Source of the DNA: an uncultured Solirubrobacteraceae bacterium
Lineage (GTDB): Bacteria; Actinomycetota; Thermoleophilia; Solirubrobacterales; Solirubrobacteraceae
Assembly: GCA_964588985.1 (NCBI GenBank)
Contig: CAZPQW010000004.1
Location: 32,001-96,000, forward strand
Reading direction: 5' to 3'
Length of the DNA: 64,000 nucleotides
The notes under the pieces were generated by a model. That model ran no database searches and was not told where the DNA came from. It saw only the letters and a program-made list of their open reading frames with translations. Position numbers and translations under genes: made by a program. This document shows, one piece after another, positions 1 through 64,000 of this stretch (position 1 is the stretch's first letter; each line of letters starts with the position of its first letter).

Positions 1-1
1 C

Positions 2-223
2 CGTCAGGGCTACCACCTCGATGCGCAGCGGATCGACTGTCCGGTTCGGGTCGTATGGGGGACGCAGGACAGGCTGCTGGCGTGGCCATTCTCCGCGGTG
101 CGCTTTCGCGAGGAGTGGCTTGCGCACGCCGACTGGGTCGAGTTGGAAGAAGTGGGTCACTGCCCGCAGCTCGACGTCCCGCTCGTGGCGGCGCAGCTGA
201 TCGTGGGGTTCACGGCCGGTTGA
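2..223 (+). CDS. alpha/beta hydrolase, C-terminal fragment (5' truncated by window)
   Basis: Frame 2 reads ..IDCPVRVVWGTQDRLL..ELEEVGHCPQLDVP..stop at 221-223; typical hydrolase acid (WGxxD) and His (GHxP) motifs. Confidence 0.8.
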   Translation, partial: RQGYHLDAQRIDCPVRVVWGTQDRLLAWPFSAVRFREEWLAHADWVELEEVGHCPQLDVPLVAAQLIVGFTAG

Positions 224-336
224 CGGCCGCGCCTGCGCGTGGACACGTCTGAACTCGACTCCGGAGGGTCGGGTTTCTCCGGTCCGATGCCGAGGGTTTT
301 CGCGGTTTCGCGCGGAGGGCCGGCGGGCTACGGTCG

Positions 337-1773
337 GTGCAGATGGCGAGCGTTCGAAATCCATTGGCTTGCTTTGCGCTGACGTTGGGCGCCGTAGTTG
401 CGACGCTGTCAGGCTGGGCGCCGGTGGCGCAGGCTGGCTGGTCGGCGCCGCGGGTGGTGGCATCTGCCCTGCCCTTGCACGTGGGCAGCGGCTACGTATC
501 CGCGATCGTCGGCCGTGTGGCCGTCGACTCGCACGGCGATGTGGCGGTGGCCTGGTCGAGGACCGGGGCGCGGCCGGCTGAGTATCGGGGCCGGCGCTGC
601 TCGTGGACGTCGGGGAAGCCGAAGCGGTTGGGTTGCTACCCGGTGACCACGGTGCATCTCACGGTTGTGACGGCGAATGGGCACACGATCACCCGCGTGG
701 TGAGCTCTGCGCGGGCCGAGGAGCTGCTCGGGGTCGTGCTCAGCCCTTCGGAGGCGACGGTGCTGCTCGGGTACGCGACGCCCCGGATCGACTCCCCGGG
801 CGGAGTGCGTGTCGCCTACGGCCCGCTGATCGGGCGCTGGTCCGCGCCTCAGTCGATCAGTGGGCGCTGGAGCATCGGGTGGACGAACGCGCGTCCCGGG
901 GCGCAGCCGAATCTCGCGCTGTCCCCGGATGGCACAGTGCTGGTCGCCTGGAACGGGTGCCTGACGCAATATGCGTGCTACGGCATCGTCGGCGAAGGGT
1001 ACGCACAGCAGCGGGTCGTGGTCGCGTGGCATCGCCCCGGACGCCCATTCGGCCCGCCGACGGTGGTGCGCGCGGCGCCGCTCGGGTCAGTTCCGCAGTT
1101 CGACGCCGCCGGGACCACATACCTATCCAGCAGATGCAGCGGGACCGTGGCGATCGCACCGGCGCACAGACGGCGCTTCACCCACACGATCGTGACCAGA
1201 GGGGCAGCGAAGTCATTCACGCTCGCCCTGTCCGGCGCAGGACAGGGGCTCGCAGCGTGGGTCTCCGGAGCCTGTTCCTATGACGAAACGACACCGCCCC
1301 AGAGCGGGACCTTGCTCGCGAGTCTCCTGCGAGCGAGACGGTTCGCTACACCGTTCGCGCTCACCTCCGCGCCAGCGGAATCGGCCGATGCGGCCGCCAC
1401 TGCCCCTGGCGTCACCGTCAGCTGGCATGTCCGCACAGCCAACCAGACAGAAGAACCGTTCAGCGTCCAGATTGGCGCCAACGGCCTCCCGGGTGCGACG
1501 CAGCAGGGCGCCAACGCAGTGATTCCCATCACCGCCGACGGTCGCGGCGACGTGGTGTGCCGAGGCGGGCGAGCAGCGAACACCTATGGAGTCGGAGCAC
1601 CAAGCCCCGGTCCACTCGCCGACAAGCTGTTCGTTAGACCTGCTGGCGGCGGTCTCGATCAGCCGGCGCCCGCACCCTTCGGGGAAATCGCCACTGCTCC
1701 AGCCGAGCGCACGATCGCAGAGATCTGGTCCCCGGACACGAGGCAGCTGGACCTATCGATCTGGCGCCCGTGA
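337..1773 (+). CDS. secreted hypothetical protein (possibly beta-rich/propeller-like)
   Basis: 478-aa ORF, signal peptide ending AQA, repeated 'D..G...VAW' blade-like motifs; start may be 343. Confidence 0.7.
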   Translation: MQMASVRNPLACFALTLGAVVATLSGWAPVAQAGWSAPRVVASALPLHVGSGYVSAIVGRVAVDSHGDVAVAWSRTGARPAEYRGRRCSWTSGKPKRLGCYPVTTVHLTVVTANGHTITRVVSSARAEELLGVVLSPSEATVLLGYATPRIDSPGGVRVAYGPLIGRWSAPQSISGRWSIGWTNARPGAQPNLALSPDGTVLVAWNGCLTQYACYGIVGEGYAQQRVVVAWHRPGRPFGPPTVVRAAPLGSVPQFDAAGTTYLSSRCSGTVAIAPAHRRRFTHTIVTRGAAKSFTLALSGAGQGLAAWVSGACSYDETTPPQSGTLLASLLRARRFATPFALTSAPAESADAAATAPGVTVSWHVRTANQTEEPFSVQIGANGLPGATQQGANAVIPITADGRGDVVCRGGRAANTYGVGAPSPGPLADKLFVRPAGGGLDQPAPAPFGEIATAPAERTIAEIWSPDTRQLDLSIWRP

Positions 1774-1855
1774 CAGGCGCTGGCGTAGCGACGGCGGGCG
1801 GCCACGTCCCAAACGCTGCACTAGCATCCATTTGAATCCGGTGAAAGGGGACAAG

Positions 1856-2344
1856 TTGGCTGTCGGCGCGAGCATTTCCAAGGCTGTGGTCCGCGGGATC
1901 GACGATCTACGGGCGCTGCAGGATCAGGTTGTTGGCCCGAGCGCGTGGTGCGAGGTGACGCAGGAGATGGTCAACCAGTTCGCGGATCTCACCGGCGATC
2001 ATCAATGGATCCACGTGGACGTGGAGCGCGCGAAGGTGGAGAGCCCGTTCGGTACGACCATCGCCCACGGCAACTTGACGCTGGGGCTGATCGACGGCCT
2101 GCGTCGAGACCTGAGCGAGTGGAGCGGCTTCAAGCTCGGCGTCAACTACGGCTGGAACAAGGTTCGCTTCCCGGCTCCCGTGCTCGTCGGCGCGAAGCTG
2201 CGCTGCTACTCCCAGTTCATCGAGGTCTCAGAGGTCGGCGGTGGCTGGTACCAGGTGGTCACCCGCGTCACCGTCGAGGCTGAGGGCGGCGAGAAGCCGG
2301 TGTGCGTGGCCGACAGCGTGGGGCGCCTGCTCGTCGACGACTGA
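1856..2344 (+). CDS. MaoC family dehydratase (hotdog fold)
   Basis: FADLTGDHQWIHVD..PFGTTIAHG, GVNYG.NKVRFPAPV; TTG start after AAAGGGG. Confidence 0.9.
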   Translation: MAVGASISKAVVRGIDDLRALQDQVVGPSAWCEVTQEMVNQFADLTGDHQWIHVDVERAKVESPFGTTIAHGNLTLGLIDGLRRDLSEWSGFKLGVNYGWNKVRFPAPVLVGAKLRCYSQFIEVSEVGGGWYQVVTRVTVEAEGGEKPVCVADSVGRLLVDD

Positions 2345-2368
2345 CTTTCCGGGGGCGATGCTAACCTC

Positions 2369-2394
2369 AACATGTGACCGTATGGTAACGTGTT
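2369..2394. promoter_or_regulatory. imperfect inverted repeat, probable ArsR autoregulatory operator
   Basis: AACATGTGACC-gtat-GGTAACGTGTT abutting the ArsR start codon. Confidence 0.5.
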
Positions 2395-2736
2395 ATGGAT
2401 GAGATGGACGCGGTGTTCAAGGCCCTTGCCGATCCGACGCGCCGGAGCCTGCTCGATGAGCTGTTCAAGCAGGACGGGCAGACGTTGACTGCCCTGGAGC
2501 AGAGGTTCTCGCTGTCGCGCTTCACCGTGATGAAGCACCTCAAGGTGCTCGAGGAGGCGGGTCTGGTGACCACGAAACGACGTGGGCGCGAGAAGCTTCA
2601 CTTCCTCAACCCCGTGCCGATCAGGCTCGTCCACGACCGGTGGGTGAGCAAGTACGCAGAGCCCTGGGCGCAAGCGCTCAGCGAGCTTAAGACAAAGATC
2701 GAGGAGGACGACGCAGATGAGCGCACAGAGCGGTAA
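2395..2736 (+). CDS. ArsR/SmtB family transcriptional regulator
   Basis: VFKALADPTRRSLL..HLKVLEEAGLV..RRGRE HTH. Confidence 0.92.
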   Translation: MDEMDAVFKALADPTRRSLLDELFKQDGQTLTALEQRFSLSRFTVMKHLKVLEEAGLVTTKRRGREKLHFLNPVPIRLVHDRWVSKYAEPWAQALSELKTKIEEDDADERTER

Positions 2737-3202
2737 GCGGCCGTGGACGGCCGAGCCGACGGAGAAGGTGTTCGAGATCTACATCAAAACCACGCCCGAG
2801 CGGCTGTGGGAGGCGATCACCGACGAAGGGATGCGACAGCGCTACAACTTCGGCGTCGGGGTGGTCACCGACTGGAAGCAGGGCTCCGGGTACACGCTTT
2901 CGCACCCGCGCGGGGGCAACATCGCGGCGGGAGAGAACCTCGAGGTCGACCCGCCGCTGCGACTCGTGCAGAGCTTCGCCGCGCTGTGGAGCGATGACGT
3001 CAAGAACGAAGGCACCTCGAGGGTCACGTGGGAGATCGAACCGGTGGGCGACTCCTGCCGGCTGACCGTCACCCACGACCAGCTCGGCGAGGACGCCAAC
3101 AGCGAGATCTACGGCGGCTGGCCGATGATCCTCTCCGGCCTGAAGACGCTGCTCGAGACCGGCGAGACGCTCACCACGCCAGGCTCGCTTCGCTACGCGT
3201 GA
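2717..3202 (+). CDS. SRPBCC (AHSA1-like) domain protein
   Basis: IYIKTTPERLWEAITD..GWPMILSGLKTLLETG; GAGGAGG RBS upstream. Confidence 0.88.
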   Translation: MSAQSGKRPWTAEPTEKVFEIYIKTTPERLWEAITDEGMRQRYNFGVGVVTDWKQGSGYTLSHPRGGNIAAGENLEVDPPLRLVQSFAALWSDDVKNEGTSRVTWEIEPVGDSCRLTVTHDQLGEDANSEIYGGWPMILSGLKTLLETGETLTTPGSLRYA

Positions 3203-3212
3203 ATGTGAGAAA

Positions 3213-3632
3213 ATGGAACTCATGAGCGAAGCCGTCGATCGCTATCGCGCGTCATCGGAGTCCAACGACATCGACGCGCTCATGCAGACGCTCGCTCCGG
3301 GCATCGAGTTGGTTTCGCCGATCTCCGGCCGGATGGTGTTCCGCGGCGAGCGGGACGTACGGATCCTGCTCACCGCGGTGTACGGGACCCTGAAGGGCTG
3401 GCGCTGGCGTGAAGCGATCGGCGAGGGCTCGACGCGCGTGGTCGTGGGCGACGGCTCGATTGGCCCGTTCAAGCTGGGGGACTCGATGGTGTTCGAGCTG
3501 GCGCAGGACGGACGGATCGAGCGGATCAGACCATACCTGCGCCCGTGGCTCGGGTTGACGGTCTTCGCGCTGATCCTCGGGTCGAAGGTCGCCCGACACC
3601 CCGGGGTGGTGCTGCGCGCGTTGCGCGGGTAG
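3213..3632 (+). CDS. NTF2-like/SnoaL-like protein
   Basis: DIDALMQTLAPGIELVSPI..F.G..DGRIERIR pattern; start may be 3222. Confidence 0.75.
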   Translation: MELMSEAVDRYRASSESNDIDALMQTLAPGIELVSPISGRMVFRGERDVRILLTAVYGTLKGWRWREAIGEGSTRVVVGDGSIGPFKLGDSMVFELAQDGRIERIRPYLRPWLGLTVFALILGSKVARHPGVVLRALRG

Positions 3633-3638
3633 CTGGAT

Positions 3639-4268
3639 CTAGGAGCCGCGCCGCGCGCTGCCGAGCACGAACGGGATACCGAGCGATCCCGGGCCCGAGC
3701 TGAAACGCTTGACGCGTTCGACGACGAAGCCGGCGGCGGAGATCGCGCCGACCGTGTCGCGCGCGAGATGGCAGCCGGCGCCCAGCTGCGGCCAGATGCC
3801 GGTGCGGTCGAGGCTCCTCTGCACCGCCTGCCCGACGCTCCGTTCGGCGACGACGTGCTCGAAGAAGCGCAGCTCTCCGTCCGGCGCGAGGACCCGATGG
3901 AGCTCCGCAAGCACCGTCTGCTGGTCGCTCACCGAGCACAGCACGAGCGAGCTGATGGCCGAGTCGCACGTGCCGTCCTCGACCGGCAGCAGCTCGGCGA
4001 CGCCGTCGACCACGGCGATCGGGACGGGTGCGCTCCGCGCGGCGGCGGAGGCGATCTGTCGCAGGTAGGGCTCGGGCTCGATGGCGAGCACGTCGCGGAC
4101 CTCGGGCGGGTAGTGGACGAAGTTGCGCCCGTCGCCCGCGCCGACCTCGACCACGCGTCCGCTCAGGCCGGCGAGCAGCTCGCGGCGCTGGCGCTCCGTA
4201 CCCACCTTCCCCGACATGCGCGCCCATACGCGCGCGAACACCGGATGCCGGGCTCCATTCGAGCTCAT
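3639..4268 (-). CDS. class I SAM-dependent methyltransferase
   Basis: VVEVGAGDG motif I, LVLCSV..LAPDG..FFEHV; ATGA overlap with TetR stop. Confidence 0.9.
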   Translation of the reverse strand: MSSNGARHPVFARVWARMSGKVGTERQRRELLAGLSGRVVEVGAGDGRNFVHYPPEVRDVLAIEPEPYLRQIASAAARSAPVPIAVVDGVAELLPVEDGTCDSAISSLVLCSVSDQQTVLAELHRVLAPDGELRFFEHVVAERSVGQAVQRSLDRTGIWPQLGAGCHLARDTVGAISAAGFVVERVKRFSSGPGSLGIPFVLGSARRGS

Positions 4269-4864
4269 ACGCCGGCGCCGACCGCGCGGCGGACGAAGGA
4301 ACGCATCGACGCCGCGATCTCTGCGCTCGACGGCGGATGGCCGGCGAGGGGGGAGAGGGGGCCGACGAGCGCCTCGCCGACCCCGCCGACGAGCGCGGCG
4401 GCGGTGAAGTCGACGTTCTGCTCGGGGACCTCCCCGGCCGCGATCGCCGCGCGCAGTCCCGCGGCGAGCAGGCTCGCGTAGTGGGAGCGGTAGGCGAGGC
4501 GCTCGGCGTCGACGAGCGGGTCGACCGGCTCGGCGATCAGCGCCCACGCGAGGCGCGGGTTGCGAAGCGCTCGCTCTGCGAAGGTCTGAAGGACGCTCTC
4601 GATGCGCTCGACCGTGCTGTCCACATCCCGCTCCGCGGCCTCCCTGCCGACCTCGAGCTCGCGCTGGCAGACGGTGCGAAACAGCTCCACGAACAGCTCC
4701 GCCTTCGACGGGAAGTGCCGATAGAGCGTGCCCGACGCGAGTCCCGCCCGTTGCGTGATCGCGACCACCGACGCGGCCGCGTAGCCGCCCTCTTCGGTGA
4801 GCTCGCGAGCCGCGCTCAGGAGCCGCTCGCGCGTCGTTGCCTCTGCTATCCCAGAGCTGCTCAT
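4265..4864 (-). CDS. TetR/AcrR family regulator
   Basis: N-terminal HTH GLASGTLYRHFPSKAELF. Confidence 0.93.
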   Translation of the reverse strand: MSSSGIAEATTRERLLSAARELTEEGGYAAASVVAITQRAGLASGTLYRHFPSKAELFVELFRTVCQRELEVGREAAERDVDSTVERIESVLQTFAERALRNPRLAWALIAEPVDPLVDAERLAYRSHYASLLAAGLRAAIAAGEVPEQNVDFTAAALVGGVGEALVGPLSPLAGHPPSSAEIAASMRSFVRRAVGAGV

Positions 4865-6489
4865 GCGGCGAGCGCCCGCTCGACGATCGCGCCCGCGTCG
4901 ACGCCCACCGGCAGCGTGCCGTAGGCGCGCCCGCCCTGCCCACCGAGGCGCGCCGCGCAGAACGCGTCAGCCACCGCGGCCGGCGCGTGGCGCACGAGCA
5001 GGCTGCCCTGCAGTGCGAATCCGAGGTCCTCGACGAGCCCGCGCGCTTGGAACTGCGCGTCCGCGAGGCGCTGCTCGATCGGTTGCGAGTCCTCGCCCGC
5101 GAACAGCGCCGACGTACGCTCGGCGATCGAGTCGACGTGCGCGTCCAGGTGCCTGTTCGCGCCTGACGCGAGCCTGCACTCCTCGAGGAACGCGGGCAGG
5201 CCCTCAGGCTCCCGCGCCATCGCGCGCAGCACGTCGAGCGCGGCCACATTGCCCGAGCCCTCCCAGATGCCGGCGAGCGGCGCGTCGCGGTAGAGCAGCG
5301 GTAGCCCGGAGTCCTCCACGAACCCGTTGCCGCCGAGGCACTCCAGCGACTCGGCCGCGTGGGCGGCGGCGCGCTTGCACACGTGGTACTTCGCGACCGC
5401 TGTGCCGAAGCGCCTGAACGCAGGTTCGTCGCGGTCGTAGGAGCTTGCGATCCGAAGCGCGGTGACGGTCGCCGCCTCGGACTCGATCGCGAGGTCCGCG
5501 AGCACGTTGCGCATCGCGGGCTGCTCCACCAGCGGCGCGCCGAACGCCGAGCGGTGGCGCGTGTGGTGGATCGCCTCGACCACGCCGCGGCGCATGCCCG
5601 TGGCGGTTCCCATCAGACAGTCCAGACGGGTGTGGTTGACCATGCGGATGATCGCCTTCACACCGCGACCCTCCTGGCCGACGAGCCGTCCGCGGATGCC
5701 GCGGAACTCGACCTCGCTGGAGGGCAGCGAGCGGGTGCCGAGCTTGTCCTTCAGGCGCTGGAACTCCATCCCCGGACCGCGCTCCACGAGGAAGCACGAC
5801 AGCCCCGCGGGCGCCTGCGCGAGCACGAGGAACACGTCGCACGGGGGGTAGGAGCAGAACCACTTGTGCCCGTGCAGCTCGTACTCGCCGTCGCCCATGG
5901 GCTCCGCGCGGGTGATGTTCGCGCGCACGTCCGAGCCGCCCTGGCGCTCGGTCATCGCCATGCCCGCGAGCGCGCCCTGCTCGTAGTCGGGGAGCGTCAG
6001 GCGCCCTTCCCACTGCGCCGCTAGCTCCGGCGCGGCCTCGCGCAGCGCGGGCACGACCGCGTAGGTCATCGACACGGGGCACATCACGCCGCCGTTCGCG
6101 TTCGACCACATCATGAACATCGCGCCGCGCACCACGTGCGCGCCCACCTGCGGCTCGCGCCACGGAAGCGCGTGAATCCCGTGCTCGATCGCGCGCGCGA
6201 GCAGCCAGTGCCACGAGGGGTCGAGGTCGACCTCGTCGACGCGTTTGCCGAAGCGGTCGTAGGGGACCAGGCGCGGCTCGTTGCGCTCGGCGCGACGCGA
6301 GTGCTCGCGCGCCTCGGGGCTGCCCGCGAGCCGGCTGACGGCGCCGATGCGCTCGACTCCCCACGCTCCGTCGCCGCGTGCGACGGCCTCCTGCAGCGCC
6401 GCATCCGCGCCGAAGTGGTCGAACGGCTCGAGTTCAACGGACTGGTTGAGGACCTCGCGGACGGGCGAGGCGGAGGCTGTGATCGTCAT
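4861..6489 (-). CDS. AidB-like acyl-CoA dehydrogenase
   Basis: EVLNQ N-terminus, GMAMTERQGGSDV, GHKWFCS, LKDKLG.RS, IWEGSGNV. Confidence 0.9.
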   Translation of the reverse strand: MTITASASPVREVLNQSVELEPFDHFGADAALQEAVARGDGAWGVERIGAVSRLAGSPEAREHSRRAERNEPRLVPYDRFGKRVDEVDLDPSWHWLLARAIEHGIHALPWREPQVGAHVVRGAMFMMWSNANGGVMCPVSMTYAVVPALREAAPELAAQWEGRLTLPDYEQGALAGMAMTERQGGSDVRANITRAEPMGDGEYELHGHKWFCSYPPCDVFLVLAQAPAGLSCFLVERGPGMEFQRLKDKLGTRSLPSSEVEFRGIRGRLVGQEGRGVKAIIRMVNHTRLDCLMGTATGMRRGVVEAIHHTRHRSAFGAPLVEQPAMRNVLADLAIESEAATVTALRIASSYDRDEPAFRRFGTAVAKYHVCKRAAAHAAESLECLGGNGFVEDSGLPLLYRDAPLAGIWEGSGNVAALDVLRAMAREPEGLPAFLEECRLASGANRHLDAHVDSIAERTSALFAGEDSQPIEQRLADAQFQARGLVEDLGFALQGSLLVRHAPAAVADAFCAARLGGQGGRAYGTLPVGVDAGAIVERALAA

Positions 6490-6523
6490 CGGTGTCCCTC
6501 CGGGAAGTGTCGCGAAAACTGAT

Positions 6524-6562
6524 GTGAATCGAGATTCGCAAGCGTAGCGAATCCGGATTCAC
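6524..6562 (-). promoter_or_regulatory. two palindromic operators flanking a -10 box (probable TetR sites)
   Basis: GTGAATCgaGATTCGC (6524-6539) and GCGAATCcgGATTCAC (6547-6562), with TACGCT on the minus strand at 6541-6546. Confidence 0.7.
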
Positions 6563-6620
6563 AGTGCAACGGGCACAGGCGTGGCTCCCGACTGTGCGGC
6601 TGCGAATTGCGCGCACTCGA

Positions 6621-7580
6621 CTACTCGCGTTGAAACACCCGTGGCAACGCAACGCCTATCACGCCGATCAGGAGCAGGGCCAAGGGCCAGCCGGCGAGCG
6701 CGCTGGGCGTCGCTTCGCTCGTGCTGCCTTCGCCGACACGCACGCTCACATCAACGGCAAAAGCTAGCAGTCCAACAGCACCCACATAGCCCAGGCCGCG
6801 CGCCCGCACGCGAGCGGCGAGCCACACCAACAGCGCTGAGACGATGAGCAGATAGAGGTCCCAGCCAAAGCTCTGAAAGCTCTGGAAGCTCTGTGTGTGG
6901 TGGTCGAAGCTGGTCGATATGCCATTGCCGTTGGAGGCGGCGGCGAACAAGCCTCCAAACGTCCCTTCCAGGGCAGCGTTAATCACACCCAGCACACCCG
7001 CTGCCACGGCGACGAGGCCGCCAACCGTCGCGAGCTCACGCGACCCGATCGCACTCGCGCGAGCCAACCCAGCGGCGGCAGCGAAGAGCAGCATCGCGGC
7101 GAGAATCATAAGCCAACGCGTGGCGCTGGCTGATTGGTGCGGGATGATGGCTTCCCAGACGAACTCCCACGCGATAAAAGCCGCCAAGCCCGCGAGCAAT
7201 GCGGCGTAGGCCACTCGCAGGCGTCGGGCGGTGTAGGCGGCCAGTAGAGCGCTGAGGGCGAACGCCGCGACCCAGTAGATCGCGCTTGTCGCCCCGATCA
7301 GGCTCGCGAACGCGAATATGGCCCCGCTGCCGAGCAGGATCGCGGCGATGGCGAGCACCGAGGTCGCGGGGCGCGCACGGTCCTCTCCGGTCGGCGGCTC
7401 ATCTCGCAGGGCCTGCTCGAAGAGGATCAACGCCGGAAACAGCAGAACGAGAAAGCGCTCGAGGTCGCTCGCCGTGCCGTTGGTGGACAGGCGCAGCAGC
7501 CAAACCGCGGCGCCGACGGCGAACAGAGTCGCGCCGAGAGCACGCGCGAGGTCCGCGAGATCCCGACGGGAAAGTTCCAT
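6621..7580 (-). CDS. multi-pass membrane protein, unknown function
   Basis: about 10 hydrophobic segments; alternative start 7601. Confidence 0.75.
   Translation of the reverse strand: MELSRRDLADLARALGATLFAVGAAVWLLRLSTNGTASDLERFLVLLFPALILFEQALRDEPPTGEDRARPATSVLAIAAILLGSGAIFAFASLIGATSAIYWVAAFALSALLAAYTARRLRVAYAALLAGLAAFIAWEFVWEAIIPHQSASATRWLMILAAMLLFAAAAGLARASAIGSRELATVGGLVAVAAGVLGVINAALEGTFGGLFAAASNGNGISTSFDHHTQSFQSFQSFGWDLYLLIVSALLVWLAARVRARGLGYVGAVGLLAFAVDVSVRVGEGSTSEATPSALAGWPLALLLIGVIGVALPRVFQRE
6867..6893. repeat. 3 x 9-bp in-frame tandem repeat (QSF x3)
   Basis: aaagctctg aaagctctg gaagctctg inside the membrane protein gene. Confidence 0.7.
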
Positions 7581-7686
7581 GTGCGCAGCCTGATCGATCA
7601 ATCGGACGGCAGTCTCAGCCTCTCGAGCTCGCCGCTTTACGCCTCGCGAAAACGCGACCAGCTCGCACCGTCGCTCGGGCTAGCTG

Positions 7687-8007
7687 CTAGGCGGTCTCGC
7701 TGCTGAGCTCACCGTCGGCCTCGCCGTCTTCGCGCGAGGAGTTTTCCTCCTCGCTCGGTCCGCGATCGTGGAGGATCGCGTTCGTTGACCGCATGTCGCC
7801 GTGGGAGGCGTGCTCGATCAGCAGCTCCTCGGCCTGCTCGAAACCCTCCGACTCGCCACCGCCGCCCTCGATCACAGCCCGTTCGCGCGGGGGGAGGTTC
7901 TCGTCGCCGGCGACGCCGCCGATCCCGGCGGCTTCGCTCGCGGCCGCGTCGATCTCGGCCTGCTCCTCCACGGAGATCGGATCTGAGGACTGCGACTCTT
8001 CGCTCAT
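7687..8007 (-). CDS. small acidic hypothetical protein
   Basis: 106-aa E/D-rich ORF with GAGAGG RBS. Confidence 0.65.
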   Translation of the reverse strand: MSEESQSSDPISVEEQAEIDAAASEAAGIGGVAGDENLPPRERAVIEGGGGESEGFEQAEELLIEHASHGDMRSTNAILHDRGPSEEENSSREDGEADGELSSETA

Positions 8008-8157
8008 AGGGGCCTCTCGTCGGGGTCTGAAGTGGCGTTACCCGCCGCGCGGCCTGCGAGACGGCAGACCGTCAGTCTAGTCCCAGGCGAGACCCGCGAG
8101 AGAACCGGCTCGGTCGGGCGTTGCGCTGCCCATGCTCAGCGCAACGCCCGACCGGAA

Positions 8158-8622
8158 CTACCAGCTGGACCGTTCTCCTCCGCTACAGCCCCTCTTGCTG
8201 ATCGGGCTCACGCATTTGCGTTCGATCGAGCCCGTGGCGCTCCTGCTGATAGTCAATTCATCCCCGTTCGTTGCCGTGGCGGTGACCGTGTATTCGGTCG
8301 CGGTGCCGGTGGCGGCGCTCAGGTAGGCGTCGGTCGTGCTTGAAGCGATCCGAAGCGCCGGTTCCTCTTTGTTCAGTTCCGAAGGTTTCACCTTCGAGTA
8401 GGTGCCGTTGTTGTCAGTCGCGACCGTCTCGGCTGCCGTTTGGGCCATCACAACCACTTCCTTGGCCTGAGCGTCGATCGCCTTGTTCTTCTGGTTCAGG
8501 AAAGACGGGATCGCGATCGCCGCGAGGATGCCGATGACCAGCATCACAACCAGCAGCTCGAGAAGCGAGAAGCCACTCTCGTCCTGTGAGTGTCCCATGC
8601 GCTGCAAACGATCTGAAAACAA
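8158..8622 (-). CDS. type IV pilin (prepilin peptidase substrate)
   Basis: G|FSLLELLVVMLVIGILAAIAIPSF class III signal with E5; C-terminal Cys pair (KCVSPISKRGC); GGAGG before TTG. Confidence 0.92.
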   Translation of the reverse strand: MFSDRLQRMGHSQDESGFSLLELLVVMLVIGILAAIAIPSFLNQKNKAIDAQAKEVVVMAQTAAETVATDNNGTYSKVKPSELNKEEPALRIASSTTDAYLSAATGTATEYTVTATATNGDELTISRSATGSIERKCVSPISKRGCSGGERSSW

Positions 8623-8642
8623 GATAGCCCTCCGTGGCGTGT

Positions 8643-8717
8643 AACTGGCGGCCGAGCTATCTCATGGAGATCCCTGACTTTGCGCCCCCGTCTCGCGACG
8701 GGTTTGCCTTTGCAGTT
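8643..8717 (-). ncRNA. c-di-GMP-I (GEMM) riboswitch
   Basis: Minus strand AACTGCAAAGGCAAACCCGTC-GCGA-GACGGGGGCGCAAAGTCAGGGATCTCCATGAGATAGCTCGGCCGCCAGTT: GGCAAACC/GCGCAAAG core, GNRA loop, second hairpin, P1 AACTG/CAGTT. Confidence 0.85.
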
Positions 8718-8802
8718 TTTGGTTGGTGCGGATACTTTGCACCACACTTGCCTGTGTGTGTGAAAACTGGACGCATGTTCTAGGGAGAACGCCGAAGGCG
8801 AG

Positions 8803-9579
8803 CTAGATCCGGCTGATCTTCGCCACGACGTAGCTGCTGGTGAGCCGAAATCCGTCCGCGACCTCATTGGCTGACTCGTAGACCTCGAGGGCGCGGGCGC
8901 GCATCGTGTCCATCTCTCCGCCGGGCTCGAGCGCCGCTCGCGCGGCGAGCCACAGAGGGTGGTTGTTCAGCTCCATCTCGAGGAACTCCCGTGGCGAGTC
9001 GGCGGTGAACGCGAGCTCGTGCTGCGAGAGCTCCACGTCGAAGCCGAAGGGTGTGAAGAGGCTGTCGAGCGCGTCCTGCTCGTGCCAGGCGAAGGGCAGC
9101 GGCCCCGGTGGCGTGTGCGACGCGGCGGCTATCAGCTCCCGTCGCGCCTGCATGATCTCGGACAGCGCGCCGCCGGGTATCCAGGCGCACAGCGCCATTC
9201 GTCCCGCGGGCGCGGTCACCCGTGCCATCTCCGCGGCGGCGGCGGATGCGTCGGGGGCGAAGATCGCGCCGAACACGGACACCACCACATCGGCGCTGCC
9301 ATCTGGAAGCGGCAGCGACGCTGCGTCCCCCGGCAGGAACGCGATATCGAGTCCGCGCGCGGCGGCCTCGGTGCGAGCGACCTCGAGCAGGCGCGGCGCG
9401 GGGTCGACTCCGGTGACCCGCGCGCCGCGAGCGGCCGCGAGCAGCGCCGCGTTGCCGGTGCCGCAGCCAACGTCCACAAGGTGCTCGCCCTCGTGGGGCG
9501 CGGCCGCCTCGATCGCGGCCTCCGCCGCCGGCGCCAGTTCGACGGCCGTGTGCTCGTAGCTGCCGATGCCCCAGTCCAT
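8803..9579 (-). CDS. class I SAM-dependent methyltransferase
   Basis: VDVGCGTGN motif, GDA.SLP, DVVVSVFG. Confidence 0.9.
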   Translation of the reverse strand: MDWGIGSYEHTAVELAPAAEAAIEAAAPHEGEHLVDVGCGTGNAALLAAARGARVTGVDPAPRLLEVARTEAAARGLDIAFLPGDAASLPLPDGSADVVVSVFGAIFAPDASAAAAEMARVTAPAGRMALCAWIPGGALSEIMQARRELIAAASHTPPGPLPFAWHEQDALDSLFTPFGFDVELSQHELAFTADSPREFLEMELNNHPLWLAARAALEPGGEMDTMRARALEVYESANEVADGFRLTSSYVVAKISRI

Positions 9580-9581
9580 CG

Positions 9582-11027
9582 TCAGCCCGAGACCTGTCGC
9601 GCGCCGGCGGAATGCGCGCGGCTGTCACGCGAGGCGATCATCACGACCGTCAGCAGCGCGCCGAGCAGCGCGAAGCCCGCGCCGACGAGGAACGCGCGCT
9701 CGAAGCCCTTCGTGAGCGCGACCGCGACGCTGTGGCCGCCCGCGTGCAGGACGTCTTTGGTGCGGCTGTTGGCGACCGTCGCGAGGATCGCCAGGCCGAG
9801 CGCTCCGCCGATCTGCTGGGCGGTGTTGACGAGGCCGGAGGCGAGCCCCGCCTCGTGCGGGTCGGTGCCGCTGACGGCGGCGATCGTGACCGGCACGAAC
9901 GACAGGCCGAGGCCGAACGCGGCGATCACCGACGGCCCGAGTACGTCGCCCGTGAACGATCCGCCGGGCGCGCGCACACGCGAGAACCAGAACAGGCCGC
10001 CGGCTATCAGCAGCAGGCCGCTGAGCAGGATCGGCTTGAAGCCGAACCGCGTGACCGCCACCGAGGCGCCGGCGGCGGAGGCGATGATCCCGACCGACAG
10101 CGGCAGGTAACACAGCCCTGTCTTCAGGGCGGAGTAGTGAAGCACGTCCTGCATGTAGAGCGAGATGAAGAAGAACATCGAGAACAGCGACATGCCGATC
10201 AGCAGCGCGACGGCGTTCGCGCCCCGCAGCGTGCGCAGGCGGAAGATCGTGAATGGCATCAGCGGCGCGCGCTGGCGCACCTCGATCGCGAGAAACGCGA
10301 CCAGCAGCGCGACCGCGCCGGCGATCTTGGCGAGCGTCGCGGTCGAGCCCCAGCCGACGTTGACCGCGTCCACGAGCGCGTACACGAGCAGCGCCAGGCC
10401 GGCGGTGACGGCTATCGCGCCGGGGATGTCGAACGTGCGCGCCTCGCCCTCTGCGCGGCTTTCGCGGATCACGCGCGGCGCGAGGAACGTGCACAGGAAG
10501 CCGATCGGCACGTTCACGAACAGCACCCAGCGCCAGCTCAAGCCGCTCGTGAGGATGCCGCCGAGCAGCACCCCGGCGGCGCCGCCCGCGCCCGCGACGG
10601 CGCCCCACACGCCGAGCGCCTTGTTGCGCTCCTCGCCGTCGGCGAACGTGGTGGTGATGATCGACAGCGCCGCCGGGGAGACGATCGCTCCCCCGAGGCC
10701 CTGCACGGCACGCGCGGCGATCAGCCACGCCTCCGACTGCGCGAAGCCTCCGGCGAGCGACGCCACCGAGAACAGCACGAGGCCGGTCATGAACATGCGC
10801 CTGCGGCCGAGCAGGTCAGCCATCCGCCCGCCGAGCAGCAGGAAGCCGCCGAACGTGAGCGTGTAGGCGTTGACGACCCACGAGAGGTCGTCCTGGGAGA
10901 AGCTCAGCGCGCGGCCGATCGACGGCAGCGCGACGTTGACGATCGACGCGTCGATCACGAGCACGAACTGCGTCATCGCGAGCAGCAGCAGCGCGAGTTT
11001 CTTCATCCGCGGGGTGTCGAGCGGCAT
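9582..11027 (-). CDS. MFS transporter, DHA2 (EmrB/QacA) family
   Basis: D.SIVNVALPSI, WVVNAYTL, GGRMADLLGRRR, WRWVLFVNVPIG; start 11027 or 11006. Confidence 0.93.
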   Translation of the reverse strand: MPLDTPRMKKLALLLLAMTQFVLVIDASIVNVALPSIGRALSFSQDDLSWVVNAYTLTFGGFLLLGGRMADLLGRRRMFMTGLVLFSVASLAGGFAQSEAWLIAARAVQGLGGAIVSPAALSIITTTFADGEERNKALGVWGAVAGAGGAAGVLLGGILTSGLSWRWVLFVNVPIGFLCTFLAPRVIRESRAEGEARTFDIPGAIAVTAGLALLVYALVDAVNVGWGSTATLAKIAGAVALLVAFLAIEVRQRAPLMPFTIFRLRTLRGANAVALLIGMSLFSMFFFISLYMQDVLHYSALKTGLCYLPLSVGIIASAAGASVAVTRFGFKPILLSGLLLIAGGLFWFSRVRAPGGSFTGDVLGPSVIAAFGLGLSFVPVTIAAVSGTDPHEAGLASGLVNTAQQIGGALGLAILATVANSRTKDVLHAGGHSVAVALTKGFERAFLVGAGFALLGALLTVVMIASRDSRAHSAGARQVSG

Positions 11028-11147
11028 CGGCCCTGAGCATATGGGCTTACGCTGCGGATGCTGGAGGGAGCCGTCGCGTGACCGGGAGGGATCGGGGCGG
11101 GAATCGCCGGACGTCGAGGGGCGCGAGGCTAAAGAGGGAGAAATCGC

Positions 11148-11912
11148 ATGCACTCAAACGACCGGGCGCCCGCGAGGGCGGCCCTCAGGCGGAGGAAGCT
11201 GCTGGGAGGTGGCGTGATCGCGGTGCTGGCATGGCTCGCGTTCGCGGCGGTGGCGCCCGCGACCGGGCTGGCCTGCTCGAACGTCGAGTTCATCGGCGTG
11301 CGTGGCTCTGGAGAAAGCTATTCGGGCAACTTCGGGATGGGGAATCAGATAGGGGCGATGTACGAACGGGTGCTGGCGCGCAAGCCGTCCGGTCAGACGC
11401 TCCAGTCCTACGGCCTGGAATATCCGGCGGTGAACGTCGCCGAATGGTGGAAGGCGATCCTCTACTACCCGAGCGTGTGGGAAGGCGACTCGCATCTGGA
11501 AGGTCGCGTCAAAGGCGACGCGGCGGCGTGTCCGAGCATGAAGATCCTGATCGCCGGTTTCTCGCAGGGCGCGCACGTTGTGGGAGACACGATCGAAAAT
11601 CTGGCGAACAAAAACGACAGCTCGCTGTCGCACGTCTACGGCGTCGCCCTGTACGGCGACCCGCGCTTCAGCAAGGACGACACCGCCACGGCGCGCGGCA
11701 ACTACAGCCCCGAACACTGGGGCATCCTCATCGCGCGCGGCAACTACTCGTCGAAAATCAACAACCGGCTCGGAGACTGGTGCAGGCTCAAAGACGCCAT
11801 CTGCCAGGGCTTCAACGCGGGAGACACCGAACACCACGAGTACAAGAACTACGAAGGCGGGCTGTTCCTACAACAGGGAGCGGAAATGATGTTCAGCCAT
11901 ATCGGCTGGTAG
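11148..11912 (+). CDS. secreted cutinase-family esterase
   Basis: Signal peptide, C..VEFIGVRGSGE, GFSQGA nucleophile elbow, GDP, C...D.IC..H. Confidence 0.88.
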   Translation: MHSNDRAPARAALRRRKLLGGGVIAVLAWLAFAAVAPATGLACSNVEFIGVRGSGESYSGNFGMGNQIGAMYERVLARKPSGQTLQSYGLEYPAVNVAEWWKAILYYPSVWEGDSHLEGRVKGDAAACPSMKILIAGFSQGAHVVGDTIENLANKNDSSLSHVYGVALYGDPRFSKDDTATARGNYSPEHWGILIARGNYSSKINNRLGDWCRLKDAICQGFNAGDTEHHEYKNYEGGLFLQQGAEMMFSHIGW

Positions 11913-12744
11913 GAGCCTTTGGTGGTCGGCGGTGCGCAATCGCGCCGTCGACCACCGAGCAGGCCCGCGCCCGCACGACCTCGGCCACCGCGGCCGGGTC
12001 GTCGTAGAACGGCACGTGCCCGGCGCCGAGCGTCACGTGCGTGGCCCACGGCAGCAGCTTGCGCGCGCGCGGCGCCTGCAGGCGGTAGGGCAGCAGCCGA
12101 TCCTTCTTGCCCCACGCGATCGTCACGGGCGTGCCGCGCAGCTCTTCGGGCGCGTCGAAGCGGTAGTGGCGAAACGCGTCGAGCGCGTCCGCGAGCACGG
12201 GTGATGCCCACGCGTCCGTGAGCGTGGCGACGGCCTCCTCGGCGGGCAGTCGTGTGGGGTAGCCGAAGGTCTGGGAGAACAGCGCGACGCGACCGGTGCG
12301 CGTGCGCGCGAGCGCCGCCACGAGCGGACGTGCGGGGCTCGGAATCGCGCCGATCGCTCCGAGTGAGATCTGGCAGAAGCGCAGCTCGGGCGCGGTCCAG
12401 AAGCCTGCGGGGGAGAGCGCGGTGGCGGACTGCACGGCGCGCCGGCGCGCGAGCTCGAGCGCGATCGCGCCGCCCATCGAGTTGCCCGCCACGTGCGGGC
12501 GCTCGAGCCCCAGCTCGGCGAAGAACCACTCGAACGCGTCCACGTAGGCGGGAATGGTCGGCTCGATCCCCGTGGTCAGGGGCGCGGAGCGGCCGAACCC
12601 GGGGGAGTCGCACGCGATCACGTCGAACTCGCGCGCGAGCGTTCCGATCACGGGCTTCCACGCCTGCCAGTGGTGTCCGATTCCGTGCAGGAGAACGAGC
12701 GGCGGGCCTTCGCCCTCGCGGTGATGGTTGATCGAGGCGCTCAT
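11893..12744 (-). CDS. alpha/beta hydrolase
   Basis: LLHGIG, D.PGFG.S, GNSMGG, WG..D, GHVP; ATGA overlap with GMC gene. Confidence 0.9.
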   Translation of the reverse strand: MSASINHHREGEGPPLVLLHGIGHHWQAWKPVIGTLAREFDVIACDSPGFGRSAPLTTGIEPTIPAYVDAFEWFFAELGLERPHVAGNSMGGAIALELARRRAVQSATALSPAGFWTAPELRFCQISLGAIGAIPSPARPLVAALARTRTGRVALFSQTFGYPTRLPAEEAVATLTDAWASPVLADALDAFRHYRFDAPEELRGTPVTIAWGKKDRLLPYRLQAPRARKLLPWATHVTLGAGHVPFYDDPAAVAEVVRARACSVVDGAIAHRRPPKAPTSRYG

Positions 12745-14315
12745 GTCGCGTCCCGGATGACGTCCGCGGCTTTCTCGGCGATCATGATCGTGGGGGCGTT
12801 GGTGTTGCCGCCGACGATGCTCGGCATGATCGACGCGTCCACCACGCGCAGCGCCTCGATGCCGTGGACCCGCAGCTGCGAGTCGACGACGGCCTGTTCG
12901 TGCGTGTCGCTCATCCGCGCGGTGCCCACGGGGTGGTAGATCAGCATGAGGCGCCTGCGCAGGTCGGCTTCGAGCTGCTCGCGGTCGACTGTGTCGGCGC
13001 CTGGCTTGAGCTCTTTGACGGTGTGCGCGGCGAGCGGGGCCTGGGCGGCGATCTCGCGCGCGAGGCGCATCCCGGCGAGCAGCGACTCGACGTCGTCGGG
13101 CTCGGACAGGGTGTTGGTGATGATCCGCGGCTTGTCGGTGGGGTCGGCCGAGCGCAGCCACACCTGCCCGCGCGCCTTCGGCGAGACGAGCACCGGCGCG
13201 ATCACCATGCAGTGCCCGTCGTATTCCTCCGCCCCGTGGTCTTCGAAGTAGGCGGCGCCCATGTGGAACTGGATGTCCGCGGCCGGCAGCCCGCCGCGGG
13301 TGCGCGTGAACGCGACCACCTCCGCGACGGTCGAGCTGAGCTTGCCGGTTTTGCGCAGCAGCCACTCCGCGAGCGGCTTCGGCTTGTCGGCGCCGTAGAG
13401 GCTGTCGCTGCCGGAGATCTCCCAGATCGCGGTCACGAACGGGTGATCCTGCAGGTTGCGCCCCACGCCGGGCAGCTCGTGGCGGGCCTGCACGCCCGCG
13501 CCGCGCAGCTCCTCGCCCGCGCCGATCCCCGACAACAGCAGCAGCTGCGGCGAGCCGATCGCGCCGGCGGACAGCAGCACCTCGCGCGCGGCGCGGACGA
13601 CCTCCTCGCCGCGGCGGCCCTTGCGCACGCGCACGCCGATTGCACGCGCGCCGTCGAGCTCCACGCCCAGCACCGTGACGCCGGTGCGGATCTCGAGGTT
13701 CGGCCGGGTGCGCGCGGGTCGCAGGTAGGCATCGGCGGCGCTGAAGCGCTTTCCGTCCTTCTGCGTCACCTGGAACATCGACGCGCCGTCCTGCTCGGGG
13801 CCGTTGTAGTCGGCGATGCGCGGGATCCCGGCAGCTTCGCTGGCGCTCAACAGCTCGCGGCACAGCGGCCGCGGTGAGCGCTGCTCGCTGACGCGCAACG
13901 GGCCGCCGGCGCCGTGGTACTCCGACGGGCCTCGCACGTTGTCCTCGGACTTGAGGAAGTACGGCAGCACGTCCGCGTAGCCCCATCCGGGGGCGCCCTG
14001 CGCCTCCCAGCCGTCGTAGTCGAGCGGGCGTCCGCGCACGTAGAGCATCGCGTTCATCGAGCTGGAGCCGCCGAGCGCCTTGCCGCGGGGGATGTAAAGC
14101 GAGCGCCCGTCGACGTGCGGCTCGGGCTCGGTGGCGAAGTCCCAGTCGAGCTTGGTGTGGAACTGCTGCGGGAACGCGGCGGGGATCTTGATCTTCAGCG
14201 AGCGGTCGGCGCCACCGGCCTCGAGCAGCAGCACGCTCACCGTCGGGTCCTCCGAGAGGCGGTTGGCGAGCACGCAGCCCGCCGAGCCGGCTCCGACGAT
14301 CACGTAGTCGTACAT
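12741..14315 (-). CDS. GMC oxidoreductase (choline/alcohol dehydrogenase-like)
   Basis: YDYVIVGAGSAG, RGKALGGSSSMN, GAIGSPQLLLLSGIG, HPVGT, NTNAPTIMIAEKA. Confidence 0.95.
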   Translation of the reverse strand: MYDYVIVGAGSAGCVLANRLSEDPTVSVLLLEAGGADRSLKIKIPAAFPQQFHTKLDWDFATEPEPHVDGRSLYIPRGKALGGSSSMNAMLYVRGRPLDYDGWEAQGAPGWGYADVLPYFLKSEDNVRGPSEYHGAGGPLRVSEQRSPRPLCRELLSASEAAGIPRIADYNGPEQDGASMFQVTQKDGKRFSAADAYLRPARTRPNLEIRTGVTVLGVELDGARAIGVRVRKGRRGEEVVRAAREVLLSAGAIGSPQLLLLSGIGAGEELRGAGVQARHELPGVGRNLQDHPFVTAIWEISGSDSLYGADKPKPLAEWLLRKTGKLSSTVAEVVAFTRTRGGLPAADIQFHMGAAYFEDHGAEEYDGHCMVIAPVLVSPKARGQVWLRSADPTDKPRIITNTLSEPDDVESLLAGMRLAREIAAQAPLAAHTVKELKPGADTVDREQLEADLRRRLMLIYHPVGTARMSDTHEQAVVDSQLRVHGIEALRVVDASIMPSIVGGNTNAPTIMIAEKAADVIRDAT

Positions 14316-14322
14316 CCCCGGA

Positions 14323-15858
14323 TCAACCCTCCTGTGCGGTGGGGGAGCCGACTGCGCTCACCCTGTCGGGCAGCGGCGCGAAGCGGTACTCGCCCGCGTC
14401 CAGCTGCTTGGTCTGCGCGAGGTACTCGCGCATGTAGCCGGGCCAGTTGGTGACGATCCGCCCGCGCTCGTCGCGATACCAGGAGTCGCACTGCGTCCAC
14501 GCGGTGCCCGCGAAGCGCGCCTGCAGCGCGCGGTCGCTCGCGGCCTCGACCTCGGGGCGCACCTCGATCGAGCCGGCGCCGCGGGCGCGCATCTGCAGCA
14601 GCGCCTGACGGATGTAGGCGGCCTGCGCCTCGAGGTAGACGAGGATCGAGCCGCCGGAGGTATTCGTGTTCGGCCCGTACATCACGAACATGCTGGGGAA
14701 GCCGGGCACGGTAATGCCGAGGTGGGCGTGCGCGCCGCCGGACCACAGCTCGCGCAGGCTGCGCCCGTCGCTGCCGTGGATCTCCATCGGGAACATGAAG
14801 TCGGTCGTCTTGAAGCCGGTGGCCCAGATCAAGCAGTCGAGCTCGTGACGCGTCCCGCCGGCGGTGACGACGCCGGTCGGCTCGATGCGCTCGATCGCGT
14901 CGGTCACCAGCTCCACGTTGGCGCGCTGCAGGGCGGGCAGGAACAGCGAGCTGAAAAGCACGCGCTTGCAGCCGAACGTGTAGTCGGGCCACGCGCGGCG
15001 GCGGATGTCCGGGTCCTCGAGCTGCGAGCGCATGAACGCGCCGGAGCGCCACGCTCCCACCCGCCCGAGCGTGCGCGGGTGGCGGATCGTCATCGTGAGG
15101 CCCTCGGTGTAGAGGAACACGAACCCGCGCCGCAACGACTGCAGGCCCGGGATCCGCTCGACGGCGCGCTTGACGAAACCGGGGTATGGACGGTTCTTGC
15201 GCGGCATGAACCAGTTGGCGGAGCGCTGGAAGACCGTCAGGCGCTCGACTTCGGGCGCGATCTCGGGGACGAACTGCACGGCGCTCGCGCCGGTGCCGAC
15301 GACGGCGACGCGCTTGCCAGCGAGCGGGTACTCGTGGTCCCATTCGGCGGAGTGGAAGCTCCTGCCGGCGAACGTGTCCGCGCCCTCGATCCGGGGCGTC
15401 GCGGGCTGGTCGAGCTGGCCGGTGGCGATCACCAGAGCGTCGGCCTCGTACGTCTCGCCGCCGGCCGTCTCGATGCTCCAGCGACAGCTCGCGTCGCTCC
15501 AGCTGCAGGAGGTGACGGTGACGTTCGTATGGATCAGCTGATCGACGCGGAGCGCGTGCGCGACCTCGTGCAGGTAGGAGAGGATCTCCGTCTGCGGCGA
15601 GCACAGTCGCGACCAGTCGGTCCGCTGTGCGAAGGAGTAGGAGTAGAGGTGGCTCGGGACGTCGCACGCCGCGCCGGGATAGCTGTTGTAGAGCCAAGTT
15701 CCGCCGAGGTCCGGACCCTTCTCGAGGATCGTGACGTCGGTGATGCCGTAGCGGCGCAGCTCGATCGCGGCGGCGATCCCGCCGAAGCCCGCGCCGACGA
15801 CGATGACCTGCAGAGGGCGCTTGGACGACGGCTGTGGGCGAACGGCTGCCGCGGACAT
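14323..15858 (-). CDS. Baeyer-Villiger-type flavin monooxygenase
   Basis: GAGFGG, GGTW..NSYPGAACD, FAGRSFHSAEW fingerprint, GTGASA. Confidence 0.93.
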   Translation of the reverse strand: MSAAAVRPQPSSKRPLQVIVVGAGFGGIAAAIELRRYGITDVTILEKGPDLGGTWLYNSYPGAACDVPSHLYSYSFAQRTDWSRLCSPQTEILSYLHEVAHALRVDQLIHTNVTVTSCSWSDASCRWSIETAGGETYEADALVIATGQLDQPATPRIEGADTFAGRSFHSAEWDHEYPLAGKRVAVVGTGASAVQFVPEIAPEVERLTVFQRSANWFMPRKNRPYPGFVKRAVERIPGLQSLRRGFVFLYTEGLTMTIRHPRTLGRVGAWRSGAFMRSQLEDPDIRRRAWPDYTFGCKRVLFSSLFLPALQRANVELVTDAIERIEPTGVVTAGGTRHELDCLIWATGFKTTDFMFPMEIHGSDGRSLRELWSGGAHAHLGITVPGFPSMFVMYGPNTNTSGGSILVYLEAQAAYIRQALLQMRARGAGSIEVRPEVEAASDRALQARFAGTAWTQCDSWYRDERGRIVTNWPGYMREYLAQTKQLDAGEYRFAPLPDRVSAVGSPTAQEG

Positions 15859-15917
15859 GCGGCTCCTCCCTCATGGACGTTACGTATTGCTGAGGTCAAA
15901 CCTTATGCCCTACGCGC

Positions 15918-17009
15918 TCACGGCGAGTGCGCGAGCAGTCTCGCGGCCACCCCTTCGATGGTCTCCTCGCCGTAGGCCATCGACGGGTCGCCGTCGGTGA
16001 ACACCGCCACGCTGAAGGTCGTCCCAGGCCGCTCCAGTCGCGCGGCCTCGTTGAACAGCCCCTGCGAGGGCAGCGCGCCGGTCTTGAAGAACACCTGCCA
16101 CCGCGGTCGCGCGATCGGCGGAAAGCCCCAGCTCTGTGACGGCTCGATGCCGGCCAGGAGGCCGCGCGCGTAGGCGTAGAAGCGCCGTGGGATCAACCGT
16201 TCGAGCGCGAAGAAGAGGCGCGCCTGATCGGCGGCGCTGCTCTGCGTGTAGGCCCACCAGCCAACGCCGGGCGCATAGTCGGTCATGCCCGATTCCCGCG
16301 CCACGCGTGCGATCGCTGCGTTTCCGATGATCGCGAACACCGCCGAGGCGGCTTCGTTGTCGGAGATGTGGATCATCGGATAGAGCAACGCGTTGTCGGC
16401 GCTCGAGAGGTCGCGGTGGCGGGCGCTGAGCATCTGCAGGTAGGCGACGAGGAACATCACCTTGACGACGCTCGCGGTCTCGAAGTGCTCGCGCAGGTTC
16501 AGGCCGCTCAGCCTGCCGGTGCTGTCCATCACGGCGAAGGACGTGCGTCCCGCGCGGCTCGCGAGGAAGCCGCTCGCGGCGGCGATCGCCTCGGTCGACG
16601 GGTAGGGCTCCGCGGGCTCGCCGCTGCCTTGGCCTTCGTACTCGAGCGTCGTGCCGCGTGGACATCCCCGCTGGCCTCGCTGGAGTTTCGTTCCCGACGC
16701 CCAACCTGGGCGCAGGCAGATTCGGTAGACGAATCGCCTCGCGGGCGGGTCGAAGATCGCGCTGGCGTAGGTGAGACCGGGTGAGAGCTCGCGCGTGGAG
16801 GTGACGGCCGCGAGTCCGAACGCGTGCTTGCCGCGTGGTCTCACGAACCACGAGACCTTCGTCGGCTCGCCGCCGGCCGCCTGCACCGCGTGTCCGAGAC
16901 GGATCGCGATGCGCGTATGGCCGGGGCCGAGGTCGTGCACGCCGATCGCGGCGCTGCTGACGGCGCTGATCGGCGAGATCGAGAGCGTCGTGAGGAGCAG
17001 CGCGAGCAC
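15918..17009 (-). CDS. secreted serine hydrolase, class A beta-lactamase-like fold, with extra N-terminal domain
   Basis: SVVK (SxxK), SDN, KTG motifs; TAATCT 6 nt before GTG. Confidence 0.8.
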   Translation of the reverse strand: MLALLLTTLSISPISAVSSAAIGVHDLGPGHTRIAIRLGHAVQAAGGEPTKVSWFVRPRGKHAFGLAAVTSTRELSPGLTYASAIFDPPARRFVYRICLRPGWASGTKLQRGQRGCPRGTTLEYEGQGSGEPAEPYPSTEAIAAASGFLASRAGRTSFAVMDSTGRLSGLNLREHFETASVVKVMFLVAYLQMLSARHRDLSSADNALLYPMIHISDNEAASAVFAIIGNAAIARVARESGMTDYAPGVGWWAYTQSSAADQARLFFALERLIPRRFYAYARGLLAGIEPSQSWGFPPIARPRWQVFFKTGALPSQGLFNEAARLERPGTTFSVAVFTDGDPSMAYGEETIEGVAARLLAHSP

Positions 17010-17030
17010 GCGCGCAGATTAGTGCTTGGG

Positions 17031-19949
17031 CTAGTGCCTGAACTTCACGGTGGTGCCCGTCGCGGACTCGGGCGTGCCTTTGCGCGACGGCTTGAAGTCG
17101 ACGTTCACGGACACCTTCAGTGGATGGTGGCGGCCCAGTGACCGCAGCCCGCCGCGGGTGAGCGCGAGCTTGAACGTGACGGTCGAGGATTTGCGCACGC
17201 GCTTGCGGATCGTGTGAAGGCCCTTGCCCTTGACGGTGAGCAGCCCGCCGCCCTGCGTCCTCACCCTGAGGATCAGCTTGTGTCCTCGAACACGTCGGCT
17301 GAGGATCCGCACGCCGCACCCGAAGACGTTGATGCGGGTGTTCTGCTTGATCACGGCGCCGCTCTGCGCGGTGATCGTGGTGGGCATCGTCAGCGGCCGC
17401 AGGCAGAGATTCCCGAACGCGCTCAGCACGGAGTTCGGGGCCATGGGAAGTTCGAGCATGAAGTTGGACACGGGCACGTCCGGTATCGAGGCGAACGTCG
17501 AGGTGGTGACGCCGTGTTTGATGTCGGTGTTGCCGATGAGCACGACGCGCACGCCGTTGCCTTCGAGGATCAGGTCGAGGTCGGGAAACGCCGCGCCGCC
17601 GCGGGAGACGAGATAGGCGGGCCCGGTCATCCTCGCCGGCAGGACCGGGGTGGTGACGGTCGCGGTGCCGACCCGCGATTCGGGCGGGCAGGCGGCGGGG
17701 TTGGCGTCGAAGGTCGCGCCCACGCAGGCTTTCTGCAGTGTGCTCAGGCGCGATGGGAGCTGGATCGGCAGCGAGGCCACGATTGAGCGGATGTTCGCCT
17801 CGTGGCTGCCCTGCACGAGGCTCACTCCCAGACCGGCGCCGTTCTTTTTGGAGGTTTTGCTGCTGGTCATCGCCTTGAAGCTGGGCTTGAAGGAGAGCGA
17901 ACTGCAGCTGTTCACCTGGAATGGGCTGGTGGCCAGGGCGGTGAGGCCGAGCGTGGACGTCAGCAGTGAGTCCGTGGTGAGCGGGTTGCAGCTGGTTGGG
18001 TTGGTGAGGAATTTTTTGCGGTTGATCGTGACGGCGAGGCTCCTGAGCCTGAGCGGCACGCCGCCGCGGATCGTCGGCAGGGCGCCGGCAGCGATCACGC
18101 GTGCGGTGGTGGGGTCGACGGAGATCCCAATGCGGGTGACGATCGTGCCGAGGTTGAAGGGGCCGGCGACTGCGGCGATCGGGATCGATAGGCCGTAGGG
18201 CGCGCCGGCGTAGCGGCTCGTGAGGTAGACGGGTCCGGAGAACGCGTACGGTTCCGGGCCGGCTCCCGCGGTGGCGCTCGCCGTCCCGATCTGACTGCTA
18301 GCCGGGCATGCGCCCTGCTGAGCGAGCGGTTCCTTGCACAGCGGCACGGTTGGGATCGCGCCGACGAGGCCCGCGGGGAGCACGGTTCTCAGCCGCGATA
18401 GGTACTGCTGCCCGTCGGCTCGCCGGAGGTTGAACGTGTAGGAGGTGTATGCGCCGCCCTTGGGGCTCGTGTTCTGGGTGCTCTGTGCGAGCGAGAAGGG
18501 CAGTGGCGAGGCGCAGCCTGTGGTCACGAACGGCGTCGCGCTGAGCGCCGCCGGGGTCCCCGTGTACGGCGTGAAGAGCGCTTCGACCTGCCCGCTGCCG
18601 CACGCCAGCGGGTTGGCCAGCGGCGCTCGTGCTCCGCCTTTCAGCGTGAGGGCGAGTTCGCTGAACGGGAGCGGCGGGTTTTCGAGGAACGTGACTTCCA
18701 GTCGGCCGGTGCTCGGGTTGGGGACGACCGATCCCTTCAGCCTGACCGACACGTCGTAGATGCTCTCCGCGTCGAGGTACACGGTGTAGGGGGGCCCCGT
18801 GATCGCGCCGCTCCCGGGGTTGCCGAGGTAGACGTCGCCGCTCAGCGATTTCGCGGGCAGGTCGGTTTCGATCGCCACCGTTCCTATCGCCGACCCCGCC
18901 GGGCAGGTCACGGGGTTGCGCGTCCCGATGCCGATTTGCGCCGGCGTGCACGCTTCCAGTCCGTGCGCCGCGGAGGGGTTGAGCGTCAGCCCGTCGGGGA
19001 GCGTGACGTGGACGTCTTTGATGTCCGCCGTGTTGATTTCGCTTTCGCCCGCGTGCTGTGGGACCTTGACGACGGTGGTGGCGCCGTCGGGCTGGTCGGA
19101 GGTGGACGTTTCGGGGGTGACCGCGGCGGTCGGTTTGAACGGGACTTCGTTGCAGCCTTCGACGCCGACCGGGGTGTGGGTTTCCGTCGTCGAGACCTGG
19201 CCTTCGTAGGATTCGACTTCGAGGTAAGAGGTCGTGGTGGGCGAGCAGACGCTCGGCAGCGTGAGGAAGTTGCCCGCGCCGGCATGGCCGTCGAAGTTGA
19301 GTTTGGACTTCAGGACCGACAGGGGCACTTTGAGTTTCAAAAGCGACAGTTCGGCTTCTTTGGGGACGTTGTTGATTTCGAAGTACTCGTGGTAGGCGCC
19401 GCCGGGATGCGCGCCGCTCCAGTCGACGTGGCCTTCGAGGTAGATGTGAACGTCTGTGATCGGTTCCACGCCGGTGTCGATGCCGAACACCAACGGTAGG
19501 CCTTCGACCGGTTTGAGGTTGTAGACGTTGCCCGTGACCGTGATGTCGCCGATGCCGTCGTAGGCGACGAGTTCGGTGGTACCGACTTTGGTTTCGGAAC
19601 TGCATTTGTTTTTTTCGAATGCCGTGGGTTCGCACTGGGGCAGCGCTTCGGGATTGGCTGCAAGGCCGGCGGGCACGTCGACGCGTATCCGCTTGAGAGC
19701 GCCTTCGGGCGCTTCGCCGCTGTGGTTCAGTTCGAACGTGGTGATGCCCCACGACGGATGCCCCGCCGCCTGGGTGAAGAACACGTTCGTCGCGCTTTTG
19801 TATGTGCACGAGGGGGTCAGGCCGTTGCACGTGCCGGCTTCGAAGTTGCTTTCGGTCACGCCGAAGGACGCCTGCGCGGCCGGCGTGGCGATGGCAGCGC
19901 ACGCGCTGAGGAGCAGCGCGAGGCGCACGACGACGCGGGCATGTCTCAT
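17031..19949 (-). CDS. large secreted protein with four tandem ~200-aa Cys-patterned domains and a basic C-terminal domain
   Basis: Signal peptide (AQA); four repeats of V.LP.GL..N...C....CP..S.IGT...G.VYL; GGAGAGG RBS before ATG 19949. Confidence 0.85.
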   Translation of the reverse strand: MRHARVVVRLALLLSACAAIATPAAQASFGVTESNFEAGTCNGLTPSCTYKSATNVFFTQAAGHPSWGITTFELNHSGEAPEGALKRIRVDVPAGLAANPEALPQCEPTAFEKNKCSSETKVGTTELVAYDGIGDITVTGNVYNLKPVEGLPLVFGIDTGVEPITDVHIYLEGHVDWSGAHPGGAYHEYFEINNVPKEAELSLLKLKVPLSVLKSKLNFDGHAGAGNFLTLPSVCSPTTTSYLEVESYEGQVSTTETHTPVGVEGCNEVPFKPTAAVTPETSTSDQPDGATTVVKVPQHAGESEINTADIKDVHVTLPDGLTLNPSAAHGLEACTPAQIGIGTRNPVTCPAGSAIGTVAIETDLPAKSLSGDVYLGNPGSGAITGPPYTVYLDAESIYDVSVRLKGSVVPNPSTGRLEVTFLENPPLPFSELALTLKGGARAPLANPLACGSGQVEALFTPYTGTPAALSATPFVTTGCASPLPFSLAQSTQNTSPKGGAYTSYTFNLRRADGQQYLSRLRTVLPAGLVGAIPTVPLCKEPLAQQGACPASSQIGTASATAGAGPEPYAFSGPVYLTSRYAGAPYGLSIPIAAVAGPFNLGTIVTRIGISVDPTTARVIAAGALPTIRGGVPLRLRSLAVTINRKKFLTNPTSCNPLTTDSLLTSTLGLTALATSPFQVNSCSSLSFKPSFKAMTSSKTSKKNGAGLGVSLVQGSHEANIRSIVASLPIQLPSRLSTLQKACVGATFDANPAACPPESRVGTATVTTPVLPARMTGPAYLVSRGGAAFPDLDLILEGNGVRVVLIGNTDIKHGVTTSTFASIPDVPVSNFMLELPMAPNSVLSAFGNLCLRPLTMPTTITAQSGAVIKQNTRINVFGCGVRILSRRVRGHKLILRVRTQGGGLLTVKGKGLHTIRKRVRKSSTVTFKLALTRGGLRSLGRHHPLKVSVNVDFKPSRKGTPESATGTTVKFRH

Positions 19950-20078
19950 TGGCCTCTCCAACCTCTCCGTAGCTGTGGGTCCCTCGACCCGAGGCCATCC
20001 AGGCCTCAGTGTTCTTAACGGTCCTTGCTACCCAGTTTGTTCAACCCTACGCGTCGAGTTGTTATCGACCGGGGCGTG

Positions 20079-21293
20079 TCACGCCTCGCGCGGGATGTGC
20101 GGCGCGAGCTCGCGACGGGCGATCGAGAGCTTGTGGACCTCGTCGGGGCCGTCGGCGAGACGCAGCGTGCGCAGGTGCGCGTAGGCGGTGGCGAGCCCGA
20201 AGTCTTCCGATACGCCGCCGCCGCCGTGGAGCTGGATGGCGCGGTCGAGGACCTTGAGCGCGACGTTCGGCGCGGCGACCTTGATGGCGGAGATCTCGGT
20301 GCGCGCGTGGCGGTTGCCGACGGTGTCCATCAGCCAGGCGGCCTTGAGCGTGAGCAGGCGCGCCATCTCGATCTCGATCCGCGACTCGGCTATCCAGTCG
20401 AGGACGTTGCCGCGCGTGGCGATCGGCGCTCCGAACGTGACGCGCGAGACGGCGCGTTTGCACATCGCTTCGAGCGCGCGCTCGGCGGCGCCTATGGCGC
20501 GCATGCAGTGGTGGATGCGTCCCGGACCGAGGCGCGCCTGGGCGATCATGAACCCGTCGCCCTCGCCGGCGATCAGGTTCGAGACGGGCACGCGCACGTC
20601 CTTGAAGTCGACTTCGGCGTGGCCCTCTTGGTCGTTGTAGCCGAACACCATGAGGTCGCGCACGATCGTCACGCCGGGGGTGTCCATGGGCACGAGGATC
20701 TGGCTCTGCTGCTTGTGAATGGGGCCGTCGGTCTGCGTCTTGCCCATCACGATCATGATCTTGCAGTGCGGGTGCATGGCGTTGGAGGTCCACCACTTGC
20801 GCCCGTTGAGGACGTAGTCCTCGCCGTCGCGCTCGATCCGCAGCTGGATGTTGGTGGCGTCGGAGCTGGCGACGTCGGGCTCGGTCATGGCGAAGGCGGA
20901 GCGGATCTCGCCGTCGAGCAGTGGGCGCAGCCAGCGTTCCTTCTGCTCGTCGGTGCCGAAGTGGTAGAGCACCTCCATGTTGCCGGTGTCGGGCGCGGAG
21001 CAGTTGCACGCCTCGGAGGCGATGTGCGAGCGGCCGAGCATCTCCGCGAGCGGCGCGTAGTCGGCGTTTGAGAGCCCGGCGCCGTCGTCGGGGTCGGGCA
21101 GGAACATGTTCCACAGCCCCGCCTCGCGGGCGCGCACCTTGAGCTCCTCCATGATCGCGGGCTGGTGGTGTGGGTCGCCGGACTCGCGCAGCTGGCGCTC
21201 GTAGACCTCTTCGGCGGGATAGATGTGCTCGTCCATGAAAGCGCCGAGGCGCTCCTTGAATTCGATGCAGCGCTGGCTGGGTTCGAAGTCCAT
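20079..21293 (-). CDS. acyl-CoA dehydrogenase
   Basis: [57 protein letters not shown]. Confidence 0.95.
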
Positions 21294-21335
21294 CGGTCCT
21301 CCCTCGGTGACGGCGGTCACTTAGGATCATCGCGG

Positions 21336-22454
21336 ATGAGCGATCAAGGTGCGAGCTACCGCGCGGCGGGCGTGGACTACGACGCGCTCGACGCGGGCAA
21401 GCGCCTGGCGATGGCGAAGGCGCTGTCGACGTCGGGTCTGCTCGAGGCGAGGGGTGGTCGCGCGCTCGACGCGTCGAGGGGCGAGCCGGCGTTCGTGTTC
21501 GAGCTGGGCGAGCAGACCTTCGCGTTCGTGGTCGAGGGTCTCGGCACGAAGTCGATCGTGGCGCGTCACGTGCTCGAAGCGCAGGGGATCGACCGCTTCG
21601 CGGACGTGGCCTACGACACGGTGGCGGCGATCCTCAACGACCTCTGCTGCGTAGGCGCGCTGCCGCTGGTCGTGAACGCGTACTTCGCGACGGGCGCGTC
21701 GGAGTGGTACCTGCAGCAGGAGCGCTCGGCGTCGTTGCTGGAGGGCTGGCGCAGCGCGTGCGCGGACGCGGGCTGCGTGTGGGGCGGGGGAGAGTCGCCG
21801 TCGTTGCCGGGGATGCTCGCCGAGCAGGACATCGAGCTGGCGGGCGCTGCGGTCGGCGTGGTGCCCGAGGGTCATTCGGCGATCCTCGGTGACGCGCTCG
21901 CGCCGGGCGATGAGATCGTGCTGGTGGCGTCGAGCGGCCTGCACGCCAACGGCGCGTCGCTCGCGCGTCTGGTCGCGGGCAGGCTGGACGAGGGCTACGC
22001 GACGTTGCTGAGCGACGGCACGACGCTGGGGGAGGGGCTGCTGGAGCCGTCGGTGATGTACGTGCCGCTCGTCGCTGCTCTGCTCGAGCAGGAGATACCG
22101 CTGACGTACATCAGCCACGTGACCGGCCATGGTCTGCTCAAGCTGATGCGCCCGACGCGGCCGCTGACGTACCGGATCGAGCGGCTGCCGGACGTGCCTG
22201 CGGTGCTGGAGTTTCTGGTTGCGCAGGCGGGCCTGGATGGGCCGGAGGCGTATTCGACTTTTAATATGGGGACGGGTTTCGCGCTGTACTGCCCGGCGGG
22301 CGAGGGACCGCGGATCGTGGCCGTTGCAGAGGATCTGGGGCTGGTGGCGATGGTCGCGGGACGCGTGGAGGAGGGGCCGCGGCAGGTGATCCTCGAGCCG
22401 GTGGACGTGCGCTTCGAGGGGGCCCAGCTGGAGCTCTCGGTGGAGCAGGACTAA
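21336..22454 (+). CDS. purM: phosphoribosylformylglycinamidine cyclo-ligase (AIR synthase)
   Basis: SY.AAGVD, EGLGTK, ND..C.GA.P, GGES..LPG, SSGLHANG, HVTG.G, TFNMG. Confidence 0.85.
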   Translation: MSDQGASYRAAGVDYDALDAGKRLAMAKALSTSGLLEARGGRALDASRGEPAFVFELGEQTFAFVVEGLGTKSIVARHVLEAQGIDRFADVAYDTVAAILNDLCCVGALPLVVNAYFATGASEWYLQQERSASLLEGWRSACADAGCVWGGGESPSLPGMLAEQDIELAGAAVGVVPEGHSAILGDALAPGDEIVLVASSGLHANGASLARLVAGRLDEGYATLLSDGTTLGEGLLEPSVMYVPLVAALLEQEIPLTYISHVTGHGLLKLMRPTRPLTYRIERLPDVPAVLEFLVAQAGLDGPEAYSTFNMGTGFALYCPAGEGPRIVAVAEDLGLVAMVAGRVEEGPRQVILEPVDVRFEGAQLELSVEQD

Positions 22455-22564
22455 CCCTCTAGTCGAGCGTTACAGTTCGCAACTTTGGGCAGATTCGCGG
22501 TTTCTCGCTCGTATGCAGGGAATATGTACAGCCTTTCCGGGTGGTTCAAACTTGAACGCGTCGG

Positions 22565-22712
22565 TTGACACGGATAAGGTTGGGGTAGCAAGCAAGCAGA
22601 AATCGCCACTGTTCCCCGGTAGAGGACCGGGGATCTCGATGTCGCCGGACCGGCAAAGGCTCCGGAGCTACCCGGATCGAGGCGGACCTGTCCATCACAA
22701 GAGGGAGAGAAT
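22565..22712 (+). promoter_or_regulatory. putative promoter (TTGACA at 22565) and structured 5' leader
   Basis: TTGACA, then hairpins TCCCCGGT/ACCGGGGA and CTCGAT..CCGGA..TCCGG..ATCGAG, then GAGGGAGAG RBS; -10 box not clear. Confidence 0.35.
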
Positions 22713-22716
22713 TCTG

Positions 22717-23493
22717 ATGCGCAGAGCATCCACCTGTGTTGCCGTTCTAGGCCTGGCCATGTTGGCGCTGACAAGCGCGGCATCGGCGGCGCCGACGGTC
22801 ACTTTCAAAGCAACGGCCGTTCCGATCAAGGGCTTCCCGCACACCGGCAACATCTACGGCGCCGGCGCGGCTGTCGAAGGCGTATTCACGATCAAGGGCA
22901 ACGAATATGGCGGGTTCGAGCCGCCTCTCATCGGCCTGACGGTCTACCTGCCGAAGGGCGTGAAGCTTCACACCTCCGGCTTCCCGACCTGCTCGACGCA
23001 GATCATCGAAAAAATCGAACCGGAAGCGTGCCCGAAGCAGTCCTCCGCAGGACCTCCCGGTTATGCGGACGGGTTCGTCGTGCTCGGCGAACGCGTCCCT
23101 GAGAGGGTGTCGCTGGAAAGCTTCTACGCGCCGGGCGGCGGGATCAACACGATCGTGCTCGGCCACACGCCGGCCTCGATCGAAATCGTCTCGACCGGCA
23201 CGTATTCGCACCTGAACGGCGGCGGCGGCTTTGGCCCGGTGGCGCACTTCAAAGTGCCGGAGATCGTCTCGGTGCCCGGTTCGGCCGCGGCCTCGACCGA
23301 AAAGATCGTCGCGAAGCTCGGCTCGGCGATCAAGAAAGGCAAGAAGACGCTCTACTACGGCACGATGCCGAAGAAAGGCGAATGTCACGGCCACCTCAAA
23401 GTCAAGGCGGAACTGACGTTCGCGGAAAACGGCAACGAACTCACGCCTGAGACCGTGACGACCAGTTACAACGCGCCGTGCCCCAAGAAGTAG
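22717..23493 (+). CDS. secreted protein, single Cys-patterned domain related to the repeats of 17031-19949
   Basis: Signal peptide (ASA); VYLPKGVKL...PTC...EACPKQSSAG; second Cys pair near the C-terminus. Confidence 0.8.
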   Translation: MRRASTCVAVLGLAMLALTSAASAAPTVTFKATAVPIKGFPHTGNIYGAGAAVEGVFTIKGNEYGGFEPPLIGLTVYLPKGVKLHTSGFPTCSTQIIEKIEPEACPKQSSAGPPGYADGFVVLGERVPERVSLESFYAPGGGINTIVLGHTPASIEIVSTGTYSHLNGGGGFGPVAHFKVPEIVSVPGSAAASTEKIVAKLGSAIKKGKKTLYYGTMPKKGECHGHLKVKAELTFAENGNELTPETVTTSYNAPCPKK

Positions 23494-23548
23494 GCGACGG
23501 CAGGGAGTTCGCGTCCGCGAGGGCGTAAGCTCGACAGCAGCAGAGTTG

Positions 23549-23593
23549 GGCCGGGCGGCCCCGCCAAGACGGTGGGGCCGCCCGGCCTGTTGT
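23549..23593 (+). terminator. 17-bp stem hairpin, probable intrinsic terminator or mRNA-stabilising stem
   Basis: GGCCGGGCGGCCCCGCC-aagac-GGTGGGGCCGCCCGGCC then TGTTGT. Confidence 0.7.
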
Positions 23594-23635
23594 AAACGGC
23601 AAGGAAGGATCGGGGTGAGGAAGGAGACCGTCGGG

Positions 23636-25150
23636 GTGAGGGGCATGGTGGCCGGCATCGCCGGAGCCGCCGGCGTCGTCGCGCTCGCGGTCGTGGTTCT
23701 GCTCTCGCTCTCGGCCGGCGGCAACAACGGCGGCTACACGGTCCGCGCGATCTTCGACGACGCCGGCAACGTGATCGTCGGAGAGGACGTGAAGATCGAC
23801 GGCGTCAAAGTCGGCACGGTCGGCACGGTCACTCCGACGCCGCAGGCGAAGGCTGCGGTCGTCCTGAAAATCGAAAACCCCGGCTTCCAGGACTTCCGCT
23901 CCGACGCGACGTGCACCGTGCGCCCGCAGGCGCTGATCGGCGAGAAGTTCGTCGACTGCGTGCCGACCCAGCCGCGCGTTGAAGGCACGCCGCTGCCACC
24001 GGCGCTGAAGAAGATCCCCTCCGGCCAGGAAGGCGCTGGCCAGTGGCTGCTGCCGGTGACGCAGACGAGCAGCCCGGTCGACGTGGACCTGCTCGGAGAC
24101 ATCAGCCGACTCCCCGAACGCGAGCGCCTGACGCTGATCCTCAACGAATTCGGCGCCGGCCTGGCAGGGCGCGGGAGCGACCTCTCGGTGGTCATCCGCC
24201 GCGCAGACCCGGCGCTGCGTGAATTCAACAAGGTGCTCGCGATCCTCGCCAAACAGAACCACGTGCTGGCGAAACTCGCGGTCGACTCCGACAGGGCGCT
24301 CGCACCCTTCGCGGCGGTCCGCAACCGCGTGGCGCACTTCATCGTTGCGGCCAACCAGGTCTCTCAGGCCTCCGCGGCGCATCGTGGCGCGCTGGCACGC
24401 AACCTCAAAGACTTCCCGCCGTTCCTCGAACAGCTCGGCCCGGCGATGGAACGCGTCCAGAAGTTCGCCGAACAGACGATCCCCGTCGCGACCGATCTGC
24501 GTGCCGCCGCGCCGAGCGTCGACCGCGCGTTCACGAGCCTGCCGGGCTTCTCGAAGAGCTCGACGACGTTCTTCGAAGACCTCGGCAAGACCTCGAAGAA
24601 GTCAGGGCCCGCGCTGCTGGCGACGAAACCGCTGCTCGGCAAGCTGCAGGCATTGGGAGAAGCCGCTCAGCCAGCCGCCGGCAACCTCGCGCAACTGCTC
24701 GGCAGCCTGAGCAAGACGGGCGGGCTGGAGCGTCTGCTCGACTTCATCTTCCTCGGCGCGAACGCCGCCAACGGCTACGACTCGCTCGGGCACTTCCTGC
24801 GCACCGAAGGCAGCCCTTCTGCCGGGTGCCTGAACTACGCTCTCAAGCCCGGGGGCTGTTCTCGCAAGCTGTTCAGCACAGGCTCTCCGGCGAAAATCGC
24901 ATCCGCCAGCGAACCGGGCACGAGCGTCACGATGGCGCGGACGCTCGCCGTGCTCAACGGTGCCACCCCCGCGCAGGCGATCGCCAAATACCCCGGTCCG
25001 ACCACGATCGCCGCCAACCCCACCGGCACCGGCGGCTCGACCGGCACAGCTCAGCCCGTCGGCGGCTCGACCGCGGGCACCACGTACTACACCCCCTCCG
25101 AAAGCTCGGAAGCGGGCGGCCTGCTCCTCAACTACCTGCTCGGCAACTGA
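23636..25150 (+). CDS. MCE/MlaD family protein 1
   Basis: N-terminal TM, F.DAGNV..GEDVKIDGVKVG.V, LIGEKFVD, long helical tail; AAGGAG RBS before GTG. Confidence 0.9.
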   Translation: MRGMVAGIAGAAGVVALAVVVLLSLSAGGNNGGYTVRAIFDDAGNVIVGEDVKIDGVKVGTVGTVTPTPQAKAAVVLKIENPGFQDFRSDATCTVRPQALIGEKFVDCVPTQPRVEGTPLPPALKKIPSGQEGAGQWLLPVTQTSSPVDVDLLGDISRLPERERLTLILNEFGAGLAGRGSDLSVVIRRADPALREFNKVLAILAKQNHVLAKLAVDSDRALAPFAAVRNRVAHFIVAANQVSQASAAHRGALARNLKDFPPFLEQLGPAMERVQKFAEQTIPVATDLRAAAPSVDRAFTSLPGFSKSSTTFFEDLGKTSKKSGPALLATKPLLGKLQALGEAAQPAAGNLAQLLGSLSKTGGLERLLDFIFLGANAANGYDSLGHFLRTEGSPSAGCLNYALKPGGCSRKLFSTGSPAKIASASEPGTSVTMARTLAVLNGATPAQAIAKYPGPTTIAANPTGTGGSTGTAQPVGGSTAGTTYYTPSESSEAGGLLLNYLLGN

Positions 25151-25151
25151 C

Positions 25152-27407
25152 GTGAGACGACCGACATTCATCCCATCGCTCCTCGCGCTCCTGAGCGTGC
25201 TGGCGCTGGGCGTCCCGGTAGCGGCGGACGCTGAAACGGGCACCACGACGGTGAGCCCTCCGCCAGCCGAAGGAACCTCCACCGCGCCGTCGACCACGAC
25301 CACGACCGCGCCAAGCGAAGCGCCGGCATCCACGACGACCGGTCCGGAAGCCGAACCGGTGGCGCCACAGGTCCAATCCCAGCAGCCTCAGGGCTCCAGC
25401 CCCAGCGGCTCGTCGACCCCGCCCAAGACGCAAACGCCGAGCGGCGAAACGAAGGCAGCCGAAGAAGGCGCCTCCACGACCGGCCCGCGCTCCAAGCACA
25501 AGGCCGTCTCGCCCTCGACCCTCACGCCGTCGCTGCCGTTGAACCTGCGCTCTGCGATCGGCGGGGTGCCGAGCTTCTTCATCGAAAGCTTCCAGATCCC
25601 GCCGTTCCTGATGCCGATCTTCCAGGCCGCCGGTACCGCGTACGGCGTCCCGTGGCAGGTGCTCGCCGCGATCAACGAGGTCGAGACCGACTACGGACGC
25701 GACCTCAGCGTCTCGAGCGCCGGCGCGGAGGGATGGATGCAGTTCCTGCCGGCCGAGTGGGCGCAGTACGGGGTGGACGCCAACGGCGACGGCTACAGGG
25801 ATCCCTACAACCCGGCCGACGCGATCTTCGCCGCCGCGCGCTACCTGCGCGCGGCTGGGGGAGGCGCAAGCATCAAGAGGGCGGTCTTCTCCTACAACCA
25901 CTCCCAGGCGTACGTCGAATCGGTGATGCTGCGCGCGCAGCTGCTCGGCGGCACGCCCACGGAACTGCTCGGCGCGATCACCGGCCTGACCGAGGCGCGC
26001 TTCCCGGTGCACGCCGCCGCGCGCTTCAGCGACGGCTTCCAAACCGTCCCCGCGAGCGGCTCCCAGCAGGCCAGGACGCTCGTGGGGACGACGATCTACT
26101 CGCAGGCCGGCGCGCCCGTGATCGCGGTGCAGGACGGCGAAATCGTGCAGGTCGGCGATACGCCCGCGCTCGGGAGGTTCGTATCGCTGCGCGACGCCTA
26201 CGGCAACACCTATGTCTACGCCCAGCTCGGCGACGTGGCGTCGGTCTACCCGGTGCTCGAGCCTCGTGAGCAGAGCACCGTGAGCCCGCGGATCTCGCAC
26301 TCAGGACAGGGCGAACCGACGCCTAGCGGTCCGGCGACGGCCGGAGCCCAGGCACGCTCGCCGATCTCCGAGGGCGCCGTGGTCTCAGGCCTCGCGCTGG
26401 GCGCGACGGCGGGCCTCGAAACGATCCCGAGCGCGCCGACGACAAACACCACGTCTCCGGCACAGCCGGCCGCGCCCGCGACGCCGCCGGCTGACGTCCG
26501 CTCCTTCCGCGAAGGGGCCAACGAAGTGATCCTCAATCCGTTGCACGCTGGGGTGCAGGTGATCGCGGGCACCGTGCTCGGCCACGTCGGCGCGGCGACC
26601 AGTGCGAGCACGGTGGGGAGCGAAAGCGCTTCGCACATCCTCTTCCAGGTCCGCCCCGCTGGTCTCGGCGCCCCGCTGATCGATCCCAAGCCGATCCTCG
26701 ACGGCTGGGTGGCGCTCGAGAACACCTCGATCTTCCACGCCAAGGGCGAGAACCCGTTCCTCGCGACCTCGCCGACGGTCGGTCAGGTGCTGCTCGAGTC
26801 CAAGCAGCAGCTCGAACCGCAGGTGCTCCACGACGCCGGCATCCGCCTCAGCAGGTGCGGGCGCCAGGACGTGCAGGAGGGCCGCGTCGACAGGCGCGTG
26901 CTCGCGACGCTCGAGTACCTGTCGGTATCGGGGCTGAAGCCGACGGCCTCCGGCCTGAAGTGCCCCCGCTCGACGACCGCGTCGATCGCCGCCTACGCTC
27001 CCGCGAGCGATGGCAGCGATCTCGTCGACATCAAGGCCATCGACGGCATCCCCGTCGCCGGGCACCAGAGCCCCGGCTCGCTCGCCGACAACGCCATACG
27101 CAAGCTGCTGATGCTCCAGGGTCTCAACCGACCGCAGAGGATCGTGAGCCTGATGAGCTACCCGGGCGCTGCCGGCGCGCTCTCGGACCCGAGTGCTCGC
27201 ACCGCGATCCGCATCATGTTCGCGGCGCCGGCCGCGACCGGCGCGCACGCGAGCGGGCCGCTTTACTCCGGCCTCGCGCCGAGCGAATGGATCAAGCTGA
27301 TCGCACGGCTCGGGGAGATCCCCGACCCGGTCGTCGGCCACGGGCCGTCGTCCGCGGCGATCCCAGACGCATCGAGCGGCCAAGGAGCAGCCGGTGGCAA
27401 CGGCTAG
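25152..27407 (+). CDS. secreted lytic transglycosylase with P/T/S linker, degenerate M23-like domain and C-terminal domain
   Basis: Signal peptide; VPWQVLAAINEVETDYG..SSAGAEGWMQF..GVDANGDG..DP....DAIFAAARYL..YNHS..YV. Confidence 0.88.
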   Translation: MRRPTFIPSLLALLSVLALGVPVAADAETGTTTVSPPPAEGTSTAPSTTTTTAPSEAPASTTTGPEAEPVAPQVQSQQPQGSSPSGSSTPPKTQTPSGETKAAEEGASTTGPRSKHKAVSPSTLTPSLPLNLRSAIGGVPSFFIESFQIPPFLMPIFQAAGTAYGVPWQVLAAINEVETDYGRDLSVSSAGAEGWMQFLPAEWAQYGVDANGDGYRDPYNPADAIFAAARYLRAAGGGASIKRAVFSYNHSQAYVESVMLRAQLLGGTPTELLGAITGLTEARFPVHAAARFSDGFQTVPASGSQQARTLVGTTIYSQAGAPVIAVQDGEIVQVGDTPALGRFVSLRDAYGNTYVYAQLGDVASVYPVLEPREQSTVSPRISHSGQGEPTPSGPATAGAQARSPISEGAVVSGLALGATAGLETIPSAPTTNTTSPAQPAAPATPPADVRSFREGANEVILNPLHAGVQVIAGTVLGHVGAATSASTVGSESASHILFQVRPAGLGAPLIDPKPILDGWVALENTSIFHAKGENPFLATSPTVGQVLLESKQQLEPQVLHDAGIRLSRCGRQDVQEGRVDRRVLATLEYLSVSGLKPTASGLKCPRSTTASIAAYAPASDGSDLVDIKAIDGIPVAGHQSPGSLADNAIRKLLMLQGLNRPQRIVSLMSYPGAAGALSDPSARTAIRIMFAAPAATGAHASGPLYSGLAPSEWIKLIARLGEIPDPVVGHGPSSAAIPDASSGQGAAGGNG

Positions 27408-28776
27408 CCCCCCGAGCACGCCGGCGCCGACCGTGCGCTCCCCGCGATCCGGCGTCGGCCGCGCGCTGCCGATCGGCGCGCTCGCGCTGGTCGTGCTGAT
27501 CGTCGCCTACATCGTGTTCGCGGGCGGCGGCGGAGCGACGTACAAGCTCGAATTCGCCGAAGGCGACCAGCTCGTCCGCGGCGACCAGGTGCAGGTCGGC
27601 GGAGTGCCGGTGGGCAGCATCACGAACATCCAGCTGACCCACGACTTCAAAGCGCTTGTGACGATCCACGTCGACTCCTCGCTCACGCCGCTGCACGAAG
27701 GCACGACGGCGCAGGTCAGGCAGCCGTCGCTGTCGAGCGTCGCCAACCGCTACATAGCGCTGTCGCTCGGACCGAACAACAGGCCGGCGCTGAGTGCGGG
27801 CACGAAGTTGCCCGCGAGCGTGACGAAGCCGGTCACGGACCTCGACCAGCTGTTCAACACGCTCGACCCGAAGACGCGCAAGGGCCTGCAGGGATTCATC
27901 CAGGGCGGGGCCGAACAGTACGCGGGCGTCGGCAAGCAGTTCGGCCAGACGACCGAATACTTCTCGCCTTTCCTCGGCGGCACCGACCGCTTCCTGTCCG
28001 AGCTCGCCCGCGACCAGCACACGTTCACGAGCTTCCTCGTGGAAACCGCCAAGGCCGTGACCACGATCGGAGCCCGCGCGGAACCGCTCGCCGACCTGAT
28101 CGAACACGGCAACAGGGCCTTCCAGGCGATCGGCTCTCAGCAGGCACAGCTCGCCCAGGGGCTGCGCCAGCTGCCCGGCACGCTGCACCAGGGCAACCGC
28201 ACATTCGCGGAACTCCCCTCGACGGTCAGCGCTCTGAAGACGTTCTTCAACACGTCCCGGCCCGCGATCAAGCCGCTGACAACTCTGCTCGCACGGCTGC
28301 GCCCCCTGTTCGAAACCGGCACCGTTCCGATCGGCAACTTCGCCCAGGCGATCGACCGCGCCGGCCCCAACAACGACCTCACCGACCTCGCACTGGCCGT
28401 GCCGGGGCTCGCGAGAGAACTGTCCAAGGCCTCGCCGAGCACGGTCACGGCGCTGCAGGAATCCGTCCCGATCACGGCCTTCTTCGGCCCGTACTCCCCC
28501 GACCTCGAGGGCGCCCTGCGCACGTTCGGCCAGGGGGCCTCCTACTACGACGCCAACGGCCACTACGTGCGCGGCAACCTCGTGCTGCCCGACTTCGAAC
28601 TCGGCGAAGAAAACACGCTGACGCCGACGACCAACCCCGAACAGGCGCTGACGAAGAACCTGAAGACGCTGCAGCTCCGTCGCTGCCCAGGTGGCGCCAC
28701 GCAGCCCGCGGCGGACGGCTCCTCGCCCTTCGCCGACGGCGAACTGCTCACCTGCGACCCGCTGGAGACGCCCTGA
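27394..28776 (+). CDS. MCE/MlaD family protein 2
   Basis: TM then L..GDQVQVGGVPVGSI, YIALSLGP, DLDQLFNTLDPKTR. Confidence 0.92.
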   Translation: MATASPPSTPAPTVRSPRSGVGRALPIGALALVVLIVAYIVFAGGGGATYKLEFAEGDQLVRGDQVQVGGVPVGSITNIQLTHDFKALVTIHVDSSLTPLHEGTTAQVRQPSLSSVANRYIALSLGPNNRPALSAGTKLPASVTKPVTDLDQLFNTLDPKTRKGLQGFIQGGAEQYAGVGKQFGQTTEYFSPFLGGTDRFLSELARDQHTFTSFLVETAKAVTTIGARAEPLADLIEHGNRAFQAIGSQQAQLAQGLRQLPGTLHQGNRTFAELPSTVSALKTFFNTSRPAIKPLTTLLARLRPLFETGTVPIGNFAQAIDRAGPNNDLTDLALAVPGLARELSKASPSTVTALQESVPITAFFGPYSPDLEGALRTFGQGASYYDANGHYVRGNLVLPDFELGEENTLTPTTNPEQALTKNLKTLQLRRCPGGATQPAADGSSPFADGELLTCDPLETP

Positions 28777-30293
28777 TGAACAGGCGTCGCAACAACTCGC
28801 TCGCCAGCAACCCGCTGCTGATCGGCGCGGTCACGACGCTGATCGTCGTCGTCGCGGTGTTCCTCTCCTACAACGCCAACAACGGCCTGCCGTTCGTGCC
28901 GACTTACAACATCAAGGTCGAACTCCCCGAGGGCGCTGGACTGCAGCCATCCAACCAGGTTCGCATTGCCGGTACGCGCGTGGGGGTCGTGAGCGGGCTC
29001 TCGATCCATCAGGACAAGCGGACCGGACGCGTCAGCGCGATCGCGAACCTCAAGCTCGAAAAGGGCGTCGAACCGCTCCCCGCCGACACGAAGGCGATCG
29101 TGCAGTCGGTCTCTGCGATCGGGCTGAAGTACCTCGAACTGGAAAAGGGCCACTCGAACGCGACGATCAAGGCCGGTCACACGATCCCCGTCAGCCAGAC
29201 CACCGAACCGGTGAACATCGACGAACTCTTCAACATGTTCGATAAGAAGACGCGCACGGCGATTAAGGTCAACACGAACAACTTCGGCGACGGTCTCGCC
29301 GGCCGGGGACTCGGCCTGAACAACACGATCGCCGAACTGCGCCCGCTCGTGACGAAGGCGATCCCCGTGCTCCACAACCTCGCGCTGCCGAAGACCGGCC
29401 TCGCCCAGTTGTTCGAAGGGCTCGACCGCGCCGCCTCGCAGACCGCAAACGTGGCGAACGCCAACGCCGAAGGCTGGAGCGATGCCGACACCTTCTTCAC
29501 CGCCTGGGCGAGCGTGACCAGGTCGCTCGAAGAAGCGACCGTGGGCGGGCCGGCATCGCTCGAGCAGGCCACCTACTCGCTCCCCCACGAGGCGCCGTTC
29601 CTCGAGAAGGCCGCCACGTTCATGCACCTCCTGCGCCCCGGAGCGAGCGCGCTGCGCGCCGTCGCGCCGCACCTCGGGCACGCGTTCGCCGAAGGCGCCG
29701 TCAACCTCAGGGCCGCTACCGCGCTCAACGCGCGCCTTGCGGAATCCTCGGAAGCGTTCGCCGCGTTCGCCCAGAACCCGCTCGTAACACTCGGCCTCGA
29801 AGACTTCACGCAGACCCTCCAGATCGCCAACCCGCTCCTGGCTGGATTCGCTCCGATACAGGCGCGATGCAACTACGTGACGCTGGCGTTCCGCAATCTC
29901 GCGAGCCTCGATTCCGAGAACATCGGCGTCGGCACGCTCGCGCGTGCGTCTTTGGTCCTCTCCCCGACGGGACCCAACAACGAGGGCTTCCCGTCCTCGG
30001 CGCCAGCGAACGGCGGATCGACCGAGAGGCAAGCGCAGAACAACCTACCGATCGAAAACAACTATCTGCACGCCAACCCGTACCCGAACGTCGGTGGGCC
30101 GGGGCAGCCGAACGTGTGCGAAGCCGGCAACGAGAAGTTCATCGAAAAACAGACGACGATCGGCAACCTGCCGGCGGCGGACATCGGCACCAGCAAGGAA
30201 TTCACGACCCGCGAAGAAGGCCTGTTCGGCGAAAAATACTCGTCGAGCGCCATTCGCAAAGCCCTCGGCCTGCCCACGGGGAAGGAAAAATGA
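28776..30293 (+). CDS. MCE/MlaD family protein 3
   Basis: TM, GL...NQVRIAGTRVGVV, IGLKYLEL..G, IDELFNMFDKKTR. Confidence 0.92.
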   Translation: MNRRRNNSLASNPLLIGAVTTLIVVVAVFLSYNANNGLPFVPTYNIKVELPEGAGLQPSNQVRIAGTRVGVVSGLSIHQDKRTGRVSAIANLKLEKGVEPLPADTKAIVQSVSAIGLKYLELEKGHSNATIKAGHTIPVSQTTEPVNIDELFNMFDKKTRTAIKVNTNNFGDGLAGRGLGLNNTIAELRPLVTKAIPVLHNLALPKTGLAQLFEGLDRAASQTANVANANAEGWSDADTFFTAWASVTRSLEEATVGGPASLEQATYSLPHEAPFLEKAATFMHLLRPGASALRAVAPHLGHAFAEGAVNLRAATALNARLAESSEAFAAFAQNPLVTLGLEDFTQTLQIANPLLAGFAPIQARCNYVTLAFRNLASLDSENIGVGTLARASLVLSPTGPNNEGFPSSAPANGGSTERQAQNNLPIENNYLHANPYPNVGGPGQPNVCEAGNEKFIEKQTTIGNLPAADIGTSKEFTTREEGLFGEKYSSSAIRKALGLPTGKEK

Positions 30294-31789
30294 GCCGCGC
30301 TCGCTGGTGGCGCCGCCACGACGAGGTCCCGGTCGTCGAGCTGCAGCGCTCGAACCCGCTGCGCTTCGGGATCGTCGTCGTCGTGATCCTCGTGCTGATC
30401 ACCTACTTCGGCTTCACCAAGCACATACCGTTCAAACACGGCTATCGCCTGAAGGCGCTGTTCGCGACCGCGGTCAACATCCACCCCAAGTCCCCGGTGC
30501 GCATCGCGGGCGTGGGCGTCGGCAAGGTCAGCTCGATCGAACGCAACGGCAAGGCCGGGCTCGTGACCATGGAAATCGAATCGCAGGGGCTGCCGATCCA
30601 CGAAGACGCGACGCTGAAGATCCGCCCGCGCATCTTCCTCGAAGGCAACTGGTTCATCGAACTGCAGCCCGGCAGCCCGTCGGCGCCGACGGTCCCCTCA
30701 GGGCACACGATCCCGATCACGCAGACCGCCGACCCGGTGCAGATCGACCAGGTGCTCGACGCGCTCGACACGGACACGCGCGCGAACCTGCAGAAGTTCC
30801 TGATCAACTTCGGCGAAGCCCTCACGCGCAAGCCGAACGCGGCCGAAGACGCCGAACAGGACCCCGAAGTCCGCGGTCTGGACGCTGCCCAGGCGCTCAA
30901 CAAGACCTACACGCGCGCACCCGAAGCGCTCCGCGGCGGCGCGATCATCAACCAGGCGCTCGGCGGCACGAGCACGCACGACCTCTCGGAGCTGATCGCG
31001 AGCGTCGGCAAAGTCACGACCGCGCTGAACGTCCACGAGCAGCAGCTGGGAGAACTGATCGAAAACTTCAACACGTTCCTCGGGGCGCTCGCGGCGCAGT
31101 CGGTGGCGCTGACGACGGTCGTCGGGGAACTGCCGAAGACGCTGCACGGCATCGACCGCGGCCTCGCCTCGCTCGACGCGTCGTTCGCGCCCACGCGGGC
31201 GTTCGCGCACGACATACTCCCCGGCCTCAGGAACACCCCCGCGACCGTCACCGCGGTTCTGCCGTGGATCGAACAGGTGCAGGCCTCGCTCGCCCCGAGC
31301 GAGCTCGGAGGCGTGGCGAAGGGGCTCGCCGCGGCCACCCCGTCGCTGGCGAAGCTGTTCGGCGAACAGGCGCCCTTCTACCGCCAGGGCGACCTGTTCA
31401 ACAAATGCCTCACGAAGATCATCTACCCGGCCGGCAACACCAAGATCCAGGACGGCGCGAGCACCTCCGGCGTCGAGAACTACAAGGAATTCTGGTACGG
31501 CCTCGTGGGCCTGAACGGCATCGGGCAGGACTTCAACGGCAACGGCACCGTCGGCAGGTTCCTCGTCGGCAACAGCGGCAAGACGCTGCGCTCGCGACCC
31601 ACCTCGATCCTCGGCACGAAACTCCAGGGGCTGAGGATGCTGACGCGCTCGCCGCTCACGCCGGAAGGCACGCGCCCCGCCTACCCGGCCGAAGAGCCGT
31701 CCTACCAGCCGCTCGTGCCCTGCTACACCCAGACGCTGCCCAACTTCAACGGCCCGCTGTCGCAGGGTCCCGCGGACGGGAGTGAATGA
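30290..31789 (+). CDS. MCE/MlaD family protein 4
   Basis: TM, SPVRIAGVGVGKV, LEGNWFIELQPG, IDQVLDALDTDTR; ATGA coupling. Confidence 0.92.
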   Translation: MSRARWWRRHDEVPVVELQRSNPLRFGIVVVVILVLITYFGFTKHIPFKHGYRLKALFATAVNIHPKSPVRIAGVGVGKVSSIERNGKAGLVTMEIESQGLPIHEDATLKIRPRIFLEGNWFIELQPGSPSAPTVPSGHTIPITQTADPVQIDQVLDALDTDTRANLQKFLINFGEALTRKPNAAEDAEQDPEVRGLDAAQALNKTYTRAPEALRGGAIINQALGGTSTHDLSELIASVGKVTTALNVHEQQLGELIENFNTFLGALAAQSVALTTVVGELPKTLHGIDRGLASLDASFAPTRAFAHDILPGLRNTPATVTAVLPWIEQVQASLAPSELGGVAKGLAAATPSLAKLFGEQAPFYRQGDLFNKCLTKIIYPAGNTKIQDGASTSGVENYKEFWYGLVGLNGIGQDFNGNGTVGRFLVGNSGKTLRSRPTSILGTKLQGLRMLTRSPLTPEGTRPAYPAEEPSYQPLVPCYTQTLPNFNGPLSQGPADGSE

Positions 31790-33297
31790 TGACCCCCGCC
31801 GAGAGACCACCCGAGAGCCCGCGGGGCGGATCCCACGAAGGCGGACTCAGCGTCCGCGAGCAGATCGAGCGATACCGCACGGCGTTCATCGCGGTCGTGA
31901 CGATGATCGTGATCGCGGCGGCCGTCGGCGGCTACATCCTCGCGCACGAGAATCTCAAGCTCCCAGGCTGGGTGCCAGTCCTCGGCCGCGACTACTACAC
32001 GCTGAAGGCCGACTTCCAGACCGCCCAGGCCGTGACCCCCGGACAGGGCCAGGCGGTGACGATCGCGGGCGCGAAGATCGGCGAAATCCAGAGCGTCAAC
32101 CTCAACCACGGGATCGCGACCGTGACGATGAGGATCGTCCCCAAATACGCGCGCATCTACCGCAACGCGACGATGCTGCTGCGCCCGAAGACCCAGCTGC
32201 AGGACATCACCGTCGAGGTCAACCCCGGTACGCCCTCGGCCGGGAAGCTGAAGAGCGGCGCGACGATCCCGCTGTCGCAGACCGCGCCGAACGTGGACTT
32301 CGACGAATTCCTCGCGGGTCTCGACGGCGAAACGCGCGCCTACCTGCAGGAGCTGTTGGCCGCGGCCGGCGAAGGGCTCAACCACAACGGCAGGGCGCTG
32401 TCCGCGGCGCTCAAGCGCTTCGAGCCGAGCGCCCGCTACGGTCAGGAGATCGCCAGGGCGCTCCAGACACGCAACGCGAACATCGCCCGCTCGATCCACA
32501 ACTTCCGCCTCCTCACCGAAGCGCTCGGCGGCAAGGACCAGCAGCTCGCTCAGCTGATCGACTCTTCCAACGCGGTGTTCACGACCTTCCGCGAAGAGGA
32601 CGCCAATTGGGAACGAACCCTTCACCTGCTGCCCTCCGCGTTGCGCAAGACCGGGAAGGGACTCGGTACGCTCGCCAAGGCCACCGACCAGCTCGGCCCG
32701 GCGCTGCACAAACTGCAGCCGTTCGCCAAGGCGCTCGCTCCCGGCAACGAACAGACCCAGATCCTGGCGAAGAAGACGACGCCGATATTCAAGAACGAAA
32801 TCCGCCCGTTCGCGCGCGAAATACTGCCGGTCGTCAACGAACTGCAGCCCGCCACGCAGAAGCTGGGCGAAGCGTTCCCCAACCTCAAGATCAGCTTCTC
32901 GGTGCTCAACGAATTCTTCAACGAGCTCGCGTACAACCCGAGCGCGAGCAAGCCGAACTTCCTGTTCTTCCTCGACTGGGGCAACCACAACCTCGACAGC
33001 GTCGTCAGCTCGGCGGACGCCAACGGGCCGCTCGGGCGCAGTCTCGTGTACCTCAACTGCAACCTCCTACCAATCCTGGAACCGGCCTCGAAGGTCAACC
33101 CGAATGTGAACCTGCTGATCGGCCTGCTCAAGCCTCCGACGAAGCAAGAATGCATCAACCAAGGTCTCAAGGCAGCTCCGTCGAGTCAGCGTGGTCACAC
33201 CACGAGCACGGGTGGCGGCCTGTTCTCGGGGCTCGAACAGCATCCGTTCGGCGGCACCTCCACACCCACGTCAAGCGCCAAGGCTGGGAAGAACTAG
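31786..33297 (+). CDS. MCE/MlaD family protein 5
   Basis: TM, AVTIAGAKIGEI, VEVNPGTP, FDEFLAGLDGETR. Confidence 0.9.
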   Translation: MMTPAERPPESPRGGSHEGGLSVREQIERYRTAFIAVVTMIVIAAAVGGYILAHENLKLPGWVPVLGRDYYTLKADFQTAQAVTPGQGQAVTIAGAKIGEIQSVNLNHGIATVTMRIVPKYARIYRNATMLLRPKTQLQDITVEVNPGTPSAGKLKSGATIPLSQTAPNVDFDEFLAGLDGETRAYLQELLAAAGEGLNHNGRALSAALKRFEPSARYGQEIARALQTRNANIARSIHNFRLLTEALGGKDQQLAQLIDSSNAVFTTFREEDANWERTLHLLPSALRKTGKGLGTLAKATDQLGPALHKLQPFAKALAPGNEQTQILAKKTTPIFKNEIRPFAREILPVVNELQPATQKLGEAFPNLKISFSVLNEFFNELAYNPSASKPNFLFFLDWGNHNLDSVVSSADANGPLGRSLVYLNCNLLPILEPASKVNPNVNLLIGLLKPPTKQECINQGLKAAPSSQRGHTTSTGGGLFSGLEQHPFGGTSTPTSSAKAGKN

Positions 33298-34836
33298 ATG
33301 CAGAAGCGCGCCCCCACGCTCGGCAACATCCTCGTGATCATCCTGTTCGTGCTCAGCTGCTTCGGGCTGCTGATGTTCCTGTGGGAGTCCTTCGGCGGTC
33401 CGCTGCCGCTGAAGCCAAAGGGCTACCGCATCACGGTCCCCTTCCCGCGCACGCTCGCGCTCGCCGAACAGTCCGACGTGCGCATCAGCGGGGTGAATGT
33501 GGGCCATGTGATCTCGCTGCACCTCGGCAGCGACGGGCGCACCCACGCGACGCTCGAAATCGCCGGGCAATACGCGCCGATACGCGCCGACATGCACGCG
33601 ATCCTGCGCCAGAAGACGCTGCTGGGAGAGACCTACGTGCAGCTGATCCCTGAGGCACAGAGCGGACCGTTCCTGGGCGACGGCAAAGAGCTCGCGGTCA
33701 ACCAGGTCGAACCGTCGGTGACGCTCGACGACATCCTCTCGGCGTTTGACCCGAAGACGAGGCGCGACTTCCAGGTGTGGCTGCAGGCTGGCTCGGAAGG
33801 GCTGAAGGGCCGCGGCGAACAGGTCAACGCGTCGTTCGCCAAACTCGAACCGTTCGTCGAACACGCGAACAAGCTCGTGGCGATCCTCGACTCCCAGGAA
33901 GGCGCCGTGACCGCACTCGTGCACAACACGGGCGTCGTCTTCAACGCGCTCGCCAGCCGCGACCACCAGCTCGAAGGGATCATCGCCAACGGCGAGCGCA
34001 CGTTCCACGCCGCCGCCGAAGGCAGCCAGGCCTTCGCGCAGGCATTCCGCGAACTGCCGGCGTTCGAGAAGAACTCGCGCCAGGCGCTCAAAGAACTCGA
34101 CAGCCTCGCCGCCGTCGCGAACCCCTACTTCGACGAATTCAAGCCCGCCGAGCGTCAGCTGGGACTGACGCTCGGGGCGGCCAAGCCATTCGCGCCCCAG
34201 CTCGACAAGTTCCTGACAGGTCTCGGTCCGCTGACGAAGGCCGCGCAGAAGGGTCTGCCCGAAGTCAAGAAGACTCTGAACCTGACGACGCCCGTGCTCG
34301 AAAACCTGCGGCCGGTGCTGCACAACCTCGATCCCTTCCTGCAGTACACGGGCGAGTACGTGCCCGAGCTGCAGGCGTTCTTCGCCAACCTCACCGCCGC
34401 CACGCAGGGGAGCGAAAGCAACAGCAACACCGTCAACCCGACGACCGAAAAGGCACAAGGTCCCAAGGAGCACCTTCTGGCGACGATGGCCGTGCTGAGT
34501 CCGGAAAGCCTCGCTATCTACCCCAGCCGCATCGGCACGAACCGCGCCAACGCCTATCCGCTCCCCGGCGCGTTCCGCTCGCTTGCCAGCGGGCTGTCGG
34601 TGTTCGAATCGGGCTCGTGCGCGAACTCGGCTCCGTCGGTCAGCGGACCGGGCAACGAAGTCATCTCCGAAGAACTCATAAAAGATCTGACGACGCCTGT
34701 CCACCCGGGCGAATCGCCGGTCGCCAACACGCCCAAAGAAGCCAACGCCATCCCGGCTCCGGCCTGCAGCCAGCAGGGCCCGTTCACGTTCAATGGCAAG
34801 ACGAGTCAGTTCCCACACGCGATCTACGAAAAATGA
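33298..34836 (+). CDS. MCE/MlaD family protein 6
   Basis: TM, SDVRISGVNVGHV, TLLGETYVQL.P, LDDILSAFDPKTR. Confidence 0.92.
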   Translation: MQKRAPTLGNILVIILFVLSCFGLLMFLWESFGGPLPLKPKGYRITVPFPRTLALAEQSDVRISGVNVGHVISLHLGSDGRTHATLEIAGQYAPIRADMHAILRQKTLLGETYVQLIPEAQSGPFLGDGKELAVNQVEPSVTLDDILSAFDPKTRRDFQVWLQAGSEGLKGRGEQVNASFAKLEPFVEHANKLVAILDSQEGAVTALVHNTGVVFNALASRDHQLEGIIANGERTFHAAAEGSQAFAQAFRELPAFEKNSRQALKELDSLAAVANPYFDEFKPAERQLGLTLGAAKPFAPQLDKFLTGLGPLTKAAQKGLPEVKKTLNLTTPVLENLRPVLHNLDPFLQYTGEYVPELQAFFANLTAATQGSESNSNTVNPTTEKAQGPKEHLLATMAVLSPESLAIYPSRIGTNRANAYPLPGAFRSLASGLSVFESGSCANSAPSVSGPGNEVISEELIKDLTTPVHPGESPVANTPKEANAIPAPACSQQGPFTFNGKTSQFPHAIYEK

Positions 34837-35663
34837 CGATGACCGACGACCCCAGCGACTTCCAGTACCACTCCAGCGAGCTCGACCTCTCGGGCGACCC
34901 CGACGCGGGCAACTGGTCGATCCGCTGCATCGACGTGCACAAGCGCCTCGGCGGCGTCCCGGTCCTGAACGGGCTGAACGTTGCTTTCCCCGACGACACG
35001 ATCACGGTCGTGCTGGGTCCGTCGGGCACGGGCAAGAGCGTGCTGATCAAGCACCTGATCGGGCTGATGTTCCCCGACTCGGGCGACATCATCGTCAAAG
35101 GGCAGTCGGTGCCGAAGCTGACGATGCCAAAGCTGCTCGAGCTGCGCCGCAAGATCGGCGTGCTGTTCCAGGACGGCGCGCTGTTCGGGTCGATGACGGT
35201 GTTCGACAACGTCGCCTTCCCGCTGCGCCAGCACACCGACTTCTCCGAGGCCATGATCAGGGAGCGCGTGACCCAGCGGCTCGCGGACGTCGGGTTGGGC
35301 GACGCGATGGACGACGCGCCGTCACAGCTCTCCGGCGGCATGCGCAAGCGTGCGGGGTTCGCGCGCGCGCTCGTGATGGAGCCCGACATCGTGATCTTCG
35401 ACGAGCCCGACTCGGGTCTGGATCCGGTGCGCACGGCGCTGCTGTGCGAGCTGATCCAGGAGATGCACTCGATCCACGGCGGCACCTACATCGTCGTCAC
35501 CCACGACATCGCCTCCGCGCGCAGGATCGGCGAATACATCGCGCTGTTGTGGCGCGGGCGGATCGTGGAGGCGGGCGACGCGGCGCGGATGTTCTCCTCC
35601 GAGAACGCGTTCGTGCGCCAGTTCCTGAGCGGATCGGCAGAGGGTCCGCTGACGATGGATTGA
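34833..35663 (+). CDS. ABC ATPase, MlaF/MceG (Mkl) type
   Basis: GPSGTGKS, LFQDGALFGSM, LSGGMRKRAGFARAL, DEPDSGLDP, VRQFL.G...GP. Confidence 0.93.
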   Translation: MTMTDDPSDFQYHSSELDLSGDPDAGNWSIRCIDVHKRLGGVPVLNGLNVAFPDDTITVVLGPSGTGKSVLIKHLIGLMFPDSGDIIVKGQSVPKLTMPKLLELRRKIGVLFQDGALFGSMTVFDNVAFPLRQHTDFSEAMIRERVTQRLADVGLGDAMDDAPSQLSGGMRKRAGFARALVMEPDIVIFDEPDSGLDPVRTALLCELIQEMHSIHGGTYIVVTHDIASARRIGEYIALLWRGRIVEAGDAARMFSSENAFVRQFLSGSAEGPLTMD

Positions 35664-35804
35664 GGGGCTTGGCCAAGGCTTCAAGGCAAGCAGCTCGCTG
35701 GGCAGACGTAACAATTATTCGTATTCGTCGAACCTGCGAACTATACGACCGGGATGGGATGTAGGGTCTCTTGAGTCATGGCGTTGGAGATCGCTGCCCC
35801 GCTT

Positions 35805-36020
35805 CTACTCGATGCCGCGCAACAGGTCGGCCGGTGTGGTGCCGAGCGCGCGAGCGAGTCGTAGCAGGGTGCGCGTCGTCGCATCGGCGTGCGCGTTCTC
35901 GAGTTCGTTGAGAAACGACAGGTCGACCCCGCTTAGCTGGGCGAGCTTGACCTGTGAGAACCCCGTGGCCTCGCGCGATGCGCGTAGGTTGCGAGCAAGC
36001 TGAGGCACTGGTTCGTGCAC
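35805..36020 (-). CDS. XRE/Cro-type HTH protein
   Basis: NLR..RE..G.SQ..LA..SG....L..LEN....T...L..LA.ALG. Confidence 0.8.
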   Translation of the reverse strand: MHEPVPQLARNLRASREATGFSQVKLAQLSGVDLSFLNELENAHADATTRTLLRLARALGTTPADLLRGIE

Positions 36021-36088
36021 AGCTTGGCTTTCCTTGTCCTGCGATCCTGCACCTGTAGGCTATACCCCATAGCGCGTTTCGGGGAAGC

Positions 36089-37057
36089 GTGACAACGGAC
36101 GAGCGAGTCGCGCTGGATCAGCGCACAAGGGTCATGCAGGCGCTGGCCGATGTGCTCGCGGAGCGTGGGTTCGCGGGCGCTACGGTCGTGCTGGTGGTCA
36201 CACGGGCGAGGGTCTCCACGCGGACGTTCTACGAGCTGTTCACTGGCTTGGAGGAGTGTCTGATTGCGATCATGGACAGCGTTCTGGAACAGGTGGTAGC
36301 GCTCGCCTCGCGAGAGCTTGCGCTGGCCGAGCGCTGGCAGGACGGGTTGCGCTCAGCGCTCGCTGCGGTGCTGACCTTCTTCGACCGCGAACCCGTGCTG
36401 GCGAGGGTGTTTATCGTGGAGGCGCTCGCGGGTGGCCCGGTCGTCCTCCAGCATCGTGAGGGCGTCATCGAGGCGTTGCGCGTGCCGGTCATAGAGCGCA
36501 TTGAGGGCGAAGTACTCGCCGTCGCGCCGCTTGTCGCCGAGGGCGTGATGGGCTCCGTGCTCGGGCTTATGCATGGGCACATCGTCAGGGACCGGCCCGG
36601 CCCATTTATCGAACTGCTCGGCCCGTTGATGGGACTTGCCATAGCGCCTTATCTGGCTGCTCGAAGTGTGGAACGGGAGATGGAGCAGGGAACCGCGCTC
36701 GCACGAGCGATTCTCAACTGCGACTTCCCTTCCACCGTGCCGGCGCAAGCCGAAGGACAGGATTTGGAACTGGATATGGAGCAGGGTGTTGTTCTCCCCG
36801 CGATGTTCGGGAACCCGAGTGCCCGTCGCGCGCGCGAATGTTTATTGTTTCTCGCCGAGCAGAGTGGGCGGGGATTCAGTCCTTCCAACCGTGAGATCGC
36901 CGTGGGAATCGATGTCGCCCACCGGTCGCAGATCTCAAAGCTGCTCGCATACCTCTCCCAGGAGGGTCTGGTGACGAAGCGCTCTGAGGGAAGCGGTAAG
37001 CGCAACGCATGGCGGCTCACGCCGCGTGGCGAAGATATAGCGCGAACGCTGCCGTAG
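36089..37057 (+). CDS. TetR-family regulator with additional C-terminal winged HTH
   Basis: N-terminal RARVSTRTFYELF; C-terminal SNREIA..I..SQISKLL..L..EGLV..NAWRLTPRG. Confidence 0.85.
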   Translation: MTTDERVALDQRTRVMQALADVLAERGFAGATVVLVVTRARVSTRTFYELFTGLEECLIAIMDSVLEQVVALASRELALAERWQDGLRSALAAVLTFFDREPVLARVFIVEALAGGPVVLQHREGVIEALRVPVIERIEGEVLAVAPLVAEGVMGSVLGLMHGHIVRDRPGPFIELLGPLMGLAIAPYLAARSVEREMEQGTALARAILNCDFPSTVPAQAEGQDLELDMEQGVVLPAMFGNPSARRARECLLFLAEQSGRGFSPSNREIAVGIDVAHRSQISKLLAYLSQEGLVTKRSEGSGKRNAWRLTPRGEDIARTLP

Positions 37058-37372
37058 CAGGGAAGTCAGCGTTAGCTGCCGCCAGTGCTGGCGATCTATT
37101 CGATACTCATCAAGCTATTCCCGTGAATGGAATTGCCTAAGACTGGTAACAGTCTGATGATATGGATTTTCTGGTTATTAACTCTTGACGGCCGTTGCAC
37201 CAGCCGGATAGAAGTTCCTCGGTGGCAAACTCGCCACCGACCAGACCTGCCTTGTGATGATCCCTTTGGTAAGGGGAATCACAAGAGGTGCTTCGACATG
37301 TTCACAGAGTGTTCAGTGAATCATGGGTCAGTGCAGGACAGACAAACCGACGGCATAGAAAGGTATGGCCGG

Positions 37373-37744
37373 ATGACTCTAAGAATTGCGAAGTACAGGT
37401 ATGCGTCGCTAGTTGTCGCCTTCGTGGCGGCGCTTGCTATGGCAATGGCTGGGGCAGGTGCTGCTCGGGCTGGCATAACGGAAATCAGAAATCTACCGGG
37501 TAAAACGTGGACCTGTGGCTCGTGTGAATCTGGAACCTGGCACAGTCAGTATGCGGAAGCTTATGAAAGCGCGTCTACGATCTGCGTCGGACCGGTGACC
37601 TACAACGGTAGCTGGCATGTTCCGTACGGCTGGACTTGTGCGGGTCATGTAGCCCATTGGGAATACACCCCCATCAGTTCCTACCCCGGGGTCTATAATC
37701 CGAATTCAGGAACCTTTAAACTGATCTTTTCTCTTTGGTCTTAG
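37373..37744 (+). CDS. small secreted Cys/Trp-rich protein
   Basis: GAAAGG RBS, signal peptide ending ARA, ~90-aa mature part with 4 Cys and 6 Trp; lower GC. Confidence 0.65.
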   Translation: MTLRIAKYRYASLVVAFVAALAMAMAGAGAARAGITEIRNLPGKTWTCGSCESGTWHSQYAEAYESASTICVGPVTYNGSWHVPYGWTCAGHVAHWEYTPISSYPGVYNPNSGTFKLIFSLWS

Positions 37745-37830
37745 GCTCGCGGAAATCGGGCGCAGAATTTAGGTAGATCACGTTGCGTTCCTGGCTGGCT
37801 AAAAGTAGTTCGCGCGGTCAGGAGCGTAGC

Positions 37831-38475
37831 GTGTTGTTCGCATGTGCCATAATGGCGCTTAGCGCCATGCTTTCTGCTTGCGGCGCCGTGTCGGATCGTC
37901 CACAGCCAGCGACCATGTCACCCTCAGACTTCGCCGTCTTTGATGATGCGCCCGCCCCGTCTGACGCGCTCACAGGGGAAGTCGCTGCTGCGCTCTTGCG
38001 AAGCCTACAGCCAGAATTCGGCAAGGCACAAATCAAGGAAGCTCGCCGGGTGCTAGCCAATGATCCGGGCTGGCTGATACCCGCAGCCAACGGTGAAGTC
38101 TGCTTGGTTCAGCTTATCTATCCGGTGATCGGCGTAGTCCACGGTGAAGCCTTGCCGCCCGCGCCCGTCACGTCATGCGAGCCAGAAGTGCTAGCAGAGG
38201 CTGGGCAACTCGTGGGAACTCACTCACTCAGCGCCTCGCTCACCCAGGCGGCAGACAGCAACGTTACGGGCGTGGCGCCCAACGGAGTCGCGACGGTGAA
38301 GATCGTCTCGAGCCACGGCCGGAGCATTACCGTTGACGTTGTACGAAACGCCTATGAAGTGGTCGTACGCGACCCGGTGGCCGTTCGATTTACTACGACG
38401 AGCCACGGTAAGCCGACCCCACACACCGTTCGACTGACGACGTTCAGCGGCGGTGCCCGTTACGTAGAAAGGTAG
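37831..38475 (+). CDS. putative lipoprotein
   Basis: AGGAG RBS, lipobox LSAC; C-terminal GVAPNGVATV...G....V..NAY motif. Confidence 0.7.
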   Translation: MLFACAIMALSAMLSACGAVSDRPQPATMSPSDFAVFDDAPAPSDALTGEVAAALLRSLQPEFGKAQIKEARRVLANDPGWLIPAANGEVCLVQLIYPVIGVVHGEALPPAPVTSCEPEVLAEAGQLVGTHSLSASLTQAADSNVTGVAPNGVATVKIVSSHGRSITVDVVRNAYEVVVRDPVAVRFTTTSHGKPTPHTVRLTTFSGGARYVER

Positions 38476-38478
38476 GAT

Positions 38479-38865
38479 TCAGCGGGGCTGAGAGACCTCG
38501 ATGCCGAGAGCCTGTGCGGCGTCTGAAAGGCGGCTGTCATAGCAGTACAGGCGCTCGAGGTCTTCACCGAGGCTCACGACGGTTGCCAGGTGCAGGGCAT
38601 CGAGTGAACGCAGCTCGGCTGGATCCAGCTCGGCGGCGGCGTCGAGGATCGGCTGATCCAGCGGAACCAGCGTGATGGCTGTGATGGCGGCACGGGCGCG
38701 TTCGGAGGCCAGCTCGCCGTAGCGCCGGGCGGCGCGGCGGCCCTCCACGGTGAGCAGGGCGCTGCTGAGGAGTTCCCTGCCGGCTAGCTCGCGGCGCAGG
38801 GCAGCGCTCTCGGGCTCGGAGCGCACGAGCTTGATGAATGCCGAGGTGTCGAGGTAGTCGGGCAA
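38479..38865 (-). CDS. vapC: PIN-domain (VapC) toxin
   Basis: YLDTSAFIKL, E, LRSLDALHLATV, YD.RL. Confidence 0.9.
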   Translation of the reverse strand: MPDYLDTSAFIKLVRSEPESAALRRELAGRELLSSALLTVEGRRAARRYGELASERARAAITAITLVPLDQPILDAAAELDPAELRSLDALHLATVVSLGEDLERLYCYDSRLSDAAQALGIEVSQPR

Positions 38866-38870
38866 ACGCT

Positions 38871-39149
38871 CTACAGGCGCTCTGAGCGCAGCTCGTCCAG
38901 CACATCGCTCGACGGTGGGCCTGCAATCGGCGTTGGCAACTCCTGCAGGACGTCGAGCAGGTTGCCCTGCCCGCGTCTGGCTCCACGTTCGGCGACAAGC
39001 CGGTCGATGGCCGAGGCGCGTCCGGGCGCAGGCGTGAGCTGTGCGACCTCCTGCCCGCGATCGGTGATGAGAAACGACTCTCCATGTCGAGCCCGTTGGG
39101 CGTAGCGGCTGAGGTTCTGCCGCATCTCTCGGATACCCACATACTCCAT
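38871..39149 (-). CDS. Phd/YefM family antitoxin
   Basis: VGIREMRQNLS.Y......GE...ITDRG..VA.L; TACAAT 7 nt upstream of ATG. Confidence 0.88.
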   Translation of the reverse strand: MEYVGIREMRQNLSRYAQRARHGESFLITDRGQEVAQLTPAPGRASAIDRLVAERGARRGQGNLLDVLQELPTPIAGPPSSDVLDELRSERL

Positions 39150-39201
39150 GTGCGTCATTGTAGCGCTTTCAGATAGAGATTGACCCCGGCTGGATTCTAT
39201 G

Positions 39202-39215
39202 CGAACATACGTTCG
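39202..39215. promoter_or_regulatory. LexA SOS box (GAAC-N4-GTTC type)
   Basis: CGAACATACGTTCG ending 1 nt before the imuB ATG. Confidence 0.9.
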
Positions 39216-39216
39216 T

Positions 39217-40422
39217 ATGATCGTGTGCGTGTATCTGCCCCGCTTCGAGTTGGCCGTGGCCGGCGCGGACGGCCGGTCGAAGGTCGCGCGCCAAACACTG
39301 GCGGGACGCGCGCTGGCGGTCGAGCCGCTGCCCGGGACGGAGCCGCGCGTGGGGGAGGTGTCGGGAGCTGCAGAAGCTTGCGGCGTGACGCGCGGGATGG
39401 CGCTCGGCGAGGCGCTCGCGCGCTGCCCGGAGCTGGTGCTCGTGCCCGGCGACCCGGTGAGGGTGGCCGAGACCTGGGAGAGCGCGATCTGCGCGCTCGA
39501 ATCGATCGGTGCGGATGTCGAGCCCGCCGGTCCAGGACTCGCGTACTTCGAGGCCGATGGACTGCGCGGTCTGCACGGGACGCAGGCCGCGACGATCGCC
39601 GCGGCCAGGCGTGCGCTCGCCCGCCCCGCGCGCATCGGCGCCGGCCCGACGCGCTTCTGCGCGCTGGCCGCCGCGCTGGCCGTCCGGTCGCGCCGACCGC
39701 TGGTGCTCGAGGGCAAGGAGGCACGACGTTGGCTGGCGGCGCGTCCGGTCTCGCTGCTCAGCTTTCGCGAGCAGACCGCGATGCTGGTGGAGCCGCTCTC
39801 GCGCCTGGGTGTGCGCACGCTCGGCGAGCTGGCGAAGATCGGGCGGTCTGCGCTGGCCGACCGCTTCGGGGAGCCGGGGGCGCTCGCGCACCGGCTGGCC
39901 TGCGGCGAGGACACACCGCTGCGCGTACGACGCCTGGAGGAGCGCCTGGAGGAGACGATGGAAGTCGGCGACGCGAGCTCCGGCGAGGCGCTCAAGCGCG
40001 TGATGGGTGTGCTCGTTGGCCGGCTGCTCGCCCGCGTGGAGCGCCGTGGGCGCACGCTGCGCGCGGTCACGCTCTCCGCGCGACTGCTGGCGGGCGGAGG
40101 CTGGCGTGAGCGCGTGGTCTTCCGCCAGGCGCTCGCCGACCCGGAGCGCATCTGGCTGGCGCTGTCGCTGCGCCTGCTGCTGCTCCCCGCGCCGGCCGCG
40201 ACGCTGGGCCTGGCCGTCGAGCGCTTCGGACCGCCCGCGAGCGAGCAGGGAGGGCTGCTCGCCGAGGATCGCGCCCGCGCCGCCCGCGCCGGGCGCCTGC
40301 GCGAGGCGATCGCCCAGACGCGCGCGGTGGCCGGCAGGGACGCGGCGCTGCGAGCCGTGTGCGTGGACCCCGACTCGCGGGTGCCCGAGCGGCGCGTGGT
40401 GCTCGCGCCGATCCCCGAATGA
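39217..40422 (+). CDS. imuB: ImuB-like Y-family polymerase homologue (probably catalytically inactive)
   Basis: A...GV..GM.L.EA..RCP, LGVRTLGELA, RFG; no DinB DxDxF catalytic motif; upstream of dnaE2. Confidence 0.82.
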   Translation: MIVCVYLPRFELAVAGADGRSKVARQTLAGRALAVEPLPGTEPRVGEVSGAAEACGVTRGMALGEALARCPELVLVPGDPVRVAETWESAICALESIGADVEPAGPGLAYFEADGLRGLHGTQAATIAAARRALARPARIGAGPTRFCALAAALAVRSRRPLVLEGKEARRWLAARPVSLLSFREQTAMLVEPLSRLGVRTLGELAKIGRSALADRFGEPGALAHRLACGEDTPLRVRRLEERLEETMEVGDASSGEALKRVMGVLVGRLLARVERRGRTLRAVTLSARLLAGGGWRERVVFRQALADPERIWLALSLRLLLLPAPAATLGLAVERFGPPASEQGGLLAEDRARAARAGRLREAIAQTRAVAGRDAALRAVCVDPDSRVPERRVVLAPIPE

Positions 40423-40658
40423 CCGCCCACGCGCTCAACCCTCCTCGGCCCGCGCGCATACGCTGGCGCGACGGTTTCCCCGCGCAGGTGAACGGCGAAG
40501 CGGTCGAGTCGCTGCGCGAGTCCTGGCTGGTCGAGGACCGCTGGTGGACCGACGAGCCACTGCGGCGCCGCTACTGGGAGCTGGTGGGCGAGCGCGGACG
40601 CAACGTGGTGATCTTCCATGACCTGTGCACAGGCCAGTGGTTTATGCAGGGCTCGTAG
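40419..40658 (+). CDS. small protein resembling the ImuB C-terminal domain
   Basis: 79 aa, W.VEDRWW....RRRYW....G..W; ATGA-coupled to imuB. Confidence 0.75.
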   Translation: MTAHALNPPRPARIRWRDGFPAQVNGEAVESLRESWLVEDRWWTDEPLRRRYWELVGERGRNVVIFHDLCTGQWFMQGS

Positions 40659-40668
40659 GGAGATCGCG

Positions 40669-44190
<3,522 letters not shown>

Positions 44191-44224
44191 GGGCAGCGAA
44201 CACGAGTCCGGCTACCCTGAGCGC

Positions 44225-45160
44225 ATCGCACGCCTCGCCAATACCGACCTCGACGTCTTCCCGCTCTGCCTGGGCGGCAACGTATTCGGCTGGTCGATCG
44301 ACGAGGAGCGCTCGTTCGCGGTGCTCGACGCGTACTTCGCGGCGGGCGGCAACTTCATCGACACCGCCGACATCTACGGGCGGCGCGGGCCCGAAGGGAT
44401 GGGCGCATCCGAGCGGATCATCGGCCGCTGGATCGCCGCGCGCGGCAACCGCGACCGACTGGTGATCGCCACCAAGGTCGGCATGTCGCCCGACCGCCCG
44501 GGGCTGTCGGCGACGGCGATCAGGCAGGGCATCGACGATTCGCTGGAGCGGCTCGGCATCGATCGCGTGGACCTCTACTACGCTCACCAGGACGACCCCG
44601 ACACGCCGCTGCAGGAGACGCTCGGAGCCTTCAACGAGCTCATCCGGGAGGGCAAGATCGCCCATGCGGCCGCGTCGAACTACAGCGCCGCTCGCCTGGA
44701 GGAGGCGCTGCGGATCGGCGAAGCCGACGGGACGGCCTCGTATGTGGCGCTGCAGCCGCACTACAACCTGCTCGAGCGCGGCGAGTACGAGGGCGAGCTG
44801 GTATCCGTGTGTGAGCGGTACGGCCTGGCCTGCATCCCCTACTTCGGCCTCGCGCGCGGCTTCCTCAGCGGGAAGTACCGCCGAGGCGCTGATGTGCCTG
44901 ACGGCCCGCGTGCGGCTGGTGTGCGCGAGAGCTACTTCAACGATCGCGGCTTCGCGGTGCTCGACGCGCTCGACGAGATCGCCGCTGCTCACGAGACATC
45001 GGTGGCGGCCGTGGCGCTTGCGTGGCTCCGGGTCCAGCCCACGGTCCTCGCGCCGATCGCGAGCGCCACCTCGGCCGAGCAGCTCGCGCAGCTGGTGGCA
45101 TCAACCGAGATCGAGCTGACCGCGGTCGAGCTCGAGCGCCTGGATGTTGTGAGCCGCTGA
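44225..45160 (+). CDS. aldo/keto reductase (start uncertain: ATC at 44225, or first canonical GTG at 44321)
   Basis: LCLGGNVFGW, NFIDTADIY, IATKVG, DLYYAH, ASN, QPHYNL, PYFGLA.G.LSGKY. Confidence 0.9.
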   Translation: MARLANTDLDVFPLCLGGNVFGWSIDEERSFAVLDAYFAAGGNFIDTADIYGRRGPEGMGASERIIGRWIAARGNRDRLVIATKVGMSPDRPGLSATAIRQGIDDSLERLGIDRVDLYYAHQDDPDTPLQETLGAFNELIREGKIAHAAASNYSAARLEEALRIGEADGTASYVALQPHYNLLERGEYEGELVSVCERYGLACIPYFGLARGFLSGKYRRGADVPDGPRAAGVRESYFNDRGFAVLDALDEIAAAHETSVAAVALAWLRVQPTVLAPIASATSAEQLAQLVASTEIELTAVELERLDVVSR

Positions 45161-45176
45161 GGCTCGACGCCGTCGA

Positions 45177-46034
45177 TCAGGCGAAGAGGAGCAGCTGACC
45201 GTCGGGGTCGCGCACCGACAGGCTCCCGTCCTGTGCGCGTGCCGCAGACGCTGTTGCGCCAGCGTCGCTGAGCGTGCGCTGAAGGGCTTCGACCGCATCG
45301 GGGTCGCTCAAGTCGAACTCCACCCTGCGCAGCCCAGGTGCGCTGTCTGGGGCTGGCGCTCCGCCCCGGCTCTCCCACGAGTTCAAGCCGAGGTGGTGGT
45401 GATACCCGCCCGCCGAGACGAACGCCGCGGATGGGATCTGGGCCTGCTCCTCGAAGCCGAGCGCGTCGCGGTAGAAGGCGTTCGCTCGCGGCACGTCTGA
45501 GACCTTCAGATGCACGTGGCCGACATGCGTCCCCTGCCCCACCGCGGCGCTTGGCTCTCCAGCTGCCTGTGCGAGCAGGTCGTCTACGTCGAGCGGCAGC
45601 GTGACCATCTCCACGCCATGCCCGTCAGCGGGGCGCTGCCACAGCTCGCGCGGACGGTCGACGTAGATCTCGATGCCGAGGCCGTCGGGGTCGCTCAGAT
45701 ACAGCGCCTCGGAGACGCCGTGATCTGAGGCTCCGTCGAAGCGCCAGCGCGCGCTCGCGATCCTGCGCACCGTGTCGGCGAGCGCCGCGCGCGTGGGGTG
45801 AAGCCAGGCGACGTGGTAGAGGCCGGTGCTGCGCGGCGGGGCTGGTGTGGGTGCGGTGAGTTGGCTGAGCATGAGTGCTGGCCGCTCGGGGTCGGCGCCG
45901 AGTCTCGCCGTGTGCTCGTCGCGCTCGATCAGAGGGAGGCCGAGCACCCGCTCGTAGAAGTCGGCGCTGCGCGACAGGTCGCTCACCGCGAGATCGACAG
46001 AGCCGATGCGCAGGGCTGGATCGATTGGACTCAT
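45177..46034 (-). CDS. VOC family protein (CatE-like glyoxalase/dioxygenase)
   Basis: GLYHVA, DHGVSEALYLSDPDG.GIEIY, GHVHL, GGYHHHLGLNSW; start 46034 or 46040. Confidence 0.9.
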   Translation of the reverse strand: MSPIDPALRIGSVDLAVSDLSRSADFYERVLGLPLIERDEHTARLGADPERPALMLSQLTAPTPAPPRSTGLYHVAWLHPTRAALADTVRRIASARWRFDGASDHGVSEALYLSDPDGLGIEIYVDRPRELWQRPADGHGVEMVTLPLDVDDLLAQAAGEPSAAVGQGTHVGHVHLKVSDVPRANAFYRDALGFEEQAQIPSAAFVSAGGYHHHLGLNSWESRGGAPAPDSAPGLRRVEFDLSDPDAVEALQRTLSDAGATASAARAQDGSLSVRDPDGQLLLFA

Positions 46035-46060
46035 CGCCATCCAGGGTAGTGTTCATTCCC

Positions 46061-47008
46061 ATGAAGCTCCGCAAACTCGGTTCGAGCGACATCGAGGTCT
46101 CGGAGATCAGCCTCGGCTCGTGGCTGACCTACTCCGGCGGCGTCGAGCGCGAGCGGGCGAAGGCGTGCGTGGATGCGGCGTTCGAGGCCGGCATCAACTT
46201 CATCGACACCGCCAACGTCTACGGGCGCGGCGCCTCCGAGACGCTGCTCGGCGAGGTGCTCGCCGGACGCGAGCGCAGCTCCTACGTGCTCGCGACGAAG
46301 GTGTTCTTCCCGATGTCCGACACCGATCGAGGGCTGTCCGCGGTGCAGATCCACAAGCAGATCGACGCGTCGCTCGAGCGTCTGAAAACGGACTACGTGG
46401 ACCTCTACCAGTGTCATCGCTTCGACCGCCACACGCCGCTCGAGGAGACGATGCAGGCGCTGACGGAGGTCGTGCAGGCGGGCAAGGCGCGCCACATCGG
46501 CTTCAGCGAGTGGCCGGTCGAGAAGATCGACGAGTCGCTCGCGATCCCCGGCGTGGAGCGCTGGGTCTCCAGCCAGCCGCAGTACTCGATGCTTTGGCGC
46601 GGCCCCGAGGCGGAGGTGATCCCCCTGTGCGCACAGGAGGGCATCTCCCAGATCGTGTGGTCGCCGCTCGCGCAGGGCGTGCTCACCGGCAAGTACAGCC
46701 CGGGCGAGCCGCCGCCCGCGGACTCCAGGGCCGCGAGCGAGAGCATGGGCGGCTTCATCGACCAGCTCGTCCAGCCGGTCGTGCTCGAGGCGGTGCAGAA
46801 GCTCGTTCCGGTCGCGCAGGAGGCCGGGCTGACGATGGTGCAGCTCGCGCTCGCGTGGGTCCTGCGCCAGGAGAATGTCGCCTCGGCGATCGTCGGCGCG
46901 AGCCGTCCCGAGCAGGTCCACGCGAACGTGGCCGCGTCCGGCGTGACGCTCAGCTCAGACACGCTCGCCGCGATCGACGAGGCGCTCGGCGACGTCGTCG
47001 TCCGCTGA
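46061..47008 (+). CDS. aldo/keto reductase (Kv-beta/YghZ-like)
   Basis: LG.S...VSEISLGSWLT, FIDTANVY, DLYQCHR, WSPLAQGVLTGKY. Confidence 0.93.
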   Translation: MKLRKLGSSDIEVSEISLGSWLTYSGGVERERAKACVDAAFEAGINFIDTANVYGRGASETLLGEVLAGRERSSYVLATKVFFPMSDTDRGLSAVQIHKQIDASLERLKTDYVDLYQCHRFDRHTPLEETMQALTEVVQAGKARHIGFSEWPVEKIDESLAIPGVERWVSSQPQYSMLWRGPEAEVIPLCAQEGISQIVWSPLAQGVLTGKYSPGEPPPADSRAASESMGGFIDQLVQPVVLEAVQKLVPVAQEAGLTMVQLALAWVLRQENVASAIVGASRPEQVHANVAASGVTLSSDTLAAIDEALGDVVVR

Positions 47009-47047
47009 GACGACGCCACCGAGCTTCTCGCAGCTTCCAGCCCTACC

Positions 47048-47608
47048 TCAGCCCGCCTTGATCGCCGAGATCTCGAGCAGGATCTTGACCTTGTCGCTGA
47101 CGACGACGTTGCCCGAGCCGAGCGCCATGTTGAACTTCATGTCGTAGTCGGAGCGGTTGATCTGCGCAGTGGCGGAGACGCCGACGCGGTCGTTGCCCTG
47201 TGGGTCGGTCTCGGTGCCCTCGACGGTTGCGTCGAGCGTGAGCGGGTGGGTGATCCCGTGGATCGTGAAGTCGCCGGTGATCTCGAAGTCCTCATCGCCC
47301 TTGGGGGTGATGGAGGTTGAGCGGAACGTGATCTCGGGGATGTTCTCGGCGTCGAAGAAGTCGGCCGAGAGGAGGTGCCCGTCGCGCTGGGGCTCGCCGG
47401 TGTCGACGCTCGAGACCTGCACGGTGCCATACGCGCTGGCGCCCTCGGGGGTCACATCGAGCGTGCCCTCGAACTCCTTGAACTTGCCCTTCACGGTGGC
47501 GATGCCGAGGTGTTTGACGTGGAACTCGACGCTCGAGTGGACCGGGTCGACGTTCCAGGTGCCCGTGGGTAGGGCGGTTGCGGTTGCGACGGAATCGATT
47601 GCGGACAT
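47048..47608 (-). CDS. YceI family protein
   Basis: W.VDPVHSSVEF.VKH, VKG.F, RDGHL.SADFFD, G.FTIHG.T. Confidence 0.93.
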   Translation of the reverse strand: MSAIDSVATATALPTGTWNVDPVHSSVEFHVKHLGIATVKGKFKEFEGTLDVTPEGASAYGTVQVSSVDTGEPQRDGHLLSADFFDAENIPEITFRSTSITPKGDEDFEITGDFTIHGITHPLTLDATVEGTETDPQGNDRVGVSATAQINRSDYDMKFNMALGSGNVVVSDKVKILLEISAIKAG

Positions 47609-47680
47609 CGGAATCTCCTTGCGTAATGGCTGAGGTAGCCGGTTGTCGGGTAGGGGGGTTATCTACCTCGACGTTAGCAG

Positions 47681-47700
47681 AGTTGATTGCGCAAGCAACT
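47681..47700. promoter_or_regulatory. palindromic operator upstream of the yceI-family gene
   Basis: AGTTGATTGCGCAAGCAACT, 18/20 self-complementary. Confidence 0.6.
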
Positions 47701-47728
47701 ATAGGCCCCTGCGCGCTGACGTCCCGAC

Positions 47729-48532
47729 TCAGCGCTGCTGTACGACGAGCGTCTGAAACGCCCGTCCGACTGGCCCATGTTCGTCATGCAGCACGCTGTC
47801 GCTCAGCCCGCTGCCGCCCTCGTGGAGGATCGTGTGCGCATCCAAGCCGATCCACTCGCCACGCGGCTGGCGGTGCAGGTGGATGGTGAGATCGGCGTTG
47901 ATGAACAGAAAGCGGTCGAACGGCAGCACAGCACTGACGCCGTTGCCGAAATCCGAGGTCGCTGCGAGTCGGGCGAGTGGGGTGAGATCCTGTCCCGGCA
48001 GCAGCGGATGGCGCATCCGCATCCACACGCGCCCAGGGCCCGGGCGCCACGGGTCGTTCAGCCAGCGCATCTCCATGACGCTCGCCGCGAAGCTCAGCCT
48101 GTCTGGGTCGTCGAGTGCGAAGCGCACCGGCTCGCCCTCTTGCGGGCCCGGCATCTCCGCCGCGGTGGAGGCCTTCAGCAGCTCGGCGGGCAGATCCTCC
48201 GGCAGCTCACTGGGCACCGCCTGCACGCGCAGCGCGCTCGCGCGGCAGATCAGCTCGTCGCCGCTGCGCAGCTCCGCTGCGAGCTCCTGCACACGCCGTC
48301 CGGGGCGGACGATGCTCGTGGTGAGCTCGAGCGGCGCGAACGGGAGAGGACGCAGCAGCTCGAAGCCGAGTCGCGCGATCTGAAGCTCCGAGCCGGGCTC
48401 CATGCGCTCGAACACGGAGGTGATCAGCGCCGCCGGGGCTCCGCCGTGGAGCGCCCGCGGGTCCCACGGGCCGCGCGCGTGCTCGGTCGGCATGTAGCCG
48501 CCGGCCTCGGCGAGGAAGACGCTCTCGCTCAT
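47729..48532 (-). CDS. acyl-CoA thioesterase family (double hotdog)
   Basis: RGPW....HGG.P, SDFGNG, FINADLTIHLHR.P.GEWI. Confidence 0.88.
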   Translation of the reverse strand: MSESVFLAEAGGYMPTEHARGPWDPRALHGGAPAALITSVFERMEPGSELQIARLGFELLRPLPFAPLELTTSIVRPGRRVQELAAELRSGDELICRASALRVQAVPSELPEDLPAELLKASTAAEMPGPQEGEPVRFALDDPDRLSFAASVMEMRWLNDPWRPGPGRVWMRMRHPLLPGQDLTPLARLAATSDFGNGVSAVLPFDRFLFINADLTIHLHRQPRGEWIGLDAHTILHEGGSGLSDSVLHDEHGPVGRAFQTLVVQQR

Positions 48533-48539
48533 CGGTCGA

Positions 48540-49208
48540 TCACTCCGGCAGGCGGTCCACGAAGTCCGCGAGCTTGCCCGGGTCGCGCAGCGGCGGGCCG
48601 TGGCCGAAGCACGTCAGGCTGGGGCGCAGCGCGGCGAGCCTGCGGGCGGACTGGCGGTTGCGCGCGGGGTCGGGCGTGAACACGTCGGGCGGCGCGTGCA
48701 GGCCGGGCATGCCGGTGAGGACGTGCATGTTGTTGAGCACGTCGCCGAGGATCAGCACGCGGTCGGATTCGCGCCAGTAGGCGACCTGGCCGCGTGAGTG
48801 CCCGGGGCTCTCGAGCACGGTGAATCCCGCCACCTCGTCGCCCTCGACGAGCGCGCGCGAGACGGGGTGGGGCGGTCCGGTCCAGTAGCGCTGCTGGAGC
48901 TTGTTCAGCCAGCCGGGCGCCTGCGAGTTGCGCACGCCGCCGGGGGTCTCCATCGCGGGCACGTCGCCCTGTCCACACCACAGCGGGATGCTCAGCGCTT
49001 CGCAGATCGCGTGGCTCGCGCCCTGGTGGTCGGGGTGGGCGTGCGTGAGCGCGTGCGCGCTCAGCTTGTGTCCCGAGATCTGGCGCATGATCCGCTTCTC
49101 GCCCTGCCTGGTGGCGGCGTCGATCAGCAGGTCCTCCACGAGATAGACGTTGATCGCGTTCGGCGGCCAGCCGCGCAGCAGGTGGACACCCTCGGCGAGC
49201 TGCTTCAT
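48540..49208 (-). CDS. MBL-fold metallo-hydrolase
   Basis: THAHPDHQG, PGHS.G, GD, GHG. Confidence 0.9.
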   Translation of the reverse strand: MKQLAEGVHLLRGWPPNAINVYLVEDLLIDAATRQGEKRIMRQISGHKLSAHALTHAHPDHQGASHAICEALSIPLWCGQGDVPAMETPGGVRNSQAPGWLNKLQQRYWTGPPHPVSRALVEGDEVAGFTVLESPGHSRGQVAYWRESDRVLILGDVLNNMHVLTGMPGLHAPPDVFTPDPARNRQSARRLAALRPSLTCFGHGPPLRDPGKLADFVDRLPE

Positions 49209-49230
49209 CGCTTGCTCCTCTGCTCGATGG

Positions 49231-49972
49231 TCACGTGCGCCGCCCCTCCCACGAGAAGCCGCGCACGGCGAAGTAAAGGCCGAACGCTCCCCACAGCGCG
49301 ATCACGGCGAGCTCGTCGAGGTTGCCGCCGAGCCCGTGTCCGGTGACCATCGCCCCGGAGAGCCCGTCGATCAGCGGCTTCAGCGGCAGCGCGTCGGCGA
49401 TCGTGCGCAGGAACGCGGGCGCGCCGCTTGAGTCGAAGACGTAGAAGGACACGAACACGACGGGCAGGAAGATCGCGTTGACGTACGCGGCGGTCGACTC
49501 GAAGTTGGGGATCGCGTGCGCGAACGCCACGCCGAGCGCCGCGAGGGCGACGACGCCGACGAGCACGAACACGATCAGCTCGCCCCAGTGCGGCGGCCAG
49601 CCGATGCCGAAGAACACGCGCCCGGAGAGCACTACGATCGCGATCTGCAGAGCTGTGTTGGTGACCGCGTTGGCGGCCACGCCGCCGAAGTAGGAGATCG
49701 TCGGCAGCGGCGTGCCGCGGATGCGCTTGAGCACGCCCCGCTCGCGCAGGAACACGATGTTGTAGGCGAGAGCGGTGAACGTGGTGGACATCACGCTCAT
49801 GCCCGCGATCGACGGCAGCAGCTTGTTCAGGTTGGCCTGGTTGCCGCTGAGGATCGCGCCGCCGGCCGCGAGGAACAGCAGCGGCAGCACGAAGTTGAAG
49901 AACGCCGCGCTGGGGTTGCGCCAGAACAGCCTGCGCTCCAGGCGGTACTGCCGCCAGCTGAGGGCCAGTGCG

Positions 49973-49980
<8 letters not shown>
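49231..49980 (-). CDS. ABC-2 type exporter permease
   Basis: six TM segments, LRERGVLKRI..TP motif. Confidence 0.9.
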
Positions 49981-50830
<850 letters not shown>

Positions 50831-50874
50831 GCCCCTGATCATCTCAGGACCGCCCGCGAGGACGGCGCTCGCTC

Positions 50875-52878
50875 CTACCAGTGCACGCCCCTGGTGAGCG
50901 TGGCCATGGCGATCTGCTCGAAGGATGCGCGCTCCTCCATGTCGCCGTGGCCTTTGGCGGCGGCCGAGTCGGGGAACACGCGGTAGGCGAGGTGCAGCAG
51001 CCGGTCGACCATCTTCGGCGAGATCGAGTACGCGACTTCGCCGAACTTGCCGATCCGCGTGCCCATCTCCTTGGGCCGGCTGCGCATCGCCTCGCAGATC
51101 ATGTCGGCGGCCTCGTCGGGGCTGATCGCGGGGAACGCGTCGTACATCTTCGTGGGCGCGATCATCGGCGTGCGCACGAGCGGCATGTGGATCGTGGTGA
51201 ACGTGACCCCGTCGCCGATCGTCTCGGAGGCGACCACGCGCGTGAACGCGTCGAGCGCGGCCTTGGAGGCGACATAGGCCGAAAAACGCGGCGGGTTGGT
51301 CTGCACGCCGATCGAGGACACGTTGATGATGTGGCCGGAGCCGCGTTCGCGCATGTGCGGCAGCAGGCCGATGATCAGCTTGACCGCGCCGAAGTAGTTG
51401 AGCTGGATGGTGCGTTCGAAATCGTGGAAGCGGTCGTAGCTGAGCGCGATCGAGCGGCGGATCGAGCGCCCGGCGTTGTTGACGAGCATGTCGATGTTGC
51501 GGTGGTCGGCGAGCACGCGCTCGAGCAGCCGTTCGATCGACTCGATGTCCGCGAGGTCGGCTGCATACACGTACGCGGTGCCGCCCGCGGCGACGATCTC
51601 CGCGCGGACCTCCTCGAGGTTCTCGACGTTGCGCGCCACCAGCAGCGGCACGCCGCCCGCGGCCGCGACCTTCACGGCGGTCGCGCGTCCGATGCCGGAG
51701 GAGGCGCCGGTGATCAGCACGTGGCGGCCATTCAAGGCCTCCTTCAGCGTGCTGCCCCTGCGCAGATCGGGGTCCATCTCGCGCTCCCAGTAGTCCCACA
51801 GCCGCGCGACGTAGTCCTGCAGCGGCGGCGGCGTCTCCAGCGGCGAGCCAGCGAGCGCGCTCGCGGCCTGGCTCGTGTCGAAGCGCGGCACGAGCTCCAT
51901 GTTGGCGAGCACCGATGCGGGGATGCCGAGCTCGCGCAGCGCGACGTTGCGCATCTGGCGCCAAGGCGGGAGCGCCGCGGCGAGCGCGAGCGGCCACTTC
52001 GGCAGCGGGTCGATCAGCCGTTTGTCGATGCTCACGGCGAAGCGCGGCGCGTGCGCGGCGACGGCCAGCTCGTTGATCAGCTCGTCCACGCGCTGCGGGC
52101 GCGGGTCGGTGAGGCTGAACGCGCGACCGTCGAGGTTGGGCTCGTGCGCGATGTGCTCGAGCGCTCCGGCGACCCAGTCGACGGGGACGATGTTGGTGTA
52201 GCCGAGGTCGAGGCCCACGAGCGGCACCCACTCCGGCAGCAGGTGGCGCATCCGCTGGATCGCCTTGAAGAAGTAGTACGGACCGTCGACCTTTTCCATC
52301 TCGCCCGTCAGGGAGTCGCCGACGACGATTCCTGGCCGGTACACGCGCCACGGCACGTAGGGCTGGTCGCGCACGATCCGCTCGGACTCGAACTTGGTGC
52401 GGTGATACGGCGATGGCAGCTTCTGCCCCTCGTCGAACATGTCCTCCTCGAACACGCCCTTGTACGTCCCGGCGACGGCGATCGAGGAGACGTGGTGCAG
52501 GTGCTTGGCGTCGAGCGCGCGCGCGAGTTCGACCGCATGGGTGGTGCCGCCGACGTTGACCGCGGTGTTGCGCTCCGCGGGGGCGGTCATGTCGTAGACG
52601 GCCGCGAGGTGGAAGAAGTGCTTGATCTTGCCGCGCAGCTCCGCCACCTGCTCGGTCTCCACGCCGAGCAGCGGCCTGCGCAGGTCGCCCACCACCGGCA
52701 CGATGCGCTCCTCTGCGGAAGGGCCGACGGCGATGCTCCAGCGCTCGATCAGATCATCGAGGCGCGGTTTCGAGCTCTCGCGCACGAGCACGTAGATCTT
52801 GCCCTGGCGCTTGTCGAGCAGCCGCTCCACGAGACGGCTTCCGATGAAGCCGGTTGCGCCTGTGACGAAGTAGGCCAT
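50875..52878 (-). CDS. two-domain SDR, fatty acyl-CoA reductase-like
   Basis: N-terminal TGATGFIG/Y..TK extended SDR plus C-terminal TGASSGIG, NNAGRSIRR, YVASK. Confidence 0.9.
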   Translation of the reverse strand: MAYFVTGATGFIGSRLVERLLDKRQGKIYVLVRESSKPRLDDLIERWSIAVGPSAEERIVPVVGDLRRPLLGVETEQVAELRGKIKHFFHLAAVYDMTAPAERNTAVNVGGTTHAVELARALDAKHLHHVSSIAVAGTYKGVFEEDMFDEGQKLPSPYHRTKFESERIVRDQPYVPWRVYRPGIVVGDSLTGEMEKVDGPYYFFKAIQRMRHLLPEWVPLVGLDLGYTNIVPVDWVAGALEHIAHEPNLDGRAFSLTDPRPQRVDELINELAVAAHAPRFAVSIDKRLIDPLPKWPLALAAALPPWRQMRNVALRELGIPASVLANMELVPRFDTSQAASALAGSPLETPPPLQDYVARLWDYWEREMDPDLRRGSTLKEALNGRHVLITGASSGIGRATAVKVAAAGGVPLLVARNVENLEEVRAEIVAAGGTAYVYAADLADIESIERLLERVLADHRNIDMLVNNAGRSIRRSIALSYDRFHDFERTIQLNYFGAVKLIIGLLPHMRERGSGHIINVSSIGVQTNPPRFSAYVASKAALDAFTRVVASETIGDGVTFTTIHMPLVRTPMIAPTKMYDAFPAISPDEAADMICEAMRSRPKEMGTRIGKFGEVAYSISPKMVDRLLHLAYRVFPDSAAAKGHGDMEERASFEQIAMATLTRGVHW

Positions 52879-52960
52879 CGTCAACAGAGCCTACCTCGAA
52901 TCAACCCCCTGCGGTTGCCGCTTTTCGAAGCGTCCGCATCGTTGCCGCTCCAGCGCGCGG

Positions 52961-53734
52961 TTACGCGCCGGCGCCCGCTCCGCCGCGTCCCTCACCGGCG
53001 GCGAATCGGGCCGCGCCGCGCGCGCCGTCCTCGAAGACCCCGGGCCCGGCGGCGGCCTCGAGCGCGAGCGCGTCGGAGAGCTCCATGCCGAAGCCCTCGA
53101 TCGCGGCGCGACGGTCGGCGAGCATCGTGCGCTGGGGGAATCGCGCGAGCCCCTCCGCCAGCGCGAGCGCTCGCTCGAGGTGCGTGCCGCCAGGGACGAC
53201 CTCGGTCAGCAGGCCCATCGCGTGCGCCTCCTGCGCGTCGATGATGCGCCCGGTGAGGATCAGATCGAGCGCGCGCCCCATGCCCACGATGCGCGGCAGC
53301 CGCTGGGTGCCGCCGTCGATCAGCGGCACGCCCCAGCGACGCTCGGGGTAGCCGAGCTTGGAGTTCTCGGTGGCGATGCGCAGGTCGCACCACAGCGCGA
53401 TCTCCAGGCCCCCGGCGAGGCAGAAGCCGGAGATCGCGGCGATCGTGGGCTTGGAGGAGGTCAAACGGGTGAAGCCCATCGGACCCTCGGCGCTCATCAG
53501 CCGCGGGGCCATCGTCTCGGTGGCCTTCAGGTCCGCGCCCGCGCAGAAGGACACGCCGCCGGCGCCGCACACGACGAGCACGCGCGCGTCGTCGTCGGCC
53601 TCGAAGCGCAGGTAGGCGTCGTGCAGCGCCTCTGCGGTCGGGCCGTCGACAGCGTTGCGCCGGTGCTGGCGGTCGATCGTGATCAGCGCGGCGGCGCCGC
53701 GGCGCTCGTAGCGAACTTCGTCTGTGTCGGCCAT
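52961..53734 (-). CDS. enoyl-CoA hydratase/isomerase family
   Basis: FCAGADLK, KPTIAAI.G...AGGLE, GVPLIDGGT. Confidence 0.92.
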   Translation of the reverse strand: MADTDEVRYERRGAAALITIDRQHRRNAVDGPTAEALHDAYLRFEADDDARVLVVCGAGGVSFCAGADLKATETMAPRLMSAEGPMGFTRLTSSKPTIAAISGFCLAGGLEIALWCDLRIATENSKLGYPERRWGVPLIDGGTQRLPRIVGMGRALDLILTGRIIDAQEAHAMGLLTEVVPGGTHLERALALAEGLARFPQRTMLADRRAAIEGFGMELSDALALEAAAGPGVFEDGARGAARFAAGEGRGGAGAGA

Positions 53735-53751
53735 CGGCGCGGGCGCCGGGG

Positions 53752-54024
53752 CTACCAGCCGCCGCGCCAGTTGGCGCCGCCGAGCAGCTTCTCTCCCGCT
53801 TTGCGCGCTTCTTTGCGCTTGTCCAGCTTCTTCTGGAGCATGCTCATCGTGAACACGAACAGCGGGAAGAAGATGATGAGGATGAAGCCCGCGTCGGTGA
53901 CGACCTTGTCGTCGGTAGGGCCGTAGAAGCCGCGTCCGTCGTTGTACGCGCTCGCCGCGGGGGCGAGCACGAGCAGGGCGAGCAGTGCGAGCGGCAGGAG
54001 TGTGGCGAAGAGGCGGTTGCGCAT
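53752..54024 (-). CDS. small membrane protein
   Basis: Signal peptide plus one TM, basic C-terminus. Confidence 0.65.
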   Translation of the reverse strand: MRNRLFATLLPLALLALLVLAPAASAYNDGRGFYGPTDDKVVTDAGFILIIFFPLFVFTMSMLQKKLDKRKEARKAGEKLLGGANWRGGW

Positions 54025-54083
54025 CGGTTCGCGCGAATCCTATCTGAGGCGCGGCGGGAAGAGGTCTCTACCATCGGCAGCCG

Positions 54084-56042
54084 ATGGCACTGCTGATCGC
54101 ATCAGACATGCACAAGGACATGGCCGGGCAGCCGCTGCTGCAGGGCGTGTCGTTCAAACTCGAGCGCCGCGAACGGATGACGATCGCGGGTCGCAACGGC
54201 GCGGGCAAGACGACGCTGCTGCGGATGCTCGCGGGGGAGACGTCGATCGACCGCGGCGAGTTGAGCGTGGCGAAGGGCGTGCGCATCGCGCTGCACGACC
54301 AGCGCCCGCCGCGCGAGCGCGGCATGCCGCTGCGCGACTACCTGCTCTCCGGCTGCGTGGAGGAGTTGGAGATCGAGGCGCAGCTGAGCGCGCTCGAGGC
54401 GAAGATGGCGGCGGGCGACGCCGACGAGGCGTTGCTCACGCGCTACGCCGGGGCGCAGGCGCGACTGGAGGCGCGCGGCGGCTACCTGTGGCGCAACCGA
54501 GCGACCGCGATGGCCCACGGGCTGGGGTTCCGCGACGCCGACCTCGACCGTCCGCTGGACACCTTCTCGGGAGGTCAGCTGACGCGAGCGTCGCTCGCCC
54601 GGGCGCTCTCCACGGGCGCGGACGTGCTGCTGCTGGACGAGCCCACGAACCATCTCGACATCGAGTCGCTGGAGTGGCTCGAGCAGACGCTCGTGGACCT
54701 CGACGCGGCGGTGGTGCTGGTGGCGCACGACCGCTGGTTCCTGGAGGCGGTGGGCACGGCGGTGCTCGAGCTCGAGGCGGGACGGTCGCGGTTCTTCGCC
54801 GGCACGTGGCATCAGTGGCGCCGCGAACAGGCGGCGCGCGAGATGGCGCTGGGCAAGGCGATCGACAAGCAGCAGGCGGAGATCGAGCGGATGGAGCGCT
54901 TCATCGAGCGCTTCCGCTACAAGGCGTCGAAGGCCAAACAGGCGCAGTCGCGCGTGAAGAAACTGTCGAAGATCGAGCGGATCGAGCGCGACCCGAAGGA
55001 CGGCAAGGGCCTGGAGTTCAACTTCGCCGCCCCCGAGCGCTCTGGCCGGGTGATCTTCGAGCTGCTCGACGGGCGCGTGGAGATCGGCGATCCGGCGGTC
55101 GTCCTGCTCGAGCACGCGGAGCTTTGGCTGGAGCGTGGCGAGCACGTCTCGCTGGTGGGGCCGAACGGCACAGGCAAGACGACGCTGATCGAGACGCTCG
55201 CGGGGCGCCGCGAGCTGGCGGCGGGCAGGCTGAGCACGGGCCACAACGTGCAGGTGGGCTACCTCTCCCAGCACGCGGACGAGCTCGGCGCGGGGGGCCT
55301 GGCGACGCAGAGCGTGCTAGACGCAGCGCAGCGCTCCACCGGTTTGACTCCGGGCAAGGCGCGCGCGCTCCTCGGCGGCTTCCTGTTCTCCGGCGAGGAC
55401 GCGGAGAAGCCGCTCGCGGGGCTGTCCGGAGGCGAGCGCCGACGCCTGTCGCTGGCGGTGCTCGTGCAGGGCGGCGCGAACGTACTGATCCTGGACGAGC
55501 CCACGAACCATCTCGACATCGAGAGCCGCGAGGCCTTGGAGGACGCACTGCGCTCGTTCACCGGCGCGCTGATCCTCGTGTCCCACGACCGTGCGCTGCT
55601 GGACGCGGTGGGCACGCGCACGATCGCGGTGGAGGATCGCTCGCTGCACAGCTACGTGGGCGGGTGGCCCGAGTATGTGCGCATTCGTGACGAGCGCAGG
55701 GCGCTCGGGCAAGGCGGTCCGGGCTCGGGGATGACGGGGGGCGCGCCGGTGCTGGCGAGTGCAAGCAATGGCTCCGGGCCGAGTGCCTCCAAAGACGACA
55801 CGAAGAAGGCGGCGCCGAAGGCCAAGCCCAAGGGACCCTCGAAGAACCGGCTGAGCGAGACGCAGAAGGCCGAGAAGGCTGTCGAGGCAGCGGAGGCCGC
55901 GCTCAGCGTGCTCGAAGCGGAGCTGACGGACCCGGCGGCGTGGGCGACGAGATACGAGGCCGCGAAGTCAGAGGCGCGCCACACGGCGGCCAAGCGCGCG
56001 GTCGACGAGGCCTACGCGCGCCTGGAGACGTTGATCGACTGA
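54084..56042 (+). CDS. ABC-F family ATPase
   Basis: Two NBDs (GRNGAGKT, GPNGTGKT; LDEPTNHLD twice), no TM, C-terminal coiled extension. Confidence 0.95.
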   Translation: MALLIASDMHKDMAGQPLLQGVSFKLERRERMTIAGRNGAGKTTLLRMLAGETSIDRGELSVAKGVRIALHDQRPPRERGMPLRDYLLSGCVEELEIEAQLSALEAKMAAGDADEALLTRYAGAQARLEARGGYLWRNRATAMAHGLGFRDADLDRPLDTFSGGQLTRASLARALSTGADVLLLDEPTNHLDIESLEWLEQTLVDLDAAVVLVAHDRWFLEAVGTAVLELEAGRSRFFAGTWHQWRREQAAREMALGKAIDKQQAEIERMERFIERFRYKASKAKQAQSRVKKLSKIERIERDPKDGKGLEFNFAAPERSGRVIFELLDGRVEIGDPAVVLLEHAELWLERGEHVSLVGPNGTGKTTLIETLAGRRELAAGRLSTGHNVQVGYLSQHADELGAGGLATQSVLDAAQRSTGLTPGKARALLGGFLFSGEDAEKPLAGLSGGERRRLSLAVLVQGGANVLILDEPTNHLDIESREALEDALRSFTGALILVSHDRALLDAVGTRTIAVEDRSLHSYVGGWPEYVRIRDERRALGQGGPGSGMTGGAPVLASASNGSGPSASKDDTKKAAPKAKPKGPSKNRLSETQKAEKAVEAAEAALSVLEAELTDPAAWATRYEAAKSEARHTAAKRAVDEAYARLETLID

Positions 56043-56079
56043 GGCTCGGACGGGGCGTGACTGGGGCTAACCTGTCCCT

Positions 56080-56442
56080 GTGAGCGAACGCACGAAAATG
56101 GCCCGCAACATCGCGATCGTGCTGGTGATCGCGGCGGCGGTGTACTTCATCCCCGGCGGCGGCCGTGCGGCGGGGACGTTCGAAGCGGCGCTGTGGGTGG
56201 CGTTCAGCATCGGCCTCGGCTACTTCGCCCTGCGCCTGTACCGCGAATCCCGCGTGACGGTCCACGGCCTCGGCGATCGCCATCGCGGGATGCTCTACGG
56301 CGGCGTGGCGCTGGCGTTCTTCGCGTTCGCGGCTCGCAAGCACATGTTCGAAACGTCGTTCGGCGAGCTGGTGTGGTTCGTGATCGTGGGCTGCGTGATC
56401 TACGCGGGGATGGAGGTCTTTCGCCACTCCCGCACGTACTGA
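56080..56442 (+). CDS. small membrane protein (4 TM)
   Basis: Hydrophobic 120-aa ORF, TAACCT 6 nt upstream, 1 nt from uvrC. Confidence 0.75.
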   Translation: MSERTKMARNIAIVLVIAAAVYFIPGGGRAAGTFEAALWVAFSIGLGYFALRLYRESRVTVHGLGDRHRGMLYGGVALAFFAFAARKHMFETSFGELVWFVIVGCVIYAGMEVFRHSRTY

Positions 56443-56443
56443 C

Positions 56444-58300
56444 GTGAGCCTCGCAGAGCAGCGACGCGCGCTGCCGGATCAGCCGGGGGTGTACCTGTTC
56501 CGCGACGAGCGGGGACGGGTGATCTACGTGGGCAAGGCGAAGTCGGTGCGCAAGCGCGTGGCGTCGCACTTCTCCAAAGCACAGGTGCCGAGCAGTCCTG
56601 GGCATGCGGAGATGGTGGCCAGCGTGGCGAACATCGAGTGCGTGGTGGTGGCCACCGAGGCGGAGGCGCTGCTGGCGGAGCAGAGCTTCATCAAGCAGTA
56701 CCGGCCGCGCTTCAACATCCGCCTGCGCGACGACAAGTCCTACCCGTTCATCGCGATCTCGCTCGACGAGGACTACCCGCGGGTGTACTTCACGCGCGAG
56801 CGCCACCGCTCGGGCCGCGTGTACTTCGGCCCCTACTCGAACGCGAAACGGGTGCGCGCGACGCTCGAGGTGCTGGCGAAGGTGTTCATGTTCCGCTCGT
56901 GTACCGGTAAGGAGCCGGGCAGGCGCAGCGGCAGCCCGTGCCTGGACTACTACATCAAGCGCTGCGAGGCCCCGTGCGTGGGCTACGTCTCCAAGGAGGA
57001 GTACCGCAAGTCGATCGACGGCGTGATCGACTTCCTGTCGGGGCGTTTCTCGGCGATCGAGCGCGACCTGGAGGAGCGGATGCGCGCGGCGGCGGCGGAG
57101 GAGGAGTTCGAGCAGGCGACGCTCGAGCGCAACCGTCTGCAGGCGGTGCGATCGCTGCTGGAGCGTCGGCGCGTGACGAGCGAGACGATGGGCTCGTTCG
57201 ACGCGGTGGCCGTTGCGGTGGAGGGCCGCGAGGCGAACGCGCAGGTGTTCCAGGTGCGCGACGGCGTGCTGTCGGACCGCCAGTCCTTCTACCTGTCGAA
57301 CGAGACCGAGCGCGATCTGGCGGAGGTGGCGGAGGAGTTCATGCTGCAGTACTACGGCGGGCACATGTCGATCCCCGCGCTGCTCGTGGTGCAGCGCGAG
57401 CTGAGCGACAGCGAGGCGCTGCAGGAGGCGCTCGCGAGCCGTCGCGGCGGCCCGGTGGAGCTGCGCGCGGCCGAGCGCGGCGAGAAGCGCCGCATCCTCG
57501 AGCTGGCCGCCCGCAACGCGCACCTCGCGCTCGACCAGGAGAAGCTGCGCTCCGAGCGCCGCCGCCAGGGGCGGGTCGAGGCGCTCGAGGGGCTGCAGAC
57601 GGCGCTCGGGCTCGATGCGCCGCCGATCCGCATCGAGTGCTTCGACATCTCCAACCTCGGGGGCACGCACACGGTGGCGTCGATGGTGGTGTTCGAGGGC
57701 GGCGCGCCGAAGAAGGCCGACTACCGGCGCTTCACGATCCGCACGGTCGACGGCCCGGACGACTTCGCGTCGATGGCGGAGGTGCTCACGCGCCGCTTCG
57801 CGCAGTGGGAGCGCCAGGCGGACATCTCGCCGCACGACTCCGCTTACGACCAGAGCTTCGCGTCGCTGCCGAACGTGGTGGTGATCGACGGCGGCAAGGG
57901 CCAGTTGGCGGCGGGGCTCGGGCCGTTGCGCGGCTTTCGCGAGCGCGGCGTGGCGGTGGTGTCGCTGGCGAAGCGGATCGAGGAGGTGTTCATCCCGGGT
58001 CGCAAGGCGCCGCTCGTGCTGGACCACTCCACGCCGGAGCTGCAGCTGCTGCAGCGAGTGCGAGACGAGGCGCACCGTTTCGCGATCACCCATCACCGCA
58101 CGCGCCGCGACAAGGCGATGACGAGCTCGCTGCTGGACGAGCTGCCCGGCGTGGGCCCGGCGCGCAAGCGTGCCCTGCTTGCCCATTTCGGCTCGCCGGA
58201 GGCGATGGTGGCTGCGTCGAGCGAGGAGATGCAGGCGGTGCCGGGCGTGCCGGCGAAGGTCGCGCGCGACCTCTACGGGTTTCTCCACCGTGCCGGCTGA
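56444..58300 (+). CDS. uvrC: excinuclease ABC subunit C
   Basis: GIY-YIG PGVYLF..IYVGKAK, RIECFDIS, IDGGKGQL, RDEAHRFA, HhH. Confidence 0.97.
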   Translation: MSLAEQRRALPDQPGVYLFRDERGRVIYVGKAKSVRKRVASHFSKAQVPSSPGHAEMVASVANIECVVVATEAEALLAEQSFIKQYRPRFNIRLRDDKSYPFIAISLDEDYPRVYFTRERHRSGRVYFGPYSNAKRVRATLEVLAKVFMFRSCTGKEPGRRSGSPCLDYYIKRCEAPCVGYVSKEEYRKSIDGVIDFLSGRFSAIERDLEERMRAAAAEEEFEQATLERNRLQAVRSLLERRRVTSETMGSFDAVAVAVEGREANAQVFQVRDGVLSDRQSFYLSNETERDLAEVAEEFMLQYYGGHMSIPALLVVQRELSDSEALQEALASRRGGPVELRAAERGEKRRILELAARNAHLALDQEKLRSERRRQGRVEALEGLQTALGLDAPPIRIECFDISNLGGTHTVASMVVFEGGAPKKADYRRFTIRTVDGPDDFASMAEVLTRRFAQWERQADISPHDSAYDQSFASLPNVVVIDGGKGQLAAGLGPLRGFRERGVAVVSLAKRIEEVFIPGRKAPLVLDHSTPELQLLQRVRDEAHRFAITHHRTRRDKAMTSSLLDELPGVGPARKRALLAHFGSPEAMVAASSEEMQAVPGVPAKVARDLYGFLHRAG

Positions 58301-58313
58301 CAGAATGGGCGCG

Positions 58314-59213
58314 ATGAGCCCGCTCGTCGAGTCGCGCCTGGAGGATCTCGTGATCATCACCGGCTTCTCGGGCGCGGGCAAGTCGACGGCGATGAACGTG
58401 TTCGAGGACGCGGGCTACTTCTGCGTGGATAACCTGCCGCCGGAGATGATCCGCTCGTTGGTGGAGCTGTTCGTGCACAAAGGCTCGAAGGTGGAGCGCG
58501 CGGCGGTCGTCTCAGACGTGCGCGGTGGCGTGTATTTCGAGGCGCTGCGCGCGGTGGTCGACGACCTCGACGCGCTCGGCCTGAGCCACCACGTGTTGTT
58601 CCTGGAGGCGGCCGAGCAGACGCTCGTGACCCGTTACAAGGAGACACGCCGCCGGCATCCGCTCGCGCCGGAGGGGAGCGTGGCGGCGGGCGTGGCGGCG
58701 GAGCGCGCGCTGCTCGAGCCGTTGCGCGGACGCGCGGATCTGGTGATCGACACGACGTCGATGTCCGCGGCGAGCCTGCGTGAGAAGATCGCCGCGGAAT
58801 TCCTGCCCCGCAACGCGATCGGCAAGCTGTCGGTGACGTTCATGAGCTTCGGCTTCAAGCACGGCCCGCCGCGCGAGGAGGATCTCGCGTTCGACGTGCG
58901 CTTCCTCGCCAACCCGCACTACGAGCCGGAGCTGCGCGAGCTGACGGGGCTGGACCGGCGCGTGGTGGAGTACATCGAACGCGACGGGCGCCTGGAGGAG
59001 TTCTACGAGCGCCTGCACGGGCTGCTGGATTTCCTGCTGCCGCAGTACGTGGCGGAGGGCAAGGCGCACCTGGTGATCGCGATCGGCTGCACGGGCGGCC
59101 GGCACCGCTCGGTGGCGATCGCCGAGCACCTCGCCGCGCGCTATCGCGACACCGAGGACCTGGACGTTGCGGTGGCGCATCGCGACATGGACAAGCGCTC
59201 GAAGCCCGCCTGA
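58314..59213 (+). CDS. rapZ: RNase adapter RapZ (YvcJ)
   Basis: TGFSGAGKS, CVDNLP, ETRRRHP, SFGFKHG, DVRFL.NP, GCTGGRHRSV. Confidence 0.95.
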   Translation: MSPLVESRLEDLVIITGFSGAGKSTAMNVFEDAGYFCVDNLPPEMIRSLVELFVHKGSKVERAAVVSDVRGGVYFEALRAVVDDLDALGLSHHVLFLEAAEQTLVTRYKETRRRHPLAPEGSVAAGVAAERALLEPLRGRADLVIDTTSMSAASLREKIAAEFLPRNAIGKLSVTFMSFGFKHGPPREEDLAFDVRFLANPHYEPELRELTGLDRRVVEYIERDGRLEEFYERLHGLLDFLLPQYVAEGKAHLVIAIGCTGGRHRSVAIAEHLAARYRDTEDLDVAVAHRDMDKRSKPA

Positions 59214-59365
59214 GCAGCCGCCGTCCGTAGAAACGCGCACGCGTGTCCGTATATGGACACCTGGCCCAGCGAGCGGTGCGCTGATAGCCTCCCCCGGCAC
59301 GCCGGGTGACGGAGTACGCGCTCCTGAGGCCCGGCATCGTTCATTTTTCGCTCAGGAGGCAATGA

Positions 59366-60385
<1,020 letters not shown>

Positions 60386-60387
60386 CG

Positions 60388-61626
60388 ATGAGAAGCATCG
60401 ATGAGCTGGACGTGCACGGCAAGCGCGTGCTCGTGAGGGTCGATTTCAACGTGCCGCTGGACACCGCCTCGAACGGCGATCCGGCCGCTGGCGGCGTTCC
60501 GCTGGTGAGCGACGACACGCGGATCGCGGCGGCGCTGGCGACGATCGAAGAGCTGCGCGCCCGTGGCGCGCGCCTGGTGCTGGTCTCCCATCTGGGCCGC
60601 CCGAAGGGCAAGCCGGTCCCGGAGCTGTCGCTGAAGCCGGTCGCGGATCGTCTGCGCGAGCTGACGGGAGCGAAGGTGACGTTGGCTCCGGCGGTGATAG
60701 GCGACGAGGTCACGGCGCTCGCCGAGGCGCTCGAGGATGGAGACATCCTGGTGCTGGAGAACGTGCGCTTCGAGCCGGGCGAGACGAGCAACGACCCCGA
60801 GTTCGCGCGGGCGCTGGCGGACCTCGCGGACCTGTACGTGGACGACGCGTTCGGGGTGGCGCACCGTGCGCACGCGAGCAACGAGGGCGTGACGCACCTG
60901 CTGCCGAGCGCGGCGGGACGGCTGTTGGAACGTGAGGTGAAGACGCTGACGGGCATCCTCGAGCACCCCGACCATCCGCTCGTGGCTATCGTGGGCGGCG
61001 CGAAGGTGGCGGACAAGATCGCGGTGATCGAGCGCTTCCTGGAGGTGGCTGACGTGGTGATCATCGGCGGCGCGATGTGCTTCCCGTTCCTGTGCGCGCA
61101 GGGCCACACGGTGGGGAAGTCGCTGTGCGGCGACGAGGACGTCGAGCACGCGCGTAGCGCTCTGCTGCGTGCGAGCGACACGCACGAGCCGCAGCCTGGC
61201 CGCGCTCGTCTGTTGGTTCCGAACGACCTAGTGATCGGCGACCGCCTGGCGGCGGATGCGACCCACCGCGTGCTCGACGGGGTGGAGGTGCCGGAGGGCT
61301 GGATGGGGCTGGACATCGGTCCGAAGACGGCGGAGCGCTACGCGAGCGTGATCGCGAGCGCGGGGACGGTGTTCTGGAACGGCCCGATGGGAGCGTTCGA
61401 GCTGGAGCCGTTCGCCGCGGGCACGCGCGCGGTGGCGGAGGCGGTGGCGCACGCGCCGGGCTTGACTGTCGTGGGCGGCGGTGACTCGGCGGCGGCGCTC
61501 GCGCAGTTCGGTCTGGAGCACGCGGTCGACCACCTCTCGACGGGCGGGGGAGCGACGCTCGAGCTGGTGGAGGGCAAGACCCTCCCGGGCGTGCAGGCGC
61601 TCGAGGGCGCCGGGGTGGTTTCTTGA
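60388..61626 (+). CDS. pgk: phosphoglycerate kinase
   Basis: RVDFNVP, SHLGRP, LENVRF, GGAKVADK, WNGPMG, STGGGA; start may be GTG 60382. Confidence 0.97.
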   Translation: MRSIDELDVHGKRVLVRVDFNVPLDTASNGDPAAGGVPLVSDDTRIAAALATIEELRARGARLVLVSHLGRPKGKPVPELSLKPVADRLRELTGAKVTLAPAVIGDEVTALAEALEDGDILVLENVRFEPGETSNDPEFARALADLADLYVDDAFGVAHRAHASNEGVTHLLPSAAGRLLEREVKTLTGILEHPDHPLVAIVGGAKVADKIAVIERFLEVADVVIIGGAMCFPFLCAQGHTVGKSLCGDEDVEHARSALLRASDTHEPQPGRARLLVPNDLVIGDRLAADATHRVLDGVEVPEGWMGLDIGPKTAERYASVIASAGTVFWNGPMGAFELEPFAAGTRAVAEAVAHAPGLTVVGGGDSAAALAQFGLEHAVDHLSTGGGATLELVEGKTLPGVQALEGAGVVS

Positions 61627-62393
61627 TGGCGTCCACCGGGCGCACGCCGCTGATCGCGGGCAACTGGAAGATGTACAAGACGGAGGAGCAGGCGGAGGAG
61701 TACATCCAGGCGCTGCTCCCACGCGTCTCGGCGGTGGACGGGGTGGACGTGGCGATCTGCGTGCCGTTCACGGACCTGCGCGCGATGGTGGACAGCGCGC
61801 GCGGATCGCGCGTGGAGGTGTATGCGCAGAACATGCACCACGAGCCCGAGGGTGCGTTCACGGGCGAGATCTCGGCGGCGATGCTGAGCGAGCTGGACGT
61901 GCGCGGCGTGGTGCTGGGTCACTCCGAGCGGCGTGCGCTGTTCGGCGAGACCGACAAGGCGCTCGCGCTGAAGGTGCCGGCGGCGCTGGCGGCCGGCCTC
62001 GCGCCGATCCTGTGCGTGGGCGAGACGGAGGAGGAGCGCGACAACGACGACACCGACCGCAAGCTGCGCCAGCAGGTCCGCGACGATCTCGCGGGCGTGC
62101 CGAACGAGCGCCTGGCGGAGGTGACGATCGCGTACGAGCCGATCTGGGCGATCGGCACGGGCCGGGTGGCCACACCGGAGCAGGCACAGGAGGCGATCGC
62201 GTTCATCCGCGCGCTGGTGGCCGACCGCGACAAGCAGGCGGCGGAGAGCGTTAGGGTGCTGTACGGCGGCTCGGTGAAGCCGGAGAACGCGGCCGAGCTG
62301 CTCGCGCTCCCGGACGTGGACGGAGCGCTCGTGGGCGGCGCATCGCTCGATGCGGAGTCCTTCGCGGCGATCGTCGCCGCGGCCGCGCGATGA
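61626..62393 (+). CDS. tpiA: triose-phosphate isomerase
   Basis: AGNWKM, GHSERR, AYEPIWAIGTG, YGGSV, LVGGASL. Confidence 0.98.
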   Translation: MASTGRTPLIAGNWKMYKTEEQAEEYIQALLPRVSAVDGVDVAICVPFTDLRAMVDSARGSRVEVYAQNMHHEPEGAFTGEISAAMLSELDVRGVVLGHSERRALFGETDKALALKVPAALAAGLAPILCVGETEEERDNDDTDRKLRQQVRDDLAGVPNERLAEVTIAYEPIWAIGTGRVATPEQAQEAIAFIRALVADRDKQAAESVRVLYGGSVKPENAAELLALPDVDGALVGGASLDAESFAAIVAAAAR

Positions 62394-63952
62394 CGCTGCC
62401 GCCGGGCCCCGGCGGCCTGCCGGCGAGCTGCGCGTGCTTGATAGTGCTGGACGGCTGGGGGCTCGCGGAGCCCGGTCCCGGTAACGCGGTCTCTCTGGCG
62501 CGCACGCCGGTGTTCGACGAGCTGTGGAGCTCCTACCCCCACACGACGCTGACGGCGTGGGGTCGCGCGGTGGGCTTGCCGGAGGGCCAGATGGGCAACA
62601 GCGAGGTCGGCCACCTGAACCTGGGGGCGGGCGCCGTCGTACGCCAGGACCTGATGCGGATCGACGACGCTGTGGCGGACGGATCGCTCGCGCAGAGCGA
62701 GGTCCTGCGGGCGGCGTTCGCCGACGCCAGGCGGGTGCACCTGATTGGCCTCGTGTCCGACGGTGGCGTGCACTCCTCGTTGGATCACGTGCGCGCGCTG
62801 GTCGCGCTCGGCGGCAAGCTGGCGGCGCAGGACGTGGTGGTGCACGCGTTCACCGACGGGCGAGACACGCTGCCGCACGCGGGCGTGGACTACCTGCGCG
62901 AGCTCGACTCCACTCCGGGCGTGCGCGTCGGCTCGGTGGTGGGTCGCTACTGGGCGATGGACCGCGACCGGCGCTGGGAGCGCGTGCAGCGTGCGTACGA
63001 CATGCTCGTCCACGCCCGCGCGCCGCATCGTGCGGACAGCGGCGAGGAGGCGGTGACGGCGGCGTATAAGCGCGGCGAGACGGACGAGTTCATCGAGCCG
63101 ACGCTCGTGGGCGAGGAGGGGCGGATCGAGCCGGGCGACAGCGTGATCGCGTTCAACTTCCGCCCCGACCGGATGCGCGAGATCACGCGCGCTCTCGCCG
63201 AGCCGGGGTTTGGCGAGAGCGGCTCAGAGGATCTGCCTGGCTGGGAGGGTCGCGGCGGCGCGCACGCGATCGGGCGCTACGCGACGCTGACGCGCTACGA
63301 GGAGGGCTGGCCGTATCCGGTGGTGTTCTCCCCGGAACACCCCGCGACGACGCTTTCGGTGGTGCTGGCGCAGGAGGGGGCGCGCCAGCTGCACGTGGCG
63401 GAGACGGAGAAGTACCCGCACGTGACGTACTTCTTCAACGGCGGCGACGAGGAGCCGTTGAGCGGCGAGCGCCGCGAGATGGTGCCCTCGCCGCGCGACG
63501 TGCCGACATACGACCACAAGCCGCAGATGAGCGCGCGCGAGGCGGCGGACGCGTTCGTGGGGGCGTGGAACGAGGATGGCCCGCGTTTTGGTGTGATCAA
63601 CTTCGCGAACGCGGACATGGTGGGCCACACGGGCGTGATCTCGGCGGCGGTGGAGGCGATCGAAACGGTGGACGCGTGCTTGGGCGAGGTGGTGGCGGCG
63701 GTGCACGAGCGCGGCGGGGTGTGCATGGTGACGGCCGACCACGGCAACGCGGACCATATGCTCGAGCCGGACGGCAGCCCGAACACGGCGCACTCGATGA
63801 ACCCCGTGCCGCTGATCGTGACGAGCCCGGGCCTCGAGCTGCGCGCGAGCGACGGTATCCTCGCCGACGTGGCGCCGACGGTTCTGGAGACACTGGGTAT
63901 CGAGCAGCCGGCGGCGATGACCGGCCGGTCGTTGATCGAGGGACGCGGATGA
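62390..63952 (+). CDS. gpmI: 2,3-bisphosphoglycerate-independent phosphoglycerate mutase
   Basis: LDGWG, GQMGNSEVGH, DGGVHS, GRYWAMDRD, AETEKY.HVT, ADMVGHTG, ADHGNA. Confidence 0.97.
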   Translation: MTLPPGPGGLPASCACLIVLDGWGLAEPGPGNAVSLARTPVFDELWSSYPHTTLTAWGRAVGLPEGQMGNSEVGHLNLGAGAVVRQDLMRIDDAVADGSLAQSEVLRAAFADARRVHLIGLVSDGGVHSSLDHVRALVALGGKLAAQDVVVHAFTDGRDTLPHAGVDYLRELDSTPGVRVGSVVGRYWAMDRDRRWERVQRAYDMLVHARAPHRADSGEEAVTAAYKRGETDEFIEPTLVGEEGRIEPGDSVIAFNFRPDRMREITRALAEPGFGESGSEDLPGWEGRGGAHAIGRYATLTRYEEGWPYPVVFSPEHPATTLSVVLAQEGARQLHVAETEKYPHVTYFFNGGDEEPLSGERREMVPSPRDVPTYDHKPQMSAREAADAFVGAWNEDGPRFGVINFANADMVGHTGVISAAVEAIETVDACLGEVVAAVHERGGVCMVTADHGNADHMLEPDGSPNTAHSMNPVPLIVTSPGLELRASDGILADVAPTVLETLGIEQPAAMTGRSLIEGRG

Positions 63953-64000
63953 GATCGCGCAGAGCGCTGGCCGCGTTCTTCCTCGGCGCGGGCGTGAACC
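63949..64000 (+). CDS. start of a membrane protein (DoxX-like?), truncated by window
   Basis: ATGA overlap with gpmI; MRSRRALAAFFLGAGVN.. Confidence 0.45.
   Translation, partial: MRSRRALAAFFLGAGVN

Follow-up and report, generated by a model that had tools for sequence, protein, structure and literature searches.

A split mce gene cluster with an embedded lytic transglycosylase gene in an uncultured genus of Solirubrobacteraceae

The closest described systems are the Mce1 and Mce4 transporters of mycobacteria, which are composed of the permeases YrbEA/B, the six proteins MceA-F, and the ATPase MceG (8FED, 8FEE, and 8FEF). In mycobacteria, the ATPase can also be encoded apart from the mce genes, as described in a review of these systems (PMC13492129). 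The main text of that review contains 0 occurrences of the words "peptidoglycan" or "hydrolase" and does not address the passage of the needle through peptidoglycan. Mce systems in the absence of a mycomembrane were described for the non-mycolate Actinobacteria Streptomyces, Nocardioides, and Janibacter, whose operons are reported to share an identical structure of two yrbE genes followed by six mce genes, with the gene for a linked Mkl-type ATPase upstream (Casali and Riley 2007, PMC1810536). MlaDE homologues of monoderm Solirubrobacterales have also been noted, their function being given as unknown (PMC10665443), and the occurrence of mce genes in monoderm Actinobacteria, including Solirubrobacterales, is already in print (PMC10665443, PMC1810536). 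Another family associated with these systems is that of the Mam/Omam (Mas) proteins, a multi-copy exported family with some members encoded beside mce operons and others as orphans; Mas proteins were predicted to be alpha-plus-beta (PMC1810536), and OmamA was described as NTF2-like (PMC13492129).

The cluster analyzed here belongs to a soil actinobacterium, is located at positions 22717-35663 of the window, which is the whole 64,000-nucleotide stretch of DNA studied, and is a new variant of the already known Mce system. Open reading frames and the start-codon listing define a co-oriented array on the + strand that comprises a gene for a secreted protein (up), a hairpin, six genes for MCE proteins, a gene for a hydrolase with SLT and degenerate M23 domains (LT) that is placed between mce1 and mce2, and, in last position, a gene for an MceG/MlaF-type ATPase (Table 1). 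The junctions from mce1 onward measure, in order, +1, -14, -1, -4, -4, 0, and -4 nt, and both this tight packing and the gene order agree with an earlier note on this DNA, at whose coordinates all parts are present. A 2200-nt contig from another public run covers 23383-25582 with 0 differences, and such contigs bridge junctions; the same gene order is seen again in related loci, which backs the assembly of the cluster. A sigma-70 promoter scan of the region returned 0 sites. The TetR-family protein encoded downstream weakly resembles the fatty-acid regulators FasR and FadR, with scores below threshold, and weak TetR-like matches (25-30% identity) are present between mce6 and the ATPase gene in a genome of the same genus (G188) and, on the opposite strand, in the related loci L040, L043, L046, L057, and L065.

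Table 1. Features of the cluster and of the regulator-like gene downstream.
Feature	Coordinates	Strand	Description
up	22717-23493	+	258 aa, signal-like N-terminal stretch; ORF
Stem-loop	23549-23587	+	Perfect 17-bp GC-rich stem, UGUUGU after stem-loop
mce1	about 23645-25150 (start alternatives 23615, 23636)	+	TM anchor, MlaD 45.2 bits, helical region, Cys-pair tail; TIGR00996 E = 2.9e-22
LT	25152-27407	+	Signal peptide, Ser/Thr/Pro-rich linker, SLT family-3-like transglycosylase, degenerate LytM/M23, probable degenerate LAS/M15-like C-terminal domain
mce2	27394-28776	+	MlaD 49 bits; TIGR00996 E = 8.1e-35
mce3	28776-30293	+	MlaD 45.8 bits; TIGR00996 E = 2.9e-24
mce4	30290-31789	+	MlaD 52 bits; best solved relative Mce1B, M. 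smegmatis Mce1 complex, 8fed_B, E = 4.7e-12
mce5	31786-33297	+	MlaD 28.4 bits, Mce4_CUP1 31.1 bits; TIGR00996 E = 1.5e-29
mce6	33298-34836	+	MlaD 55.8 bits
ATPase	34833-35663	+	MceG/Mkl/MlaF-type ABC ATPase, ABC_tran 102.2 bits; second copy in genome
TetR-family gene	36089-37057	+	TetR_N 25.6 bits; possible regulator of cluster

All six MCE proteins exceed the Pfam cut-off for MlaD (28.4-55.8 bits vs 25.1), and the NCBIfam profile TIGR00996 is matched over about 210-290 of its positions with E values of 1e-22 to 1e-35, which is below its curated cut-off. Hydrophobic N-terminal stretches can be read from the ORFs, and C441 and C490 in the tail of Mce6 are invariant among 24 orthologues. Among solved structures, the ATPase is closest to its counterpart in the Mce1 complex of M. 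smegmatis (8fed_G, E = 6.8e-65) and next closest to MlaF (E = 3.8e-56), which is also its top NCBIfam match (E = 9.9e-64, below the cut-off). Several features are shared with mycobacterial Mce1 and Mce4: the MCE proteins are six in number and all different, each combines a TM anchor and an MCE domain with a helical extension, MceG is the chain nearest to the ATPase and Mce1B the one nearest to mce4, and the genome encodes YrbE-type permease pairs. Unlike in mycobacteria, the permeases and not the ATPase are encoded elsewhere, a hydrolase gene lies inside the cluster, the first two mce genes have traded places compared with sister genera, mam/mas-type genes were not recognised, and the host yielded no Omp85 match in its 95.9%-complete genome. 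The operons of Streptomyces, Nocardioides, and Janibacter differ in that the ATPase gene of the window lies downstream, its yrbE genes are elsewhere, and the hydrolase gene is inserted.

The whole genome contains exactly 6 MlaD matches, all within the cluster, and 4 MlaE (YrbE) matches, of which one pair is on contig C12 and the other is split over the ends of contigs C47 and C11. The canonical order yrbEA-yrbEB-mceA-F is not found, there being no yrbE in the window cluster. Four sister-genus genomes have the layout yrbE-yrbE-ATPase-[mce2-like, mce1-like, mce3-6]-MMPL, and in the genome of the window the orthologues of these yrbE genes (74-87% identical), of the ATPase gene (76-81%), and of the MMPL gene adjoin one another with no mce genes between them. 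The product of mce1 best matches that of the second mce gene of the sister-genus clusters and mce2 that of the first; the MCE proteins of the window are 39-50% identical to those of the sister genera, which share 45-55% with each other, and its ATPase is 64% identical to that of the yrbE-yrbE-ATPase-MMPL locus. Five chromosomes with an embedded LT gene (one record each) have 6 MlaD matches apiece, none of them outside the LT cluster, and each carries 2-3 yrbE pairs at distant sites. The split layout is clade-wide. By its orthology relations, it is to be regarded as a derived form of the Solirubrobacteraceae Mce ABC transporter, with relocated mce orthologues and a second ATPase. The earlier note had proposed a candidate undescribed machine; the cluster belongs to a known Mce ABC transporter and not to a new machine. 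The permeases are encoded elsewhere in the genome, and the MCE genes are orthologues of those in the canonical yrbE-yrbE-ATPase-mce x6 clusters of sister genera. In the ancestor of the genus, the six mce genes would have left the canonical operon, the first two swapping their order, and would have come to sit behind a surface-protein gene; in a later step, a copy of an order-wide three-module wall hydrolase would have been inserted between mce1 and mce2.

Lytic transglycosylases such as VirB1, EtgA, and FlgJ are dedicated to making space for secretion systems, flagella, or pili, and the present locus resembles these cases in that a transglycosylase gene is found within the operon of an envelope-spanning machine. 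It differs from them in that LT, judging by its distribution, was inserted late and in one genus only, as a copy of a three-module hydrolase that is found throughout the order, and is no conserved part of the Mce machine. The comparison set consisted of the 80 most similar loci, from Solirubrobacteraceae/Solirubrobacterales MAG records, of which 74 were scored for gene order. In 73 of these 74 loci, LT immediately follows mce1, and 73/74 have mce2 as the next gene after LT; gaps are <=10 nt at 16/18 measurable mce1-LT and 32/40 measurable LT-mce2 junctions. In the tree, the embedded LTs are grouped together in a single clade with a long stem and support of 100/99. LT was present inside none of 11 mce clusters from 9 other genomes, and the cluster of G188 has the order up-mce1-mce2-3-4-5-6-(TetR-like)-ATPase, in which mce1 and mce2 are separated by only about 170 nt that do not contain LT. 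The expectation that both LT and up are kept with the mce genes thus holds among the related loci (up precedes mce1 in 73/74) and fails for LT outside this one genus and in G188. The LT family itself was found in 20/20 sampled genomes of the order, including two (G035 and G065) that have no MlaD match, and its neighbours in sister genera are beta-oxidation genes or pst/phoU/DUF2334. The embedded LT is the sole family match at E <= 1e-100 in 4/5 same-genus genomes that have an embedded copy. A paralogue, LT2, is encoded about 2.4 kb from a MacB/FtsX-type permease gene.

The closest characterized relative of the transglycosylase domain is the family 3 enzyme MltB/Slt35 of E. coli. LT matches the Pfam families SLT_2 (61.2 bits, cut-off 24.3), SLT (38.5), and, partially, M23 (34.7 bits, profile positions 5-55 of 96). 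LT residues 160-245 align with Slt35 in the region of its VET motif and the stretch after it, VET itself falling on residues 177-179. The Glu of the transglycosylase domain is retained; this residue (E178) is presumably catalytic, and the core including it is kept in 19/19 aligned family members. Unlike in MltB/Slt35, the match is confined to the core, with TIGR02282 and TIGR02283 far below their cut-offs, and two further hydrolase-like modules are present. The zinc ligands of M23/LytM peptidases are HxxxD and HxH. Throughout the aligned LT family, HxxxD is missing and HxH is reduced to its first His, and because of this loss the module is classified, from its sequence, as a degenerate LytM, in agreement with the earlier note. 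The structural model of the C-terminal domain has a pLDDT of 71.1 (core 85-96), and 10 of its top 11 VIA-align hits are of LAS type, namely, MepA (Z 7.5), the VldE C-terminal domain (7.0), Hedgehog N-domains (5.2-5.9), phage L-Ala-D-Glu peptidases (5.2-5.3), and 1lbu (5.1) among them. At E <= 1e-3, Foldseek returned no PDB structure for this model; a profile from the domain alignment had 0 hits among PDB sequences, and PHROGs had none for the C-terminal domains. The LAS/M15 zinc motifs are SxHxxGxAxD and HxH. Both are gone in the window LT and in 70/75 embedded copies, and they are present in 5/75 embedded copies and in 5/7 non-embedded relatives; sub-threshold matches to PF06904 are confined to copies with intact motifs. 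Because the motifs are mostly lost in embedded and mostly kept in non-embedded copies, a change of role after the insertion of LT is suggested.

The protein encoded by up matches no Pfam or NCBIfam family. Its AlphaFold model (pLDDT 86.1) is all-beta, and the closest folds are Gram-positive pilin, adhesin, and YcnI-like sandwiches with Z scores of 7.3-8.4, which is a middling range; for this model too, Foldseek found nothing in the PDB at E <= 1e-3. Four cysteines (C92, C105, C221, and C255) are invariant or nearly so across 36 sequences. Up is predicted to be a secreted beta-sandwich protein of a multi-copy surface family that has no name. Genes of this family adjoin mce genes in four genera, not in all; they are found away from mce genes in G211, G136, G179, G053, G095, and G113, and others lie beside MacB/FtsX-type and MMPL genes. 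Among 24 longer members checked in a library of 1.84 billion, Big_3_5 or InlB B-repeat (bacterial Ig-like) domains were found, and an MCE or hydrolase domain in 0/24; a collection of 5.8 billion proteins returned no longer fused forms, which is weak evidence. The up profile did not match the small unnamed genes beside LT in sister genera. An apparent MCE-up fusion in G071 (763-aa open frame) was rejected, its mce6-like and up-like matches being in different frames and reflecting adjacency. In the ESM Atlas, up fell only into unnamed clusters, the nearest named family being CARDB (0.81), a lead only. The up family resembles the Mam/Omam (Mas) proteins in being multi-copy and exported, with some members adjacent to mce genes and others not, and differs from Mas and OmamA in its all-beta sandwich model; a sequence relation to them was not found. 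Between up and mce1, a 71-nt stretch folds at -50.5 kcal/mol (z = -5.9; 0/200 shuffles as good), and 67/67 related loci have, in the corresponding spacer, a hairpin that reaches -30 kcal/mol or lower within a 60-nt window, with differing stem sequences. A consensus terminator scan did not report the 23549-23587 hairpin, which is likely to be a terminator or attenuator between up and mce1.

We propose an Mce-type ABC transporter for hydrophobic substrates, in a monoderm host of the Solirubrobacteraceae, to which the cluster would contribute one motor and the part that spans the wall. By homology to mycobacterial Mce1, the six different membrane-anchored MCE proteins would form a heterohexameric ring with a helical needle, which would dock on a permease pair of the YrbE (MlaE) type, whose genes lie elsewhere in the genome, and be driven by the MceG-like ATPase at the cluster end or by its paralogue at the yrbE-yrbE-ATPase-MMPL locus. 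In the preferred reading, LT has been co-opted as an accessory that would be produced together with the MCE subunits and may cut glycan strands locally, allowing the needle to be threaded through, or held in, a thick wall, and its dead LytM and M15-like modules may serve in binding or targeting. The identities of the genes, their rearrangement, and their conservation are shown by the data, while transport direction, substrate, hexamer, permease partner, and a wall-opening role of LT are inferred. Taken together, this mode of working, the layout history, and the co-option of LT are about evenly balanced between being right and wrong.

The main competitor, which is somewhat less probable and still has a considerable chance of being correct, holds that the transporter is an ordinary Mce importer and that LT is the general wall-remodelling enzyme of the order, which landed in the operon in the same rearrangement and is merely co-transcribed, with no role in Mce function. 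The order-wide, MCE-independent occurrence of the family, its surroundings in sister genera that are unrelated to Mce, and the LT-free cluster of G188 all point in this direction, and LT could be a housekeeping enzyme because the embedded copy is the only high-scoring family member in most genomes that have one. However, dozens of species have kept LT as the second gene, with junctions that overlap or almost touch, its branch is long, and its peptidase motifs were lost after the insertion; furthermore, a housekeeping enzyme would then fall under the possible TetR-type control of a lipid-uptake operon. If LT is only a passenger, the finding shrinks to an unusual operon rearrangement.

Far less probable is a machine for export or assembly, in which the MCE needle moves a lipid or another component outward and builds an outer layer that involves up. 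MMPL proteins export lipids, and the canonical sister-genus cluster ends in an MMPL-type gene; the predicted extracellular nature of the up family, the Ig-like domains of its longer members, and its adjacency to mce genes in four genera are compatible with this idea, and a surface protein that is expressed strongly and on its own would be in keeping with the strong, conserved hairpin behind up. However, up-like genes also lie apart from mce genes and beside MacB/FtsX-type and MMPL genes, the genome gave no Omp85 match, and the characterized actinobacterial Mce systems are described as importers (PMC13492129). Least probable of all, and hardly to be expected, is an arrangement by analogy with other ABC systems, in which the Mce ABC machine would regulate LT via the dead LytM module and the main output would be wall cutting and not lipid transport. 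FtsEX controls EnvC, RipC, or PcsB in this manner, and the degenerate LytM module of LT as well as the location of LT2 near a MacB/FtsX-type permease gene would fit, but the same LT family works without any MCE genes in other genomes, and G188 retains the rearranged Mce cluster without LT.

Returning to the preferred reading of LT as a co-opted accessory, its most specific form is tentative and, in our estimate, more doubtful than the passenger explanation: the Mce needle of one large uncultured Solirubrobacteraceae genus would have its own wall-opening transglycosylase, with dead peptidase modules that dock on or target the needle, and with up at the distal, wall-side end. If true, no Mce system before it would have had a subunit dedicated to peptidoglycan remodelling, and the clade would provide a natural model of how needles cross a thick wall. 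The arrangement itself, as read from the gene order, consists of reshuffled mce genes with a predicted wall hydrolase gene among them, which is kept in one genus and not in its relatives. The clade thereby offers a natural comparison, with dozens of species that have LT in the mce operon, a congener and sister genera without LT there, and a decay of the LT peptidase module that is visible within the clade. It also shows that mce genes can uncouple from their permeases, leaving behind a yrbE-yrbE-ATPase-MMPL operon without MCE genes, which prompts the question whether two ABC modules share a single MCE hexamer.

The cluster described in the earlier note, with a secreted-protein gene (up), six MCE genes (mce1 to mce6), a transglycosylase/degenerate-M23 hydrolase gene (LT) embedded between mce1 and mce2, and an ATPase gene, was borne out, since the ORFs, order, junctions, domain matches and hairpin are all present as described. 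All nine genes share one orientation in the ORF list, and the junctions from mce1 to the ATPase gene measure +1, -14, -1, -4, -4, 0 and -4 nt. In Pfam, the MlaD (MCE) domain scored above the cut-off in all six MCE proteins, LT matched SLT_2, SLT and part of M23, the ATPase matched ABC_tran, and up matched nothing. TIGR00996 was matched by the six MCE proteins under its curated cut-off (E = 1e-22 to 1e-35). The closest solved structure to the ATPase is chain 8fed_G, the ATPase of the M. smegmatis Mce1 complex (E = 6.8e-65), with MlaF behind it, and the closest solved relative of mce4 is Mce1B of the same complex. As read from the translations, all six MCE proteins (window 23645-34836) carry a cysteine pair in the C-terminal tail, and both cysteines of the mce6 tail are invariant across 24 orthologues; these pairs suggest one extracellular disulfide per tail.

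Coordinates of the cluster genes (from the ORF list and start-codon analysis), of the stem-loop and of a permease locus without MCE genes
Feature	Position	Strand	Remark
up	22717-23493	+	
stem-loop	23549-23587		between up and mce1; perfect 17-bp stem
mce1	about 23645-25150	+	
LT	25152-27407	+	
mce2	27394-28776	+	
mce3	28776-30293	+	
mce4	30290-31789	+	
mce5	31786-33297	+	
mce6	33298-34836	+	
ATPase	34833-35663	+	
yrbE-yrbE-MlaF-like ATPase-MMPL	L006:5528-10068 + L001:3-788		C11 end + C47 start; no MCE genes

Elsewhere in the window, an ORF of 976 aa (17031-19961, minus strand), two genes 5' of purM, has the codon statistics of a gene but gave no Pfam or NCBIfam match. At 38479-44190, genes for a PIN-domain protein, an ImuB-like protein (IMS family) and a DnaE2-like polymerase stand in this order and resemble a damage-inducible mutagenesis cassette.

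In a sample of 121 genomes of the class, MlaD was confined almost wholly to the window's own order: it occurred in 9/11, 8/8 and 1/1 genomes of the families coded f1, f2 and f3, in one of 20 f5 genomes, with two weak matches (best E 8e-5), and in none of the other families. Eleven outgroup mce clusters were compared, from nine genomes outside the window's genus, genes in relatives being called by a simple codon-position GC rule. All eleven place an mce2-like gene before an mce1-like gene and the later mce genes in sequence; ten have the six mce genes uninterrupted, and the eleventh is without a listed mce3-like match. Four genomes from three sister genera carry yrbE-yrbE-ATPase 5' of the six mce genes and an MMPL gene 3' of them.

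The window's genome (95.9% complete, 48 contigs) yielded exactly six MlaD matches, all within the cluster, and four matches to the MlaE (YrbE) permease, all outside it. Two of these are adjacent genes on contig C12, flanked on one side by genes for a GntR regulator and a CvpA-trypsin fusion and on the other by topoisomerase I, with neither an ATPase nor an MCE gene adjoining; this stand-alone pair (L005:8703-10360; C12:80744-82098) is divergent from the GntR regulator. The other pair is split over the ends of contigs C47 and C11, and on C11 it is followed by a second MlaF-like ATPase gene and then directly by the MMPL gene. This is the site where the sister genera hold six mce genes, from ATPase to MMPL, and these six are absent from it. 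Its yrbE and ATPase genes are 74-87% and 76-81% identical to the sister-genus flanks, with an MMPL match of 45-50%, and these genes are the orthologues of those flanks. The window MCE proteins are 39-50% identical to those of the sister genera, compared with 45-55% among the sister genera themselves, and are thus orthologues of the sister-genus set that have been relocated, the first two genes having changed places. Sister genera possess a single yrbE pair and a single MceG-like ATPase, and both are duplicated in the window's genus (77-79% identity between the C12 and C47/C11 pairs, 64% between the window and C11 ATPases). Five chromosomes of the clade (one record each) have six MlaD matches apiece, none of them outside the LT-bearing cluster, and their yrbE pairs, two or three per chromosome, are far from it. 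With all six MlaD matches in one cluster and yrbE and ATPase duplicated, a single MCE set would thus face two ABC modules; the C47/C11 locus resembles an 'orphan' ABC module and may draw on this shared set. The absence of an Omp85 match from the 95.9% complete genome is consistent with a single membrane in the host.

LT, used as query against species-representative genomes, returned 487 relatives, the best 80 of which (58-82% identical) were kept; their record titles are Solirubrobacteraceae or Solirubrobacterales MAGs, except for L008 (uncultured alphaproteobacterium). The loci were compared by tblastn with the window proteins, and counts are limited to loci with enough flank. Among these best 80 of 487, mce1 lies directly 5' of LT, mce2 directly 3' of it and up 5' of mce1 in 73/74 loci each, and the six mce genes with the ATPase gene are complete in 64/64. 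The respective misses are L009, in which mce1 was still found about 500 nt off, the broken-frame record L011, and L065, in which up was nonetheless found in a separate tblastn comparison. Start calls being approximate, junctions of at most 10 nt were counted in 16/18 loci for mce1-LT and 32/40 for LT-mce2. Among the matches listed for 201 genomes drawn from 51 genera of the family, with no genus contributing more than six, those of at least 65% identity to LT were restricted to the window's genus and all others were at or below 50%, a result independent of G283, one unpublished row of the tally.

The genome G188, from the same genus (one contig, 94% complete), holds up-mce1-mce2-mce3-mce4-mce5-mce6, a TetR-like gene and the ATPase gene, with about 170 nt between mce1 and mce2 and no LT in the cluster; its sole full-length LT-family member sits outside. 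Since this LT-free cluster has the up-mce order, the mce genes would most simply have moved beside up before LT was inserted; less simply, LT would have been lost in G188. A weak TetR-like match also occurs between mce6 and the ATPase gene at L040, L043, L046, L057 and L065 (opposite strand), as in G188 (L107:8887-9438); the ATPase gene is thus not joined to the mce operon in every case.

From its sequence, LT begins with a signal peptide, followed by a long linker rich in Ser, Thr and Pro. Its SLT core has a VET motif that aligns with that of Slt35, and the core Glu is conserved in 19/19 aligned family members, the assigned motifs being those we take to be catalytic. The M23 metal-binding motifs are absent from the M23 module in every aligned member, and the module is therefore a degenerate LytM. 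The C-terminal domain (roughly 250 aa) has no Pfam match, and its model (pLDDT 71.1, core 85-96) returned nothing significant in Foldseek. LAS-type proteins account for 10 of its 11 best VIA-align matches; the matches, with Z values that are middling, include MepA (7.5), the VldE C-terminal domain (7.0), Hedgehog N-domains (5.2-5.9), the phage L-Ala-D-Glu peptidases/endolysins T5, RB49, Ply500 and LysB4 (5.1-5.3) and the Streptomyces DD-peptidase 1lbu (5.1). On this model, a LAS-type fold is likely, not proven. Sister-genus copies carry SxHxxGxAxD and HxH in this domain, presumably the motifs of M15/VanY-type enzymes; both are kept in 5/7 non-embedded relatives compared with 5/75 embedded copies, and the window LT has lost them. 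A tree of 19 sequences groups the embedded copies in a single clade (support 100/99). Within it, the three motif-retaining copies that the tree includes make up a clade of their own, sister to the other nine; these nine, whose C-terminal domains are all without both motifs, sit on a long branch (0.38).

A second, divergent copy in the window's genome, LT2 (C4:164798-167233), also has degenerate zinc motifs and is divergently oriented to an up-family gene (L101:7525-11258; C4:163527-167233), and LT2 is some 2.4 kb from a MacB/FtsX-type permease gene; such a divergent pair is present again in G188. In G071, a non-embedded LT lies on the opposite strand ~5.5 kb 5' of an ATPase-yrbE-yrbE-mce cluster (L099:7761-17652), close to it but not in one cluster, and the ATPase of that cluster shares 68% identity with the window ATPase.

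The up protein was confidently modelled as all-beta (pLDDT 86.1); structurally it comes closest to pilin and adhesin domains of Gram-positive bacteria and to YcnI-like sandwiches, with Z values (7.3-8.4) in a range that is common. It has four conserved cysteines and belongs to a family without a name (1253 cluster representatives at E <= 1e-3), with 5-6 copies in the window's genome and 10 in G188. Longer members join the up domain to bacterial Ig-like domains, and the family is thus an extracellular or surface module. The 71-nt hairpin stretch 3' of up folds at -50.5 kcal/mol (z = -5.9), and its structure is kept despite variable sequence in 67/67 related loci, which suggests that up is at least partly a separate transcription unit. 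Genes like up adjoin mce genes in four genus-level settings, the window's clade being one: just 3' of an mce6-like gene in G071, 3' of an orphan mce6-like gene in G083 (its only up match), and ~1.7 kb 5' of mce and divergent in G139 and G183. They lie away from mce in G211, G136, G179, G053, G095 and G113, and other copies in the window's genome adjoin LT2 and MacB/FtsX-type ABC genes, a weak match adjoining an MMPL gene. That up is functionally tied to Mce is conceivable but less likely than not. Among further loci, L108:5979-7518 holds a tandem up-family pair 5' of an ABC ATPase and an FtsX-type permease; L109:5899-7263 is a 454-aa ORF with the up-like domain as its last ~250 residues, behind undecaprenyl-diphosphate synthase, DUF2600 and a MacB-type permease; and at L110:1975-9351 (contig C18) the weak match (E = 2e-6) lies just 3' of the MMPL gene, with genes for an acyl-CoA synthetase-like protein and a wax-ester synthase/DGAT coming next.

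According to Casali and Riley (PMC1810536), actinomycete mce operons are identical in structure, with two yrbE followed by six mce genes and exported Mas proteins encoded 3', and mkl lies 5' of the operon in non-mycobacterial genera. MlaDE homologues of unknown function are mentioned for monoderm Solirubrobacterales by Grasekamp et al. (PMC10665443). A 2026 Mce review counts MceG, LucA/B, Mam/Omam and Mce1N among the accessory factors, and the words 'peptidoglycan' and 'hydrolase' are absent from its main text (PMC13492129). A full-text literature search returned no paper on a wall hydrolase within an mce operon.

By analogy with the solved mycobacterial complex, the six MCE proteins would assemble into a heterohexameric ring with its needle, seated on a YrbE pair and driven by an MceG-type ATPase, and hydrophobic substrates would most likely be imported. 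Genes for an acyl-CoA dehydrogenase, a flavin monooxygenase-like protein, a GMC oxidoreductase and a cutinase lie 5' of the cluster, and a nearby TetR regulator has a faint likeness to FasR/FadR; the gene context thus weakly fits lipid use. In the favoured reading, LT would have been co-opted as a wall-opening accessory, and we hold this explanation, taken whole, with belief and doubt in equal measure. The main rival, LT as a hitch-hiking housekeeping enzyme, is a serious but less probable reading; the LT family was found in 20/20 sampled genomes of the window's order, it is present in G035 and G065, which gave no MlaD match, and its neighbours in sister genera are beta-oxidation genes or pst/phoU/DUF2334. 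The export or outer-layer assembly machine raised in the earlier note is improbable, and an FtsEX-like control of the hydrolase LT is more improbable still. The window's genome holds an Mce-type gene set that is complete at genome level, has a derived layout and bears a clade-specific inserted transglycosylase.
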